NCBI GenBank assembly: GCA_031459875.1
Contig: JAVKHQ010000011.1
Coordinates: 1-64,000, forward strand
Source: Candidatus Fervidifonticultor sextus
GTDB taxonomy: Bacteria; Sysuimicrobiota; Sysuimicrobiia; Sysuimicrobiales; Humicultoraceae
Length of the DNA: 64,000 bases
Direction: 5' to 3'
Each line of letters begins with the position of its first letter. The first letter of the stretch is position 1. The notes beneath the pieces are model-generated. The model was not told the origin of the DNA. It ran no database searches and worked only from the letters and a program-made list of their open reading frames with translations. The position numbers were made by a program, and so were the translations under genes. This document shows, piece by piece, positions 1 through 64,000 of this stretch.

Positions 1-380
1 CCTATGAGGTGGATTCCAGCGAGATGGCGTTCAAGATCGCGGGCTCGCTGGCCTTCAAGGAGGCTGCCTCCCGCGCCCTGCCGGTCCTGCTCGAACCTAT
101 GATGCGGGTCGAGGTCGTGACCCCCGAGGCCTACATGGGCGACGTCATCGCCGACCTCAACGCCCGCCGCGGGCGCATCGAGGGCATGGAGACCCAGGGC
201 GCGCTCCGCGTGATCCGCGCCGTCGTCCCGCTCGCCGAGATGTTCGGCTACGCCACCGCCCTGCGGTCCGTCAGTCAGGGCCGGGCGACTTATTCCATGG
301 AACCGTCGCACTACGAGGAAGTCCCCGCCTCGGTCGCTGAGAAGGTCACGGCGCGCTCGGGGGTCGGGGCGCGGGCCTAG
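1..380 (+). CDS. fusA: Elongation factor G, C-terminal part (truncated by window edge)
   Basis: [13 protein letters not shown]...[10 protein letters not shown]...[21 protein letters not shown] matches EF-G domains IV-V. Confidence 0.95.
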
Positions 381-418
381 CGCGAGACTGCGGGGGAGCA
401 CGGAGGGAGTCTGACACG

Positions 419-730
419 ATGGCCGTCGCGCAGAAGATCCGGATCAAACTCAGGGCCTTCGACCATAAGGTCCTCGACCAGTCGGCCGAGAAGATCGTCA
501 CCGTCGTCCGGAAGTCGGGGGCCCGGGTCTCCGGTCCGGTGCCGCTGCCCACCAACCGCAGCGTCTTCTGCGTGATCCGATCCCCCCATATCGACAAGGA
601 GTCGATGGAGCACTTCGAGATCCGGACGCATCGGCGCCTGATCGATATCCTGGAACCGACCCAGAAGACCGTGGACGAACTGATGCACCTCGATCTCCCG
701 GCGGGGGTCGACATCGAGATCAAGTTGTAA
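419..730 (+). CDS. rpsJ: 30S ribosomal protein S10
   Basis: [12 protein letters not shown]...GPVPLPT...[24 protein letters not shown]. Confidence 0.99.
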
Positions 731-740
731 GGAGACGGCG

Positions 741-1358
741 ATGGCGGCCATCCTCGGGCGAAAACTGGGTATGACCCGCGTCTTCGAGGACGACGGCACC
801 AGCGTGCCTGTGACGGTCATCCAGGCCGGCCCCTGCATCGTGGTGGGTGCCCGCACCCCGGAGCGGGACGGCTACAGCGCGGTCCGGGTGGCCTTCGAGC
901 CGGTCGCGGAGCGCAAGCTGCCCAAGGCGCGGCGGGGCGTGTTCGCCCGCGCCCACCTGCCGGCCCACCGGGTCATCCGGGAACTCCCGGCCCCGGCGAC
1001 CGCGGTCCAGCCGGGCCAGACCATCACCGTGGATGCCTTTGCGCCGGGCGACCTGGTCGACGTGAGCGGGACCAGCATCGGCAAGGGTTTCGCCGGCGCC
1101 ATGAAGCGCCACGGGTTCGCCGGGCAGCGGGACTCGCACGGGGTTTCGCTGATGCACCGGGCCGTGGGCTCCATCGGGTCCTCGGACTCTGCGCGGGTGT
1201 TCCCCGGCAAGCGGATGCCGGGGCGGGCAGGCCACAGGCGGGTGACCGTAAAGCGGCTGCGCGTCGTGAAGGTCGACCCCAAGAACCATCTGCTGCTCGT
1301 GCGCGGCGCGGTGCCGGGCGTGCGCGGGACGCTGCTGGTGGTCCGCAGCGCGTCGTAG
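741..1358 (+). CDS. rplC: 50S ribosomal protein L3
   Basis: GRKLGMTRVF...PVTVI...GKGFAGAMKRHGF; operon position. Confidence 0.99.
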   Translation: MAAILGRKLGMTRVFEDDGTSVPVTVIQAGPCIVVGARTPERDGYSAVRVAFEPVAERKLPKARRGVFARAHLPAHRVIRELPAPATAVQPGQTITVDAFAPGDLVDVSGTSIGKGFAGAMKRHGFAGQRDSHGVSLMHRAVGSIGSSDSARVFPGKRMPGRAGHRRVTVKRLRVVKVDPKNHLLLVRGAVPGVRGTLLVVRSAS

Positions 1359-1389
1359 TGTCCCGGATGCCGCGGCCAGGAGACAGACG

Positions 1390-2016
1390 ATGCCAACAGT
1401 AGCGCAATACGACGCCACCGGGGCCCCCCAGGGCGAGATCGAGTTGCCCGACACCGTGTTTGGCCTCCGGCCCCACCGGCCGGCCATGCACCAGGCGCTG
1501 GTCGCCGAGATGGCCAACCGCCGGGCCGGCACACATGCGACGCGCACGCGCGGCGCCGTCCGCGGCGGGGGGCGGAAGCCCTGGCGCCAGAAGGGCACCG
1601 GGCGGGCGCGCCACGGCAGCCGACGCTCGCCGCTGTGGGTGGGGGGCGGGATCGTCTTCGGCCCGACGCCCCGGGATCATAGCCAGCGGCTGCCCCGGCG
1701 CCAGCGGGCCCTGGCGCTGCGCTCGGCCCTCTCAGCGCACGCCCGGGAGGGCCGGGTGGTGATCATCGACCCGCCGGCCGACGACGCCCTCAAGACGAAG
1801 ACCGTCGCGGCGCTGCTGGCCAAGGTCGGCGCCAGCGAGCGCGCCATCCTCGTGACGGCCGAATCGGAACGGGCGCTACGCCGCGCCGCGGCCAACCTGC
1901 CCGGGACCCGGGTCCTCTGCGCCCGGCGACTGGTGCTGCGGCATCTGCTCGTCCCGGGCGTGCTGGTGATCACGCGGTCCGGGCTTGGGGACCTGCAGGA
2001 GGCGTTGGGGGCGTGA
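1390..2016 (+). CDS. rplD: 50S ribosomal protein L4
   Basis: [23 protein letters not shown] motif. Confidence 0.99.
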
Positions 2017-2297
2017 ACTACTACGCGATCATCCGCCGTCCGATCCTGACGGAGAAGAGCCTGCGCGGCAACGAAGGCGGCAAGTACACCTTCGAGGTCG
2101 CGCCGGAGGCCAACAAGCTGGAGATCAAGCAGGCCGTGGAAGGCATCTTCTCGGTGCGGGTGCGGAAGGTCAACGTGATCAACATCCCCGGGCGCGTGCG
2201 GCGCCGGGGGCGCCACACGTTTGTGGCGCCGGGAATGCGCAAGGCCATCGTTACCCTGGCCGCGGGCCAGAAGATCGACCTCGAGAGCCTCACGTAG
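2013..2297 (+). CDS. rplW: 50S ribosomal protein L23
   Basis: [11 protein letters not shown]...YTFEV...[14 protein letters not shown] start overlapping the rplD stop. Confidence 0.98.
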
Positions 2298-2311
2298 GCC
2301 GGGAGGCTGTC

Positions 2312-3136
2312 ATGGGAGTCAAGAAGTTCAAGCCCACGACGCCGGGACGGCGCTTCGCCACGGTCTCGGGTTTCGAGGAAATCACGAAGACGACCCCCGA
2401 GCGCTCGCTGCTGGAGCCGCTGCGCGCCCGGGCCGGGCGCAACACCCAGGGGCGGGTCACCGTACGCCACCGCGGCGGCGGGCACAAGCGTCAGTACCGG
2501 CTCATCGACTTCAGGCGCGACAAGGACGGCGTCCCGGCCAGGGTGGCAGCCATCGAGTACGATCCCAACCGGTCGGCGCGGATCGCCCTGCTGCACTACG
2601 CCGACGGGGAGAAGCGCTACATCCTGGCGCCCGACGGCCTCAAGGTGGGCGAGATCGTGGCCTCGGGGCCCGAAGCCGACATCCGCCCGGGCAACGCGCT
2701 GCCGCTCCGGTCGATCCCGGTGGGCACCGTGGTCCACAACATCGAGCTGGTCCCCAGGCGCGGCGGCCAGCTGGTGCGGGCTGCCGGGGCCGGCGCGCAG
2801 ATCATGGCCAAGGAAGGCGACCACGCGCACGTGCGGTTGCCGTCCGGGGAAGTCCGGCTCGTCTCCCTGGACTGCCGGGCGACCATCGGGCAGGTCGGCA
2901 ACCTCGAGCACGAGGCGATCAAACTCGGCAAGGCCGGGCGGGCGCGCTGGCTGGGCATCCGGCCCGGCGTGCGCGGGGTCGCCATGGACCCCTCCAGCCA
3001 TCCGCACGGCGGCGGGGAAGGCCGGTCGCCGATCGGGATGCCTGGGCCGGTGAGCCCGTGGGGCAAGCCGACCCTGGGCTACAAGACCCGCAAGGCGAAG
3101 CGCAGCGACGCGCTGATCGTGAAGCGCCGCAAATAG
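2312..3136 (+). CDS. rplB: 50S ribosomal protein L2
   Basis: ATG at 2312 after [41 protein letters not shown]. Confidence 0.99.
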
Positions 3137-3156
3137 GAGGAGGTCGGGTCACGGCG

Positions 3157-3441
3157 ATGGGACGCTCGAAGAAGAAGGGACCGTTTGTCGACGCGCATCT
3201 GCTGGAGAAGATCAGGGCGCTGAACCGGTCCCGCGAGCGCCGCGTCATCAGGACCTGGTCCCGGCGCTCGACCATCCTCCCGGAGTTCGTCGGGCACACC
3301 CTCGCGGTCTACGACGGCCGCAAGCACGTGCCCATCTACGTCACCGAGCAGATGGTCGGACACAAGCTTGGCGAGTTCGCGCCGACGCGGACCTTCAAAG
3401 GGCACGGCGCGGCTACCGAGCGCTCGACAGCCCTGAAGTAG
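3157..3441 (+). CDS. rpsS: 30S ribosomal protein S19
   Basis: [12 protein letters not shown]...TWSRRSTI...[13 protein letters not shown]. Confidence 0.99.
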
Positions 3442-3460
3442 CGGTGGAGGCAGAGGGACG

Positions 3461-3805
3461 ATGGAGGTCAAGGCGACGGCCCGCTACGTGAACATCTCAC
3501 CGTTGAAGGTGCGCCGGGCCCTGGCGGGCCTGCGGGCGCTGCCGGTGGCCGAGGCCGAGGCCAGGCTGCGCGCGGCCCCGGACCGGGCCTCTCGGGCGAT
3601 CGCCAAGGTGCTGAAGTCGGCCGTGGCCAACGCCGAGAACAACCACGACCTGGACGCCGATGACCTGGTCGTCCTCCGCGCGTACGCCGACCGCGCGCCG
3701 GTCTCCAAGCGGATGATGCCGCGGGCGCGCGGCCGGGCGGATATCATCACCAAGCGGAGCAGCCACATCACCGTGGTGGTGGGCGAACGGGCCGGCGGCG
3801 CGTAG
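3461..3805 (+). CDS. rplV: 50S ribosomal protein L22
   Basis: ISPLKVR...SAVANAENN...PRARGRA...SHITVVV. Confidence 0.99.
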
Positions 3806-3822
3806 CGTATTGGAGGTGGAAG

Positions 3823-4617
3823 GTGGGACAGAAGGTCAACCCCATCGGGCTGCGGATCGGGATCATCCGGGAGTGGGAATCCCGGTGGTACGCCAGGAAC
3901 ATGGCGGACCTCATCGCTGAGGACCAGAAGATCCGCACCCTGATCAAGAAGAAGCTCTCCCGGGCCGGCATCTCCCGGGTGGAGATCGAGCGGGCCGCCA
4001 ACCGGGTGCGGGTGATCATCCACTCGGCGCGGCCGGGGATTATCATCGGCCGCGGCGGTACGGGGATCGACGCCCTCAAGAAGGAGCTGGAGGCCTCCAC
4101 CGGCCGGCAGATCCAGCTCAGCGTGAACGAGGTCCGGCGCCCGGAGATCGAGGCCCAGCTGGTGGCCGAGAACGTGGCCCAGCAGCTTGAGCGCCGCATC
4201 GCCTACCGGCGGGCCATGAAACAGGCCGTGCAGCGCAGCCTGCGGGCCGGTGCCAAGGGGATCAAGATCGCCTGCAGCGGCCGGCTGGCCGGTGCCGAGA
4301 TCGCGCGGTACGAGTGGTACCGCGAGGGCCGCGTGCCGCTCCACACGCTGCGGGCGGACATCGACTATGGGGTCGCCGAGGCGTTGACGACCTACGGCCG
4401 GATTGGGGTCAGGGTCTGGATCTACCGCGGGGACATCCTGCCCGAGGGGCGCCGGCACGAGCCGGAGCACCGCCGTCCCCCGCGCGCCGAGGCCGGCGTC
4501 GGGGGAGAGGCCACAGCCGCCCCCTCCGGGCCGGTGGTGATCCCCACCCGGAGCCCGCGTGTCAACGTGCGGAGGCAGGACACCAATGCTGGCACCGAAG
4601 CGGACCAAGTACCGTAA
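3823..4617 (+). CDS. rpsC: 30S ribosomal protein S3 with C-terminal extension
   Basis: [35 protein letters not shown]. Confidence 0.99.
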
Positions 4618-4999
4618 GGCTCACCGCGGCTCCCGGGCCGGCAAGGCCTTCGCGGGCTCGTCCGTGGCCTTCGGTGAGTACGGCCTCCAGGCGCTGACCC
4701 CGGCGTGGGTGACCGGGGCGCAGCTCGAGGCGGCCCGCCGGACGATCACGCGATTCATCAAGCGCGGCGGGAAACTCTGGATCCGGGTGTTCCCCGACAA
4801 GCCGGTCACCAAGAAACCCGCCGAAACGCGCATGGGGAGCGGGAAGGGCAACCCCGAGTTCTGGGTGGCGGTGGTGCGGCCGGGCCGCATCCTGTTCGAG
4901 CTGGCCGGGGTGCCCGAGGACCAGGCGCGGCAGGCGATGACCCTGGCCTCCCACAAGCTGCCGGTCAGGACCAAGTTCGTGACCCGGGTGGTGGCGTAG
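4586..4999 (+). CDS. rplP: 50S ribosomal protein L16
   Basis: [11 protein letters not shown]...ETRMGSGKG; start at 4586 lies inside the rpsC tail. Confidence 0.98.
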
Positions 5000-5002
5000 C
5001 CC

Positions 5003-5206
5003 ATGGCGTTGAAGGCGAGCACGCTGAGGGAGATGACTGAGGCCGAACTGGCCAAGAAACTCCAGGAGGCTGAACGGGAACTGTGGGCGCTGCGGATCAA
5101 GGTCTCCCAGCAGCGCAACACGGCCAGGATCGGGGAGCTGCGGCGGGACATTGCCCGCCTCAAGACGGTCCTGGCGGCTCGGGCGGCCGCCCGACGGACG
5201 GGCTGA
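5003..5206 (+). CDS. rpmC: 50S ribosomal protein L29
   Basis: LREMT..EL...RRDIARLKT; operon position. Confidence 0.97.
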
Positions 5207-5209
5207 GGG

Positions 5210-5473
5210 ATGGCGATAGAGCGACGGGGCCTGCGCAAGACCCGGGTGGGCGTGGTCACCAGCGACAAGATGACCAAGACCGTGGTCGTTCGCATCGAGA
5301 CGACGACGCGCCACCCGCTCTACAAGAAGACGATTCGGCGGGCCAAGACGGTGAAGGCCCACGACGAACAGAACGCGTGCCGGGTGGGCGACCGGGTCCG
5401 CATCGCCGAGACCCGGCCGCTGTCGAAGGACAAGCGGTGGCGGGTCGTGGAGATCCTGGAGCGAGCCCGATGA
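5210..5473 (+). CDS. rpsQ: 30S ribosomal protein S17
   Basis: [14 protein letters not shown]...HPLYKK...[11 protein letters not shown]. Confidence 0.99.
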
Positions 5474-5838
5474 TCCAGCAGCAGAGCCGCCTCAAGGTCG
5501 CGGACAATACCGGCGCCCGTGAGCTCCTGTGCATTCGGGTGATCGGCGGGTCGCGCAGGCGCTACGCGACAGTCGGAGACGTCATCGTGGCCTCGGTGAA
5601 GACGGCGATCCCGAACAGCCCGGTCAAGAAGGGCGAGGTGGTGCGGGCGGTGGTCGTGCGGACCAGGAAAGAACTGCGCCGGCCCGATGGGTCCTACATC
5701 CGATTCGACGACAATGCGGCTGTGCTGCTCTCCGACGCGCAGAACCCCCGGGGGACCCGCATCTTCGGCCCGGTCGCGCGGGAACTGCGCGAGAAACAGT
5801 TCATGAAGATCATCTCCCTTGCACCGGAGGTCCTGTAG
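5470..5838 (+). CDS. rplN: 50S ribosomal protein L14
   Basis: [16 protein letters not shown]...FDDNAAV...[10 protein letters not shown]. Confidence 0.99.
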
Positions 5839-5849
5839 GAGGCAGGCAG

Positions 5850-6194
5850 ATGGCGGTCGGCACGGCACGACCCAGGATGCACCTGCGGAAGGGCGACATG
5901 GTGGAGGTCATCGGTGGGAAGTTCCGCGGCAAGCGGGGCAAGGTCCTGCGGATCCTGACCGAGGACGGCCGCGCCATCGTCGAGGGCGTCAACGTGGTCA
6001 AGCGGCACGCGAAGCCGAACCCACGGAAGGGCCACCAGGGCGGGATCCTGGAAAAGGAGGCCCCGCTGCCGGCGGCCCGGCTGATGGTCGTCTGCGCCAA
6101 GTGCGGGGAGGCCACCCGGATCGGCCACCGGGTCCTGGGCGACGGGACGAAGGTGCGGTACTGCAAGCGCTGCGGCGAGTCCATGGAGAAGTAG
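5850..6194 (+). CDS. rplX: 50S ribosomal protein L24
   Basis: KOW motif [29 protein letters not shown]; two CxxC pairs near the C-terminus. Confidence 0.98.
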
Positions 6195-6219
6195 GCCGTC
6201 GGGAGAGGCGAGGGGCGCG

Positions 6220-6783
6220 ATGGCAGCCAGATTGAGAGAACGGTACCGGACCCACGTGGTCCCGGCGCTGCGCGAGCGGTTCGGACTGCGCAATGTCATG
6301 GAAGTCCCCCGGGTGGAGAAGGTCGTCATCAACATGCGGGTGGGGACGGCCGTCGCCGATCCGCGGCAGATCGACAAGGCCGTCGAGGACCTGACGCTGA
6401 TTGCGGGGCAGCGCCCCATCGTCACGCGCGCCCGCCGGTCGATCGCGGCCTTCAAGCTCCGGCAGGGGATGCCCATCGGGGTGAAGGTCACCCTGCGCGG
6501 CGACCGGATGTATGAGTTTTTGGACAAACTCTTCAACCTGGCGCTGGCGCGCATCAAGGACTTCAAGGGCGTCTCGGAGCGCGCCTTCGACGGGCGCGGC
6601 AATCTGAACCTGGGCATCAGGGAGCAGTTGATCTTTCCCGAGATCGACTACGATAAGGTGGACAAGATCCGGGGCATGGACATCACGGTGGTCACCACGG
6701 CGAGGACGGACGAGCAGGCCAAGGAGCTGCTGCGCCTGCTGGGGCTGCCGTTGCGTGACGGCGGCGCGGCCCCCCAGGCGTGA
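6220..6783 (+). CDS. rplE: 50S ribosomal protein L5
   Basis: [34 protein letters not shown]. Confidence 0.99.
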
Positions 6784-6830
6784 ACGCGGCCGTGGCGGGG
6801 CAGGCCCGGATGGGCTAGAGGAGGACGCGG

Positions 6831-7016
6831 GTGCCAAAGAAGTCGATCCTGGAACGGTGGAAGCGGGGGCCCAAGTTCAAGGTCCGGGCCTACAGCCGCT
6901 GCCGGCGCTGTGGCCGGCCGCGGGCGGTGTTCCGAAAACTGGGCCTGTGTCGGATCTGCCTGCGGCAGCTCGCCTACCGCGGCGAGATTCCCGGGATGGT
7001 CAAGGCCAGCTGGTAG
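6831..7016 (+). CDS. rpsN: 30S ribosomal protein S14 (short zinc-binding type Z)
   Basis: 61 aa, RCRRCGRPR...LCRICLR...IPGMVKASW. Confidence 0.98.
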
Positions 7017-7027
7017 GAGGGAGAGGG

Positions 7028-7432
7028 GTGGGTGGTGTTGTCACCGACGCGATCGCCGACATGCTGACCCGGCTGCGGAATGCCAACGCGGCCCGGCACG
7101 AGTATGTGGTCGTGCCGGCCAGCCGCATGAAGCTGGAGATCGCCCGGATCCTCAAGCGCGAAGGATTCCTCGCCGACGTCCAGGTGATCGAGAAGAAGCC
7201 GCAGAGCCAGCTGCGCCTGCAACTGCGCTACGGCCCCAAGCGCGCGCAGGTCCTGAGCGGGATCCGGCGCGTCAGCCGTCCGGGCTTGCGGATCTATGCC
7301 AAGCGGGACGAGATTCCGCGCGTGCGTGGCGGGCTCGGGGTGGCCATCCTCTCCACGTCCCGGGGGCTGATGACGGACCGCGAGGCGCGGCGGCAGGGCA
7401 TCGGCGGCGAGGTGATCTGCCATGTCTGGTGA
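7028..7432 (+). CDS. rpsH: 30S ribosomal protein S8
   Basis: [35 protein letters not shown] start inferred from the upstream GGAGG. Confidence 0.97.
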
Positions 7433-7470
7433 GCCGACCCGCCGGAGGGTGTAGGAGGAGGGTGCCAGAG

Positions 7471-8022
7471 ATGTCGCGCATCGGGCGGCTACCCGTGCCG
7501 CTGCCAAAGGGCGTCGAGGTCAAGGTGGACGGCCGCACTGTGGAAGTCCGGGGGCCCAAGGGCCGGCTCGTGCGCCAGGTCCACCCCGACATGCGCGTCG
7601 CGGTCTCCGACGGCGCGATCACCGTCCTGCGCCCGTCGGACCTGCGTCAGCACCGGGCGCTACACGGGCTGACCCGGGCGCTGCTGGCCAACATGGTGAA
7701 GGGCGTCGTCGACGGCTACCGGGTCGACCTGGAGATCCACGGGGTCGGGTACCGGGCCACCAAGCAGGGCCGCCAGGTGGTCCTCCAGGTGGGCTACTCG
7801 CATCCGGTGGAGATCACGCCGCCCGATGGGATCGAGATCGAGGTGCCACAGCCCAACCGGTTGACGGTCGTCGGCACCGACAAGGAACGGGTCGGCCAGC
7901 TGGCGGCCGCGATCCGGGCCGTCCGGCCGCCGGACCCCTACAAGGGCAAGGGCATCCGGTATGCCGGCGAACGGCTGCGGCTCAAGGCCGGGAAGGCCGG
8001 CAAGGCCGTCGGCAAGGCCTAG
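7471..8022 (+). CDS. rplF: 50S ribosomal protein L6
   Basis: MSRIGRLPV...GVGYRA...[13 protein letters not shown]. Confidence 0.99.
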
Positions 8023-8042
8023 CCCGCCGGGAGAGAGGACGC

Positions 8043-8411
8043 ATGCACACACGGCCTGACCGCAACCTGCTCCGGCAGCGACGGCATCTGCGGGCGCGGC
8101 GCCGGCTGGTGGGCCGGGCCACCCGGCCGCGGCTGTCGGTCTACCGCAGCCTCAAGCAGATCTACGCGCAGCTGATCGACGACGAGACCGGACGCACCCT
8201 GGCGGCGACCTCGACCCTGGACCCCGAGGTCCGACCGCTCGTGGCCGGCAAGACCAAGGTCGAGGCGGCCAGGGTCGTCGGCCAGATCCTCGCGCAGCGG
8301 GCGCTGGCCAGCGGGATCACCAGGGTGATCTTTGACCGGGGCGGCTACCGCTACCACGGCCGCGTCCAGGCCCTGGCCGAAGCCGCCCGTGCCGCCGGGC
8401 TGCACTTCTGA
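8043..8411 (+). CDS. rplR: 50S ribosomal protein L18
   Basis: RPRLSVYRS...[20 protein letters not shown]. Confidence 0.99.
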
Positions 8412-8423
8412 AGGAGGGGTGAC

Positions 8424-8936
8424 GTGCCAGGACGCATCGATCCGGCCGCTCTCAACCTGACCGTGGAGAAGGCGGTCTTCATCAACCGCGTCGCCAAGGT
8501 CACCAAGGGGGCCAAACGGTTTAAGTTCAGCGCGCTGGTGGTGGTCGGCGACGAGGCGGGCCACGTGGGGGTGGGACTGGGCAAAGCCTCCGAGGTCCCC
8601 GATGCGATCCGCAAGGGCGTGGAGGATGCCAAGAAGCACCTAGTGGCGGTCCGGCGGGCCGGCACCACGATCCCCCATCCGGTGAGCGGCGTCTTCGGCG
8701 CGTCCCGGGTGCTGCTGCGGCCCGCGTCGCCCGGGACCGGGGTCATCGCCGGCGGCGCGGTCCGCGCGGTGCTGGAGGCGGCGGGGATCAAGGACATCCT
8801 GACCAAGGCCCTGGGCTCGACGAATCCGGTCAACGTGGCCCGGGCGACGCTGGCCGGCCTGGAGCAACTGCGGCAGCCCGAGGAGGTCGCCCGCCTCCGC
8901 GGCCGGCCGCTGGAAGAACTCGCGTTGAGGGCATAG
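8424..8936 (+). CDS. rpsE: 30S ribosomal protein S5
   Basis: [32 protein letters not shown]. Confidence 0.99.
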
Positions 8937-8945
8937 GGGGCGATC

Positions 8946-9416
8946 ATGCCGTTTCTCGGAGCACTGCGTCCACCGCGGGGCGCCCACCGTCGGCGCCGGC
9001 GCGTCGGCCGGGGATTGGGATCCGGTCGGGGCGTCTATGCCGGACGCGGCCGCAAGGGCCAGAAGGCCCGCTCGGGAGCCGGGCCACGCCCCGGCTTTGA
9101 AGGCGGGCAGACCCCGCTGGTCAAGCGGTTGCCGTTTCGCCGGGGGGTGCGCGGGGCGGGCAGCAACATGACCGGCGGCGGGGTGCGGCCGCGCCACCAG
9201 GAGGTTCGGCTACGGGACCTGAACCGCTTCCCGGCCGGCAGCCAGGTCACCCCGGCCATCCTGCGGGGGGTCGGGCTGGTCGGGGCCGGACCGGTCAAGG
9301 TCCTGGCCACCGGCCGCCTGCGCGTGCCGCTCACGGTGCAGGCACATGCCTTCACCGAGGGCGCCCGCCGCGCCATTGAGGCCGCGGGGGGCAAGGCGGA
9401 GGTGCTGGAGGCGTGA
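8946..9416 (+). CDS. rplO: 50S ribosomal protein L15
   Basis: [11 protein letters not shown]...[10 protein letters not shown]...FEGGQTPL. Confidence 0.98.
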
Positions 9417-10687
9417 TCCAGGTGCGCTCGCTGTCCAACCCGCTTCGGATCCCGGACCTGCGCCGCCGCCTGGTCTTCACGGGGATCATGCTGGCGCTGT
9501 TCCGCCTGGGCGCGCATCTCCCGGTCCCGGGAGTCAACGTCGAGGCCCTGGAGCGCCTCTTCCGGCAGCAGGGGAGTCTGTTCTCGTTCCTCGACCTGTT
9601 CGTCGGCGGGGCGCTGTCCAACTTTGCGATCTTCGCGCTGGGCGTCTTCCCGTACATCACCGCCTCGATCATCTTCAGCCTGCTGCAGGTGGTTTTCCCG
9701 CGGCTCAAGGAGATGGCCACCGAGGAGGGCGAGGCTGGCCGGCGCCGCATCGGGATGTACACGCGGTACCTGACGGTGGTCCTGGCCCTGATCCAGGGCG
9801 TCGGACAGCTCTACCTGATCCGCAGCCAGGGTGCCGTGCCCGATGCGCGGCCGCTCACCATGGCGACCATCGTCCTCACACTGGTGGCCGGCACGATGTT
9901 GCTGACGTGGATGGGCGAGATTATGACCGAGCACGGGGTCGGCAACGGCGTCTCCCTCATCATCTTCGGCGGGATCTGCGCGCGCCTGCCCGTGCAGATC
10001 GGCCAGACGGTTCAGCGGATGCGGGTGGGTGAACTGGCCGTCTGGCAGTTTCTCCTGGATGTTGTGGTCATCCTCGCCAGCATCTTCGTGGTGGTGGCCG
10101 TCACCCAGGCTGTCCGCAAAATCCCGGTGCAGTACGCCAAGCGCGTGGTCGGCCGGCGGGTCTACGGCGGGCAGTCCACCCACCTGCCCATGCGGCTGAT
10201 CCAGGCGGGCGTCATCCCCATCATCTTCGCCATCTCCGTGTTGCAGTTCCCCGGTACGGTCGCCCAGTTCTCCCAATGGGAATGGCTCCAGCGCCTGGGG
10301 CAGCAGGTGCTCCCCGGGCGGCCGCTGGGCGACGTACTGTACTTCGCGCTCATCATCCTGTTTACGTACTTCTACACGGCGGTCCAGTTCGATCCCAACG
10401 ACGTCTCCAACAACATCAAGAAGTACGGCGGGTTCATCCCCGGCATCCGGCCCGGGCGGCCTACCGCCGACTATCTGGCGCGGGTCACCGAGCGGCTGAC
10501 GCTGGTAGGCGCGCTCACCCTCGCCGCCATCGCCGTGCTGCCCGTCTACCTGGTCCGCGAGGCCGGCGTCCTCACCTTCTACCTTGCGGGCACCTCGCTG
10601 CTCATCGTGGTTGGCGTCGCGCTGGAGACGATGAAGCAACTCGAGGCCTACGTGCTGATGCGGCACTACGAAGGATTCATGAAGTGA
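9413..10687 (+). CDS. secY: Preprotein translocase subunit SecY
   Basis: FALGVFPYITASII, GVGNGVSLIIF, GGFIPGIRPG, GTSLLIVVGV. Confidence 0.99.
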   Translation: MIQVRSLSNPLRIPDLRRRLVFTGIMLALFRLGAHLPVPGVNVEALERLFRQQGSLFSFLDLFVGGALSNFAIFALGVFPYITASIIFSLLQVVFPRLKEMATEEGEAGRRRIGMYTRYLTVVLALIQGVGQLYLIRSQGAVPDARPLTMATIVLTLVAGTMLLTWMGEIMTEHGVGNGVSLIIFGGICARLPVQIGQTVQRMRVGELAVWQFLLDVVVILASIFVVVAVTQAVRKIPVQYAKRVVGRRVYGGQSTHLPMRLIQAGVIPIIFAISVLQFPGTVAQFSQWEWLQRLGQQVLPGRPLGDVLYFALIILFTYFYTAVQFDPNDVSNNIKKYGGFIPGIRPGRPTADYLARVTERLTLVGALTLAAIAVLPVYLVREAGVLTFYLAGTSLLIVVGVALETMKQLEAYVLMRHYEGFMK

Positions 10688-11340
10688 ACCTGATCTTCTT
10701 GGGGCCGCCCGGGGCCGGCAAGGGCACGCAGGCGCGGGCTCTGGCGCAGCGGCTGGGCATCCCGCAGATTGCCACCGGCGACATGCTGCGGGCGGCCATC
10801 GCTGCCCGCACGCCCCTGGGGCAGGAGGCGGAGCGTTACGTCAACGCCGGGGACCTGGTACCCGATGCCATCATGATCAGCCTCATCGCCGAGCGGCTAC
10901 AGCAGCCCGACGCCGCCTCCGGCTTCATCCTGGACGGCTTTCCGCGCACGCTGGCGCAGGCCGAAGGCCTGGAGGCGGTGCTGGCTGGCCTGGGCCGGCG
11001 GCTGGACCGGGTGGTGTACTTCGAGGTCAGCGAGGAGACCCTCGTCCGTCGGCTCTCGGGCCGGTTGCTCTGCCGGGCCGCGGGTCACATCTACCACCAG
11101 GTCGCGCTCCCCCCGAAGGTCCCAGGCGTCTGCGACCTCGACGGGAGCCCGCTCTACGCCCGCGAAGACGACCAGCCCGAGACGGTCAGGCGGCGGCTGA
11201 CGGTCTACCGCGAACAGACCGAGGCGCTGCTGGCCTTCTACCGGGCGCGGGGCCTGTTGGTGGCCATCAACGCCGCCGGCGGGATGGCCGAGATCACCGA
11301 CGCCCTGCAGGCCCTGGTGGCCTCGGGGGTGAGCCGGTGA
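10684..11340 (+). CDS. adk: Adenylate kinase
   Basis: GPPGAGKGTQA, TGDMLR, GFILDGFPRT; GTG at 10684. Confidence 0.98.
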   Translation: MNLIFLGPPGAGKGTQARALAQRLGIPQIATGDMLRAAIAARTPLGQEAERYVNAGDLVPDAIMISLIAERLQQPDAASGFILDGFPRTLAQAEGLEAVLAGLGRRLDRVVYFEVSEETLVRRLSGRLLCRAAGHIYHQVALPPKVPGVCDLDGSPLYAREDDQPETVRRRLTVYREQTEALLAFYRARGLLVAINAAGGMAEITDALQALVASGVSR

Positions 11341-12119
11341 AGCCGACGACCCTGATCGTGCTCAAGACCCCCGCCGACCTGGCCTGTATGCGGCGGGCTG
11401 GCCGGCTCGCGGCGAAGGCGCTCCGCAGGGTGGCCGACGCGGTGCGCCCCGGCATCAGGACCGCCGATCTGGATCGCCTCGCCGACGAATTCATCCGGGC
11501 CCGCGGCGGGGTCCCGTCGTTCAAGGGTTATCGTGGCTTTCCGGCCAGCATCTGTACCTCTGTCGACGATGAGGTCGTGCACGGCATCCCGGGGTCCCGG
11601 GTGTTGGAGGAAGGGTCCATCGTGTCCATCGACCTGGGCGTCTTCCTGGAGGGATTTCACGCCGACGTGGCCGTGACCGTCCCGGTCGGTGAGGTGGCGC
11701 CGGAGGTCCGGCGCCTGCTGACCGTCACCACCGCCGCGTTGGCCGCCGGCGTGGCCGCCGCCCGGCCGGGGGCGACGCTGGGCGATGTGTCCTGGGCGAT
11801 CCAGTCGGTGGTGGAGGCTGCCGGATTCTCCGCGGTGCGCGACTTCGCCGGGCACGGCGTCGGTCGGATGCTGCACGAGGACCCTCAGGTGCCCAATGTG
11901 GGCCGGCCGGGGACCGGCACGCGGCTGCAGCCGGGCATGACGCTCGCCATCGAGCCGATGGTCAACATGGGCAGCCCTGACGTCATGATGGACGGGGACG
12001 GGTGGACGGTCAGGACCCGCGACCGGAGCCTCTCCGCCCACGCCGAGCACACCGTGGCGATTACCCCCCAGGGGCCCGAGGTGCTCACTGGACTCGACGA
12101 CGCATCGGACGTATACTGA
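11337..12119 (+). CDS. map: Methionine aminopeptidase type I
   Basis: CTSVDDEVVHGIP, GHGVGRMLHEDP, AIEPMVN, SAHAEHT. Confidence 0.98.
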   Translation: MKPTTLIVLKTPADLACMRRAGRLAAKALRRVADAVRPGIRTADLDRLADEFIRARGGVPSFKGYRGFPASICTSVDDEVVHGIPGSRVLEEGSIVSIDLGVFLEGFHADVAVTVPVGEVAPEVRRLLTVTTAALAAGVAAARPGATLGDVSWAIQSVVEAAGFSAVRDFAGHGVGRMLHEDPQVPNVGRPGTGTRLQPGMTLAIEPMVNMGSPDVMMDGDGWTVRTRDRSLSAHAEHTVAITPQGPEVLTGLDDASDVY

Positions 12120-12437
12120 ATGGTTGTGGATGACGGGGTCAACCAGTCTACGGCCCTGGTCGGTATGGTGGTGACGTCCAGGGCGGGTCGCGATGCGGGA
12201 GATCGGTACGTGGTGGTGGGCGCGGCCGGGCACGACATGGTGCTCGTGGCCGACGGCCGCCGGCGCCAGGTCAGCCGCCCCAAGCGCAAGAACATCAAGC
12301 ACCTGGTGGTGCACGGGCCGGCCGGGCACCTGGCGGGTCGGCTCCGCGACGGCCAGGCCGTGACCGATGAGGAACTGCGCGCAATCCTCGGCGCCGAGGC
12401 CCCTGAGCGGCGGTCTGGAGCGGGAATGGGCGCATGA
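12120..12437 (+). CDS. KOW-domain RNA-binding protein (L14e-like)
   Basis: [13 protein letters not shown]...VADGRRR...PKRKNIKHL; usual position between map and infA; start uncertain. Confidence 0.85.
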
Positions 12438-12652
12438 CCAAGCCGAACGCCATCGAGGTGGAAGGGACGGTCTCCGAGGTCCTGCCCAATGCCATGTTCC
12501 GCGTGACCCTGTCCAGCGGACACAAGGTGCTGGCGCACATCTCGGGCAAGATGAGGATTCACTTCATCCGGATCCTGCCCGGTGACCGGGTCAAGGTGGA
12601 GCTGTCCCCCTATGATCCGACCCGGGGCAGGATTACCTACCGGTACCGGTAG
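12434..12652 (+). CDS. infA: Translation initiation factor IF-1
   Basis: [15 protein letters not shown]...AHISGKMR...[12 protein letters not shown]. Confidence 0.99.
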
Positions 12653-12672
12653 CGGGGAGGGAGCCAGGCGGC

Positions 12673-12786
12673 ATGAAGGTTCGGGCGTCGGTCCGCGTCA
12701 TGTGCGAGAAGTGCAAGATCGTCAAGCGGGGCCGGCGGGTGCTGGTCATCTGCGAGAACCCGAAACACAAGCAGAAGCAGGGCTAG
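12673..12786 (+). CDS. rpmJ: 50S ribosomal protein L36 (not in the ORF track)
   Basis: Manual translation: [37 protein letters not shown]. Confidence 0.98.
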
Positions 12787-12796
12787 GAGGACATCG

Positions 12797-13198
12797 ATGG
12801 CCCGCATCGCCGGAGTGGATCTGCCACGTGACAAGCGCATCGAAGCCGCGCTGCCGTACATCTATGGGATCGGGCCCAGCCGGGCCCGCGAGATCTGCCG
12901 TGCCACCGGGGTGAACCCCGACACGCGGGTGCGGAACCTGGCCGAGGACGAGGTCACGCGCCTCCGGGAGTTCATCGAGCGGAACTACAAGGTCGAGGGC
13001 GACCTGCGCCGCGACGTCGCCATGGACATCCGCCGCCTGGTGGAGATCGGGGCCTACCGGGGGATCCGGCACAAGCGAGGCCTGCCGGTCCGCGGGCAGC
13101 GGACCCGGACCAACGCCCGGACCCGCAAGGGCCCCCGCAAGACCGTGGGCGTCCGCAAGCGGGTCGCGACGCCTGGCGGGGCGCCGTCCAAAGCCTGA
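12797..13198 (+). CDS. rpsM: 30S ribosomal protein S13
   Basis: [33 protein letters not shown]. Confidence 0.99.
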
Positions 13199-13216
13199 TC
13201 AGGGGGATATGGATCC

Positions 13217-13600
13217 ATGGCCAAGCCGAGAGCACGCAGGCGTGAGCGCAAGAACGTCCCGGTGGGGACCGCCCACATCCGCTCGAGTTTCAACAACACG
13301 ATCGTGACCATCAGCGATCCCCAGGGCAACGTCATCGCCTGGGCCAGCGCCGGGACCGCCGGGTTCAAGGGGTCGCGCAAGGGCACCCCGTTCGCGGCCA
13401 GCGTGGCCGCCGAGACGGCGGCGCGAAAGGCCATGGAGCACGGTGTGCGGCAGGTCGAGGTGCTGGTGCGCGGGCCGGGCGCGGGGCGCGAAGCGGCCAT
13501 CCGGTCGCTGCAGTCCGCCGGGCTCGAGGTCAACCTGATCAAGGACGTCACCCCCGTGCCCCACAACGGCTGCCGGCCGCCCAAGCGGCGCCGGGTGTAG
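13217..13600 (+). CDS. rpsK: 30S ribosomal protein S11
   Basis: [40 protein letters not shown]. Confidence 0.99.
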
Positions 13601-13630
13601 GGCCGGGACAGGCGGATCGAGGAGGAACGG

Positions 13631-14260
13631 ATGGGACGGCATACAGGTTCGGTGTGTCGGCTGTGCAGGCGCGAAGGCATGAAGCTCTACCTCAAGGGCG
13701 AGAAGTGCTACACCGAGAAGTGCCCGGTGCAGAAGCGGCCGGCCCCGCCGGGGATGCACGGCGTCTCCCGTCGGAAGTTGAGTGAGTTCGGGGTGCGGTT
13801 GCGGGAGAAGCAGAAGCTCCGCCGCATCTACGGGGTGCAGGAGGCGCAGTTCAAGACCTACTTCCAGCGCGCCGCCAAGTCCAAGGGGGTGACCGGCACG
13901 CGCCTGTTGCAGCTGCTGGAGACGCGCCTGGACAACATCATCTACCGCCTGGGCCTGGCCGCCTCCCGGAAGGAGGCCCGCCAGATCGTGGCCCACGGCC
14001 ACGTGGCCGTGGACGGCCAGCGGGTGACGATCCCGTCCTACCAGGTCCGTCCCGGGCAGACCGTGGCGCCGGCGGATCCGGCGCACCCGCATCCGCGCAT
14101 GAAGGAGCTGGCCGAGACGGCCGCGGCCGGGCGGCGGCCGCCGTCGTGGCTGGAGGTCGACCAGGCGCGCATGAGCGCCCGCGTGCTGGCGCTCCCGTCG
14201 AGGGAAGAGGTCGACGTGCCCGTCGCCGAGCAACTGGTGGTGGAGTACTACTCCCGCTAG
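13631..14260 (+). CDS. rpsD: 30S ribosomal protein S4
   Basis: [44 protein letters not shown]. Confidence 0.99.
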
Positions 14261-14317
14261 AGGGGATCGGGAGTCGCGAATCGCGCAGCCCGGGTGGGCT
14301 GGGAGGGTAGTCCTGAG

Positions 14318-15280
14318 ATGGCCATTGGAACCCTGTGGGAAGCACCGACGCCGAAGGTGGAGTACGCGGAGCTATCCGACACCTACGGCAAGTTCGTCGT
14401 GGAACCGCTCGACCACGGATTCGGCGTGACGCTGGGCAACGCGCTGAGGCGGGTCCTGCTCTCGTCGATCTCGGGGGCGGCGGTGACGTCCATCAAGATC
14501 GATGGCGTGCTGCACGAGTTCTCGACGATTCCCGGCGTGGTGGAGGACGTCACGCAGATCGTCCTCAACTTGAAGGAGCTGACCCTGCGGCTGTACACCG
14601 ACAAGCCCAAACTCCTCCGCCTGGACGCCAAGGGCAAGAAGGACGTCACGGCGGCCGACATCCAGGAGGACCCGGAGGTCGAGATCCTCAACCGCGACCT
14701 GCACATCGCGACCCTGGACCGGAAGGACGCCCACCTCGCCATGGAGATCGTCGTCGAGCGGGGGAAGGGCTACGTGCCGGCCGAGAAGCACCGGCGCAGC
14801 GAGCATGTGATCGGGGTCATCCCCGTGGATTCGATCTTCTCGCCGATCCGCAAGGCCAACTTCACCGTGGAGGACACGCGGGTCGGGCACGCCACCGACC
14901 TGGACCGCCTGGTCCTCGAGGTCTGGACCGACGGCTCCGTGCGGCCGGAGGAGGCGCTCCAGGAGGCCGCCCGCCAGTTGATCGATCACTTCCGGCTCTT
15001 TTCGGGTATCGCGGACGAGACGGGGCAGGGCGTGCCGTTTGGCGTCCCCGAGGATCCCGACAAGGTGCGCCTGATGGCGATGCCCATCGAGGAGCTGGAC
15101 CTGACGGTGCGGCCGTACAACTGCCTGAAGCGGGCCGGCATCCACACCGTGGGCGACCTGATCAAGAAGACCGAGGACGAGATCGTGGCTGTCAAGAACT
15201 TTGGCCGCAAGTCGCTGGACGAGGTCAAGGAAAAGCTCGCCGCCCACGGCCTGTCGCTGCGGCAGCCGGAGCCGGCGTAG
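14318..15280 (+). CDS. rpoA: RNA polymerase subunit alpha
   Basis: VEPLDHGFGVTLGNALRRVLLSS, LHEFSTIPGV, CTD IEELDLTVRPYNCLKRAGI...NFGRKS. Confidence 0.99.
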   Translation: MAIGTLWEAPTPKVEYAELSDTYGKFVVEPLDHGFGVTLGNALRRVLLSSISGAAVTSIKIDGVLHEFSTIPGVVEDVTQIVLNLKELTLRLYTDKPKLLRLDAKGKKDVTAADIQEDPEVEILNRDLHIATLDRKDAHLAMEIVVERGKGYVPAEKHRRSEHVIGVIPVDSIFSPIRKANFTVEDTRVGHATDLDRLVLEVWTDGSVRPEEALQEAARQLIDHFRLFSGIADETGQGVPFGVPEDPDKVRLMAMPIEELDLTVRPYNCLKRAGIHTVGDLIKKTEDEIVAVKNFGRKSLDEVKEKLAAHGLSLRQPEPA

Positions 15281-15290
15281 GGGGCGCGCC

Positions 15291-15644
15291 ATGGGACTGG
15301 GAGCCAAGCGCCGCAGGCTGGGGCGGGATGAGGGCGAGCGCCGGGCATTGTTCCGCGATCTGGTCAGCGCCCTGATCCTCCACGAACGGGTCCAGACCAC
15401 CGACGCCAGGGCCAGGGAGACCAAGAAGATCGCCGACAGCCTGATCGCCTCGGCGATGGCCAACGACCTGCAGGCCCGCCGCCGGGTGCGGCGGCTCCTG
15501 ACCGACCGCCGGGTCGTCACCCGACTGTTCGCCGACATCGTGCCGCGCTACCAGCCCGGCCGCGGCGGCTACACGCGCGTGGTCAAACTCGGCACCCGCC
15601 GCGGGGACGCGGCCCCGATGGCCCTGGTCGAACTCGTCAAGTAG
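15291..15644 (+). CDS. rplQ: 50S ribosomal protein L17
   Basis: RLGR...RRALFRDL..ALILHERVQTT, GGYTRVVK..RRGDAAPMA. Confidence 0.98.
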   Translation: MGLGAKRRRLGRDEGERRALFRDLVSALILHERVQTTDARARETKKIADSLIASAMANDLQARRRVRRLLTDRRVVTRLFADIVPRYQPGRGGYTRVVKLGTRRGDAAPMALVELVK

Positions 15645-15658
15645 GGCGGCGGGGCCGC

Positions 15659-16525
15659 GTGCACGAGCCCTTCATCGAGGTCGCCGACCTCGAATTCGTC
15701 TACCATCCCAATACCCCGCAGGCCGTCCGCGCGCTGGACGGCCTGTCGTTGTCTGTCAGGACGGGTGAGTACGTTGGGATCGCGGGTGGCAACGGCTCCG
15801 GCAAGTCGACCCTGGCTCGGCACCTGAACGCCCTCCTGCAGCCGACTGCCGGCCGGGTCTGCGTGGGGGGCCTGGACACGCGGGACCGCAACGCGGTCTG
15901 GACGATCCGCCGGCAGGTCGGCATGGTCTTCCAGAACCCCGACAACCAGTTGGTGGCCACGGTCGTGGAAGAAGACGTGGCCTTCGGACCTGAGAACCTG
16001 GGCCTGCCGCCAGCCCTGATCCGGGAGCGGGTGAACTGGGCCCTCGAGGCGGTCGGCCTGGGGGCGCAGCGCCGCGCGGCGCCGCACCTGCTCTCCGGAG
16101 GGCAGAAGCAGCGGGTGGCCATCGCCGGGGTGCTGGCCATGCGGCCGGCCTGCATCGTGCTGGACGAAGCGACGACCATGCTGGACCCGGAGGGCCGGGC
16201 GGAGGTCCTGGCCACGGTGCGAGCGCTCAACCGCCGCGAAGGCATCACCGTCATCCTCATCTCGCACACCATGGAGGACCTCGTCGACGCCCATCGCGTC
16301 GTCGTCCTGGATGCCGGCCGTCTGGTGGCCGACGGCCCGCCCGGGGAGGTCTTCGACCGCATCGAGGAACTTCCAGGGCACCGGCTCGATCCCCCTCCCG
16401 TGGCACAGCTGGCGCGGTGGCTGCGGTCCGACGGTCTGCCGCTCCCGCGCGGCCTGTATACGGTGGACGACCTGGTGGAGGCGCTGGCGGCCCTGGCCGG
16501 GGCCGGCGTGCGGCCAGATGGCTGA
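15659..16525 (+). CDS. ecfA1: ECF transporter ATPase A1
   Basis: Walker A GGNGSGKST, FQNPDNQ, LSGGQKQRVAIAG, LDEAT. Confidence 0.93.
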   Translation: MHEPFIEVADLEFVYHPNTPQAVRALDGLSLSVRTGEYVGIAGGNGSGKSTLARHLNALLQPTAGRVCVGGLDTRDRNAVWTIRRQVGMVFQNPDNQLVATVVEEDVAFGPENLGLPPALIRERVNWALEAVGLGAQRRAAPHLLSGGQKQRVAIAGVLAMRPACIVLDEATTMLDPEGRAEVLATVRALNRREGITVILISHTMEDLVDAHRVVVLDAGRLVADGPPGEVFDRIEELPGHRLDPPPVAQLARWLRSDGLPLPRGLYTVDDLVEALAALAGAGVRPDG

Positions 16526-17390
16526 GCCGCTCATCGACTGCCAGGACGTGGCGCACACGTATCTGCGCGGCACACCCATGGCCCAAGACGCGCTGCGCGG
16601 CGTGACGCTCCAGATCCGCGTCGGCGACCTGGTCGGCATCATCGGGCCGACCGGGTCGGGCAAGTCCACGCTGATCCAGCACTTCAACGGACTGCTTCGG
16701 CCGACCCGAGGCATCGTGCGCATCGCCGGGGAAGACCTCTGGGACCCGCGGACCGACCGCCGGCGGGTGCGGCAGCGCATCGGGCTGGTCTTCCAGTTCC
16801 CCGAGTACCAGCTCTTCGAGGAGACCGTGCGCGACGACGTGGCCTACGGCCCGCGCAACCTGGGGCTCCCCGAGGACGAGGTGAGCGCGCGGGTGGACGA
16901 CGCCCTGCGCGCGGTCGGGTTGGACCCCGGGAGATTCGGGCCGCGCTCGCCGTTCTCGCTCTCGGGAGGTGAGATGCGGCGGGTGGCCCTGGCCGGGATC
17001 CTGGCGATGCGGCCGGAGGTCCTGGTCCTGGACGAGCCGGCCGCCGGGCTCGACCCGAGGGGCAAAGCAGATCTCCTCGACCGGATCGAACGGCTGCACC
17101 GCTCTGGCCTCACGGTGATCCTGGTCACCCACAGCATGGACGAAGTCGCGCGTCTGGCCCGCCGGATCGTGGTGATGCACGGCGGCCGGGTGGTGGCCGA
17201 CGGCAGCCCCCGCGAGATCTTCGCACGGGAGGAGGAGGTGCGGCACATCGGACTCCGGCTTCCCCAGGCCGCCGAGCTGGTGCGCCGGCTCCGGCAGCGC
17301 GGGCTCGCCGTCCCTGACGCGCTGACCATCGCCGAGGCCCGGGTGGCGATCCGGGCCGCCATCCGGGAGGGCAGCCGTGGGACTGTCTAG
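16518..17390 (+). CDS. ecfA2: ECF transporter ATPase A2
   Basis: GPTGSGKST, FQFPEYQLFEETV, SPFSLSGGEMRRVALAG. Confidence 0.93.
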   Translation: MAEPLIDCQDVAHTYLRGTPMAQDALRGVTLQIRVGDLVGIIGPTGSGKSTLIQHFNGLLRPTRGIVRIAGEDLWDPRTDRRRVRQRIGLVFQFPEYQLFEETVRDDVAYGPRNLGLPEDEVSARVDDALRAVGLDPGRFGPRSPFSLSGGEMRRVALAGILAMRPEVLVLDEPAAGLDPRGKADLLDRIERLHRSGLTVILVTHSMDEVARLARRIVVMHGGRVVADGSPREIFAREEEVRHIGLRLPQAAELVRRLRQRGLAVPDALTIAEARVAIRAAIREGSRGTV

Positions 17391-18189
17391 CGCTGTTCCC
17401 ATCGGCCAGTACCTGCCGCGGCCGTCGCCCCTGCACCGGCTGGATCCGCGCACCAAGATCCTGGCGGCCACCTGGCTCGTGGTGCTCCTCTTCGTGGTCC
17501 CCTCGTTTTCGGGCCAGGGCCTGTTTGCCCTGGGCCTGCTGGCGCTCCTGGTGGCAGGCCAGATCCCGCTCGGCTACGCGCTGCGCGGACTGCGGCCCAT
17601 CGTCATCCTGGTGGGACTGACGGTCGTCCTCAACATCTTCTTCGCCGGGGGTGGGCCGGACGGCGGCCGGGTGTTGTTCCACCTCGGGCCGCTGGTGGCG
17701 ACGGAGAGGGGCCTGCTCACCGGCCTGTTCCTCGGCGTGCGGCTGGTCCTCCTGGTGGCCGTCACGTCGCTGCTCACGCTGACGACGTCGCCGATCGAAT
17801 TCACCGACGGCCTGGAGCGACTGCTGCGGCCGCTGAGGCGGATCGGCGTCCCGGCCCACGAACTGGCCATGATGATGACCATCGCGCTGCGGTTCGTCCC
17901 GACGCTGCTGGACGAGACCGAGAAGATCATGAAGGCCCAGATGGCGCGCGGCGCCGACTTCGGCCGCGGCCACGTGCTCCAGCGGGCGCGGGCGTTCGTC
18001 CCGGTGCTGGTGCCGCTGCTGGTCAGTGCCTTCCGGCGCTCGGAGGACCTGGCGCTGGCCATGGAGGCCCGGTGCTACCAGGGCGGGGAGGGCCGCACGC
18101 GGATGAACGAACTGCGCTGGCGCGCCGCCGACGCCGCCGCGGCCATCGTGGTAGCTGCCGCCTCGCTCGCCCTGCTCCGCGTGCGGTAG
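17377..18189 (+). CDS. ecfT: ECF transporter transmembrane component T
   Basis: LHRLDPRTK, IALRFVPTL, AQMARG, AMEARCY. Confidence 0.93.
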   Translation: MGLSSAVPIGQYLPRPSPLHRLDPRTKILAATWLVVLLFVVPSFSGQGLFALGLLALLVAGQIPLGYALRGLRPIVILVGLTVVLNIFFAGGGPDGGRVLFHLGPLVATERGLLTGLFLGVRLVLLVAVTSLLTLTTSPIEFTDGLERLLRPLRRIGVPAHELAMMMTIALRFVPTLLDETEKIMKAQMARGADFGRGHVLQRARAFVPVLVPLLVSAFRRSEDLALAMEARCYQGGEGRTRMNELRWRAADAAAAIVVAAASLALLRVR

Positions 18190-18195
18190 CGATCC

Positions 18196-18972
18196 ATGCG
18201 CCGCGTGGCCCTCGTCCTGGAGTACGAGGGGACCTCGTACGCCGGGTGGCAGCGGCAGCCGCAGGCCCCCACGGTCCAGGCCGCGGTCGAGGACGCCCTG
18301 GCGCGCCTCGTGCAGGCGCCGTGCCGGGTCGTCGGCTCCGGCCGGACCGACGCCGGCGTGCACGCGCTCGGCCAGGTGGCCCACGCTGACCTCGACACCG
18401 GGTTGTCGGTCCGCCAGATCCGCGACGGGCTGAACGCGCTGCTCCCCCCGGATGTCGCCGTCCGCGCGGTCTGCGACGTCGCGTCGGACTTCCATGCCCG
18501 CCGCGATGCGCGGGGGCGCGTCTACCGGTACCTGATCCTGGCCCGGCCGCACCCTTCGGCCCTGCTGCGCCGCTACGCGCATCACGTGCCCGACCCGCTG
18601 AATCTGTCGGCGATGGCCTCCGCGGCCGCGGCGCTGCTCGGCCGGCACGACTTCGCCGCCTTCCGCATCACCGGGACGCCGACGGCAACCACGATCTGCC
18701 ACGTGCGGGCACTGCGGATCACCTCACGCGGCCCGCTGCTGGTCGTCACGGTGGCCGCCGACCGGTTCCTCCGCCAGATGGTCAGGCGGATGGTCGGGTC
18801 CCTGCTGCTGGTGGGACGCGGCCGCCTGCCGGCAGACGCGATCGCGCCGATCCTGGCGTCGAGGGATCCTCAGCGGGCCGGTCCGGCTGCGCCCGCCTGC
18901 GGCCTGTACCTGGTGCGCGTCGTCTATCCACCGGATCGCCTCCGGGTCGTCCCCGAAGACCCTGTGCTATAA
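18196..18972 (+). CDS. truA: tRNA pseudouridine(38-40) synthase
   Basis: YEGTSYAGWQRQ, GSGRTDAGVHALGQV, FLRQMVR, APACGLYL. Confidence 0.97.
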   Translation: MRRVALVLEYEGTSYAGWQRQPQAPTVQAAVEDALARLVQAPCRVVGSGRTDAGVHALGQVAHADLDTGLSVRQIRDGLNALLPPDVAVRAVCDVASDFHARRDARGRVYRYLILARPHPSALLRRYAHHVPDPLNLSAMASAAAALLGRHDFAAFRITGTPTATTICHVRALRITSRGPLLVVTVAADRFLRQMVRRMVGSLLLVGRGRLPADAIAPILASRDPQRAGPAAPACGLYLVRVVYPPDRLRVVPEDPVL

Positions 18973-18973
18973 T
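18965..18973 (+). promoter_or_regulatory. Extended -10 promoter (TGcTATAAT) for the tRNA and probably ireB-murA
   Basis: TGCTATAAT overlaps the truA stop codon, 8 nt upstream of the tRNA 5' end. Confidence 0.75.
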
Positions 18974-18981
18974 CGTCGCGC

Positions 18982-19057
18982 GGGCCCGTAGCTCAAGTGG
19001 TAGAGCAGCGCCCTCATAAGGCGCCGGTTCCTGGATCGAAGCCAGGCGGGCCCACCA
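18982..19057 (+). tRNA. tRNA with CAT anticodon, probably tRNA-Ile2 (lysidine type)
   Basis: Cloverleaf GGGCCCG/CGGGCCC, anticodon arm GCGCC-CTCATAA-GGCGC, encoded CCA; G1-C72 argues against fMet; C4-G69 and C5-G68 pairs as in Ile2. Confidence 0.9.
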
Positions 19058-19101
19058 GCGGTCTGCCTGGCTGGCAAAGTGTGGGGCTGGAGGTGAGGGT
19101 G

Positions 19102-19374
19102 GTGGACGACCGAGAGCGGACCGGCGTCTTCGAGTTCGGCGAGGTGACCGCCCGGGGCGTGCAGGACATCTTGAGCTACGTGTACCGGCGGTTGGAAGAG
19201 CGGGGTTACAACCCCGTGGATCAGATCGTCGGGTATCTCCTGTCCGGAGATCCCACGTACATCACCAGCCACGGTGATGCGCGCAAGGTCATCCGTCAGG
19301 TGGACCGGTTGGCGCTGATGGAAGAACTGGTCCAGGCCTACGTGGAGACCCGGCTGCGCGCCACCACGCCGTAG
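19102..19374 (+). CDS. ireB: IreB/ReoM family regulatory phosphoprotein (UPF0297)
   Basis: LEERGYNPVDQIVGYLLSGDPTYITSHGDARKVIRQVDR..LMEELV; SD GGAGGTGA before GTG. Confidence 0.9.
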   Translation: MDDRERTGVFEFGEVTARGVQDILSYVYRRLEERGYNPVDQIVGYLLSGDPTYITSHGDARKVIRQVDRLALMEELVQAYVETRLRATTP

Positions 19375-19408
19375 CAGCAGACGTCGCAGGCCGGTCAGGA
19401 GGGCTGCG

Positions 19409-20683
19409 GTGAGCAGGCTCATCATCACAGGCGGCCGCCGCCTGCGCGGGGCGGTCCGGGTCGCCGGAGGGAAGAACAGCTCGCTCGCCGTGATCGCCGC
19501 CGCCGCCCTGGCCGCCGATATTTCCGTCCTCGAGAACGTACCCGACTGCCGGGATGTCGCCACGTTGGTCGCGATCCTCGAAGCCCTCGGCGCCCGCATC
19601 ACCCGGACGGCGGGCCGCCTGACCATCGACGCCCGGACGCTGGTCGGCCACGTGGCGCCCTACGACCTGTGCCGGACCATGCGGGCTTCCTTCTACGCTG
19701 CGGGGGTCCTGCTGGGCCGCATGGGGAAGGCGCAGGTTCCGCTCCCGGGGGGGTGCTCGATCGGCGCGCGGCCGGTGGACTTCCACCTCCGCGGGTTTTC
19801 CACGCTGGGGGCGAAGGTGGTCACCGAGCACGGCTACATGAAGGCCTCCGCGCGGCGGCTGCGGGGCGCGCCGTTCTACGTGCCGCGGAGCAGCGTCGGG
19901 ACCACCATCAACCTCATGATGGCGGCCAGCACAGCCCGCGGCACCACGGTCCTGCAGAACGCCGCCCGCGAGCCCGAGGTGGTGGACTGCGCGGTCTTTC
20001 TCAACCTCATGGGCGCCAGGATCCGGGGAGCCGGCACCGATACCATCACCATCGAAGGCGTGCGCGCCCTCCACGGCCACACCTATACCATCATCCCCGA
20101 CCGGCTGGAAGCGGGGACCTACCTGCTGGCCGGTGCGGCTACCGGCGGCGACGTCCTGGTCGAGGGCATGATCCCCGAACACCTCACGGCGCTGCTGACC
20201 AAGCTCGCGGAAGCCGGCGTGGAGGTTGTCCGCGACACCGACGGCGTCCGGGTGCGGGGCGGAGGCGAGCTCCGGGCCGTGGACATCGACACTGCCCCGT
20301 ATCCCGGTTTCTCGACCGACCTGCACCCCCAGATGGCTGCCCTCCTCACCACGGCGCGCGGGGTCTCCAAGATCCGCGAGACGATCTTCGAAGCCCGGTT
20401 CGCCTACACCGATGAACTCCGGCGCATGGGCGCCGACATCACGGTGGACGGCGATACCGTCCATGTCACCGGTGTCCCGCGCCTGACCGGGGCGCCGGTG
20501 GAAGCGCCGGACATCCGCGGCGGCGCGGCGGTGGTGATCGCGGCCCTGGCAGCCGAAGGCAACACCGAGATCTCCAATCTGGAGAACATCGACCGGGGGT
20601 ACGAGGGGCTGGAGCGCAAGCTGGCGCTGCTGGGCGCCCGTCTGGTCCGGGACGGGGCCGCCGGGGCCCGCGACGTCGGCTAG
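19409..20683 (+). CDS. murA: UDP-N-acetylglucosamine 1-carboxyvinyltransferase
   Basis: [47 protein letters not shown]. Confidence 0.98.
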
Positions 20684-22591
20684 TCAGTCCCCGGGCGACT
20701 CCATGGCGTCTGCCGGACCGCGACCTCCCAATCCGTCCGGCGAGAGGCCGCCGCTGCGCCAGATGGTGAGCTGGATCTCCAGTGGCGACATGGTCTCGAT
20801 CAGCCGGAGCAGCGCGTCCACCACGGCGGGGTCCAGGGCACTCCCTGCCATCCGCTTGAGCTCGACCTTGGCCTCCTCGAGGGTCTTGCGCGGGCGGTAG
20901 GCGCGGTCGGACAGCATAGCCTCGAAGGCATCCGCCACCCGGATGATGCGCGACCCCAGCGGGATCTCGTGACCGGCCAGGCCGTCGGGATACCCGCTCC
21001 CGTCGAAGGATTCCTGGTGGTACAGGATGAGATCGACCAGGTGGGAGAAGGGCCTGGCGTCCTGCAGCATCGCTGCGCCCCGCTCGGGGTGCTTCCTGAC
21101 GACATGCCACTCCTCGCGCGAGAGCGGCCCGGGTTTCTTGAGGATGGACTCCGGCACGGCCAGTTTGCCCAAATCGTGGAGGAGGGCGGCCAGTTTGATC
21201 CGCTCGATCTCGTGCGCCGGGAGGTTGAGTTCCGTCGCGATGGCGACCGCGGTGCCAGCCACCCGCTGGCAGTGGGCCACGGTCTCGGGGTCCTTGGCCT
21301 CGAGGGCCGCGGTGAGGACCTTCACGCTGCTGTGGAGGAGGGTCCGGAGTTCCTCCTGGAGCTGCGCGTCTTTCCCCCATGCCTCCCAGCTATCGACCAT
21401 GGTGCGCGCGGGCGGCGGTCGGAAGACATCGACCCCCGGGGGAGGTGCGCCGGTCCAGGGGCCGATGAGCGCAGGCCCTTCGGTCGGCTCCGCATCGGGG
21501 AGGGCCTGCACGGGCTCCGGCATGGGGTCCCGGAAGACCACCCGGTTCTTCCCCTGCTTCTTGGCTTCCAGGAGGGCCGCGTCGGCGTGTTCGAGCAGGA
21601 GGTGCGCCGAGAGGCGCCCGTGCTCCTTGAACCGATAGGTGGAGGCCCCCAGGCTGACCGAGATCCGGAAGGAGCCTTCAGCGGTGGGGATCTCGGTCTC
21701 CTCGATGGTCCGCCGCAGCCACTCGGCCCGCTCCAGCAGCGCCTGGCGGTCTGAGCCCGGCAGCAGCCACACGAACTCCTCGCCCCCGTAACGGCAGACG
21801 GCCTCGTCCCCGCGGCGGCCGTCGACCAGCACCTTGGCGATCTGGCGCAACACGTCGTCGCCGACCTGGTGACCGTAGCGGTCATTGATGGTCTTGAACC
21901 AGTCGATGTCCAGGATGAGGCACGAGAGGGGCTGGTAACTGCGCATCGCGCGTTCCATCTCCAGGTGCAGGCGGTCGATGAAGGCGCGGCGGTTGAGGAG
22001 GCTGGTCAGCGGGTCGCTGGCCGCCAGTTCTTCGAGGAAGGCGACCCGGCGACGCAGCAGGTCCTCACGGGTCTTCACCCTCAGGACGGCCCGAATCCGG
22101 GCGGTCAACTCCGGGACGCCGACCGGGTTCCTGACGAAACAGTCGGCGGCGCCTTCTTCCAGGATGCGTACCCGGGCGTGCACGTCGTCCGTGGCGCTCA
22201 AGACGATGACCGGAATCGAATGCGTCGCCGAGTCCTTCTTGAGGGCGCGGAGGGCCCTAAGGCCGTGGAGGTCGGGCACGGACTGGTCCAGCAGGATGAG
22301 GTCGGGCGCCAGCGCCCGGGCGTGCTCCATCAGCCCACGCCCGGAATCCAGGGTGTGCACCTGGGCACCCAGCGCCTCGAGGCGGCGCTGGAGGCCCCAC
22401 CCGCTGTGCTCGGCCGCCACCATCAGGATCCGCGCCGGGCGCGAGCCCGCCTCAAGCTTGGTCGGCGAGGCAAACGCCAGCCCCCGAGGTGGCGGCCCAT
22501 CCTCGTTGGTCAAGTACGGGCTCCTGACCGCTCGCATCCTCCACTCGACGCGCCGGTTCCTGCGGGAAGACTCACCGGGATTCTTCCCCAC
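20684..22591 (-). CDS. Receiver-GGDEF-HD-GYP c-di-GMP signalling protein
   Basis: PDLILLD receiver; DPLTSLLNRR, DIDWFK, RYGGEEF; LLHDLGK, DGSGYPDGL; start uncertain. Confidence 0.9.
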   Translation of the reverse strand: MGKNPGESSRRNRRVEWRMRAVRSPYLTNEDGPPPRGLAFASPTKLEAGSRPARILMVAAEHSGWGLQRRLEALGAQVHTLDSGRGLMEHARALAPDLILLDQSVPDLHGLRALRALKKDSATHSIPVIVLSATDDVHARVRILEEGAADCFVRNPVGVPELTARIRAVLRVKTREDLLRRRVAFLEELAASDPLTSLLNRRAFIDRLHLEMERAMRSYQPLSCLILDIDWFKTINDRYGHQVGDDVLRQIAKVLVDGRRGDEAVCRYGGEEFVWLLPGSDRQALLERAEWLRRTIEETEIPTAEGSFRISVSLGASTYRFKEHGRLSAHLLLEHADAALLEAKKQGKNRVVFRDPMPEPVQALPDAEPTEGPALIGPWTGAPPPGVDVFRPPPARTMVDSWEAWGKDAQLQEELRTLLHSSVKVLTAALEAKDPETVAHCQRVAGTAVAIATELNLPAHEIERIKLAALLHDLGKLAVPESILKKPGPLSREEWHVVRKHPERGAAMLQDARPFSHLVDLILYHQESFDGSGYPDGLAGHEIPLGSRIIRVADAFEAMLSDRAYRPRKTLEEAKVELKRMAGSALDPAVVDALLRLIETMSPLEIQLTIWRSGGLSPDGLGGRGPADAMESPGD

Positions 22592-22684
22592 GCGTCGAGG
22601 GATTAGTCCGCCCGCCGGCGCGGCGTGCTGATCCGGCAGGCAGCCGGGAGGATCGCGGGGGCCCCTGGGAGGAGGCCTATGGCC

Positions 22685-25111
22685 CTACGCGCCGTAGGGC
22701 ACCCAGATGTTTTTGACCTGGACGGCGTGGCGGAGGACCTCCTCGCCGTCCAGCCACGGCCCCGTCCAGTCGAGGCGGCGGCCGTAGCTCACCCAGGTCC
22801 GCTTCATGTTCGTCGCCGACTCGAACTCTACCATCTGGCTGCCCTCGGCGGACCCGAAGTACCACAGGGCGTCCACGTCGTCGTGCTGGGCCAGTACCTT
22901 CGCCAGGTCGTCACGGCCCCCCGTCACGATGTTCACCACGCCGCCGGGAAGATCGGAGGTGTCGAACACCTGATAGAGGTCGGTGGCCGCCAGGGGGTGC
23001 GCCTCCGAGGGGACCACGACGACCGTGTTGCCCATCGCCACCGCCGGGGCGACCAGGGAGACGAACCCGAGCAGAGGGTACTCGTCGGGACAGGCGATGC
23101 CGATCACGCCAACCGGTTCGTGGATCGCGATGGTCAGGTCCCGATGCGCGACGTTAACGCTGTGGACGAGGCCGTCGTACTTGTCCGCCCAGGCCGCGTG
23201 AGTGAACAGGCGGCCGATCGCGCCCCGGACCTCCTGACCGGCGTCATCGACCGAGCGGCCGGTCATCGTGGCGATCCGCCGGGCGAATTCCGCCGATCGC
23301 GTCTCCAGGTTCTCGGCGATGTAGTACAGGACCTGGGCGCGCGTGTGGGCGGTCGCCTGCGCCCACGCGGCGGCGGCATGCGCGGCCTCGACGGCGTTGC
23401 GGATGTCCTTGCGGGCGCCTTCGGCCACCTCGCCCAGCAGCCGCCCGTCAGGATCGTAGACCAGGCGGGCGTAGCCCTGGTCGGGACGCACCTGCTGGCC
23501 GCCGATGTACAGCTTGGGCGAGCGGTCGATGGACTGGCGCTCATCGGCGGCGGATGCGCGGTGGAGGCCGGCGTAATCGGGCACGGAGAACACGCGGGCC
23601 GCCCCGGCCTCGGGCCGCCCCGGGGCCGCGTCCGGTAACACCGGCTCGACGAGCGGCTTCAGGTACTCGACCATGCCCTCCCGGCCGCCCTCGCGGCCGA
23701 ACCCACTCTCCCGGTACCCGCCGAAGCCCGACGCCCCGTCGAACAGGTTCGTGCAGTTGACCCAGACCGTGCCGGCCTTGACCTGCCGCGCCACATCCAG
23801 CGCCAGGTTGATGTCCTCGCTCCAGACGCTGGCGGCCAGTCCGTAGCGCGTGTTGTTGGCCAGCGCGACGGCCTCGGCCGGCGTGCGGAAGGTCATGCTG
23901 ACCAGCACCGGTCCGAAGATCTCCTCCTGGGCGATGACCGACGAGGGTGCCACATCCGTGAAGAGGGTGGGGGGAAAGAAGAAGCCGTCCTGGGGGCAGG
24001 CCCACGAGGGCTGCCACATCTTCGCACCTTCCTGAATTCCGACCTCGCACAGCCGCCGGATCCTCTGGAGTTGGACCGGCGCGATGATGGCGCCGATGTC
24101 GATCGCCTTGTCCAACGGGTCCCCCACCCGCAGCGTCTCCATGCGCGCCCGCACCTTGGCGATGAGGCGGTCGGCGATGCTCTCCTGGACCAGCAGGCGC
24201 GAGCCGGCGCAGCAGACCTGCCCCTGGTTGAACCAGATGGCGTCGACGACCCCTTCGACCACGCTGTCCAGGTCCGCGTCGTCGAACACGATGAAGGGGG
24301 ACTTGCCCCCCAACTCCAGCGAGAGCCGCTTGCCCGTCCCGGCCGTCGCCCGGCGGATGATCCGGCCGACCTCGGTGGAGCCGGTAAAGGCGATCTTGGC
24401 GACCCCGGGGTGCCGGACGATCAACTCGCCCACCCTGCCGTCGCCCGTCACGATGTTCACCACGCCCGGCGGCAGGCCAATCTCCTGCAGGAGTTCGCAG
24501 AACGCCATGGCGGTCACCGAGGTGAACTCCGCGGGCTTGAGGACTACCGTGTTCCCTGCCGCCAGCGCGGGCGCGACCTTCCAGGCCAGCATCAGCAGCG
24601 GGAAGTTCCAGGGGATGATCTGGCCGACGACGCCCACCGGCCCGTAGCCGGGAAACGCCTGTTCTGCCAGCTGCGCCCAGCCGGCGTGGTGGTAGAAGTG
24701 CCTGGCCACCAGGGGGATGTCGATGTCGCGCGTCTCGCGGATGGGCTTGCCGTTGTCCAGCGACTCCAGGACCGCAAGCAGGCGCGAGTGCTTCTGCACC
24801 TGGCGCGCGATCGCATACAGGTAGCGGGCCCGGACGTGGCCCGGCGTGCGGCGCCACGTCTCGAATGCCGCGGCGGCAGCCGCGACGGCCGCGTCCACGT
24901 CCTGGGGGGCGGCCTCCGCAATCTGAGCCAGGGGCCTGCCCGTGGCCGGGTTCAGCGTGTCGAAGAAGACGCCGTGCGCCGGCTCCACCCACCGGCCGTT
25001 GATGAAGAGCCGGAAGCGGCGGCCGTGGGCGTCAAGCCACGCCAGCGCCGGCCCCGCGGCCTCTGGCGCAGGACCATACTCCATCGTCTTGAGAATTTCG
25101 GCCACGCCCAT
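22685..25111 (-). CDS. Aldehyde dehydrogenase with a second, partial ALDH domain
   Basis: IPWNFP, FTGSTEVG, LELGGKSP, GQVCCAGSR, EEIFGPV, followed by a second NAD-binding-like domain. Confidence 0.93.
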   Translation of the reverse strand: MGVAEILKTMEYGPAPEAAGPALAWLDAHGRRFRLFINGRWVEPAHGVFFDTLNPATGRPLAQIAEAAPQDVDAAVAAAAAAFETWRRTPGHVRARYLYAIARQVQKHSRLLAVLESLDNGKPIRETRDIDIPLVARHFYHHAGWAQLAEQAFPGYGPVGVVGQIIPWNFPLLMLAWKVAPALAAGNTVVLKPAEFTSVTAMAFCELLQEIGLPPGVVNIVTGDGRVGELIVRHPGVAKIAFTGSTEVGRIIRRATAGTGKRLSLELGGKSPFIVFDDADLDSVVEGVVDAIWFNQGQVCCAGSRLLVQESIADRLIAKVRARMETLRVGDPLDKAIDIGAIIAPVQLQRIRRLCEVGIQEGAKMWQPSWACPQDGFFFPPTLFTDVAPSSVIAQEEIFGPVLVSMTFRTPAEAVALANNTRYGLAASVWSEDINLALDVARQVKAGTVWVNCTNLFDGASGFGGYRESGFGREGGREGMVEYLKPLVEPVLPDAAPGRPEAGAARVFSVPDYAGLHRASAADERQSIDRSPKLYIGGQQVRPDQGYARLVYDPDGRLLGEVAEGARKDIRNAVEAAHAAAAWAQATAHTRAQVLYYIAENLETRSAEFARRIATMTGRSVDDAGQEVRGAIGRLFTHAAWADKYDGLVHSVNVAHRDLTIAIHEPVGVIGIACPDEYPLLGFVSLVAPAVAMGNTVVVVPSEAHPLAATDLYQVFDTSDLPGGVVNIVTGGRDDLAKVLAQHDDVDALWYFGSAEGSQMVEFESATNMKRTWVSYGRRLDWTGPWLDGEEVLRHAVQVKNIWVPYGA

Positions 25112-25135
25112 AGGTGCTCCCCGAAGGTCCGACGT

Positions 25136-26119
25136 CTACGGCATCGGCTGGTGATGGGCCGCCGCGTAGTGTCCGGTCAGCGTGTGCGACAACTGCCGCT
25201 CGATGTCGGTCAGCAGGGTACTGGCGCCGATGCGGAACCGCTCGGGCCGCAGCCAGTCTGCGCCCAGTTCTTCCTTGACGAGCAGCATCCAGTCCAGGGC
25301 CTGTTTGGCCGCCCGGATGCCGCCGGCCGGTTTCAGCCCGACCCGGTAGCCCGTGGCCTCGGCGTACTCGCGGATCGCCCGGGCCATCACCAGGCCGAAA
25401 GGCATCGTGGCGTTGACGGCCTCCTTCCCGGTGGAGGTCTTGATGAAATCCGCACCGGCCATCATGCAGACCCAACTCGCGGCCGCCACATGGCGCAGCG
25501 TGCCGAGTTCCCCGCAGGCCAGGATGGCCTTGAGGGATGCCTGGCCACAGGCCTCGCGGAAGGTGCGCACCTCATCGTAGAGGGCCATCCAGTCGCCGGT
25601 GAGCACGTGCGCGCGGGAGATCACGATGTCGATCTCTGCAGCCCCGGCCGCCACCGACTCCCTGATCTCCTCGACCTTGAGACGGAACGGCGTCTGACCC
25701 GCTGGAAAGCCCGCGGAGACCGCGGCCACGGGAATGCCCGACCCACGCAGGGCGTCGACGGCGGATGGCACCATGGCGTGGTAGACGCAGAGGGCCGCGA
25801 CTCGCACCTGGCCCGGATCGAGCCCGTAGCCCCGGAGGACTTCGGGCCGCACCGGCTGCCGGGCTTTGGCCGCGAGCCGGCGCACCGTGCCCGGCGTGTC
25901 GTCGCCGGCCAGCGTCGTCAGGTCGAGACACTGGACCGCGCGGATCAGCCAGGCCGCCTGCCACTCCCGCTTGACCGTGCGCCGGGTGGGAAGGGTCGCC
26001 GCCCGGCGCTCGACGGCGCTGCGGTTAACGCGGAGGTCGCGGATCCGGCCGGGATCGAAGGGGATCCCTGGGTTGCGGACGTCCACCCTCGGCTCAATTC
26101 GGGGCGTCAGGATGGCCAT
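25136..26119 (-). CDS. deoC: Deoxyribose-phosphate aldolase (long type)
   Basis: LDLTTL, AGFPAG, EIDIVI, GADFIKTSTGK, KPAGGI, RIGAS. Confidence 0.95.
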   Translation of the reverse strand: MAILTPRIEPRVDVRNPGIPFDPGRIRDLRVNRSAVERRAATLPTRRTVKREWQAAWLIRAVQCLDLTTLAGDDTPGTVRRLAAKARQPVRPEVLRGYGLDPGQVRVAALCVYHAMVPSAVDALRGSGIPVAAVSAGFPAGQTPFRLKVEEIRESVAAGAAEIDIVISRAHVLTGDWMALYDEVRTFREACGQASLKAILACGELGTLRHVAAASWVCMMAGADFIKTSTGKEAVNATMPFGLVMARAIREYAEATGYRVGLKPAGGIRAAKQALDWMLLVKEELGADWLRPERFRIGASTLLTDIERQLSHTLTGHYAAAHHQPMP

Positions 26120-26288
26120 ACACGCATAGTATCGCGGGGAATCCGCCGCCCCGCAACTGGCCCGGCAGGGGTCCAGCAGGGATTGGCAGGCCAGGCGTCG
26201 AGGGGCTTCCTCCCACGACGCCATCAGGCCCCGGCGAGCGTCTCCTTCCGCAGGCGAGGCCTCCGCCCCGGAGTGCCCTCAGATGCTC

Positions 26289-26705
26289 CTACACGCCGCG
26301 CACGGTGAGACCGCGCGACACCGCCGCGGTGGCCTGACGGTCGTCGTGGGTCCAGAACTCCAGCGGTTCCCCGGGCGCCTCCGCAGCGAGCATCTCCGCG
26401 GTCGCGACATGGATCGCGTCCATCGCGCGGGCGATCACCGCGAACGAGCTCTTCGCCCCTGCGATGACGCGTTCGTCGACCAGCGCGAGATCCATCATGG
26501 AGAGCAGATCGATCAACTCCTTACGCTTGACCGCCGTTTCCACATCGTCGAGGCGGCCCATCAACCGCTCGCGGTCCACCGCTCGAAAGGTTTCCACTTC
26601 CACGACTTGGGAGGAGACAATCCGGTCGCCGGCATCGAGCGGGACGGTGGGTCCCGGCTCAAAGAAGAGCACACGCAGGACGGCGCTAGCGTCGACGTAC
26701 TTCAC
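26289..26705 (-). CDS. PIN-domain (VapC-like) toxin
   Basis: YVDASAVLR, VEVE, RAMDAIHVATA, WTHDDRQ acidic PIN residues; overlaps the antitoxin 3' end. Confidence 0.88.
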   Translation of the reverse strand: MKYVDASAVLRVLFFEPGPTVPLDAGDRIVSSQVVEVETFRAVDRERLMGRLDDVETAVKRKELIDLLSMMDLALVDERVIAGAKSSFAVIARAMDAIHVATAEMLAAEAPGEPLEFWTHDDRQATAAVSRGLTVRGV

Positions 26706-26976
26706 TGGGATCCTCGCGGACCGCATCGAGCGATGCCTGGATGTCCACGCGCCGGCCGAGCCTGGAGATCTTGAGGGCGCTCCAGTTCTGGGTTCCCGGC
26801 CGAAGCCGCCCCGCCCGTGCCAGACGTTCGTGCCACGACAGCACGGCGTCCGGCGGCGGGCCAATCTCTGCGACTGGCTCGTCCCTGTCCCTCACGATGA
26901 TCCGGGATCCACGCGAAGCCATGCGGAGATACTTGCTGAGACGAGCTTTGAGTTCGCTCACGTTGACGTCCTTCAT
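26686..26976 (-). CDS. Phd/YefM family antitoxin
   Basis: MKDVNVSELKARLSKYLR..SRG.RIIVRDRDEPVAEI. Confidence 0.88.
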   Translation of the reverse strand: MKDVNVSELKARLSKYLRMASRGSRIIVRDRDEPVAEIGPPPDAVLSWHERLARAGRLRPGTQNWSALKISRLGRRVDIQASLDAVREDPSEVRRR

Positions 26977-27011
26977 GGCCGTATCATAAGGCCATGAAGG
27001 TCTCAATGCAA
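26970..27011 (-). promoter_or_regulatory. TA operon promoter with 11-bp inverted-repeat operator
   Basis: Minus strand TTGCAT-17 nt-TATGAT; CCTTCATGGCC-N9-GGCCATGAAGG brackets the -10 box and covers the start codon. Confidence 0.75.
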
Positions 27012-27114
27012 CGGTCTTTCCTTCGCGGCGCCGCGAAGGGCCGTTCGGTCCCTTCGGCCGTCCTCCGGCCTCCCCCGGCAGCATGGGAGGAGGGCTTGGA
27101 CACGACCTCGGGTC

Positions 27115-27189
27115 TGGTGGGCGAGGAGGGTGTCGAACCCCCGACCTCCTCCGTGTAAAGGAGGCGCTCTCCCGCTGAGCTACTCGCCC
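27115..27189 (-). tRNA. tRNA-Val (TAC)
   Basis: Reverse complement GGGCGAG...CCTCC-TTTACAC-GGAGG...TTCGACA...CTCGCCCACCA. Confidence 0.96.
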
Positions 27190-27194
27190 GCGTC

Positions 27195-27203
27195 AGTATA
27201 GCA
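27195..27203 (-). promoter_or_regulatory. Extended -10 promoter for tRNA-Val
   Basis: TGCTATACT on the minus strand, 5 nt upstream of the tRNA. Confidence 0.7.
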
Positions 27204-27495
27204 TGGGTCTCTCCGGGCGGGAGCAGGGCCTGTCTTGGGCAGGGTCATCCCCTGCGAATTTCCTGTGGAAAAGATGCGGTCCCGTGCGTGCGTGGCCAAA
27301 GTCTGACTGAATAATATATTTCTAAATAACTTTAATCCGAGAATCCGGCGGCAGACCGCAATGCGCACTTTTTCGACCAAACCGAAGGGAAAATACCGGC
27401 GGCGCGCGAATTTTGGCTTTTTGAACCCAATGGCCAGGGGCGATTCCGGGAGGAGGCCTTCCCCGGGACGAGACCAGCCGGCCGAGGTGACGCCC

Positions 27496-28233
27496 TTGAA
27501 GAAGACGAATCCGGCGCAGGCTGACCTGTTGGTGCGCCTCATGGAACTGGCCGATGCCCCCCATAACCTGGAGGCCATGCAGTATGTGGTCTTCCAGTTC
27601 GATTTCAAGGACTACGAGCAGTTCATCATTGAGTGTCCGCCCGGCAGCATCCGGTTCAACAACGTGTTGCGGGTGGCGGTCTTCTGCGACAACCTCGGGT
27701 ACCTCGTCGAGACCGAGGCGGTGGATCGCGAGGCGGTCTACGAACTCTTCCCGATCCCGTGGGCGAAGGTCGAGCCGATCATCCAGGGGATGCGCCGCGA
27801 ACTGGACTGGCCCGATGCCTTCGACTACTTCGAGCGCCTCGGGCGCGACTACATGAAGTGGTGGGAGGCCAAGCGCAAGCGGATCAAACCGCTTCCACCG
27901 CTGCCCCAGACTTCCAGTACGCCGCGCGCCCTGACCGTGGCCCGGACGCGGGCGCCCCTGCCCGTCAGGCCTCCGGTGCCGCCCCGGCCGGCCGCATCGC
28001 CGGCGGCGGCGCCCGCGGCCAGGACGGCCTCGCCCGCCACACCCGCCGCCAAGCCTCCCCTGAGGGTCCTGGCCAAGCCTCCGCTGCAGCTGGCCAGGAA
28101 GCCGGTGAAGGTGCTCAAGACCAGGGCCGGGAGCCGACCTGCGGCAAAGGGCACGCCAAAGAGCAAGGCCAGGCCAAAGTCAGGAGCCCGGGCCGGGCCG
28201 AAGGCCAGGGCCACGTCGTCAAGGCGCCGATAG
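27496..28233 (+). CDS. Hypothetical protein: helical domain (DUF4760-like) plus Pro/Ala/Lys/Arg-rich basic tail
   Basis: Coding-like GC3 bias; SD GAGGTG before TTG at 27496; FCDNLGYLV...W.KVEPII..MR...FDYFERL pattern. Confidence 0.65.
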   Translation: MKKTNPAQADLLVRLMELADAPHNLEAMQYVVFQFDFKDYEQFIIECPPGSIRFNNVLRVAVFCDNLGYLVETEAVDREAVYELFPIPWAKVEPIIQGMRRELDWPDAFDYFERLGRDYMKWWEAKRKRIKPLPPLPQTSSTPRALTVARTRAPLPVRPPVPPRPAASPAAAPAARTASPATPAAKPPLRVLAKPPLQLARKPVKVLKTRAGSRPAAKGTPKSKARPKSGARAGPKARATSSRRR

Positions 28234-28422
28234 CGACCTTCGCGAGCCTGCGGGCACGCCGGCGCCCGCCGCGAGCGGTTTACGCGGAGGGGCGCTCCGC
28301 TTCGTCCCGCTCACGGAGACGCCGGCAGTCTCCTTATACAGGAGCGCAGGCGTCTGGTCCACCCCGGCGGCCTCGCATCGCCAGGGATGGCCGTGGACAG
28401 GCGCGAAGTGACGAAGGTCGGA

Positions 28423-29133
28423 ATGAGCGTCTCGCGTCTGTTCGAACTCCAGCAGATCGACCTCGCCCTGACGAGGGCCATCGCGCAGCGGCAGGCCCTC
28501 GACGATGGCAGCGGCGCGCAGGCGGCCGCCCGGGCTGCGGCCGAGTTCCTGGCCGGCCTGCAGCAGCAGATCGCGGAGGGTCAGGGCCGCCTGCGCACCC
28601 TGGACCTTGAGATCAAGTCGGTGGAGGCCAAGCGGACGAAGGTCGAGCGGGAACTCTACAGCGGGCGGATCGGCAATCCCAAGGAACTGGCCGCGATGCA
28701 GGAGGAGGTCGCGGCCCTGCGCCGGCGCCGGGGGACGCTGGAGGACGAGGTACTGGCATTGATGGAGCGCGCCGAGCACCTGGAGGCACAGGTCCGCGAG
28801 GCCCGGCGGCAACTGGAGGAGGCGGAGGCCGACCTGGCACGGAGGGTTGAGGCATTCCGCCAGGCCGCGGAGGCCTCGGATCGCGAGATCGCCGATTTCG
28901 CCGCCCGCCGCGAAGCGCTGGTCGCGGACCTCGACGAGGACCTGCTGCGGCGATACACGCGGCTGCGGGACCAGAAAGGAGGCATCGCGGTCGTCGCCGT
29001 GCGCCACGGTGTCTGCGGCGGATGCCATGTCGTGATCCCGCAGCGCCTCCTCAGCCGGCTCGAGCGTGATCCGGAGCTCCTGGCAGCCTGCGATGGCTGC
29101 GGGCGCCTGCTGGTGGTCCGGCCGGAAACGTGA
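28423..29133 (+). CDS. Coiled-coil protein with C4-type zinc ribbon (DUF164 / CT398-like)
   Basis: LFELQQID start, long coiled coil, CGGCH...CDGCGRLL. Confidence 0.88.
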   Translation: MSVSRLFELQQIDLALTRAIAQRQALDDGSGAQAAARAAAEFLAGLQQQIAEGQGRLRTLDLEIKSVEAKRTKVERELYSGRIGNPKELAAMQEEVAALRRRRGTLEDEVLALMERAEHLEAQVREARRQLEEAEADLARRVEAFRQAAEASDREIADFAARREALVADLDEDLLRRYTRLRDQKGGIAVVAVRHGVCGGCHVVIPQRLLSRLERDPELLAACDGCGRLLVVRPET

Positions 29134-29160
29134 GGACCGACAGGCTCTCCAGGATGGCCG

Positions 29161-29580
29161 ATGAAACTCCGCCTCTTCATTGATGGGGCCTCTCGGGGGA
29201 ATCCCGGCCCTGCCGGCATCGGTGTGGTCGTGCAGGATGCCCGCGGGCGCACCATCGCCGAGGTCAGAGAGTTCCTGGGCGAGGCCACGAACAACGTGGC
29301 CGAGTACCAGGCACTCCTGCGCGCATTGAGCGAGGCCGAAGCACGGGGGGCGGATGACCTGGAGATCTACGCCGACAGCGACCTGCTGGTCCGGCAGATC
29401 CAGGGGACCTATCGCGTCAGGCGCGCGCATCTGGTGCCCCTGCACGCCCGGGCCCTGCGGGCGCTGCAGGGGTTTCGCCGCTGGCAGATCGCCCACATCC
29501 CGCGCGAGAAGAACGCCGGCGCCGACGCCCTGGCCAACCGCGCCCTCGACGAATCCGAAGGGTCGGTCCGGCCACGCTGA
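29161..29580 (+). CDS. rnhA: Ribonuclease HI family protein
   Basis: IDGASRGNPGPAG, TNNVAEY, DSDLLVRQ, HIPREKNAGADALAN. Confidence 0.93.
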   Translation: MKLRLFIDGASRGNPGPAGIGVVVQDARGRTIAEVREFLGEATNNVAEYQALLRALSEAEARGADDLEIYADSDLLVRQIQGTYRVRRAHLVPLHARALRALQGFRRWQIAHIPREKNAGADALANRALDESEGSVRPR

Positions 29581-29621
29581 GCCTGGTCCACCCGCCCGGG
29601 GAAGCGAAGGCAGCCTGTACT

Positions 29622-29651
29622 TTGACCCGATGCGCGCGCGAATGATACCAT
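29622..29651 (+). promoter_or_regulatory. Promoter for rnpB
   Basis: TTGACC-18 nt-TACCAT with an extended TG, 5 nt before the RNA 5' end. Confidence 0.7.
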
Positions 29652-29656
29652 GAGGC

Positions 29657-30020
29657 GGGAGCAGGCCGGGCGGTCGCGGCGCACTGCGCCGAGGAAAGTC
29701 CGGGCTCCGCAGGGCAGGGTGCCGGGTAATCCCCGGCGGGGGCGACCCCAGGGACCAGTGCCACAGAAACATACCGCCGGTCGGCTTCATCCGGCCGGCA
29801 AGGGTGCAACGGCGGGGTAAGAGCCCGCCGGCGGTCCGGCGACGGACCGGCCAGGCAAACCCCACCAGGAGCAAGGCCAGATAGGGGGAGATGAGGTGGC
29901 CCGCCGATCCCCGGGTAGGCCGCTTGAGGTCCCGGGCAACCGGTGACCCCAGAGAGATGATCGCCGACCGGGCGCCCGAGAGCGTCCGGCGCACAGAACC
30001 CGGCTTACAGGCCTGCTCCC
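29657..30020 (+). ncRNA. rnpB: RNase P RNA (type A)
   Basis: GAGGAAAGTCCGGGCTCC, AGTGCCACAGAAA, GGCAAACCCC, ACAGAACCCGGCTTA; P1 GGGAGCAGGCC/GGCCTGCTCCC. Confidence 0.98.
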
Positions 30021-30032
30021 GGCCAGCCTTCC

Positions 30033-31247
30033 CTACGGATAGATGAGGTAGGGACTCCGGAGCATCTGGAACCGACGCAGTTCCGGCTCCCAGCGCGCCG
30101 CGATGGCGTGCGCCGGCGCGCCGCGCAGAATCTCCTTCCGGATTCGGTTCGTCCCCCACACGAAGTCGAAGACGAAGCGGCCGCCGCGCTGGACGAACTC
30201 CAAGCGGTCGCCGTGGAGCCGCCGGACCTCAACCAGGATGTACACCGCCGTCGTGGCCGGCCTGAAGCGCAGCGGCTCGTGAATCACCAGCCGGACGGCT
30301 CGACGCGGTCCCCCGCTGCGCCCGAGGTCGGACGCTTCGAACACGACGCCTGGCAGCCCGATGAGGTTGAGTCGCGCAGCAAGGCGATCCCCGTCGAGCC
30401 ACGGGCTGGACACGACCTGGAAGGGTGAGACGGGGCCGGGTCCGACCACTAGGTTCGTGCCGTCAAGGACACCCGTGGCCGCATAGTAGAACGGCGTGGT
30501 CATCGTGGCGATGTTCGGCGATGGCCGCACCCACGGCAGCCCCGTCTCCTCCCACACCATCCGCCGCGTCCATCCCCGCATGGGCACCACCGTCAGGTCG
30601 GCGTTGATGTCGAACAGGCCATTGAAGAGCTGGGCCAGTTCCCCGATGGTCATCCCGTGCACCAGGGGGATGGCAAACATCCCGATGAACGAGCGAAACG
30701 CCGGGTCGAGCACCGGGCCGTCCGTCTGCCAGCCGCCCAGCGGGTTGGGCCGGTCCAGCACCACGACCGGCTTTCCGGCTTCACGGGCCGCCTGCATCAC
30801 CAGGGCCATGGTGGACGTGTAGGTATATGCCCGCGCCCCCACATCCTGGAGGTCCACCACGAAGACGTCGACCTGCGCCATCATCTCGGCCGTCGGCCGG
30901 CGTGTCGTATTGTAGAGGCTGTAGACCGGCACGCTGCCGGGGGCGTCCGGGACCGGCTGGCCGGCCGGGACCGTGCCCAGCAGGCCGTGCTCGGGGGCGA
31001 AGAGGGCACTGACCACAAAGCGCGGGTCGCGGGCGAGGGCGGTCGAGGTCGGGACGCCAGCGCTGGTGAGCCCGGCGGCGTGGGTGACCAAACCGATTCG
31101 GCGGCCCTGAAGGAGGCCCGGGGACTCCAGGAGAACATCCACGCCGGGTCGGGTGGGGCCCGATGGCTGGGCGCGAGCGACATCGGCTCCACGGGCCACG
31201 AGCACCAGACCGGCCAGGAGGAGTACCGACAGGATCCTCACGATCAT
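30033..31247 (-). CDS. Exported DUF1343 / NamZ-like exo-beta-N-acetylmuramidase
   Basis: Signal peptide; LFAPEHG, DLQDVGARAYTY, VLDRPNP, HGMTIGELA, WVRPSPN. Confidence 0.9.
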   Translation of the reverse strand: MIVRILSVLLLAGLVLVARGADVARAQPSGPTRPGVDVLLESPGLLQGRRIGLVTHAAGLTSAGVPTSTALARDPRFVVSALFAPEHGLLGTVPAGQPVPDAPGSVPVYSLYNTTRRPTAEMMAQVDVFVVDLQDVGARAYTYTSTMALVMQAAREAGKPVVVLDRPNPLGGWQTDGPVLDPAFRSFIGMFAIPLVHGMTIGELAQLFNGLFDINADLTVVPMRGWTRRMVWEETGLPWVRPSPNIATMTTPFYYAATGVLDGTNLVVGPGPVSPFQVVSSPWLDGDRLAARLNLIGLPGVVFEASDLGRSGGPRRAVRLVIHEPLRFRPATTAVYILVEVRRLHGDRLEFVQRGGRFVFDFVWGTNRIRKEILRGAPAHAIAARWEPELRRFQMLRSPYLIYP

Positions 31248-31353
31248 CAGATGATTCGGGCCGGGGCTACCGATTCCTTGGGTGGGATCGTGGGGCCCGG
31301 CTCCACGACGCCGGTGGACTGAGCCGGCAGTCCGCCACCTCCGAGGCGGACCT

Positions 31354-33081
31354 GTGACCACGATTGCGACACAGATGAGCGACGACATGGAGGCGAGGGG
31401 CGGCTTCCTGGCGCTGATGCGCCACCGCAACTACGCCTGGCTGTGGTCCGCGCAGCTCATTTCCCTCATCGGGGATCGCTTCCACTGGGTGGCAATCTCG
31501 CTGTGGGTCTTCGCCCAGACAGGCTCCGCGCTGTCCGTGTCCTACGCCATCATGGCGCTCCTGATCGCGCCGGCCCTGGTGGGGTTCTACGCGGGGGTGC
31601 TCGTCGATCGGATGGATCGGCGCCGGATCATGGTGGCGGCGGATCTCGTCCGGGCCGGACTGGTCGCCGCGATTCCTTGGTTGATGGAGCAGGGGATCGG
31701 ATGGGTCTATCTCGACCTGTTCCTGATCTCCTCGGCGTCCGCCTTCTTCCGGCCTGCGATGTTCGCGGCCATCCCCCAGTCTGTGCCCAAAGCCCGACTC
31801 CTGCAGGCCAACGCCTTCTTCGCGTCCATGGACTCGAGCACCGAGGTCTTCGGGCCGGCGCTGGCCGGGCTGGTGGTGGGCTCGCTGGGCTATGCCGCGG
31901 CGATGTACGTGGACGCGGCCAGCTATCTAATCTCGGCTGTCTTCATCGCGATGCTGCGGCTTGACCGCGTGGAGCCGTCCGGCGCGGAGACCGCCCGCCG
32001 CTCCCAATCCGCCGCCGCTCCCGTCGTGGGGGCACGGGGCGTGGTGCTACCGGCCAGGGCGTACCTGTCGGCGGTCGCGCAGCAGGGGGGAATCCTCCAC
32101 TCCCTGCGCGAGGGCCTCAGGTACATCCGCGGCGACCGGATTCAGGTGGCGCTCGTGGCCCTCCTCGTCGGCGGGTTCTGGGTGGCCGGGCTGAACTCGC
32201 TCCAGACCCCGCTGGCCAAGGGGGTGCTGGGGGTCACCGACCGGCAGTTCGGGTGGTTCCAGAGCGTCTGGGGCATGGGGTTCATCGCGGCTTCGCTCTT
32301 GCTGGCCTGGTTTGGCGGCCGGTTCCCCAAAGGGCAGGCGATCGTGTTCGGGTACCTGCTGTGGGCGGTGGCCGCCGGCGCCACGGGGCTGAGCCCAAAC
32401 TACGGGATGCTCATCGTGTCGGGCTTCTGGGTCGGATTTGCCAACATGCTGGTCTTTGTCAACGTGGCCACCCTGATGATGGAACACACGCCCGAAGACA
32501 TGATGGGCCGGGTGGTCACGGCCCGCCAGATCCTGGTGGCGTTGATCCGGGTGGCGGCGCTGTTGGGGTTTGGAGCCCTGGCCGATCTCTTCGGGCCACA
32601 GACCGGCCCGCGCGCCGCGATCCTGGCCATGGCCGGGATTTCACTTGTCGGTACCTTCGTGGCAGCCGCCAGGTTCCCGGTGCTGTGGCGATACCGGATC
32701 CCGATCCAGCCCCGCGTCGGCGAGACGGCCCCCGTCACCGCAGTGGCCGAGGGGCTGGCGCACCGGATCGCCCCGTTTGGGGCCATCATCCGCGTCCTCA
32801 TCGATCGGACGGACCCAGAGTTCGATCCTGCTGAACAGCGGTGGTTGAACGCGGCCACCCTCTTGATTGTCGGAGTTGGCTGGCTGGTACTCCTGATGGT
32901 CCAGCCGCCTCAGGCCTTCGGCATTGCCGCCGCCGTGGCGGTGTCGATCCTGATCGCCCACCTCGTGCGGGTCATGGCAGGGCGACTTTGGCCCTCGGCA
33001 GGCGGGCATGAGACAGGTGGGGCGGGGCAGGCCTCGCCAGGACAGGAGGAGGAAAAGTTGGGGAGGAGGCGAATACCCTAG
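31354..33081 (+). CDS. MFS transporter (DHA3/MFS_3-like) with extra C-terminal hydrophobic segment
   Basis: WSAQLISLIGD, GVLVDRMDRRRIMVAADLVR motif A, EGLRYI; start uncertain. Confidence 0.9.
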   Translation: MTTIATQMSDDMEARGGFLALMRHRNYAWLWSAQLISLIGDRFHWVAISLWVFAQTGSALSVSYAIMALLIAPALVGFYAGVLVDRMDRRRIMVAADLVRAGLVAAIPWLMEQGIGWVYLDLFLISSASAFFRPAMFAAIPQSVPKARLLQANAFFASMDSSTEVFGPALAGLVVGSLGYAAAMYVDAASYLISAVFIAMLRLDRVEPSGAETARRSQSAAAPVVGARGVVLPARAYLSAVAQQGGILHSLREGLRYIRGDRIQVALVALLVGGFWVAGLNSLQTPLAKGVLGVTDRQFGWFQSVWGMGFIAASLLLAWFGGRFPKGQAIVFGYLLWAVAAGATGLSPNYGMLIVSGFWVGFANMLVFVNVATLMMEHTPEDMMGRVVTARQILVALIRVAALLGFGALADLFGPQTGPRAAILAMAGISLVGTFVAAARFPVLWRYRIPIQPRVGETAPVTAVAEGLAHRIAPFGAIIRVLIDRTDPEFDPAEQRWLNAATLLIVGVGWLVLLMVQPPQAFGIAAAVAVSILIAHLVRVMAGRLWPSAGGHETGGAGQASPGQEEEKLGRRRIP

Positions 33082-33230
33082 GGTACCGGACCGACAGCAT
33101 GGCAAGCGCGACACTCAACGTCGCAAAGTGAATACCGAGCCCCTCATAAGTCGACCTGCTCCTGGTCGACGGGCGACCTGACCCACCCCGAGTGCAGCGG
33201 CGCGCCCTAACCGCGTATCAGGGTGATCAG

Positions 33231-33302
33231 GTGAAACTGATTCGCGCGGTCAGCAACGCGATTGCTCGCGGGCTATTGCTGGGCGGCGACAGGGAGATGT
33301 GA
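33231..33302 (+). CDS. Candidate 23-aa peptide (MKLIRAVSNAIARGLLLGGDREM)
   Basis: SD-like AGGGTGA 4 nt before GTG; stop 30 nt before the first HD-GYP gene; below the ORF-track cutoff. Confidence 0.4.
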   Translation: MKLIRAVSNAIARGLLLGGDREM

Positions 33303-33332
33303 GCTGTCGGTCTGGTTTTCCTTTTCCTAGGC

Positions 33333-34619
33333 TTGATGCAGACTATCTCGCGCGAAGTCCGACTTCTGGTCTTAGTCGAAGTCTCGCTGGCCACGTTGGC
33401 GGTGGTGATCCACGCCGATTCGATCTCATGGTACGAGTGGCCACAAATGCTGTTGTTTTTCCTCGTTGTCGTTGTCGGTTTCTCAGTTCGCATTTCAGAT
33501 CCACGTGGTGGAGCAGTCACGCCAAGCACAGTGCTCTCGTATCTCTTGATCTACTTGTTTAATATACCGACAGCTCTCCTGATTGTCATGGCGGGGAGGA
33601 CAGCTGCATACATCGTCTCAAGAGGAGGGACCTTTTGGCGAGCCGTCGGTAACGGCTCGCTTATGGCCTTAAGCGTTGGCGCAGGAGGATTCGTGTTTAG
33701 GCTGCTGGGTGGTATGCCAGGGCAAATCGAGTTTTCTTCTGTTACTCTCCCGGCAATCATAGGAGGTCCTCTCGCTCACCAAGTCGCTAACAACTTTTTT
33801 GTCAGCTATGCTGCGAGCCGCTGGCGAGGAACACCCTTTCTTAGCAGCTGGTTCGATAGTTTCCGCGATCTGCTCTGGCCGAACCTTCTTAGCATCCCCA
33901 CGGCTGTATTCCTTGCTATTCTGTCAATCGACGTGCACCACATTGTGGTAATGGGATACTTAGCTCTCCTGCCCTTTCAGTGGCAGGCCCTCCGCCTATA
34001 TCTCAAGCGACGACAACTATACACGCAAATCGTCGATGGGTTGGTGGTGGCCGCCGACGTGAATTTCCCCCTGGGCAAGGGACATGCGCGCCGTGTGGCT
34101 GACCTTGCGGTGGCGATTGCGCGTAAGATGCTCCTTAGCGAGTCGATCGTGGAGTCGGTGCAATTCGCAGCGCTGCTTCACGATGTTGGGATGATAGGGA
34201 AGGACGATTTGCTTGATCGCCCTGTCTTAACTATGGAGGATGCGGAGAATCTGCTTGATCATGTGCGTGTGGGCGCTGCAATGGCGCGTGAACTTCCCCG
34301 TAAGGAAATCGCTGAAGCGATCCTTTACCATCACGAACGGTTCGATGGAACAGGATACCCTGGTGGCCTCAGGGGTGGGGAAATTCCACTTCCAGCAAGG
34401 ATCATAGCTCTTGCTGAGGCCGTCGACAGTATGGCATTCGGGATCTTCCCGTACTCCCCGGTGTCCACACGGTCGGCGATAGTCTCCGCCATCTTGAGCG
34501 AAAAAGGCAAATCGTTCGACCCGGAGGTTGTTGATGCGTTCATGAGGGCGGTTGAGGGGAGGAATGTTACTCTTGACTACGATACGGCGCGCCAAGCTGT
34601 CATGGGCCGCATCTCCTGA
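33333..34619 (+). CDS. Membrane-anchored HD-GYP domain protein (degenerate motifs)
   Basis: About 220-aa multi-TM N-terminus; GHARRV, LLHDVGM, HHERFDGTGYPGGL. Confidence 0.88.
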   Translation: MMQTISREVRLLVLVEVSLATLAVVIHADSISWYEWPQMLLFFLVVVVGFSVRISDPRGGAVTPSTVLSYLLIYLFNIPTALLIVMAGRTAAYIVSRGGTFWRAVGNGSLMALSVGAGGFVFRLLGGMPGQIEFSSVTLPAIIGGPLAHQVANNFFVSYAASRWRGTPFLSSWFDSFRDLLWPNLLSIPTAVFLAILSIDVHHIVVMGYLALLPFQWQALRLYLKRRQLYTQIVDGLVVAADVNFPLGKGHARRVADLAVAIARKMLLSESIVESVQFAALLHDVGMIGKDDLLDRPVLTMEDAENLLDHVRVGAAMARELPRKEIAEAILYHHERFDGTGYPGGLRGGEIPLPARIIALAEAVDSMAFGIFPYSPVSTRSAIVSAILSEKGKSFDPEVVDAFMRAVEGRNVTLDYDTARQAVMGRIS

Positions 34620-34639
34620 ACTGGGGGACTGTAGGCAAG

Positions 34640-35920
34640 ATGGCGCTTGAACAGCAGTGGCGTGTCGGCCGGATTGTTCTTGTGGGCGCTGGAGGCATCT
34701 CCCTGGGTTTTGGGCTATCAGGGCTTGCGGAATTCGACCTAGCGTTGGCGGGATTCCTGCTCGTCTTGGCGCTGGCTGGGGAGTGGCTGGAGGTGCGGCT
34801 TCGCCCGCTTGGCAGTTTCACGTTGCGACCCGTCGTTGCTTTCATCGGCCTTTGGATTGCCGGTCCTACTCTCCTAATGTTTGCTGGTTTGCTTCCCATT
34901 CTTATTATTGGCTTCCTGACAAAGAGAGCTTCTCTTCCGGGGTTGCTTTCTATCGCCGGAAGAGACTCGCTTTGTTTCTGGCTTGCTTTTGTGGCTTATC
35001 GTGGGACTCTGGGTTTTCGCAACTTGCCATGGGAGATGACAGCTGGGAGCGCGGTGGCCGCCCAGCTCGCTGGCTTAGCCTCATTCTGGATCGCGCAAGT
35101 TCCTCTACAGGCCGTGGAGCTCTACCTCAGGGAAGGGATCCAATTCCGGGCAGTACTCCGGCATCTCGTCCAGCATACATGGGTGCACGCGGTTGCCCTG
35201 GTGCTCGCGGCTCTTGCGTTGAGCTACCTGGAAACAAATTTCGGCTTGGTCGTAATGGGCATTGCAGTCATCATGCTTGTTGAGACCTACTACCCTTGGA
35301 AACTCCTGGGGGAACAGGACGGGATATTGCTCGCTAGCATCCAAATGATGGCCCAGGCTGTAGATCTGAAGGACCCGTACACGTCTAAGCATTCCCAGAG
35401 AGTTTCGCAATTTTCAGTTCGTCTTGCCCGGGCAATGGGACTTGGCGAGGACGAAGTAGAGCGCATTCGGATTGGAGCGCTTATGCATGATATAGGGAAA
35501 ATTGGGATAAGTGGACGAATTATCCGCAAACCAAGCAAGCTCACTGCTGAGGAGCATGCGATAATGCGGGAGCACCCATTAGTGAGCGCCGACATAATCG
35601 GACCACTGGAGATACTGGGAGAATCTGCGGAGATGGTTCGGCACCATCACGAAAATTGGGATGGAACTGGTTATCCGAATGGCTTGAAAGGCGAGGAGAT
35701 CCCCCTTGGCTCGCGAATCATCTTTGTCGCAGACGCGTTGGACGCTCTTGTTACGCATCGTCCCTACCGGATGGGAGTACCTTTGGCTGAGGCGTTAGCG
35801 ATTATCAAGAAGAACGCAGGTACACAGTTTGATCCGGCCGTTGTGGAAGCGTTGGGTCGGATACCTGAATCTGTTTTGATCGCTATCGTCGCTGACCCCA
35901 CTTCTGCTGCTCAACTATAG
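34640..35920 (+). CDS. Membrane-anchored HD-GYP phosphodiesterase (canonical motifs)
   Basis: Multi-TM N-terminus; KDPYTSKHSQRV, HDIGKIG, HHHENWDGTGYPNGL, VADALDAL..HRPYR. Confidence 0.92.
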   Translation: MALEQQWRVGRIVLVGAGGISLGFGLSGLAEFDLALAGFLLVLALAGEWLEVRLRPLGSFTLRPVVAFIGLWIAGPTLLMFAGLLPILIIGFLTKRASLPGLLSIAGRDSLCFWLAFVAYRGTLGFRNLPWEMTAGSAVAAQLAGLASFWIAQVPLQAVELYLREGIQFRAVLRHLVQHTWVHAVALVLAALALSYLETNFGLVVMGIAVIMLVETYYPWKLLGEQDGILLASIQMMAQAVDLKDPYTSKHSQRVSQFSVRLARAMGLGEDEVERIRIGALMHDIGKIGISGRIIRKPSKLTAEEHAIMREHPLVSADIIGPLEILGESAEMVRHHHENWDGTGYPNGLKGEEIPLGSRIIFVADALDALVTHRPYRMGVPLAEALAIIKKNAGTQFDPAVVEALGRIPESVLIAIVADPTSAAQL

Positions 35921-35965
35921 GCCGACTCAAGGGTTGCGCGGGATTGGTGATGGAGGGCTCTCTCC

Positions 35966-38900
35966 ATGGCGAGGCTGCAGATTGGGCTTTTTGGGCGATT
36001 CACTGTGGCCATTGAGGAAAGACCGATCAAACTCCAGACGGCCGCCGCGCGGCTTCTCGCTTATTTGGCTCTCGCCGGCGAGCGCCCCGTCTCTAGGGGG
36101 CGAATTGCCGGATCGCTGTGGCCAGAGTTGACCGAAGGACGTGCGCGGTCCAATCTCAGTACGGTATCATGGCGGTTGAGATCAGAGCTTTTGGACCAGG
36201 GATTCACGGGTGACGTCATATCCGCCTCGGGCACTCTCTTGTGCCTCAAGATGGCTTCGTGCGACGTGGATGTTGAGCAGTTCCGACAGTCTGCTCTCGT
36301 TCCCAGAGCCGAGGGCTACCCGCTGGAGGCTTTGAGCAGGGCAGTCGGGGCTCTAAGGCTTTACAGGGGTGACCTCTTGGAGGACTGGGATGCCGAGTGG
36401 TGCAACGTAGAAAGAGAGAACCTCCGCCGTAGGTACTTCGATACACTTCGGGCGCTGACGGATGCTTTCGAACAGCGCGGCCGGCTTGACCATGCCGTAC
36501 TTTATGCTCGAATGGCTGCAGGGGCTGAGCCCCTGGACGAGTCAGCACAGCGGACACTGATACGCCTCCTCTTTCTTACCGGCGACAAGGCATCGGCTGT
36601 GAACCAGTTCAACAAGTTCGCGAAGCTCGTTCGATCGGAGCTTGGAACGGAACCTGACGAGGAAACCCTGGCATTGTTTCATGAGATGCTGTCATCATAT
36701 AGGACGCAGCGCTCTCCGTATAGGTTTCAGGCTGGTCGAGACCTGTCAGTTCGTACAGAGAAGGTGCCGCTTCTTGGAAGGGTCGAGCCAAGGCGGCAGA
36801 TCGGTACTTTTCTCGATGCTGCCTACGCAGGCAATGGTGGGGGGTTCTTGCTGCTCGGAGAGGCTGGAATCGGCAAGTCCAAGCTTGCCGAGTGGGCGAT
36901 GGAAGAATGGGCGGCTCGTGGCGGCTCAAGCGTGCTAGGGAGGTGTATGGAGTTCAACGAGCCGGTCCCGTATCAACCTCTGCTCGACGCGCTCGCAGCC
37001 TACATCGAAGCGGCGGATCTTACTGCGTTCATCGGTGAGGGGAATTCCGTCTTGTCAGCGCTACGGATGGGCAACGGGGAGTCCGATCGGGCATTCGGGC
37101 AAACGAGTCGACCCGCCGCCTGGCCCACCGGTAAGTTGCGGCTTTTCCGCTGGCTTCGCGGGCGCCTGGAGGAGGTGAGCCGGAGCCGCCCGCTTCTCAT
37201 GGTCCTCGAGGACCTCCAGTGGGCTGACAAGGGGACCCTGGACTTCCTCACGTACCTCCTCGGAGGCGCCGGCACCATGCCCCTGGCCGTCGTCCTTACA
37301 TCGCGCCCGGCACATCACCCGCCGAAAAGCCGGCTCGGCACGCAGCGACTCGGGCGCTACTGCTCAGGCACGATCCATCTTGGCCCCCTCAGCAGGGAAG
37401 AGACCTTTCAGTTGGTGCGGAGCCTCGTTGAGGATTGGCAGATTTCTCATGACGTGGCTGATTGGCTGTACAGGGAGACGGAGGGCAATCCACTATTTGT
37501 GATCGAGACCCTCCGGCTATTGCAGCAACAGGACAAGTTCGAATCACTGGCACGGGGTCGCTTGTTTGACGCTGCGCGTGGAGACGACCTGTCCGTGAGC
37601 TTCGAAATCCCGGACGGCGTGCGGTCGGCCGTCCGGCAACGACTCGACATGCTCGATGCTACCGCGCTCCTAATTGCTGAAATCGCATCCGTTTTGGGCC
37701 GGTCTGTCGACGAGGAGTTACTTGCGATGGTATCGGGTACCGGGCCGAACCGCCTCTCTCGGGCGATTGCGCATCTTTTGCGAGTGGGAGTGTTTGAGCG
37801 CGAGAAGGCCGGGTATAGGTTTTCCCATGACAAGATCCGGGCAGTTTGCTACGAAAGCCTGCCGGCCAGAGCTCGGAGGACCTACCACGCGCGGGCCGCG
37901 GCCGCCCTAGCCCAGATGCCGGAGGTACCGGCCCAGCGCCTCGCATGGCACCAGACCTGTGCGGGCCAATGGCATCTTGCCTCGGCCACCTGGGCAGCTG
38001 CCGGGGAGAGCGCTGTTGAGATACATGCCTACGACGAAGCGCTCCGGGCCTACCGCCATGCGATCTCCTGTGTCCGCCGGGACACGACTCGAAGTGCGCA
38101 AGAAAGGAACCTGGAAGAGACTAGGCTCCTCTGTAGGATCGATGAGGTACTCGCGGTGACGGGGAGGCCCGCAGAGCGACGAATAGTACTGGAACAGATG
38201 GCCCTAGCGAGTCGTCGGGCCTGCCGCGCGCACGCTCAGGCCCTTTGGTTCATCCGCAGGGCCCTATTCGAAGAGCATGAGGCGAATTTCCTTACGGCCG
38301 CCCGGCTTGCACGCAAGGCTTGGTGTATCGCACGAGATGAGGGTGATTCCCTTACAGAGGTGGAAGCCTTGCGCATCATTGCATGGGCGCTGAACCGACA
38401 GGGGCGCCATGTGCGGTCGTTGGCAGTCTCAAGTCTGGCCTTCAGGAAGGCTGGAAGCCATTCCTCTACGTCGAAGGCGGCCATTTTGCAGGAGGCAGCT
38501 GTTGTTCGTATCAAGTTGAACGACTATGCACTAGCACTATCTTACCTTGAATCGGCTAGGAGGATTCTGACCGATCTGGGTCATGAAGACGACCACCCAT
38601 TGATATTGGCGACTGAGGCCGTAGTGCACAAATGGTCGGGCGACCTAGCCTCCTGTCGATCGTGCCTCACGCGGGCCATTCAGTCTGCAGAGCAAATCGG
38701 AGATGCCGTCACCGCAGCCAGGGTCTCGTTCCAGCTCGTCACCGTTGATGCACTGGAAGGCAGGCTTGGAGATTCCTTGCGGAGGCTTAGAAAGGCAATC
38801 GTCGCCAGTCGGTCGGCCGGCTACCAACGCACCGGGATTTCCTGCCTGAATGAGGTGGCGAACGGGATCGGCCGCCTGATCGGCAACTATAGATGGGCAT

Positions 38901-39580
38901 GGGATGCGTCTGCCCGGGCCCTTCGAATGGCGCATGCCGCCGGGAATGACCTCTTGACTGCAGTTTGTCGGGATTCCCAAGCGCAGCTGCTTATGGAGGA
39001 AGGCCGGACTGCTGAGGCGCTGTCGGCCATCGATGAGGTCCTCGGGCTACTAGAGCGCACACACACATCACTTGGCCCAAGCCAGGAATCACTTGCACGT
39101 CGTGGTGCCATCCTGCTGCAAATGGGTAACCTTCCGCAAGCCATCGCCGACCTCGAACGTGCCAGACGTACCCAGACAGAGACCGGCGACCGCCTCGTCC
39201 TGGTGGACACTTTGACCTATCTGGCGCTGGCCTACGCGAAACGTGGCGACGCCGACCGGGGTCTGGCGACCTCCGAAGAGGCGCTCCGCCTGCTCGAACA
39301 GATCGGCTTCGCGAACTACCAACCCCAACGCATCTTCTGGCACCACTACCTCATTCTCGAGATGCTCGATCGCCAGCCGTGCCTGGACTACCTAAGGAGA
39401 GCCGTTGAGTTCATTGAGGCACAGGCCTTGACACTGTCCAGGGCACAGGCGTGGCGGCTACGGACCCGTGTCCCCCTCAACCGCGAGATCCTGGCGGCGT
39501 GGGAGCGACACCGCCAGGCTCCAGACTCAGAGCAACGGATGGGAGAGCCCCAGGCTGTGCAGGCCGTTGGCCTCCTGTGA
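35966..39580 (+). CDS. Large SARP/BTAD - P-loop ATPase - TPR transcriptional regulator
   Basis: N-terminal LLAYLAL...LWPE...LYRGDLL...EPLDESAQR; Walker A GEAGIGKS; Walker B VLEDLQWAD; TEGNPLF; YRFSHDKIR; helical repeats. Confidence 0.9.
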   Translation: MARLQIGLFGRFTVAIEERPIKLQTAAARLLAYLALAGERPVSRGRIAGSLWPELTEGRARSNLSTVSWRLRSELLDQGFTGDVISASGTLLCLKMASCDVDVEQFRQSALVPRAEGYPLEALSRAVGALRLYRGDLLEDWDAEWCNVERENLRRRYFDTLRALTDAFEQRGRLDHAVLYARMAAGAEPLDESAQRTLIRLLFLTGDKASAVNQFNKFAKLVRSELGTEPDEETLALFHEMLSSYRTQRSPYRFQAGRDLSVRTEKVPLLGRVEPRRQIGTFLDAAYAGNGGGFLLLGEAGIGKSKLAEWAMEEWAARGGSSVLGRCMEFNEPVPYQPLLDALAAYIEAADLTAFIGEGNSVLSALRMGNGESDRAFGQTSRPAAWPTGKLRLFRWLRGRLEEVSRSRPLLMVLEDLQWADKGTLDFLTYLLGGAGTMPLAVVLTSRPAHHPPKSRLGTQRLGRYCSGTIHLGPLSREETFQLVRSLVEDWQISHDVADWLYRETEGNPLFVIETLRLLQQQDKFESLARGRLFDAARGDDLSVSFEIPDGVRSAVRQRLDMLDATALLIAEIASVLGRSVDEELLAMVSGTGPNRLSRAIAHLLRVGVFEREKAGYRFSHDKIRAVCYESLPARARRTYHARAAAALAQMPEVPAQRLAWHQTCAGQWHLASATWAAAGESAVEIHAYDEALRAYRHAISCVRRDTTRSAQERNLEETRLLCRIDEVLAVTGRPAERRIVLEQMALASRRACRAHAQALWFIRRALFEEHEANFLTAARLARKAWCIARDEGDSLTEVEALRIIAWALNRQGRHVRSLAVSSLAFRKAGSHSSTSKAAILQEAAVVRIKLNDYALALSYLESARRILTDLGHEDDHPLILATEAVVHKWSGDLASCRSCLTRAIQSAEQIGDAVTAARVSFQLVTVDALEGRLGDSLRRLRKAIVASRSAGYQRTGISCLNEVANGIGRLIGNYRWAWDASARALRMAHAAGNDLLTAVCRDSQAQLLMEEGRTAEALSAIDEVLGLLERTHTSLGPSQESLARRGAILLQMGNLPQAIADLERARRTQTETGDRLVLVDTLTYLALAYAKRGDADRGLATSEEALRLLEQIGFANYQPQRIFWHHYLILEMLDRQPCLDYLRRAVEFIEAQALTLSRAQAWRLRTRVPLNREILAAWERHRQAPDSEQRMGEPQAVQAVGLL

Positions 39581-39655
39581 GAGGGCTCTGAGAGACTCCC
39601 TGCCTACGCTTCGGTCATCCGGAGGAATTGCGCCCGTGGCGCGGGTGAAGAGGCC

Positions 39656-40486
39656 ATGGCAGGCCGAATCGTCGCTCGGTTCTTGGTGGACCGCCCGGTG
39701 CGGCCCGGGATGGTGCGGGCCATCCTCGACACCCTCTCGGCCCAGGGCGGTGCGTACGAGCCACAGCTCATCCGGCGTGCGACAGACGAAGGACCGCGGC
39801 GGATCACCTGGAGCCGGATGGCCGGGCTCCTCGACGACATCGGACAGGCTGGGCTCCGGACTACCTTCCTGAGGGTGTCCGACGGTCGCCCGGAGCCGGT
39901 GCTCTCCTTCTCGATGAGCGCCTCACCTCGCAGCGATCCGAGCCGGGTCACCATGACGATCCCAGCAGCGGCGCTGGCCGCCAGTAGCGATGTCGAGCAG
40001 GTCCTCGGCGTGTGCAAGGGGTTGTACCTGTTCCTGGAGTCCCCCTGGGGCACCGTAGAACTCGAAGACGCTGCAGGGTCTTCTGAGGAGCAGTTGCGGA
40101 CGGATCCATCGCCTCCGGCCGTGACGCGTCCGGGTGCCGCGGCGTCGCCCGCGCCCTCGGGGGATGCGCCTACGTTCCTCCGCTGGGCCAACTTCTTCGG
40201 CCCCCAGGTGATCGCGCGGGTCGGGCCGGCACGCCTGCTGACATCGATGGCATTCATCGTCGAGATTCTCCCCGACGGGGGGATCATGCTGGTCACCCAT
40301 CCGTCTCCTCAGATGGCGGCGACCCCAGAAGGCCGGGCCCTCCAGCGGCAGATCGAAGACTCGACGGGGATCGGCGGGGCACTATCCGCCTTCAGCGGAG
40401 GGAGGCGAAGGCCTCCTTCACCTTCCCGTCTGCCTCGCACCACGGGACGGCGCCGCCTATCGGGGCACGAGGACGAAGACCCCTGA
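39656..40486 (+). CDS. Hypothetical protein (C-terminus resembles polymorphic-toxin immunity proteins)
   Basis: ORF with host-like codon bias; WANFFGP..IARVG..RL....VEILPDGGIMLV pattern. Confidence 0.55.
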   Translation: MAGRIVARFLVDRPVRPGMVRAILDTLSAQGGAYEPQLIRRATDEGPRRITWSRMAGLLDDIGQAGLRTTFLRVSDGRPEPVLSFSMSASPRSDPSRVTMTIPAAALAASSDVEQVLGVCKGLYLFLESPWGTVELEDAAGSSEEQLRTDPSPPAVTRPGAAASPAPSGDAPTFLRWANFFGPQVIARVGPARLLTSMAFIVEILPDGGIMLVTHPSPQMAATPEGRALQRQIEDSTGIGGALSAFSGGRRRPPSPSRLPRTTGRRRLSGHEDEDP

Positions 40487-40626
40487 ACCACATCATGTAG
40501 TGGGCGCTTCGGTTGTCGCCCGCTAGATCTGCTCCACTCCTTCTCGGCGCTCGCTGGAAACCCGCATCCAGCAAGGGTCCCTGCGGCTGGCTTCCTGGAT
40601 TTTTTCTCTGCTGGCGATGCCTGGCA

Positions 40627-40681
40627 GGAGGAGTTTGTGGGAAGACGGAGAATAGCGTGGGACGAAGTGGGGATATGTGGG
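40627..40681 (+). promoter_or_regulatory. MraZ operator repeats
   Basis: GTGG at 40637, 40657, 40667 and 40677, with GGAG at 40627 and 40647: strict 10-bp period directly before mraZ. Confidence 0.8.
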
Positions 40682-40682
40682 G

Positions 40683-41105
40683 ATGCTCAAGGGCGAGTTC
40701 CAGTACGCGCTGGACGACAAGGGCCGGGTGGTGATCCCGCCCAAGTTCCGGCGCGCACTGGGGGACCAAGTGGTCGCTACACGTGGGGTCGACCCCTGCA
40801 TCAGCGTGTACTCGCCGGCCGAGTGGGCCAGGGTTGAGGAGCGTCTCCGCAGGCTCTCGACGCGGCAGCGCGACGTCGTACGGTTCCTGCTGGCGGGCGC
40901 CGTGGACCTGGAACTGGACCGGCAGGGCCGGGTGACGCTGCCGCCGCACCTGCGGCAGCATGCCGGAATCGATCGGGACGTGGTGGTGGTCGGTCTGATC
41001 AGCCGTCTTGAGATCTGGAGCCGGCCGGCTTGGCAATCGTACTTGGAGAAGGCCCAGAAGTCTGCCCCGCAGATCGCGGAGCAGATCGAGGAGCTGAGCA
41101 TATAG
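40683..41105 (+). CDS. mraZ: Division/cell wall cluster repressor MraZ
   Basis: LDDKGRVVIPPKFR, LDRQGRVTLP, RLEIWS. Confidence 0.97.
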   Translation: MLKGEFQYALDDKGRVVIPPKFRRALGDQVVATRGVDPCISVYSPAEWARVEERLRRLSTRQRDVVRFLLAGAVDLELDRQGRVTLPPHLRQHAGIDRDVVVVGLISRLEIWSRPAWQSYLEKAQKSAPQIAEQIEELSI

Positions 41106-42202
41106 CCGGATCGGAGGCGGCCGCCGCCGGGCACGTCCCGGTGTTGCTCCAGGATGTGCTCGCCTGGCTCGACCCCAGGCCCGGCGGGGTGTATGTCGAT
41201 GCCACGATCGGGGCGGGCGGACACGCCGAGGCGATTCTGGAACGGATCGCCCCGACCGGGCGGCTGATCGGGATCGACCGCGACGCCGAGGCGCTGGAGG
41301 TCGCGGCGCAGCGACTGGCTCGATACGCAGCAAACGTCACACTTCGGCACGCAGACTTCTCGGCCATCCGCGAGGTGATCGCGGAGGCCGGCATCGGGGC
41401 GGTGGACGGCATCGTGATGGACCTGGGAGCCTCCTCGCTGCAGCTCGAGGGGCCGGACCGCGGGTTCAGCTTCCTGCGGCCGGGTCCGCTCGACATGCGC
41501 ATGGATCGGTCCCAGCCGCTGCGCGCTGCCGACCTGGTCAACGAACTCCCCGAAGACGACTTGGCCGACATCCTCTGGCGGTACGGCGAGGAGCGCTGGG
41601 CGCGGCGGATCGCCCGCGAGGTCGTCCGGCGCCGGCCGATCGAGACCACGGACCAGCTCGCCGCGGTGGTCAGCGGCGCGATCCCGCGGCGGGCCTGGCC
41701 TCGATCGATCCATCCGGCCACGCGGACGTTCCAGGCTCTGCGCATCGCCGTCAACCGCGAACTCGATCAGCTGGAACGGGCGCTGCCCGAAGCGGTGGGG
41801 GCTCTCCGGGAGGGAGGTCGGCTCTGCGTGATCACCTTCCACTCCCTGGAAGATCGCATCCTCAAACACACCCTCCTGCGCCTCTCCCGTGGCTGCACCT
41901 GTCCTCCCGGGAGCCCCACCTGCACCTGCGGCGGCCGGCGGCTCATCCGCATACTGACGCGCAAGCCCATTGCGCCGTCGGCCGCCGAGGTCGCGTCCAA
42001 CCCCCGCGCGCGCAGCGCCAAGCTGCGGGTCGCGGAGCGTCTGCATCGCGATGAAGAGGCAACGCCAGATGCGTCGGAGGCCGGTCATCCCAGCGCTGAC
42101 TCCATCCTCCCCTTCGTCCCTCCTGACCACGTCTCTCCGGCACCCGGCCTCCGACGTGTTGGCTCTGATCCGCCGGGACTGTTCCCCCCGCGGGCGGCAT
42201 GA
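41102..42202 (+). CDS. rsmH: 16S rRNA m4C1402 methyltransferase
   Basis: HVPVLL, DATIGAGGH, DLGASSLQL, PLDMRMD, HPATRTFQALRIAVN, FHSLEDR, NPRARSAKLR; start uncertain (see findings). Confidence 0.95.
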   Translation: MAGSEAAAAGHVPVLLQDVLAWLDPRPGGVYVDATIGAGGHAEAILERIAPTGRLIGIDRDAEALEVAAQRLARYAANVTLRHADFSAIREVIAEAGIGAVDGIVMDLGASSLQLEGPDRGFSFLRPGPLDMRMDRSQPLRAADLVNELPEDDLADILWRYGEERWARRIAREVVRRRPIETTDQLAAVVSGAIPRRAWPRSIHPATRTFQALRIAVNRELDQLERALPEAVGALREGGRLCVITFHSLEDRILKHTLLRLSRGCTCPPGSPTCTCGGRRLIRILTRKPIAPSAAEVASNPRARSAKLRVAERLHRDEEATPDASEAGHPSADSILPFVPPDHVSPAPGLRRVGSDPPGLFPPRAA

Positions 42203-42675
42203 CCGGCATGATGGCGCCCGAGCGTCGCTCGCGGTTCTTTCCGGTCTGGCTGCCCGACCGTCCTCCCTGCGGGCAGCCCGCAGTCCGGCGCCGGGTACGC
42301 CTGCACCCGATGGCCGGCGCGATGGTGATGGCGGCGCTTCTCACCCTGCCGGCTTTGGTCTACGTGTGGCAACGTGCATACCGGATCGAGGCCGGCTACA
42401 CGATCCTGCGCCTGCAGCGCGATGTGGCCCGGCTGCGCGCGGAACACGCGCGGCTGCAGCTGCAGGTGGCGGCCCTGAAATCGCCGCAGCGGATCGAACA
42501 CTACGCCACCACAGAGCTGGGCATGGTGCCGCCCCGCCAGCGCCAGCTCGTCGCCATCACCGTCGGGCCGGCCATCGCGCAGGTCGAACAACCGTCCGGC
42601 CGCCGCGGCCTGCTGGACCAGCTCGCCGCGTGGTTCGGGAGGAGTGAGGCCGAGGCCAGAGAGCGACGGCGATGA
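42199..42675 (+). CDS. ftsL: Cell division protein FtsL-like
   Basis: Single TM, leucine zipper, LKSPQRIEHYATTELGM; lies between rsmH and the PBP gene. Confidence 0.85.
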   Translation: MTGMMAPERRSRFFPVWLPDRPPCGQPAVRRRVRLHPMAGAMVMAALLTLPALVYVWQRAYRIEAGYTILRLQRDVARLRAEHARLQLQVAALKSPQRIEHYATTELGMVPPRQRQLVAITVGPAIAQVEQPSGRRGLLDQLAAWFGRSEAEARERRR

Positions 42676-44465
42676 CTCCCCGGCGCCCACGCCGCCCGCC
42701 CGGGTGGGAGAGGCCTCCCGGGCGGCGTTCGTTTCGTTCTGCCGCCATGGCCGAGGCCGAGCATGCCCGGCTCATCCGCCTGCGCGCAGCGCTGCTCTTC
42801 GTCGGCCTGGGCATGGCCTTCTCCGCCCTCGGCGGCCGCCTGGTCACCCTCCATGTGGTGCACGCCCGTACCCTCGAGCGGATCGCGGAGCGCCAGCAAC
42901 ACGCCGAGCTGGTGCTGGAGCCCCGGCGCGGCCGGTTGCTCGACCGCTGGGGCCGGCCGCTTGCGATCAACGTCGACGTGGAATCGGTCTACGCCGTGCC
43001 GTCGAAGATCGGCGATGCCAAGGCCTTTGCCCGGACCGTCGCGCCGATCCTGGGGGTGCGGGAGGAGGACCTGGCCCGCCGGCTGCGCCCGGACCGACAC
43101 TTCGTCTGGCTGGCCCGCAAGGTCCCGCCGCACGTGGCGACGGCGTTGCGGGCGAAAGCCCTGGGCGAACAGATCGGGTTCCTCCCCGAGGCCCGGCGGG
43201 AATACCCGAACGGCACGCTGGCCGCCCACGTCCTGGGGTTCGCGGGCATCGACAACCAGGGCCTGGCCGGGGCAGAACTCGCCTTCGACCAACACCTCCG
43301 TGGCCGGGCCGGGCTGGCGCGGATCGAGCGGGACGCCATGGGCCGGCCGCGCTTCGAGACCCGCACGGTCCTGCAGGAGCCGACGGACGGTGCCGATGTG
43401 GTCCTCACGATCGATCAGGTGATCCAGCACATCGCCGAGCGGGAACTCGACCGCGCCGTGGCGGAGACAAAGGCGGCGTGGGGGACGGTGCTGGTCATGG
43501 ACCCGGAGAATGGCGAGATGCTGGCCATGGCGGTCTCTCCGCGGTTCGACCCCAATGCCTTCGAGCGGACGGAACCATCCGACTGGATCAACCCGGCGCT
43601 GTCGCTGGTCTACGAGCCGGGGTCGACCTTCAAGATCGTGCTGGCAGCCGCCGCGCTGGAGGCCGGCGTCACGGACGAACGGGAGGTCTTCTTCAACGAC
43701 GGGACCCTCCGGGTGCCTGGGGGCTACGTCATCAAAGAGGCCCGCGGCCGGACGTTCCCGCGCCAGACGCTGGGCGATATCATCCGCAACTCCTCCAACG
43801 TGGGCGCGGCGATGGTGGCCGCCCGCCTGGGAGCCGAGCGGTACCACGCCGCCATCCGGCGGTTCGGCTTCGGGGAGCCCACCGGGATCGACCTGCCCGG
43901 GGAGGTTGCCGGCCTGGTGCCGCCCCCCTCCCAGTGGCAGGGGTCGACCGTGCATACCATGGGGTTCGGCCAGGGCATCTCGGTCACGCCGCTGCAGATC
44001 CTGACGGCCGGCGCGGCCATCGCCCGGGGGGGCCTGCTCGTGCGGCCCCACGTCCTCCGGACGGTGCGCGATCCAGAGGGCCGGTCGCTGGCAGTCACCG
44101 TCCCCGCCTCCCGCGGGCAGGCGGTCTCACCGTCCGTGGCCCGGAAGGTGCTGGCCATGATGGAAGACAGCGTCCGGCGCGGGACCGGCACGCCGGCCCG
44201 CCTGGACGGCTACGCTGTGGCCGGGAAGAGCGGGACGGCCCAGAAACCCTCGCCATCGGGCGGCTACCTGCCCGATGCGTATGTCGCCTCCTTCGTGGGC
44301 GTCGTGCCGACGGATCGTCCGCGCCTAGTTATCCTCGTCGTGCTGGACGAGCCGAAGGGCCAGTACTTCGGAGGCGTGGTCGCGGCGCCGATCTTCCGGG
44401 CGGTGGCGTCGCAGGCGCTGTGGCACCTCCGCGTGGCGCCGGCGTCAGCTCCGGCCATGCGTTGA
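42672..44465 (+). CDS. ftsI: Class B penicillin-binding protein (FtsI/SpoVD-like)
   Basis: RGRLLDRWG, RREYP, YEPGSTFK (SxxK), NSSNVG (SxN), AGKSGTAQ (KSG). Confidence 0.93.
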   Translation: MTPRRPRRPPGWERPPGRRSFRSAAMAEAEHARLIRLRAALLFVGLGMAFSALGGRLVTLHVVHARTLERIAERQQHAELVLEPRRGRLLDRWGRPLAINVDVESVYAVPSKIGDAKAFARTVAPILGVREEDLARRLRPDRHFVWLARKVPPHVATALRAKALGEQIGFLPEARREYPNGTLAAHVLGFAGIDNQGLAGAELAFDQHLRGRAGLARIERDAMGRPRFETRTVLQEPTDGADVVLTIDQVIQHIAERELDRAVAETKAAWGTVLVMDPENGEMLAMAVSPRFDPNAFERTEPSDWINPALSLVYEPGSTFKIVLAAAALEAGVTDEREVFFNDGTLRVPGGYVIKEARGRTFPRQTLGDIIRNSSNVGAAMVAARLGAERYHAAIRRFGFGEPTGIDLPGEVAGLVPPPSQWQGSTVHTMGFGQGISVTPLQILTAGAAIARGGLLVRPHVLRTVRDPEGRSLAVTVPASRGQAVSPSVARKVLAMMEDSVRRGTGTPARLDGYAVAGKSGTAQKPSPSGGYLPDAYVASFVGVVPTDRPRLVILVVLDEPKGQYFGGVVAAPIFRAVASQALWHLRVAPASAPAMR

Positions 44466-44498
44466 CCTGCGCGGAATGGACCGGCCGCCGGCACGTAC

Positions 44499-44504
44499 TA
44501 TAAT
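44499..44504 (+). promoter_or_regulatory. Possible internal -10 box before murE
   Basis: Consensus TATAAT in the ftsI-murE gap, rare in this GC-rich DNA; SD GGAGGTG follows. Confidence 0.55.
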
Positions 44505-44531
44505 GAGCCAGGATCGTGCGGAGGTGTCCGG

Positions 44532-46076
44532 ATGGAGTTGCGCGCGCTGCTGACGGACCTGGACGCGCCGTCGGTGGTGGGCAGCGTGGATCGGGAAATC
44601 CGCGGGATCGCGTACGACTCCCGGGAGGTCGGCCCGGGGTTTCTGTTTGCGGCCCTGCGCGGCAGGACGTTCGACGGGCAGGCCTTCATCCAGGAGGCGG
44701 TGGGCCGCGGCGCGGTGGCCGTGCTGGTGGACCGCCCGGTGGGGGCGCCACCGGGCGTCACGCTGGTCCGCGTGGCCGAGGCGCGACGCGCGCTGGCACA
44801 GGTCACTGCCGCGTTCTTCGGCCATCCCTCGCGCCGGCTGCACCTGATCGGGGTCACGGGCACCAACGGCAAGGGCGCCACCACGTACCTGGTGGAGGCG
44901 ATCCTGCGGGCCGCGGGCCGGCCGTGCGGCATCATCGGGACCATGGGTCTCGTCACCGGCAGCGAGGTGGTCCCCACCGCGCGGACGACACCCGAAGCCC
45001 CGGACCTGCAGGCGGCGCTGCGGAGGATGGTCGACCGCGGCTGCCAGTACGTCGCCATGGAAGTCGCCTCGCACGCGCTGGCGCAGGAGCGCGTCACCGG
45101 CTGCCAGTTCCAGGTGGGGGTCTTCACCAACCTCACCCGCGACCACCTGGACTTCCACCGGAGCATGGAAGCCTACCGCGCGGCGAAGGTCCGGTTGTTC
45201 GCCATGCTCCCGCCGGAGGGGTGGGCGGTGCTCAACGCGGATGATCCGGCGGCTCCAGTGATGCGCGCGGTGAGTCCCGCGCGGCTGCTGACTTACGGCC
45301 TGCGCACGCCGGCGGACGTGCGCGGCCGCGACGTGCGACTGCACCTCGCTGGCTCCGAGTTCGTCGCCGATACCCCGGCCGGGTCGATTGCGGTCTCGCT
45401 GCGCCTGGCCGGCGGCTTCAACGTCGCCAACGCCCTGGCGGCTGTGGCGGTGGGGATCACGCAGGGGATTCCGCTGCCCACCATCGCCAGGGCCCTGGCC
45501 TCCGTCCCCGGCATCCCTGGCCGCTTCGAGGCCGTGGACGAGGGGCAGCCGTTTGCCGTGGTGGTGGACTACGCGCACACGCCCGACGGCCTGGACAACG
45601 TCCTGCGCTCGGCCCGCGAGCTCACCGGTGGCCGGCTGATCGTGGTCTTCGGCTGCGGCGGCGACCGCGACCGCCTCAAGCGGCCGGTCATGGGGCGCAT
45701 CGCGGCAAAATGGGCCGATCACGTCATCGTCACGTCGGACAACCCGCGCAGCGAGGATCCGCAGGCCATCATCGAGGAGATCCGGCCGGGCGTCGAGAGC
45801 GGGGCCGCCGCCCGGGCATCGTCCGGCGGGCGGGGCCCGGTGCGGGTGGACATCGACCCCGATCGCCGCCGGGCGATCGCGGTCGCGATCGCCGCGGCGC
45901 GGCCCGGCGACCTCGTCGTGGTCGCCGGGAAGGGTCACGAGACCTATCAGGAGATCGCCGGCGTGAAGCATCCCTTCGACGACCGGCAGGTCGTGCGCGA
46001 GGCGCTGCGCGCGGCGGGTGTGGCCGCGGGCCGCCCACGTGCGGCCGGCCCACCCGTGCGGGGGCCGGCCCCGTGA
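44532..46076 (+). CDS. murE: UDP-MurNAc-dipeptide:meso-DAP ligase
   Basis: GVTGTNGK, TTPEA, MEVASHAL, TRDHLDFH, VDYAHTPD, DNPR (DAP specificity), AGKGHE. Confidence 0.97.
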   Translation: MELRALLTDLDAPSVVGSVDREIRGIAYDSREVGPGFLFAALRGRTFDGQAFIQEAVGRGAVAVLVDRPVGAPPGVTLVRVAEARRALAQVTAAFFGHPSRRLHLIGVTGTNGKGATTYLVEAILRAAGRPCGIIGTMGLVTGSEVVPTARTTPEAPDLQAALRRMVDRGCQYVAMEVASHALAQERVTGCQFQVGVFTNLTRDHLDFHRSMEAYRAAKVRLFAMLPPEGWAVLNADDPAAPVMRAVSPARLLTYGLRTPADVRGRDVRLHLAGSEFVADTPAGSIAVSLRLAGGFNVANALAAVAVGITQGIPLPTIARALASVPGIPGRFEAVDEGQPFAVVVDYAHTPDGLDNVLRSARELTGGRLIVVFGCGGDRDRLKRPVMGRIAAKWADHVIVTSDNPRSEDPQAIIEEIRPGVESGAAARASSGGRGPVRVDIDPDRRRAIAVAIAAARPGDLVVVAGKGHETYQEIAGVKHPFDDRQVVREALRAAGVAAGRPRAAGPPVRGPAP

Positions 46077-47470
46077 GATTGCGCCTCGCCGTGCAGGACC
46101 TGGTCGCGGCGACCGGGGGCCGCCTCGCGGTCCCGCCGGGTGCCTTTGTGCCCGACGTGATCACGGGGGTCACGACCGACAGCCGCCAGGCGGCGCCGGG
46201 AGATCTCTTCGTGGCCCTGCGCGGACCCCACACCGACGGACACCGGTTCGTCGCCGACGCCGCCCGGCGGGGGGCGGCCCTCGCGCTCGTCTCCGATCCC
46301 TCGGCGGCCGCCGGGCCGGCGCTGGTGGTTCCCGACACGCTGCGCGCGCTCGGCGCCGTGGCGGCGCTGTACCGGCGAAGCCTGACCCTCACGGTGATCG
46401 GCATCACCGGTAGCGTGGGCAAGACGACCGCGGTCGGGCTGTGCGCTGAGGTGCTCGCCGCCCGCTACCGCGTGGGCCGCTCGGCGGAGTCGTGGAACGC
46501 CGAGCTGGGCGTGGCGCTGACGTTGCTCGGGTTGCAGGCCTCCGATGAGGTGGCCGTGATCGAGATGGCGATGCGCGGAGCCGGCCAGATCCGCGAGCTG
46601 GTGGAGATGGCCCGCCCGCGGATCGGGGCGGTCACCGTGATCGGCGATAGCCACCTGGAGCTGCTGGGTTCGCGCGAGCGGATTGCGGCGGCGAAAGCCG
46701 AACTGCTGGAGGGACTGCCGCCAGACGGCGTGGCGGTCGTGAACGCCGACGACCCGCTGACCGCCCGGCTGGTCCGCGACGTCCGATGCGCGGTGGTCCG
46801 CTTCGGCCTGGGGCCGCAGGCCGACGTGCGCGCCTCCGGCATCACTCCGGCCGAGGGCGCCACAGGGTTCACCCTGCACATGGGAGGCGCGTCGCACGAG
46901 GTCTGCCTGCCGCTGGCGGGGGCGCACCAGGTCCGTAACGCCCTGGTCGCGGCTGCGGTGGCCGGGGTGATGGGCGTTGCCGGCCCTCAGATCGCCGCAG
47001 GCCTGGCCCGGGCGCGTCCGGCCACGATGCGCCAGGAAGTTACCATCGTGGGGGAGGTGCTCCTCGTCGACGATTCGTACAACGCCAGCCCGCAGTCCAT
47101 GACCGCCGCCTTCGAGGTCGTCAGGCAGGTGGGCGGCCAGCGTCGGCGCGTGCTGGCGTTGGGAGAGATGCGCGAACTGGGACCGCAGTCGCGCGAGTTC
47201 CACCGCCGGGTGGGGCAAGAGGCGGCGGGCCTGTCGCCCGCCTTCCTGCTGGCGGTGGGGCCGCACGCGGACTGGTACCTGGAAGGGGCCTCGGCTGCCG
47301 GACTGGCCTGGGAGGCCATGGCGCATGTGGGGACGGTGCACGAGGCCATCCCCATCCTGTGCCGGTTCCTGCGGGCCGGCGACGTGCTGCTGGTCAAGGG
47401 CTCACGGGCGATCGCGATGGAGCATCTGGTGGCCGCGCTTCGCGCCAGAGCCCCGGTGGGCCGGTCGTGA
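46073..47470 (+). CDS. murF: UDP-MurNAc-tripeptide:D-Ala-D-Ala ligase
   Basis: TDSR, GITGSVGKTT, DDSYNASPQSM, LGEMRELG, VKGSRA. Confidence 0.96.
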   Translation: MRLRLAVQDLVAATGGRLAVPPGAFVPDVITGVTTDSRQAAPGDLFVALRGPHTDGHRFVADAARRGAALALVSDPSAAAGPALVVPDTLRALGAVAALYRRSLTLTVIGITGSVGKTTAVGLCAEVLAARYRVGRSAESWNAELGVALTLLGLQASDEVAVIEMAMRGAGQIRELVEMARPRIGAVTVIGDSHLELLGSRERIAAAKAELLEGLPPDGVAVVNADDPLTARLVRDVRCAVVRFGLGPQADVRASGITPAEGATGFTLHMGGASHEVCLPLAGAHQVRNALVAAAVAGVMGVAGPQIAAGLARARPATMRQEVTIVGEVLLVDDSYNASPQSMTAAFEVVRQVGGQRRRVLALGEMRELGPQSREFHRRVGQEAAGLSPAFLLAVGPHADWYLEGASAAGLAWEAMAHVGTVHEAIPILCRFLRAGDVLLVKGSRAIAMEHLVAALRARAPVGRS

Positions 47471-48453
47471 GCCCGCTGGCGTCCTGGCCGCTGTGGGCAC
47501 AACTCGCCGCCGCCGGCGGGACTGCGGGGGCGCTGGTCGCGCTCGCCGGTCCGCCGGCCGCCGCCCTGCTGGCCCGGTGGGGACACGGACAGCAGATCCG
47601 GGAGGATGCGCCGGGCCGGCACCATCAGAAGGCCGGGACGCCGACGATGGGAGGGGTGCTCATCGTCGGGGCCATCGGCGTGGCCGCCCTCCTCACCGCC
47701 GGCGCCCACCCAGTGGCGCGCTTCGTCGTGGCGGCCACGGCCACGTTCGCCGGTATCGGCCTGCTGGACGATCTCATCGCGATCCGCCGGGGCCGGAACC
47801 TGGGACTGCGCGCCCGAGAGCGCCTGGTCCTGCAGGGGCTGGCCGGGGTCGTCCTGGGCTGGTACGCCAGCGGCCAGCCGTGGGCCGGCACGCAGGTCGC
47901 GCTCCCCTTTGCCGGCTCGGCGGATCCTGGCGAGCGGGGATACACGGTCCTGGCGGCCCTGCTGTTCGTCGGATTCGCCAACGCCGTCAACCTCACCGAT
48001 GGGCTCGATGGACTGGCCGCGGGCCTGGTGGCCATCGCCGGGCTGGGCTTCACGGCGCTCGCCGCGGTCAGCCTCCAACCGGCCGCCGCCGTCACCGGCG
48101 CGGCGGTGGTGGCGGCCGCCGCCGGGTTCCTGCGCGTCAACGCCCACCCGGCCAGGCTCTTCATGGGCGATGTGGGCTCCAATGCGCTGGGCGCGGCGCT
48201 GGCGGCCCTGGCCGTGGTCTCCAAGGCCGAGGTGGCGCTCTTCATCATCGGCGGCGTCTTCGTGGCCGAAGCCGCCTCGGTGATCCTGCAGGTAGCATAC
48301 TTTAAAGTTACCGGCGGCCGGCGCATCTTCCGCATGAGCCCCCTCCATCACCATTTCGAACTGGTCGGCTGGCCCGAGCCGCTGATCGTGCGGCGCTTCT
48401 ATTGGGCCGGGTCCGCCTGCCTGCTGGCCGGGTTGCTGGTGGTTGCGACATGA
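47467..48453 (+). CDS. mraY: Phospho-MurNAc-pentapeptide transferase
   Basis: KAGTPTMGG, NAVNLTDGLDGLA, FMGDVGS, MSPLHHHFEL. Confidence 0.97.
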   Translation: MSPLASWPLWAQLAAAGGTAGALVALAGPPAAALLARWGHGQQIREDAPGRHHQKAGTPTMGGVLIVGAIGVAALLTAGAHPVARFVVAATATFAGIGLLDDLIAIRRGRNLGLRARERLVLQGLAGVVLGWYASGQPWAGTQVALPFAGSADPGERGYTVLAALLFVGFANAVNLTDGLDGLAAGLVAIAGLGFTALAAVSLQPAAAVTGAAVVAAAAGFLRVNAHPARLFMGDVGSNALGAALAALAVVSKAEVALFIIGGVFVAEAASVILQVAYFKVTGGRRIFRMSPLHHHFELVGWPEPLIVRRFYWAGSACLLAGLLVVAT

Positions 48454-49946
48454 CGCCCGCGGCGGCGGCCCGGGTGGACGCCATGACGGCAAGGATGCGC
48501 GGCCGGCGCATCCACGTGCTGGGCCCGTCGGGGACCGAAGGCTCGACGGTCATCGACTTCCTGCTGTCGCAGGGGATCGGCACCATCACCGCGCACGACC
48601 TGGCCCCGGCCGAGCAGTTCGCGACGACCCTGGAGCGCACGCACGGCTGGCTGGATCCCGAGGGCCTGGCCGCGCTGCTCGCGCGACTCCGGTCGGCGCC
48701 GATTGCCTGGCGGTGGGGGCCGGACTACCTGCAGGGCCTGGAGGAGGCCGAGGTCATCGTCGTGCCGCAGTCGTGGTTCCGCTACCCCCAGAACGCGCCG
48801 GTGCGCGCGGCTGCGGCGCGCGGGGTCCCCCTCTCCAGCATGACGCAACTCTTCTTTGAGACCTGGCCGGGACCGATCATCGGGGTGACGGGGACGAACG
48901 GCAAGTTCACCGTCGTCACGCTGGCCGCCGCGATGCTCGAGGCCGCCGGGATCCCGGTGGTGGTTTCAGGAAACGACCGCACGCACGTCCCGGCCCTGTA
49001 TGCCCTGGACCGCGCGGACGAGCAGACGTGGCTGGTGCTGGAGATCAGCAACCGGCAGCTGGTGGGCCTGCCCTACAGCCCCCACGTGGCGGTGGTGACC
49101 AACCTGGCGCCCCACCACCTGGACGACCACGGGTCCATGGACGCCTACGTAGACGCCAAACGGACCATTGTGCGCCACCAGTCCAGCCGCGATGTGGCCG
49201 TGCTCAACGCCGACGACCCGCTGGTGGCCGGATTCGCCCGCGGGACGGCCGCAGCGGTCCACTGGTTCAGCCGCAGCCGCGCTGTGGACCGGGGTGCCTT
49301 CATCGACGGCGGATGGGTCGTGCTGGCCGGATCGCCGCCGCGCCGCGTGGTGCCGATGGCGGACCTGGCCGTCCCCGGCGGCCACATGGTCGAAGACATG
49401 CTGGCGGCCGCGGCCGCGGCCGCCGTGGCCGGGGCAGGGCCGCTGGCGATGGCATCCGTCCTGCGGGCGTTCCGCGGCCTGCCCTACCGCTGCCGGCTCG
49501 TGGCCGAGCGCGACGGGATCGCCTTCTACGAAGACTCCCTGGGCACGAACCCGACGGCTGCCGCGGCAGCGATCAGAAGCATGACGCGGCCGTTCTGCCT
49601 GATCGCCGGCGGCCTGCGCAGGGGGGCGAGGCCCGAGGACTTCGCCCCGATGACACACGCCCTGGCCGCCTCACCGGTTCGGGCCGTCTATCTGATCGGC
49701 TCGACCGCCGGGGTCCTGGCCGAAGCGATCACCGCCGCCTCGCCGGCCCCGGCGGTCCATAAGGCCGGGACGCTCGAGGTCGCCGTGGCCGCAGCCTGGG
49801 ACGCCGCCTCGCCCGGTGAGGCCATTCTGCTCTCCCCTGGCTGTGAGAGCTTCGATCAGTTCGCCGACTACCGGCAGCGCGGCGACCGCTTCTGCGAGTT
49901 GATCGGCGTGCTGCCCTCTCGCGCGCAGCGGGGGGCGGCCCGATGA
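48450..49946 (+). CDS. murD: MurD-family ligase (divergent)
   Basis: GVTGTNGK, LLSPGCESFDQF..YRQRG; position between mraY and ftsW. Confidence 0.88.
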   Translation: MTPAAAARVDAMTARMRGRRIHVLGPSGTEGSTVIDFLLSQGIGTITAHDLAPAEQFATTLERTHGWLDPEGLAALLARLRSAPIAWRWGPDYLQGLEEAEVIVVPQSWFRYPQNAPVRAAAARGVPLSSMTQLFFETWPGPIIGVTGTNGKFTVVTLAAAMLEAAGIPVVVSGNDRTHVPALYALDRADEQTWLVLEISNRQLVGLPYSPHVAVVTNLAPHHLDDHGSMDAYVDAKRTIVRHQSSRDVAVLNADDPLVAGFARGTAAAVHWFSRSRAVDRGAFIDGGWVVLAGSPPRRVVPMADLAVPGGHMVEDMLAAAAAAAVAGAGPLAMASVLRAFRGLPYRCRLVAERDGIAFYEDSLGTNPTAAAAAIRSMTRPFCLIAGGLRRGARPEDFAPMTHALAASPVRAVYLIGSTAGVLAEAITAASPAPAVHKAGTLEVAVAAAWDAASPGEAILLSPGCESFDQFADYRQRGDRFCELIGVLPSRAQRGAAR

Positions 49947-51124
49947 GCGGGCCGATGGCGGTCCTGCATCGCCGCTCGGGCGACGCCGTCCTGTTCGCAA
50001 CGGTGCTGGCGCTGGTCGCGATCGGCCTGGTGATGGTCTACAGCGCCAGCAGTGTCGTGGCCTACGAGCGGCTCTCCGACAGCGCCTACTTCTTCAAGCG
50101 GCAGGCCGCCTGGGCGGCGCTGGGGCTGGCCGCGATGTGGGTGGCGCGGAGCGTCTACCACCAGCGCCTTCGCCGGCTCGCGGCCCCGCTGCTGCTGGTC
50201 GCCATCCTGTTGCTCGTCGCCGTCCTCATCCCCGGCGTCGGCCGGGTGGCGGGGGGCGCCCGCCGCTGGATTGCCGTGGGAGCGGCCAGCTTCCAGCCGG
50301 TCGAGGTGGCGAAGGTGGCGGTTCTGGTGTACATGGCACACTTTGCAGCGCAGCGCGGCCTGGCGATCCGCGACTGGAGGCGCGGCATCGTCCCGCCGCT
50401 GGTGGTCATCGGGCTGTGCGCGGGCTTGGTGCTCCAACAGCCCGACATGGGCTCCGCGGTCATGCTCGCGGCGGTCGTGCTGCTGGTGCTGTTCCTTGCC
50501 GGTGCCCGGGTGCTCCACCTGGCCCTGGTTGCGCTGGCGGCGCTCCCCGCCGCTGCCGTGGCGGTCGTCGCGGCCCACTACCGGCTGCAGCGCGTGCTCG
50601 CCTTCCTGGACCCGTGGAGCGACCCGCAGGGTCGCGGCTTCCACGTCATCCAGTCGCTGCTGGCGTTCGGGTCCGGAGGCCTGTGGGGGGTGGGGCTGGG
50701 CGGAAGCAGCCAGAAGTTCTTCTACCTGCCGGAGCGGCACACCGACTTCATCTTCGCCATCATCGGTGAGGAACTGGGATTGCTGGGCACGATGTCCCTG
50801 CTGGGGCTATTCGCGCTGTTTGCCTACCGAGGATTCCGCATCGCGCGCGCGGCGCCCGACCGGTTCAGCGCGTTGCTGGCTGCTGGCATCACCGCGACGA
50901 TTGCCGGTCAGGCCCTGCTCAACATGGGCGTGGCCACCGGGTTCCTGCCCGTCACCGGCGTGCCGTTGCCGTTTGTGAGTTTCGGCGGATCGTCACTGGT
51001 GATGACGATGATCCAGGTGGGGATCCTCTTGAATATCTCCCGGTACGCGCACCGCGAGGCTCCCCCGGTTCCGGCGCGCCGGCCCGTGGCCGGGCAGCCG
51101 GCGCGGGCGTGGGAGGCCCGATGA
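49943..51124 (+). CDS. ftsW: Peptidoglycan polymerase FtsW
   Basis: GLVMVYSAS, GARRWI, FQPVEVAK, QPDMG, HTDFIFAIIGEELG, LPFVSFGGSS. Confidence 0.97.
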   Translation: MSGPMAVLHRRSGDAVLFATVLALVAIGLVMVYSASSVVAYERLSDSAYFFKRQAAWAALGLAAMWVARSVYHQRLRRLAAPLLLVAILLLVAVLIPGVGRVAGGARRWIAVGAASFQPVEVAKVAVLVYMAHFAAQRGLAIRDWRRGIVPPLVVIGLCAGLVLQQPDMGSAVMLAAVVLLVLFLAGARVLHLALVALAALPAAAVAVVAAHYRLQRVLAFLDPWSDPQGRGFHVIQSLLAFGSGGLWGVGLGGSSQKFFYLPERHTDFIFAIIGEELGLLGTMSLLGLFALFAYRGFRIARAAPDRFSALLAAGITATIAGQALLNMGVATGFLPVTGVPLPFVSFGGSSLVMTMIQVGILLNISRYAHREAPPVPARRPVAGQPARAWEAR

Positions 51125-52251
51125 GGGTTGCCATCGCCGCCGGCGGCACCGGGGGGCACCTCTTCCCCGGCCTGGCGATCGCCGAAGCCCTCCGGCGGCA
51201 GTCGCCGGCGATCGAGGTGATGATCGTCGGCGGCGGCCGGCTGGAATCGCGCCTGGTCCCGCAGGAGGGCTGGCCCTTCCGGGCCGTCGCCGGGCGCGGC
51301 CTCCCGGCCCGGCCCGGGTGGCGGACCGTCGCGGCGCTGGCGAGCCTGGCGTGGGGCGGCTGGCAGGCGCTGCGGCTGCTGTGGGCCTGGCGGCCCGATG
51401 TGGTCGTGGCCACGGGCGGGTACGTATGCGCGCCGGTCGGGGCCGCAGCGGTGCTCTTGGGCCTGCCCCTGGTCCTCCAGGAGCAGAACCTGTCCCCCGG
51501 CCTGGCCAACCGCGTGCTCGCGCGCTGGGCGAGATGGATCTCGGTGCCGCACGAGGATGCGGCATCCCGGTGGCGTGCGCGGCGCGTGGAGGTCACCGGG
51601 GTCCCGCTGCGCACCCGCGCCGTCTGGGGTGATCGTCGTCGCGGCATGAGCCGGTGGGGCCTGGAGGAAGGTCGGGTGACGGTGCTCGTCGTCGGCGGCA
51701 GTCAAGGCGCGCACAGCCTCAATCGGGCCGTCTGTCGGGCGGCGGACCTGCTGATGTACGAGCCCGGGCTCCAGATTCTCCACCAGACCGGGCCCGAGCA
51801 CCTGCACTGGGTGCGCGAGGCGATCGGGCGCCGTGAGCACCTCAGACCGCCGGCACTGCGGCACGTGGCCGTCCCCTTCCTCGATCCGATCGGCGATGCC
51901 TACGCGGCAGCCGATCTGGTCCTCTGCCGGGCCGGGGCCTCCACCCTGGCCGAAGTCACGGCGTGGGGGCTGCCCGCCATCGTGGTGCCCTACCCGCATG
52001 CGGCCAGGGCCCACCAGGAGGAGAACGCGGCGGTCCTGGTGCGCGCAGGCGCGGCCGTCCACCTCGCGGACTCGGATCTTGACGGGACCAGGCTGGCAGA
52101 CGTGCTGGGGATCCTGGTGCGGGATGCCCCCCGGCGCGCGGCCATGGCGGCGGCCAGCCGGACCCTGGGCCGCCCCGGGGCCGCCGACGTCGTGGCCGGG
52201 CTCATCCTGGCGGTGGGCCCGGCACACGCGGCCCAGGAGGTCCGCGCGTGA
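51121..52251 (+). CDS. murG: Lipid I N-acetylglucosaminyltransferase
   Basis: AGGTGGHLFP, GGSQGA, RAGASTLAE, HQEENA. Confidence 0.97.
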   Translation: MRVAIAAGGTGGHLFPGLAIAEALRRQSPAIEVMIVGGGRLESRLVPQEGWPFRAVAGRGLPARPGWRTVAALASLAWGGWQALRLLWAWRPDVVVATGGYVCAPVGAAAVLLGLPLVLQEQNLSPGLANRVLARWARWISVPHEDAASRWRARRVEVTGVPLRTRAVWGDRRRGMSRWGLEEGRVTVLVVGGSQGAHSLNRAVCRAADLLMYEPGLQILHQTGPEHLHWVREAIGRREHLRPPALRHVAVPFLDPIGDAYAAADLVLCRAGASTLAEVTAWGLPAIVVPYPHAARAHQEENAAVLVRAGAAVHLADSDLDGTRLADVLGILVRDAPRRAAMAAASRTLGRPGAADVVAGLILAVGPAHAAQEVRA

Positions 52252-53669
52252 TTCCCCGGGGCGCCCGGCTGCACTTCATCGGGATCGGCGGGGCCGGGAT
52301 GAGCGCGCTGGCCACGGTGCTGCTCCACCGAGGGTTCACCGTCTCGGGTTGCGACCTGCGCGACTCCGAGACCGTGCGCCGGATCCGCGATGCTGGCGGT
52401 GAGGTGCTGATCGGGCACCACCCGGTGCATCTTGATGGGGCGGACGTCGTCGTGGTCTCGCGCGCGGTCGCGCCCGACACCGGGGAGGTCCGCGCCGCGC
52501 GGGCGCGGGGGCTGCCGACGCTGCACCGCGCGCAGGTCCTGGGGGAGGTCATGGGATCCGGCTGCGGGGTCGCCATCGTCGGGACCCACGGGAAGACCAC
52601 GACCACCGCCATGTTGACGCGGGTGCTGGTGGCCTCCGGATACGACCCGACGGCCCTCATCGGGGCCGATGTGGCAGACCTGGGCGGTAACGCGCGCGCC
52701 GGAGCCGGGCGCTGGATCGTGGCGGAGGTGGACGAAAGCGACGGATCGCTGCTCCACATCGCACCGCATGCCGCAGTACTCACCAGCCTCGATGTCACCG
52801 ACCACCGCGACTATTACACGTCGGCTGCACACCTCGAGCAGACCTTCGCGCGATTCCTGGGCGGCGTGTCCCCCGACGGCTTCATTGCGGCGTGCACCGA
52901 TCATCCTGGCGTCCGGGCCCTCTGTGAGGGATTGGGCCGCCCGGTCGTAACCTACGGCTTCGATGAGGCGGCAGCCATTCGCGGGGAGATCCTGACCCAA
53001 GACGGCCGGACGATCCGGGCGAGGGTCTGGACCGACGGCCGGCCTGCCGGCGAGCTGGTCCTCCAGGTGCCGGGCCGCCACAACGTCAGCAACGCCCTGG
53101 CGGCCGTGGCGGCAGCCGGGCGCATCGGGGTGCCGCTGCCGGCCGCGCTGGATGCCCTCGCCGGATTCCGAGGGGTCAGCCGGCGCTTCGAGGTGCGCGG
53201 AGAGGCCGACGGCGTGCTGGTGGTGGACGACTACGCCCACAACCCGGTCAAGGTGGCCGCGGTGTTGCGTGCGGCCCGCGAAGGCTGGCCCGACCGGCGC
53301 CTGATCGCGATCTTCCAGCCCCACCGCTTCTCCCGCACGCGGACGACCCACGCGGAGTTTGCGCGGGCTTTCGACCTTGCCGACGAGGTGATCGTGACCG
53401 AGATCTACGCGGCCGGCGAGCCTCCGCAACCCGGGATCAGTGCCCGGCTGATCGTCGACGCCATCGCCGCCCACCGGACGGTGCACTACCGGCCGACCAC
53501 CGGGAAAGCCCTCGAGCTGGCTGAAGCCCTGGCCGCCCCCGGGGCGATCGTGCTCACCCTGGGCGCCGGCGACATCGGCGGTGCGGCCGGCGCGCTGCTG
53601 GCGCGGCTTGCCGCGCGGGGATCTGCGGGCGTGGGGTCGGATCACCGACGGCCGGGAGGGAGCGCGTGA
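52248..53669 (+). CDS. murC: UDP-MurNAc:L-alanine ligase
   Basis: HFIGIGGAGMSALA, GTHGKTTTT, EVDESDGS, DDYAHNP, FQPHRFSRT. Confidence 0.97.
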   Translation: MIPRGARLHFIGIGGAGMSALATVLLHRGFTVSGCDLRDSETVRRIRDAGGEVLIGHHPVHLDGADVVVVSRAVAPDTGEVRAARARGLPTLHRAQVLGEVMGSGCGVAIVGTHGKTTTTAMLTRVLVASGYDPTALIGADVADLGGNARAGAGRWIVAEVDESDGSLLHIAPHAAVLTSLDVTDHRDYYTSAAHLEQTFARFLGGVSPDGFIAACTDHPGVRALCEGLGRPVVTYGFDEAAAIRGEILTQDGRTIRARVWTDGRPAGELVLQVPGRHNVSNALAAVAAAGRIGVPLPAALDALAGFRGVSRRFEVRGEADGVLVVDDYAHNPVKVAAVLRAAREGWPDRRLIAIFQPHRFSRTRTTHAEFARAFDLADEVIVTEIYAAGEPPQPGISARLIVDAIAAHRTVHYRPTTGKALELAEALAAPGAIVLTLGAGDIGGAAGALLARLAARGSAGVGSDHRRPGGSA

Positions 53670-54586
53670 GCGCGCCCACGCAGGCGCCGGTGGGGCTCGA
53701 ACGTCGCCTGCGGGCTGCAGTCCGCGACGTGCGCCGCGACGAGCCGATGGCGCCACATGCCCAGTTCCGGATCGGTGGGCCGGCCGACCTCCTGGTGATT
53801 CCGCGGAGCCAGGCCGAGTTGCGGGCCGCGCTGCACATCCTCTTCCGTGAGGGCATCCGGCCCGTCATTCTCGGTCAGGGATCCAACGTGCTCATCGGTG
53901 ACCGCGGCATCCGCGGGGTGGTGGTGAAGATCGGGAAGGGCCTCGACCACGTCCGCTTCGATGGAGCCACCGTCACCGCCGAGGCCGGCGCCGGCCTGCC
54001 CGCGCTGGCGCTGCAGTGCGCCAGACGGGGCCTGGCCGGGCTGGAGTTCGCCGCCGGCATCCCGGGGTCGGTCGGCGGCGCGGTGGTGATGAACGCCGGC
54101 GCCCACGGCCACGCGATGGCAGAGGTCGTGGTGGCCGTGGACGTGCTGGGACCCGACGGCACGCGCCGCCTGACGCGCGAGGCCGTGGGGTTCGGGTACC
54201 GGACGACCATCCTCCAGGACCGTCCCTGGGTCGTGACCCGGGCCACGCTCCTCCTCCACCCCGACGACCCCGCGGCGGTCCGTGCGCGCCTTGGGGCCTG
54301 GCTGGCACAGCGTGGCGCGACCCAGCCGGTCGGGCCGCCGAGTTCCGGGTGCATCTTCCGGAACCCGCCGGGCGATCACGCGGGCCGGCTGATCGACGCA
54401 GCCGGCGGCAAGGGCCTGGCGGTGGGAGGGGCCCGGGTCTCGGCGCTGCACGCAAACTACATCATCAACGAGGGCGGCGCGACGGCGTCGGATGTGCTGG
54501 CCCTGGCCGAGCGGGTCCGCCGCCTGGTGGCGGACCACGCGGGTGTGATGCTCGACCTGGAGGTCAAACTGCTGGGCGAATTCTGA
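53666..54586 (+). CDS. murB: UDP-GlcNAc-enolpyruvate reductase
   Basis: FRIGGPAD, GQGSNVL, GIPGSVGGAVVMNAGA, SSGCIFRNP, HANYIIN. Confidence 0.97.
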   Translation: MSAPTQAPVGLERRLRAAVRDVRRDEPMAPHAQFRIGGPADLLVIPRSQAELRAALHILFREGIRPVILGQGSNVLIGDRGIRGVVVKIGKGLDHVRFDGATVTAEAGAGLPALALQCARRGLAGLEFAAGIPGSVGGAVVMNAGAHGHAMAEVVVAVDVLGPDGTRRLTREAVGFGYRTTILQDRPWVVTRATLLLHPDDPAAVRARLGAWLAQRGATQPVGPPSSGCIFRNPPGDHAGRLIDAAGGKGLAVGGARVSALHANYIINEGGATASDVLALAERVRRLVADHAGVMLDLEVKLLGEF

Positions 54587-54604
54587 ATCATCCGGGATCC
54601 CATC

Positions 54605-55435
54605 GTGCCCTCCACCGACCCTTCGCCGCGCCGACCGCCGTCTCTGATCCTGGGGACCCTCTCGCGCTTCGCGGTCATCATGGCGGCGCTGTTGGCCGCG
54701 GCCGTGTTCCCGCAGTCCGCGCTGTTCACCATCGAGCGGATCGAGGTGAGGGGGGCCCGCAGCCTGCCTGATGCGGCTGTGGCCGCCCTCGCGGGACTGG
54801 AGCCGGGCATGCGGCTCTTCGCGGTCGACGCCGATGCCGTGGCGAGACGTCTACGCGCCGATCCCCGCATCAAGGACGCCGATGTACGCCTGCGGCCCCC
54901 CCACACGGTCGTGCTGCGCATCACCGAGCGGCGTCCGGTCCTGGCCCTGGGCCTGGGTGACCGGTTTGCGCTCCTGGATGACGACCTGGTGGTCGTGGCG
55001 CTGACGGCCGATGCGGCAGGCGCCCCCGAAGTGGTTGACGGCCTCGGCGGGACCCCATGGGTTCGGGTGGGGGCGCGGGTGGCCTCGCCGGCCGCACGCA
55101 TCGTGCTGGCCGGCCTTGCCGATATCCCGCAGCCGCTGCGGGCCGAGCTGCGCCGGATCACGGTGACGCCGGGGCCGGACCTGACGCTCCTGCTGCGATC
55201 CGGCCTGGAAATCAAAGCCGGCGCTCCCGCCGGACTGGCGGAACGCCTGGCCCAGGTTCCCGGCGTCCTGACCGCACTGCGCGCCCGCGGGATCGTCCCC
55301 CGGACCCTGGATCTCCGATACGTCGGCTCGATCGCCGTTCGGAGGGCGCCTCCGGCTCCCGTGGAGGGCGGCACGGCGGGGGCCGGCGCGCCGGACGGGG
55401 GGCACAGATCTGCTGGAGGAGGAGAAGGCCGGTAG
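54605..55435 (+). CDS. ftsQ: Cell division protein FtsQ/DivIB
   Basis: N-terminal TM, POTRA-like F.IERIEVRG...P..VVLRITERRP, C-terminal LDLRY; lies before ftsA. Confidence 0.88.
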   Translation: MPSTDPSPRRPPSLILGTLSRFAVIMAALLAAAVFPQSALFTIERIEVRGARSLPDAAVAALAGLEPGMRLFAVDADAVARRLRADPRIKDADVRLRPPHTVVLRITERRPVLALGLGDRFALLDDDLVVVALTADAAGAPEVVDGLGGTPWVRVGARVASPAARIVLAGLADIPQPLRAELRRITVTPGPDLTLLLRSGLEIKAGAPAGLAERLAQVPGVLTALRARGIVPRTLDLRYVGSIAVRRAPPAPVEGGTAGAGAPDGGHRSAGGGEGR

Positions 55436-55453
55436 GCGTGGAATAGCGCGACC

Positions 55454-55501
55454 GAACAAGATGTAGAGGTCGACCCAGCGGCAGGCCACAACAGGTAGCG
55501 C
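55454..55501 (+). promoter_or_regulatory. Tandem NrdR-box-like sites before ftsA
   Basis: gaaCAAGATGTAGagg and ccaCAACAGGTAGcgc, cores 32 bp apart. Confidence 0.6.
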
Positions 55502-56740
55502 ATGACGCGGCGGAATACGATTACAGGCCTCGACATCGGCACCACCAAGGTCTGTGCCGTCGTCGGTGAGGTGGACGAGGACGGGGACGTTCACATCATT
55601 GGGGCAGGCACCGCGCCGTCCGTCGGGCTGCGCCGCGGCGTCGTGGTCGACCTGGACTCCACCGCCCGGGCCATCGAGCAGGCGACCGCTCACGCCGAGC
55701 GCATGGCCGGCGTGAGCATCACGGCGGTCCACGTGGCCGTGTCCGGCGAGCACATCTCTTCCTCCGACAGCCGGGGCGTTGTTGCCGTGGCGCGAGGCGA
55801 TCACGAGATCGGCGATGCCGACGTGGCGCGCGTCATCGATGCCGCCCGCATGGCCGCGCTGCCGTCGTCCGAGCGCGAGATCATCCACCTTCTGCCACGG
55901 GATTTCGTCGTGGACGGCCAGGACGGCGTGAAGCGACCGGTGGGGATGTACGGCGCGCGCCTGGAGGTCGAGGCCCACATCGTCACCGGCGTGGCCACCG
56001 CGCTGGCCAACGTGGCCAAATGTGTGCAGAAGGCGGGGCTCGAGGTCACCGAGATGGTGTTGGAGCCGCTGGCGTCCGCCGAAGCGGTGCTGGCGCCGGC
56101 GGAGCGCGACCTGGGTGCCGTCCTGGCCGACATTGGCGGCGGCACCACCAGCGTGGGGATCTTCGCCAACGGCGGGCTGTGCCACGTGGCGATTCTCCCG
56201 GTGGCCGGCGGCCACCTGACCCACGACATCGCCGTGGGCATGCGCACGTCGGTGGCGGAGGCGGAGAAGCTCAAGGTGCGGTGGGGCGCTGCGACCCCGC
56301 AGGCCGTCTCCGAGGGCGAGATGATCGAGGTCTTTACCGTGGGCGGCCGCGCGCCCCGCGTGCTGCCGCGCCGGGTGCTGGCGGAGTTCATCGAGCCGCG
56401 CGTAGATGAGATCTTCTCGCTGATCCAGGGGCAGATCCGACGGAGCGGCTACACCCACCGCATCCCATCCGGCCTCATCCTGACCGGCGGGACCTCCATG
56501 CTGGAAGGCCTGGTGGACTACGCGGAGACGCGCCTGGGCCTGCCGGTCCGCCTGGGCGCACCCGAGCACCTGGCCGGCCTCGTGGACGCGGTGCGCAGCC
56601 CGGCGTACGCCACCGGAGTCGGCCTGGTGCTCTACGGCGCCCGGGCGCGCGGTGGGGCCGGCGTCATGCACCGCAACGGGACGAGTTCCTTCTGGGAACG
56701 CACCAGGATGTGGATTCGCGATCTCCTGCAGGGCGCATAA
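55502..56740 (+). CDS. ftsA: Cell division protein FtsA
   Basis: [34 protein letters not shown]. Confidence 0.98.
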
Positions 56741-56766
56741 GCACGCCGATCGAAGGGGGAGCCTCC

Positions 56767-57822
56767 ATGGCAAGCACAGAGCGGGATCTTCGACGGTACG
56801 CGGCAATCAAGGTGGTGGGGGTGGGCGGGGGCGGCAGCAACGCCGTCAACCGCATGATCTCCGCCGGGCTCCGAGGGGTCGAGTACATCGCCGTGAACAC
56901 CGACGCCCAGGCGCTGGCGCTCTCCTCGGCCGACAAGAAGATCCACATCGGCGCGAAGGTCACCAAGGGGCTGGGCGCCGGCGGCGATCCTCAGGTCGGC
57001 CGCCAGGCCGCCGAGGAGAGCCGCGAGGAACTGCGCGAGGCGCTGGGCGGCGCGGACATGGTCTTCATCACGGCCGGGATGGGTGGGGGGACCGGCACCG
57101 GGGGCGCACCGATCATCGCCGAACTCGCCCGCGAGCACGGCTCGCTCACGATCGGCGTCGTGACCCGGCCGTTCGGCTTTGAGGGCAAGCGGCGGGCGCA
57201 GACCGCCGAGGAGGGGGTGCGGACGCTGCGGCAGAAGGTCAGCACGCTCATCACGATTCCCAACGACCGGCTGTTGCAGATCATCGACCGCCAGGCCACG
57301 GTCATCGAGGCCTTCCGCACCGCCGACGACGTGCTGCGCCAGGGCGTCCAGGGCATCGCGGACCTGATCACGGTCCCGGGCCTGATCAACCTGGACTTCG
57401 CCGACGTGCGGGCCATCATGGCCGAGGCCGGCTCGGCACTGATCGGCATCGGCGTGGCCTCGGGCGACGATCGCGCCACGCGGGCCGCCCAGGCCGCCAT
57501 CAGCAGCCCGCTGCTGGAGACCAGCATGGACGGGGCGCGCGGGGTGCTCATCAACGTGACCGGGGGGACCGACCTGGGCCTCCTCGAGGTGAGCGAGGCC
57601 GCCCGGATCGTGGCAGAGGCCGCCGATCCCGAGGCGAACATCATCTTCGGGGCGGTCATCGACGAGAAGGTGCGCGACGAGGTGCGGATCACGGTCATCG
57701 CCACCGGCTTCGACGCCGCCCGCCGCAGCGAGGACGGCGCGGGCACGCACGATGATCGGGCCAAGGAACCGGTGAAGCTCATCGACGACCTCGACATTCC
57801 GGCTTTTCTTCGGAGGCGGTAG
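56767..57822 (+). CDS. ftsZ: Cell division protein FtsZ
   Basis: [33 protein letters not shown]-terminal [10 protein letters not shown]. Confidence 0.99.
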
Positions 57823-57839
57823 CGCCCTACAGTAGAAGC

Positions 57840-58964
57840 GTGGGGTTTGGAGAACCGACGACCGGCGCCGGCGGCGAACCGCCCGACCTGGCGGAGCGCC
57901 TGGAGCAGGCCCGGCAGATCGTCACGACCCTCATCCCGGGGGCCGTTGCGGATGAGGGCACCCACCCGGCGATCTGGGTGCCTTCGGCGGACGGACTGCG
58001 GGAGCGGTTTCTAGAACTCCAGCGCCGGCTGGGGCCGCTGGGGTTGCTGCCTCTGCTGCGGATGCGGGACGGTCGCCCTGCAATGCTCCTGGTGCCCAAG
58101 CCGCCCCCGGGCCGGTGGGCCTGGCAGACGAACCTTCTGCTGTTCCTGGCGACGGTCGGAACGACGTTTGCGGCCGGCTACCTCCAGTCGCAGGGGCTGG
58201 TGCAGTTGGGCTTCATGGATAGCCCGGTCACCGGTGGCCTGGCCTTCTCCCTGTCGCTGCTATTCATCCTCGGGGCGCACGAGATGGGGCACAAATTCGT
58301 CGCCGTCCGGCGGGGGATCGATGCCAGCCTGCCGTACTTCATCCCCATCCCCCCGGTGCCGCCATTCGTGATTGGCACCATGGGAGCCGTCATCGTCACC
58401 AGGACCCCTTCGCCCAACCGCGACAGCCTGATGGAGCTGGGCGCCTCGGGTCCCATTGCCGGCTTCCTCGCCGCGATTCCGGTGCTGATCTACGGGGTGA
58501 TGCACTCGTTCCCGATCCAGCCCGGGCAGGTGGAGGGCGTCGTGGTGTTTCCAGACCCGCTGCTGGTCCGGTGGCTCGTCCGCTGGTTGCGCGACCTCCC
58601 GCCGGGCACCGACCTCCTCATGCACCCGGTCATGTTCGCAGGCTGGATCGGCCTGCTGGTGACCAGTCTCAACCTCCTCCCCTCAGGCATGCTCGATGGC
58701 GGCCACGCGGTCCGCGCCGCGGCCGGCGCCCGCTGGCACCAGGGCATCTCGGTCGCGGGCGTCATGATCGCCGTGGTGATCGGCGCCTGGTTGATGGCGA
58801 TCCTCATGCTCCTGCTCCTGCGCCGGGGACACGTGGGCCCCCTCGACGACCTCACGCCGCTCAGCCCGTCGCATCGGCTGATGGGGCTGGCGCTGGCGGC
58901 CATCTTCGCCCTGAGCGTCTCCGCCCTGTTCCCGCTCACGTCGATCCCGGACCTGTTCCGGTAG
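57840..58964 (+). CDS. Site-2 protease (peptidase M50 family)
   Basis: AHEMGH, SGPIAGF, LNLLPSGMLDGGH. Confidence 0.92.
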   Translation: MGFGEPTTGAGGEPPDLAERLEQARQIVTTLIPGAVADEGTHPAIWVPSADGLRERFLELQRRLGPLGLLPLLRMRDGRPAMLLVPKPPPGRWAWQTNLLLFLATVGTTFAAGYLQSQGLVQLGFMDSPVTGGLAFSLSLLFILGAHEMGHKFVAVRRGIDASLPYFIPIPPVPPFVIGTMGAVIVTRTPSPNRDSLMELGASGPIAGFLAAIPVLIYGVMHSFPIQPGQVEGVVVFPDPLLVRWLVRWLRDLPPGTDLLMHPVMFAGWIGLLVTSLNLLPSGMLDGGHAVRAAAGARWHQGISVAGVMIAVVIGAWLMAILMLLLLRRGHVGPLDDLTPLSPSHRLMGLALAAIFALSVSALFPLTSIPDLFR

Positions 58965-58972
58965 CCCCGGCC

Positions 58973-60181
58973 GTGGCGGCCTCTATTGCACACCGGCGGG
59001 TCGGCCTTCGACGGTGGCGGCGCATCGTGCTTGCGGTGTTCCGCAAGGAGATGGTCGAGACGCTGCGCGACCGGCGCACGCTCCTGGCGGCTGTGGTGCT
59101 GCCTGCGCTGACGATGCCGCTCGTCGTGCTCGCCGTCCCCCTCCTGATTGACCGGCAGCAGCGGGCCCTCCGGGATCAGCCGGTCCGCGTGGCGGTGGCG
59201 GGCGGTGAGATCCCGGAACTGGTCGAGGCCGGGGTGCGCGACGGGATCTTCGCGCCTGTGGCTGCGGCGGCCCCCGTGCAGGCCCTGCAGCGCGCCGAGG
59301 TGGACGCGGTCCTGGCCCCGCAGCCGGCGGTCCCCGGCCAGCCGCATCTGGTCGCCGTGCTCTACGATGGAACCCGCCCGGCCTCGCGCGCGGCCATCGA
59401 GAAGATCACGCGGGTCGCGGCCGCTCTCGCCCAGCGCGACCTGGAGGCCGCCCTGCGCGCGGGCGGCGCATCCGCTGGTCCCGTGATCCGAATCCTGGTG
59501 GATCCCCAAGACGTCGCCCCCGCAACCCGCACCGGGGGCGCGCTGCTGGCCACGGCGCTCCCCTTCTTCCTCGCCGTCTGGTTGCTGCTTGGCGGCCAGT
59601 ATGCGGCGCTGGACGTGGGGATCGGCGAACGGGAGCGTGGGACCTTCGAGGGACTCCTGGCCGCCCCCCCGAGCCGCTCGGCGCTGGTGGCCGGCAAGTT
59701 CCTGGCGGTGCTGGCTCCGGCGCTGCTGGCACTCCTGGTCATGCTGGCGAGCGCCATGCTGGCGATCCGGCTGGGCGGCCGGTCGCTCGTCCCCGGGGCG
59801 GTGAGGGTCGGTCTCCCCCTCGCATCGATCCCCTGGCTCCTGCTCGCCGGCACGGCCCTGGGCGGCTTTCTGTCAGCCGCCCAACTGGCCCTGAGCCTGG
59901 CTGCCAGGACCCTGCGGGAGGCCCAGCAGGCTTTTACCGCCCTCTACCTGCTGGTGGCGGTCCCGGTGATCCTGGAGCCCCTCCTGGCCGGGAGCCTGGA
60001 CGCGCCCCAAACGGCCCTGGTGCCGGTGCTCAACGCGGTCTGGACGATCAGGCGGGTGCTGCTGGCCGAGAGCCAGCCCTGGGAGGCGGCCCTCACGGCG
60101 GCCTCGCTGGCCGCCGCCACGCTCGTGGTGCTCGTCGGGGCGATCCGCGCCCTGGAGGCGGAGATCCGCCGGATTCGCTGA
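58973..60181 (+). CDS. ABC-2 type permease (NatB-like)
   Basis: VFRKEMVETLRDRRTL, GERERGTFEGLL..PPSR...GKF; start uncertain; no cognate ATPase adjacent. Confidence 0.85.
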   Translation: MAASIAHRRVGLRRWRRIVLAVFRKEMVETLRDRRTLLAAVVLPALTMPLVVLAVPLLIDRQQRALRDQPVRVAVAGGEIPELVEAGVRDGIFAPVAAAAPVQALQRAEVDAVLAPQPAVPGQPHLVAVLYDGTRPASRAAIEKITRVAAALAQRDLEAALRAGGASAGPVIRILVDPQDVAPATRTGGALLATALPFFLAVWLLLGGQYAALDVGIGERERGTFEGLLAAPPSRSALVAGKFLAVLAPALLALLVMLASAMLAIRLGGRSLVPGAVRVGLPLASIPWLLLAGTALGGFLSAAQLALSLAARTLREAQQAFTALYLLVAVPVILEPLLAGSLDAPQTALVPVLNAVWTIRRVLLAESQPWEAALTAASLAAATLVVLVGAIRALEAEIRRIR

Positions 60182-60252
60182 TCCGGACTCGCCCGGCCGA
60201 GAAAATCGGCGTCCTGCCGGCCCGCTGCGGGCCCCATCCGGCAGGGGAGCCG

Positions 60253-60305
60253 TTGACATACCACATCTTGGGCCCTAGACTTATCGTTGCCTCAACGGCT
60301 GGGGT
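60253..60305 (+). promoter_or_regulatory. nrdR-nrdJ promoter with tandem NrdR boxes
   Basis: TTGACA-17 nt-TAGACT; box core CCACATCTTG in the spacer, weaker core CAACGGCTGG 32 bp downstream. Confidence 0.85.
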
Positions 60306-60311
60306 CTGCCG

Positions 60312-60833
60312 ATGCGATGCCCCGTATGCGGCCACGAAGAGAGCAAGGTCTTAGACTCCCGACCGGTCCTTGACGGACGGGCCATCCGGCGCCGCCGCGA
60401 GTGTCTGGGTTGCGAGCGGCGCTTCACCACCTACGAGCGCCCCGACCTGGCGCCGGTGATGGTGGTCAAGCGCGACGGCCGGCGCGAGCCCTTCGACCGG
60501 GCCAAAGTCCTGGCCGGAGTGACCCGAGCCTGCGGCAAGCGTCCCCTCTCGATGGAAAGCCTCGACGCCCTCGTGGACGAGGTGGAACGAGAGATCCGCC
60601 AGCTCGGCGCCCAGGAAGTCCCCTCGGCCACCATCGGCGAGCTCGTCATGGATCGCCTCCGACGGCTTGACGACGTGGCCTATGTCCGCTTTGCCTCCGA
60701 ACACCGGCGGTTTCGCGACATCGATTCGATCGCGGAAGAGATCGAGACCCTCAAGGAGCGCAAGCGCCGGGAAGACGCGCTCCGCGACCAGGTCCCCCTG
60801 ATCACGCTGCCCGACCCGCATCGCGCACGGTAA
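60312..60833 (+). CDS. nrdR: Transcriptional repressor NrdR
   Basis: MRCPVCG...KVLDSR...[19 protein letters not shown] cone [21 protein letters not shown]. Confidence 0.98.
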
Positions 60834-60849
60834 CCACAGACGCCTGGAG

Positions 60850-63378
60850 GTGACCCGGATGGAAGGCGCATCGTCCTTTTCGACTCCACCCCCGGCCCCG
60901 CGCCAGACCGCGGCGGGGCCCGCCGTCGCACCAGACCTGCCTGCGGAGACGCTCGCCGCCTTCGGCGGGGACGAGTTGCGCGCCCGCGTCTTCCACGACA
61001 AGTACGCCCTGCGGGACCGTGACGGGACCGTCGTGGAGCGGACGCCCGACCAGATGTGGCGCCGCATCGCCCGGGAACTGGCGTCGGTGGAAGCCACCCC
61101 GGAGATGCGCCGGCAGTGGCAGGAGCGGTTCTACTGGCTGCTGGAGGACTTCCGGTTCATCCCGGGCGGGCGGATCATGCATGCCGCCGGCAACCCGCGC
61201 CGGGTCACGGCGCTGAACTGCTATGTCGTGCCCGTCAAGGAGGATTCCATCGAAGCCATCTTCGAGTGGATGAAGGAGGCCGCGCGCACCTATTCGTTTG
61301 GCGGCGGCGTGGGGACGGACATCTCCGTGCTGCGGCCCCGCGGGGCGCCGGTGAACAACGCGGCCCGCAGTAGCACCGGCTCGGTGTCCTTCATGGAGCT
61401 CTTCTCGCTCACCACGGGTACCATCGGCCAGTCGGGCCGCCGGGGGGCGCTGATGATCACCATCGCCGACGACCACCCCGACCTCCTGGACTTCGTCAGG
61501 GTGAAGCGCAACCTCAACAAGGTTCGCTACGCCAACATTAGCGTCCGCGTCTCTGACGCCTTCATGCGGGCCGTGGAGGAGGACGGCACCTGGGACCTGG
61601 TGTTTGAGAACGAGCGGGCCACGGTGCGCCGCACGCTGCGGGCGCGTGAGGTCTGGCGCGAGTTGATCAACGGCGCCCGCGACTACGCCGAGCCCGGTGT
61701 CATCTTCTGGGACACCGTCAAGCGGTGGTCCACCTCCGAGTACAACGGGATGGGCGTCATCACCACCAACCCCTGCTCGGAGATCCCGCTGGAGGCCTAT
61801 GGATGTTGCTGCCTCGGCAACCTCTGCCTCCCGCGATTCGTGCGCGATGAGTTCACCAGCCAGGCACGCGTGGAGTGGGAGTCCCTGGAGCGCGCGCTGC
61901 GGTATGCGACGCGCTTTCTGGACAACGTGCTGGACTACAACGCCGATCGGCATCCCCTGCCCGAGCAGCGGCAGGCCAGCCTGTACTCGCGCCGGATCGG
62001 GGTGGGCTTTACCGGATTGGGGGATCTGCTCATCATGCTCGGGCTGCGCTACGACAGCGAGCAGGCCATCGCCTTCGTCGACGGACTCTTCGACCGGATC
62101 AAGAACATCGTCTACGATGAGAGCGTCAACCTGGCCATCGAGAAGGGGACCTTCCCCGGCTACGACCGCCGGGCCCACCTGGCCTCGCCGTTCATCCAGA
62201 CCCTGGCCCCCCGGGTCAGGGAGCGCATCGAGCAGCACGGGCTGCGCAACGTGGCGCTGCTGACGGTGCCGCCGGTGGGCAGCGGCGCGGCGCTGGCCGG
62301 GGTGACCAGCGGCATCGAGCCGATCTTCGACCTCTCGTACATCCGGCGGTCGGAGTCGCTGTCGCAGGAGGTCTTCACCGTCTACCATCCGCTCGTCCGC
62401 GAGTACATGGTGCGCTTCGGGGTGGAGCGCCAGGAGGATCTGCCGGCCTATTTCGTGACGGCCCACCAGATCCGGCCCGAGATGCGGGTGAAGATGCAGG
62501 CGACCATCCAGCGCCATATCGATCACTCGATCTCGTCCACCGTGAATCTGGCGCACGATGTGGCGTCCGAGGAGGTGGAGCGGATCTACTTCCTGGCCTG
62601 GAAACTCGGCGCCAAGGGCATCACCGTCTACCGCGAGGGCAGCCGGGAAGGCATCCTCATCACCGAGGCGCAGGCCAAGGGCCAGGCCGGGCCGCCCCCG
62701 GCCGCCGCGGCGCCGGCTGCGCCCCAGCGGACGACGCCCCGCCCCCGGCCCAAGGTCACCACCGGTCGGACCGAGCGCATCGAGACCCCACGCGGCCGCG
62801 TCTACGTGGTCATCAACGAGGACGAGATGGGCCTCTGCGAGGTCTTCGTCCACTCGCTGGACGTGGAGGCCGAGGCCATCGGCCGTATGGCGTCGCTGGC
62901 CCTGCGGGGCGGGATCGACGCGCGCGACGTCATCGAGCAACTCTGGCGCGTGCAGAGCAAGGAGGTCGCCTTCGACCGGTCGGCGGACGGCACCGTAGTG
63001 CGCGTCTCGACCATCGCGCAGGCGGTGGCGCTGGCGCTGGGGCGTGCGCTCTATGGCGATTCGTTCCGGCCCGACAAGGCCTTCCCGCGGGCGGACGCGC
63101 TCCCGGAGCCCGGTCCCCGGGCCCGGCAGGAGGTGCTGCGGTTCGGCCCGGCCCCGCACCCCTCGGATCCGGTGGGGGCGGCGGGAGGGATGGCCGGTCA
63201 GGAGCCGGCGCTGCTGCCGGTCGCCGGGGGCAACGGCGTCCCGGAGGACGGGAACGGCTGGACGCCGGAGGCGGCCATCGGGCTGGAGTTCATCGGCATC
63301 TGCCCGGACTGCGGGGGCTCGTTGGTGCACGAGAACGGGTGCGCTACCTGCCGGCAGTGCGGGTATTCCCGCTGCTAG
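60850..63378 (+). CDS. nrdJ: Class II (adenosylcobalamin-dependent) ribonucleotide reductase
   Basis: LNCYV, GGGVG, RRGALM, TNPCSEIPL, RRIGVG, TSGIEP, KGITVYREGSR; C-terminal CPDC...CATCRQCGYSRC; no small subunit adjacent. Confidence 0.93.
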   Translation: MTRMEGASSFSTPPPAPRQTAAGPAVAPDLPAETLAAFGGDELRARVFHDKYALRDRDGTVVERTPDQMWRRIARELASVEATPEMRRQWQERFYWLLEDFRFIPGGRIMHAAGNPRRVTALNCYVVPVKEDSIEAIFEWMKEAARTYSFGGGVGTDISVLRPRGAPVNNAARSSTGSVSFMELFSLTTGTIGQSGRRGALMITIADDHPDLLDFVRVKRNLNKVRYANISVRVSDAFMRAVEEDGTWDLVFENERATVRRTLRAREVWRELINGARDYAEPGVIFWDTVKRWSTSEYNGMGVITTNPCSEIPLEAYGCCCLGNLCLPRFVRDEFTSQARVEWESLERALRYATRFLDNVLDYNADRHPLPEQRQASLYSRRIGVGFTGLGDLLIMLGLRYDSEQAIAFVDGLFDRIKNIVYDESVNLAIEKGTFPGYDRRAHLASPFIQTLAPRVRERIEQHGLRNVALLTVPPVGSGAALAGVTSGIEPIFDLSYIRRSESLSQEVFTVYHPLVREYMVRFGVERQEDLPAYFVTAHQIRPEMRVKMQATIQRHIDHSISSTVNLAHDVASEEVERIYFLAWKLGAKGITVYREGSREGILITEAQAKGQAGPPPAAAAPAAPQRTTPRPRPKVTTGRTERIETPRGRVYVVINEDEMGLCEVFVHSLDVEAEAIGRMASLALRGGIDARDVIEQLWRVQSKEVAFDRSADGTVVRVSTIAQAVALALGRALYGDSFRPDKAFPRADALPEPGPRARQEVLRFGPAPHPSDPVGAAGGMAGQEPALLPVAGGNGVPEDGNGWTPEAAIGLEFIGICPDCGGSLVHENGCATCRQCGYSRC

Positions 63379-63474
63379 AGGCGGCGCCGACCAAGGACTC
63401 TGGACCCCGGCGTAGAATTTCCCGGTCTAACGCGCGGCTGGCCTTGGCCGCGCGTGCAAAGGGGGTTGTCTGTC

Positions 63475-63999
63475 ATGACGTGGCGGATCGGACTCGGCAT
63501 GGTGCTTGTACTGCTCGCGGCTCTGGCTCCGGCGGGGGCGCAACCCACCCAACCGGCGGGACCGGCCAACTACATCATCGTGCCCGGACACGCGGTCGGC
63601 GACATCCAGCTGGGGATGACCCAGCAGCAGGTGCTCAACCGGCTGGGCATGCCCGATGAGATCTCCAACGACCGGAGCAGCGACGGGGGCCTGAACGTCT
63701 ACTGGATCTACCCGCAGACCGAGCGCACGGTCCTCGTGGTCTCGTGGACGAAGCGGCAGGGGGCCGCCGGCGGCGTGGACTTCATCTTCACCGACGCGCC
63801 CAACTACGTGACCAGCCGCGGCGTGGCCATGGGGAACTCGTCCTTCCGGGATATCCTGCAACACTACGGTGCCCCGGAGCGGCTGGCCGGCGCCGGACGC
63901 GGCTCGGTGATGCTCTACTACGAGTCGATCGGGATCCGATTCCGCGTCGAAGGGGAAGGCGGCCGGGTGACGGCGATCACGGTGGTCCCGCGCAAGTAG
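63475..63999 (+). CDS. Exported hypothetical protein
   Basis: Signal peptide (…LAALAPAGA-Q); IVPGHAVGDIQLGMT..QV...LGMP pattern. Confidence 0.7.
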   Translation: MTWRIGLGMVLVLLAALAPAGAQPTQPAGPANYIIVPGHAVGDIQLGMTQQQVLNRLGMPDEISNDRSSDGGLNVYWIYPQTERTVLVVSWTKRQGAAGGVDFIFTDAPNYVTSRGVAMGNSSFRDILQHYGAPERLAGAGRGSVMLYYESIGIRFRVEGEGGRVTAITVVPRK

Positions 64000-64000
64000 C

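Follow-up and report, generated by a model that had tools for sequence, protein, structure and literature searches.

Within the window, the whole 64,000-nucleotide stretch of DNA analysed here, we find a locus of four co-oriented parts, comprising a small ORF within a structured RNA, a pair of membrane HD-GYP paralogues (A and B) and a BTAD-ATPase-TPR gene. The coding features are as follows:

33231-33302, + strand: small ORF with a GTG start and a TGA stop, 23 codons.
33336-34619, + strand: HD-GYP A (Pfam HD_5, E 1e-24), with a ~230-aa membrane domain of MASE9-like fold.
34640-35920, + strand: HD-GYP B (Pfam HD_5, E 3.4e-41), with a MASE9-like membrane domain (~230 aa) and a canonical HD-GYP domain.
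35966-39580, + strand: BTAD-AAA_16-TPR regulator of 1204 aa, an AfsR-like large SARP.

The small-ORF stop lies 33 nt from the A start, a conserved ATG one codon 3' of a TTG at 33333, and the large genes are separated by 20 nt (A-B) and 45 nt (B-BTAD), matching a preliminary description of this DNA that had listed a short ORF upstream of A and gaps of 20-45 nt. Low GC and A/T-ending codons unlike those of the flanks, likewise described there, were confirmed by sliding GC and GC3 analysis. GC lies between 0.52 and 0.60 from 33.25 to 36.7 kb, then between 0.57 and 0.65 as far as 39.2 kb, compared with 0.67-0.73 in the flanks. No other 3 kb of the 3.05-Mb genome (70% G+C) is as poor in GC as 33.0-36.0 kb of the window; the 3-kb interval from 33001 has a GC of 0.557, the lowest of 5736 such intervals in the genome (mean 0.702, sd 0.023). 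GC3 drops to 0.59 in A, 0.57 in B and 0.67 in the BTAD gene versus 0.86 in the MFS gene, 0.85 in NamZ and 0.79 in o276, and A/T-ending codons make up 41-43% in A and B versus 14% in the MFS gene.

Both HD-GYP genes fuse a membrane domain to HD-GYP, as first described; the membrane part measures ~230 aa and precedes the HD_5 match. All motifs of B are canonical in 22 B orthologues, and among solved structures the nearest to B are the chains 5z7c (3'3'-cGAMP phosphodiesterase 3, E 1.2e-45) and 4mcw. B is predicted to be the active cyclic-dinucleotide phosphodiesterase. A retains HD, HHE and GYP, carries Met for the Lys of HDxGK and Glu for the first Asp of ADxxDA, and lacks DRPYR, deviations that are conserved in 30 A orthologues. 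Given these deviant motifs and a better conserved membrane domain, we infer that A is a sensing or regulatory partner. Contact modelling of A with B yielded an ipSAE of 0.34 (best of three controls 0.00), which lends weak support to the two-subunit phosphodiesterase proposed earlier. The score may in part reflect solved HD-GYP dimers memorised by the modelling program. Across model runs, at least 92% of contacts recur, and the partner pLDDT is at least 78. Of the 157 solved complexes in the benchmark, 116 reached the A-B mark, as did 2 of 215 mismatches; only 18 of these complexes, but both mismatches, did so at ipSAE ≤0.60.

Examined for MASE-type families, as the preliminary description had suggested, the membrane domains look MASE9-like in the Atlas, which places B with MASE9 on features (0.92) as well as on structure (TM 0.81). 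The Pfam MASE9 model matches neither A nor B. MASE9-HD-GYP phosphodiesterases include T. maritima TM1467 and HdgA of Streptomyces venezuelae (Galperin and Chou, bioRxiv 10.1101/2021.11.05.467447), and share with A and B the architecture of a ~230-aa integral-membrane sensor domain with a C-terminal HD-GYP, in line with the placement of the membrane part with MASE9 clusters in the Atlas. Unlike these, A and B are two ancient paralogues that always occur in tandem, one of them with deviant catalytic motifs, and they stand behind a dedicated leader RNA as apparently swappable alleles.

The regulator combines a winged-helix/BTAD part (aa 1-242), a P-loop ATPase (aa 269-443, GEAGIGKS) and a helical/TPR region, with Pfam matches to BTAD (3.8e-20), AAA_16 (1.7e-18) and TPR_12 (2.3e-11). 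Its residues 3-242 match EmbR (2fez, E 3.7e-6) and AfsR (8hvr, E 3.8e-4) in the PDB. Although this domain order of winged helix and BTAD, P-loop ATPase and TPR is that of AfsR-type large SARPs, sequence likeness is weak (29.5 bits against NCBIfam AfsR, cut-off 1430), and the gene differs from them in its co-orientation with two phosphodiesterase genes and in its mosaic divergence. It is likely co-transcribed with both of them.

Upstream of A, the DNA encodes a structured leader, composed of the following elements:

33040-33084, + strand: putative leader promoter region, from the sequence 5' of P1 in 22 loci anchored on that helix.
33085-33328, + strand: structured leader RNA of ~245 nt, from MFE fold, inverted repeat and covariation.
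33085-33098 paired with 33303-33316, + strand: P1, a 14-bp helix joining the two ends of the leader.
33108-33124, + strand: P2 hairpin of the leader RNA model.
33140-33144 paired with 33169-33173, + strand: P3 of the leader RNA model.
33175-33188 paired with 33222-33233, + strand: P4 of the leader RNA model.
33303-33328, + strand: terminator-like element directly after the small-ORF stop, formed by the P1 3' strand GCUGUCGGUCUGGU and a U-rich tract (33317-33328).

The structured RNA begins exactly at 33085, where the preliminary description had placed it. In the 22 loci, a conserved GAATA/TATAC-type box is found 9-15 nt and a conserved CAGGAGGAAA box ~30-38 nt 5' of the first RNA helix strand, in a region overlapping the 3' end of the MFS gene, from which we infer a probable transcription start near 33085. 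The MFE fold of the leader (-113.1 kcal/mol, z -2.88) includes P1, which was detected independently of the fold as inverted repeat I8. Over 22 leader sequences, 91.8% of cells are paired, compared with 30-47% when partners are slid. Compensatory changes occur in 19 of 36 pairs among 34 sequences, a count that leans towards structure since the alignment was model-fitted; none of 500 shuffles scored as high. They are found in three of five pairs in P2, five of five in P3 and ten of twelve in P4. P1 is 97-98% paired and displays G-U to G-C swaps that make sense only as + strand RNA. As it is near-invariant on both strands, its pairing rests on these wobble swaps and one compensatory pair, and the invariance may instead reflect a protein or DNA-level site. 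The leader RNA thus folds into four covarying helices, with invariant unpaired stretches in the P2 loop (ACUCCAC) and after P2 (GAAUAC). An Rfam search, c-di-GMP and cGAMP classes included, returned no family at E≤1; the leader RNA is the new element here.

The small ORF is coding, as judged from its codon pattern. It is exactly 23 codons long in all 22 family-level leaders, extra states at codon positions 1, 2 and 3 number 30, 16 and 48, and 49% of pairwise codon differences are synonymous in frame versus 17% and 7% in the other two frames, both of which carry stops. Its product reads V/M-KLIRAVSNAIARGLLLGGDREM, and an SD-like GGGTGA (33221-33226) precedes the GTG. In local folds, P4 pairs the SD tract and start codon in 19 of 22 leaders, the SD tract being paired with another partner in the remaining three. 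At the other end of the ORF, the stop lies 0-3 nt from the P1 3' strand in 22 of 22 leaders. The 12-nt tail behind P1 contains on average 7.6 T in 33 loci, in a 70% G+C genome; it is U-rich in 32 of the 33 loci with a matched P1 3' strand, the exception (L024, T=2) being a mis-anchored match. A simple terminator scan did not call P1 and its U-run because its loop limit is 3-8 nt, nor did the consensus scan call them. A terminator stem enclosing a 204-nt multi-helix insert is unusual.

These features are most readily accommodated by an ancestral single-copy operon whose ~245-nt leader is likely a translation-dependent attenuator for A, B and the regulator, a reading to which we give a probability of roughly 60%. 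With P4 closed, the RBS and start codon of the small ORF would be hidden, the leader ends would pair as P1 and the U-run behind it would terminate transcription. If a ligand, temperature or a factor opened P4, a ribosome would translate the small ORF and come to rest at its stop, covering the P1 3' strand 0-3 nt further on; P1 could then not form and, we propose, transcription would continue into A, B and the regulator gene. The operon would accordingly be switched on only when the small ORF is translated. Ribosome-dependent attenuators and leader peptides are familiar from trpL, tnaC and mgtL with the Mg2+-sensing mgtA leader, and TnaC, with 24 codons, is close to the small ORF in length. As there, a short ORF lies within a structured 5' leader and the ribosome position would decide on a terminator-like helix. 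Unlike there, this helix joins the leader's 5' and 3' ends across 204 nt, a run of regulatory codons is missing, and a covarying helix hides the site at which translation of the ORF would start. Conservation extends over the whole peptide instead of a few regulatory codons, which is more than a plain attenuator needs.

The same sequestration of SD and start codon, backed by covariation, would also suit a riboswitch or RNA thermometer acting chiefly at the level of translation, with the small protein at work in trans, e.g., as a membrane-associated modulator of A and B, P1 and the U-run merely ending a stable, abundant small RNA. The multi-helix junction with its invariant unpaired stretches, the hot-spring origin of the organism and the purifying selection on the entire peptide, which by eye has the spacing of a cationic amphipathic helix, speak for such an element. 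However, no ligand can be named, Rfam returned no match, and the stop abutting P1 in 22 of 22 leaders is left unexplained, so that we consider this unlikely. Cyclic-dinucleotide riboswitches (c-di-GMP-I, c-di-GMP-II, cGAMP) share with the leader a structured 5' position before cyclic-dinucleotide turnover genes, but the leader is larger and holds a coding ORF.

The distribution of the operon was examined in 17 relatives' loci (same genus, family and order) and in metagenomes. The low-GC locus was found in the same neighbourhood in all 17 loci fetched and also in 18 metagenome contigs. Instead of unlinked homologues lacking an upstream ORF or RNA structure, which the preliminary description had named as evidence against a conserved module, we find the A-B tandem in 17 of 17 relatives' loci (order MFS-A-B in 16), immediately followed by the BTAD gene in 14 of them, a related small ORF upstream in 18 of 18 loci, and a leader RNA that covaries. 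Searched with a covariance model, 23 of 94 genomes from the phylum each contain a single leader copy; 22 of these copies immediately precede an A gene and one is cut by a contig end. Leader elements and small ORF are single-copy in the window's own genome. Leader, small ORF, A-B tandem and, mostly, the regulator gene are hence kept together across the lineage. A lies downstream of 18 of 30 leader-pattern matches in metagenomes; the other 12, without P2 hairpin and U-run, were rejected as chance hits. A search with the B membrane domain retrieved 25 proteins among 5.8 billion, two of them with an organism name in the source ('[bacterium]' and '[Armatimonadota bacterium]'). The host phylum is uncultured, and its proteins are labelled Armatimonadota by NCBI. 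The operon is ancestral, lineage-specific and single-copy in a small uncultured hot-spring phylum.

This distribution bears on the earlier claim of a probably acquired circuit, i.e., an island from an outside donor of lower GC. The most atypical composition in the genome and the sharp borders at which identity to the closest relative drops would fit an import. Yet each of the 17 relatives' loci has the same genes at the same site, gene trees follow host family, the B membrane domain finds only 25 proteins, the nearest tRNA is 6 kb off and flanking direct repeats were not found. Moreover, A has a lower GC3 than the flank gene in all 15 relatives' loci having one, by at least 0.10 in 12 of them, and relatives' cassettes are low in GC despite a flank GC3 of 0.75-0.90. 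Nowhere else in the genome does GC fall as low as in the receptor cassette, and relatives share this low GC. We regard the foreign-island claim as largely refuted and its chance as slight in the extreme; the imported part would be the allele, by recombination within the lineage.

Comparison with the closest relative delimits two hypervariable segments:

33297-36500, + strand: segment 1, by identity to the closest relative, covering the small ORF's last two codons, A, B and BTAD aa 1 to ~180.
38000-39060, + strand: segment 2, by identity and dS, the BTAD TPR/sensor region (~aa 681-1030).

Nucleotide identity is 40-79% in segment 1 and 59-73% in segment 2, whereas flanks and leader reach 93-97%. 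In segment 1, dS is saturated and 4-fold-site identity falls to 0.29-0.41 versus 0.80-0.89 in the flanks, whose dS is 0.12-0.23. The regulator diverges as a mosaic: its DNA-binding and TPR segments vary while its ATPase core is conserved, and dS is 2.09 in segment 2, 0.48 at aa 181-680 and 0.23 at aa 1031-1204; aa identity of the TPR segment is 64% versus 86-91% in adjacent segments. Independent pairs of loci behave alike (L042 and L048: MFS 92% aa, A 67%, B 61%; L042 and L044: MFS 85%, A 64%, B 63%), and the pattern is reversed in L041 and L048 (A 93%, BTAD 90%, MFS 85%) and in L035 and L015 (A 90%, MFS 73% over 130 aa). As old, saturated alleles sit on near-identical flanks, the data point to very old, very different alleles exchanged between close relatives by homologous recombination. 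Alternatively, the cassette might hypermutate or evolve very fast in place in each lineage, AT-biased mutation producing the low GC. The A genes form a star-like tree whose end branches are long (median 0.3), an AU test does not reject the window sequence and its closest relative as sisters (p 0.70), which would accommodate local hypermutation, and GC is lowest where the segments diverge most. Cassettes more alike than their flank in L041/L048 and L035/L015, sharp block borders and an intermediate block at dS 0.48 argue against it, and an unsystematic look noticed no diversity-generating element next to the locus; we judge in-place evolution quite improbable.

Hypervariable specificity loci such as staphylococcal agr groups and Bacillus comQXP pherotypes likewise carry old divergent allele blocks between conserved flanks, with breakpoints in genes and a membrane receptor in the block. 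By analogy, the 23-aa product might be exported, perhaps via the adjacent MFS, and then be recognised, possibly after trimming to its variable C-terminus, by the TPR region or the MASE9-like domains; the cassette would define signalling groups. TPR domains of other regulators bind peptides, a same-strand MFS gene adjoins in 16 of 17 loci and is low-GC in several relatives, and the last residue is the peptide's most variable (M/L/I/F/V), the last two codons lying on the divergent side of the breakpoint. However, changes in these codons are inseparable from simple linkage to the swapped tract, and the peptide is 21/23 identical across alleles whose receptors are 63% identical. It has no signal-peptide-like hydrophobic core, its GG pair varies (HG, YT, YN, YG and AG also occur), and both the sequestered SD and the position of the stop next to P1 speak for a cis role. 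A receptor ligand therefore appears less likely than a role in cis, and a peptide-signal system is rather doubtful. The locus further differs from agr and comQXP in that the small-ORF product hardly varies with the allele, the receptors are predicted cyclic-dinucleotide phosphodiesterases and not histidine kinases, the variable block includes two segments of a cytoplasmic STAND regulator, and the host belongs to an uncultured phylum.

Hypervariability could also stem from an arms race, with the STAND-TPR protein sensing an invader and the membrane HD-GYP pair as effector of an anti-phage conflict system. The fast-evolving TPR segment of the STAND-type ATPase, the BTAD gene being the fastest-evolving at the locus in most pairs, the low GC and the swapped alleles are consistent with this. 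We nevertheless hold it to be very improbable: PADLOC gives no match for the BTAD protein and, for A and B, matches confined to the HD motif, mean dN/dS between alleles is low (dN 0.26-0.29, dS saturated), the site is fixed with vertical, single-copy inheritance across the phylum, and the output of the regulator is a DNA-binding SARP module.

The four-part module proposed in the preliminary description, in which a structured leader RNA containing a small ORF precedes two tandem membrane HD-GYP genes (A and B) and the gene of a BTAD-ATPase-TPR regulator of the SARP kind (BTAD), is real and conserved. Its ORF positions agree with those first described, with intergenic gaps of 20 and 45 nt, and the features are the following:

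33079-33081, + strand: MFS stop codon, left edge of the leader region
33085-33098, + strand: 5' strand of leader helix P1, ACCGGACCGACAGC; pairing found by both fold and repeat search
33303-33316, + strand: 3' strand of leader helix P1, GCUGUCGGUCUGGU, pairing with ACCGGACCGACAGC (fold and repeat search)
33336-34619, + strand: HD-GYP gene A, starting at a conserved ATG one codon past the TTG at 33333
34640-35920, + strand: HD-GYP gene B (ORF and Pfam)
35966-39580, + strand: BTAD/AAA_16/TPR protein, 1204 aa (ORF and Pfam)

Orthologous loci were taken from 17 relatives of the same genus, family and order; the source is a metagenome-type assembly from a small phylum, which is represented by 94 species of a single order. 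The gene order NamZ, MFS, A, B, BTAD, o276, o535 recurs among them, with the A-B tandem in 17/17 loci, MFS immediately upstream and co-oriented in 16/17, and BTAD directly downstream in 14/17 (absent in L014, L018 and L027). The two downstream ORFs, o276 (39656-40486, + strand, 276 aa) and o535 (40523-42130, - strand, 535 aa), are conserved and keep their place next to the operon in many relatives; searches against Pfam, NCBIfam and PADLOC gave no match for either. Locus DNA, whole or in parts, was found in four DNA runs of one hot-springs metagenome study, and no RNA run was listed as containing it. Over 29000-43000, the contigs from these runs comprised low-depth fragments of the same allele and many pieces from other organisms, and no alternative allele was readable in them.

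The drop in GC content is borne out, with values of 0.52-0.60 at 33.25-36.7 kb and 0.57-0.65 up to 39.2 kb between flanks of 0.67-0.73. Within the 3.05 Mb assembly (GC 0.701), the 3-kb window starting at 33001 has the lowest GC of all 5736 (0.557; mean 0.702, sd 0.023), which is the atypical composition looked for in a genomic island. GC3 amounts to 0.59 in A, 0.57 in B and 0.67 in BTAD, compared with 0.85-0.86 in NamZ and MFS and 0.78-0.79 in the downstream genes. The next-lowest windows of the genome are at ~28001-31000 of contig C6 (0.580) and ~11501-14500 of contig C47 (0.582). For an island, relatives would also be expected to lack the block at this site, and here all 17 loci have it there; the nearest tRNA (27115-27189) lies 6 kb away, no direct repeats flank the block, and a Pfam scan of the neighboring ORFs named no integrase. 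GC3 of A is moreover below that of a flank gene in 15/15 loci holding one, by at least 0.10 in 12 of these. Because of the synteny, the lack of border marks and the low GC common to relatives, we consider the locus ancestral, with a composition that is its own and does not reflect a recent donor. The suggestion that the module was probably acquired hence does not hold for the locus, in the sense of an island, and is right for the allele only. That the most atypical composition here is found in an ancestral locus is a caution for island calling, and low GC travels with the locus through an entire lineage whose genomes have about 70% G+C. In L013, L014, L020 and L023-L027, MFS is low in GC too (GC3 0.55-0.66; 0.86 in the window), and therefore the left border of the low-GC block differs between lineages; MFS may itself be part of the module.

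A conserved element sits between the MFS stop codon and A. Its 14-bp helix P1, joining the two ends of the leader over a span of 204 nt, and the U-rich tail behind it are both conserved, the latter with a mean of 7.6 T per 12 nt over 33 loci, one of which is a mis-anchored match. P1 is nearly invariant, and its variation consists of G-U/G-C swaps that fit the + strand as RNA only. The interior of the leader contains a hairpin whose loop, ACUCCAC, is invariant (the window has ACUCAAC), the covarying hairpin P3, and the helix P4. In 19/22 local folds, both the Shine-Dalgarno tract and the small-ORF start codon GUG are paired within P4; in the remaining three the Shine-Dalgarno tract has another pairing partner. 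Across 22 leader sequences, 91.8% of cells are paired, compared with 30-47% for slid partners. Compensatory changes were found at 19 of 36 pairs among 34 sequences, a number reached in 0/500 shuffles, in an alignment that was made to the RNA model and thus leans towards structure. A covariance model of the leader detected one copy each in 23 of the 94 genomes, 22 of them directly preceding A and the other located at a contig end. The genome of the window has no second copy. Metagenome matches to the leader pattern had A downstream in 18/30 cases, the other 12 being chance hits. An Rfam 15 covariance scan of 32500-40500 on both strands yielded no match at E<=1, and a consensus promoter/terminator scan gave neither a terminator call nor a + strand promoter-like site at the leader.

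Ahead of the leader (33040-33084 in the window), purine-rich boxes AGGAGGAAAA and GGAGGCGAATA, ~19-20 nt apart, are seen again in many loci. As a direct repeat they could be a site for the SARP, but in part of the loci they double as coding sequence of the MFS C-terminal tail. In one relative (G005; L015:4572-5363), the spacer between MFS and the leader measures 791 nt instead of the usual ~250. It includes an open frame in which the stretch “YNHQRPH” resembles integrases/transposases, so that an insertion sequence has probably left a remnant here, immediately before the leader.

The small ORF (33231-33302) is exactly 23 codons long in 22/22 leaders. Its variation is highest at the third codon position, and the synonymous share of codon differences is 49% in frame vs 17% and 7% in the other frames, which is a clear coding signature. 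It has no Pfam or NCBIfam match. A reading as double-glycine leader peptide was dropped, because GG is not invariant among the small-ORF peptides. The stop codon lies 0-3 nt before the P1 3' strand in 22/22 leaders; because of this distance and the size of the ribosome footprint, the ribosome position would serve as a structure switch. On the structure, coding signature, geometry and operon linkage, we read the leader as a translation-dependent transcription attenuator, for which we infer the transcript ends, the termination and the trigger. With P4 closed, the small ORF would not be translated, P1 would form and the U-run would terminate transcription; with P4 open, a ribosome would reach the small-ORF stop codon and cover the P1 3' strand, so that polymerase would read through. 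The peptide is conserved over its whole length, which suggests a role beyond marking the ribosome position, and the product could be an arrest peptide or a small protein working in trans. Both are rival explanations, as is a peptide signal; between alleles the peptide differs at its last 1-2 residues only, and since these lie within the swapped tract described below, linkage explains their change equally well. The attenuator reading provides a clear, bench-testable regulatory model for the leader.

Both A and B contain an HD-GYP domain well above the Pfam HD_5 (PF13487) cut-off of 27.2 bits (87.6 bits for A, 141.2 bits for B) and have the HD, HHE and GYP motifs, as LHDVG and HHERFDGTGYP in A and MHDIGK and HHENWDGTGYP in B. 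Every canonical HD-GYP motif (the HDxGK Lys, ADxxDA, DRPYR) is kept in B across 22 orthologues; A has Met in place of the HDxGK Lys, Glu in place of the first ADxxDA Asp, and no DRPYR, deviations conserved across 30 orthologues. The solved chains nearest to the catalytic domain of B are 5z7c, a 3'3'-cGAMP phosphodiesterase (E 1.2e-45), and 4mcw, which together do not single out a substrate.

The membrane domain is far better conserved in A than in B. No Pfam family matched the membrane domains of either protein, including MASE9 (PF20972; cut-off 24.3 bits), which gave no match to the N-terminal domains at E<=10 and, in a whole-genome scan, a sole match at another locus (15.5 bits). For B aa 1-232, the best feature matches in the ESM Atlas are MASE9 clusters (0.92), and the first two structural matches align to MASE9 parts at TM 0.81, with predictions on both sides of either comparison. 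The MASE9-HD-GYP architecture has been described before (bioRxiv 10.1101/2021.11.05.467447). The membrane domain of B has 25 matching proteins only among the 5.8 billion searched; the few relatives with a source name are labelled “Armatimonadota bacterium” or “bacterium”. For the A membrane domain, strong and mostly single matches were found in 27/94 genomes of the phylum, with two in G037, the sole genome of the 94 with two full-length A-type membrane domains (C283:2014-2703 and C2:1716-2405); in all others that have it, the locus is single-copy. A model of the A+B complex reached an ipSAE of 0.34 compared with 0.00 for the best of three controls, at least 92% of contacts agreed between runs, and partner pLDDT was at least 78. 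The ipSAE mark is reached by 116/157 solved complexes vs 2/215 mismatches, and values at 0.60 or under comprise 18 of the 157 solved complexes only, and both mismatches. The model thus hints weakly at an A-B contact, with a score that may come from resemblance to HD-GYP dimers of known structure.

The regulator combines a BTAD domain (PF03704, 73.2 bits; cut-off 22.1) with a putative N-terminal winged helix of the OmpR type that scores under its cut-off (Trans_reg_C, 21.4 of 26.2 bits), followed by a P-loop NTPase with intact Walker A motif GEAGIGKS (AAA_16, 68.1 bits) and TPR repeats (TPR_12, 44.2 bits). EmbR (2fez, E 3.7e-6) and AfsR both align to aa 3-242, and the score against the AfsR equivalog model NF053617 is 29.5 bits, far under the cut-off of 1430. 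In PADLOC-DB 2.0, no defence model matched BTAD, MFS, o276 or o535, and A and B matched Cas3 models over the ~40-aa HD motif only, which is not meaningful. Locus L023 of G015 (4543-11758) harbors two tandem BTAD-ATPase-TPR genes behind A-B, with 51% and 53% identity to the window protein, the second of which appears split into two frames.

Comparison with the closest relative, G002 (locus L021), taken as reference for nucleotide identity, uncovered strongly divergent alleles. Identity is 91-95% through the MFS end, leader and small ORF, and falls within a few bases at ~33297-33303 to 40-79% over A, B and BTAD up to codon ~180. It is 77-92% in the ATPase core (36.5-38.0 kb), 59-73% at 38.0-39.06 kb, and 89-97% over most of the rest from 39.06 kb, falling briefly to 77-85% between 40.3 and 40.6 kb; o535 is 90% identical at the amino-acid level. 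Flanks display a dS of 0.12-0.23 and a 4-fold-site identity of 0.80-0.89. In A and B, dS is saturated and 4-fold-site identity is 0.29 and 0.41, respectively, and along BTAD dS is 1.26 (aa 1-180), 0.48 (aa 181-680), 2.09 (aa 681-1030) and 0.23 (aa 1031-1204). Amino-acid selection alone cannot saturate synonymous sites, and therefore either the alleles are far older than the genome split or the block hypermutates. Independent pairs of contigs display the same pattern: L042 and L048 share 92% of MFS residues (4-fold 0.82), 67% of A and 61% of B (4-fold 0.32-0.33), and L042 and L044 share 85%, 64% and 63%, whereas the reverse is seen for L041 and L048, with 93% in A, 90% in BTAD and 85% in MFS. 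Such reciprocal patterns across contig pairs speak for allele exchange. The A-gene tree is star-like and too unresolved to place the window allele, and a sister grouping of the window allele with G002 was neither supported nor rejected in an AU test (p 0.70), which counts against a simple exchange reading. A divergent allele block between conserved flanks, as in specificity groups of the agr/comQXP type, is present. Possible reasons for the cassette polymorphism are signal-group specificity or phage conflict, and a candidate cause of the lasting low GC is that GC-biased repair would be lost where alleles have diverged too far for recombination.

The single parts of the locus are of known kinds, and their combination is new: a dedicated structured leader with a conserved mini-gene, two membrane HD-GYP proteins encoded in tandem, one of them deviant, a SARP of the large type, and alleles that are swapped. 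A limited literature search found nothing joining HD-GYP, leader peptide and attenuation. What the locus contributes is a large structured RNA that is not in Rfam, contains a conserved coding mini-gene and is linked to cyclic-dinucleotide turnover genes. It also indicates that a second-messenger receptor locus can act like a serotype or pherotype locus, with old alleles maintained and swapped on near-identical backgrounds and breakpoints within genes, which is unusual for c-di-GMP signaling proteins. A more far-reaching reading, which we regard as unlikely, is that the structured RNA and the conserved 23-residue nascent peptide would form a new sensor class that reads, at the ribosome during termination, a small molecule (a cyclic dinucleotide or one of its degradation products would be plausible), and would set the level of a polymorphic membrane phosphodiesterase receptor pair in a never-cultured phylum with an outer membrane; in likeness to agr, the swapped receptor alleles would then mark signaling or recognition groups. 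HD-GYP matches number at least eight in the genome of the window (for instance 20789-21352 on the - strand of the window, C1:208149-208721 and C30:19311-19838) and 2-22 in each relative, which is many given genome sizes of 2-4 Mb.
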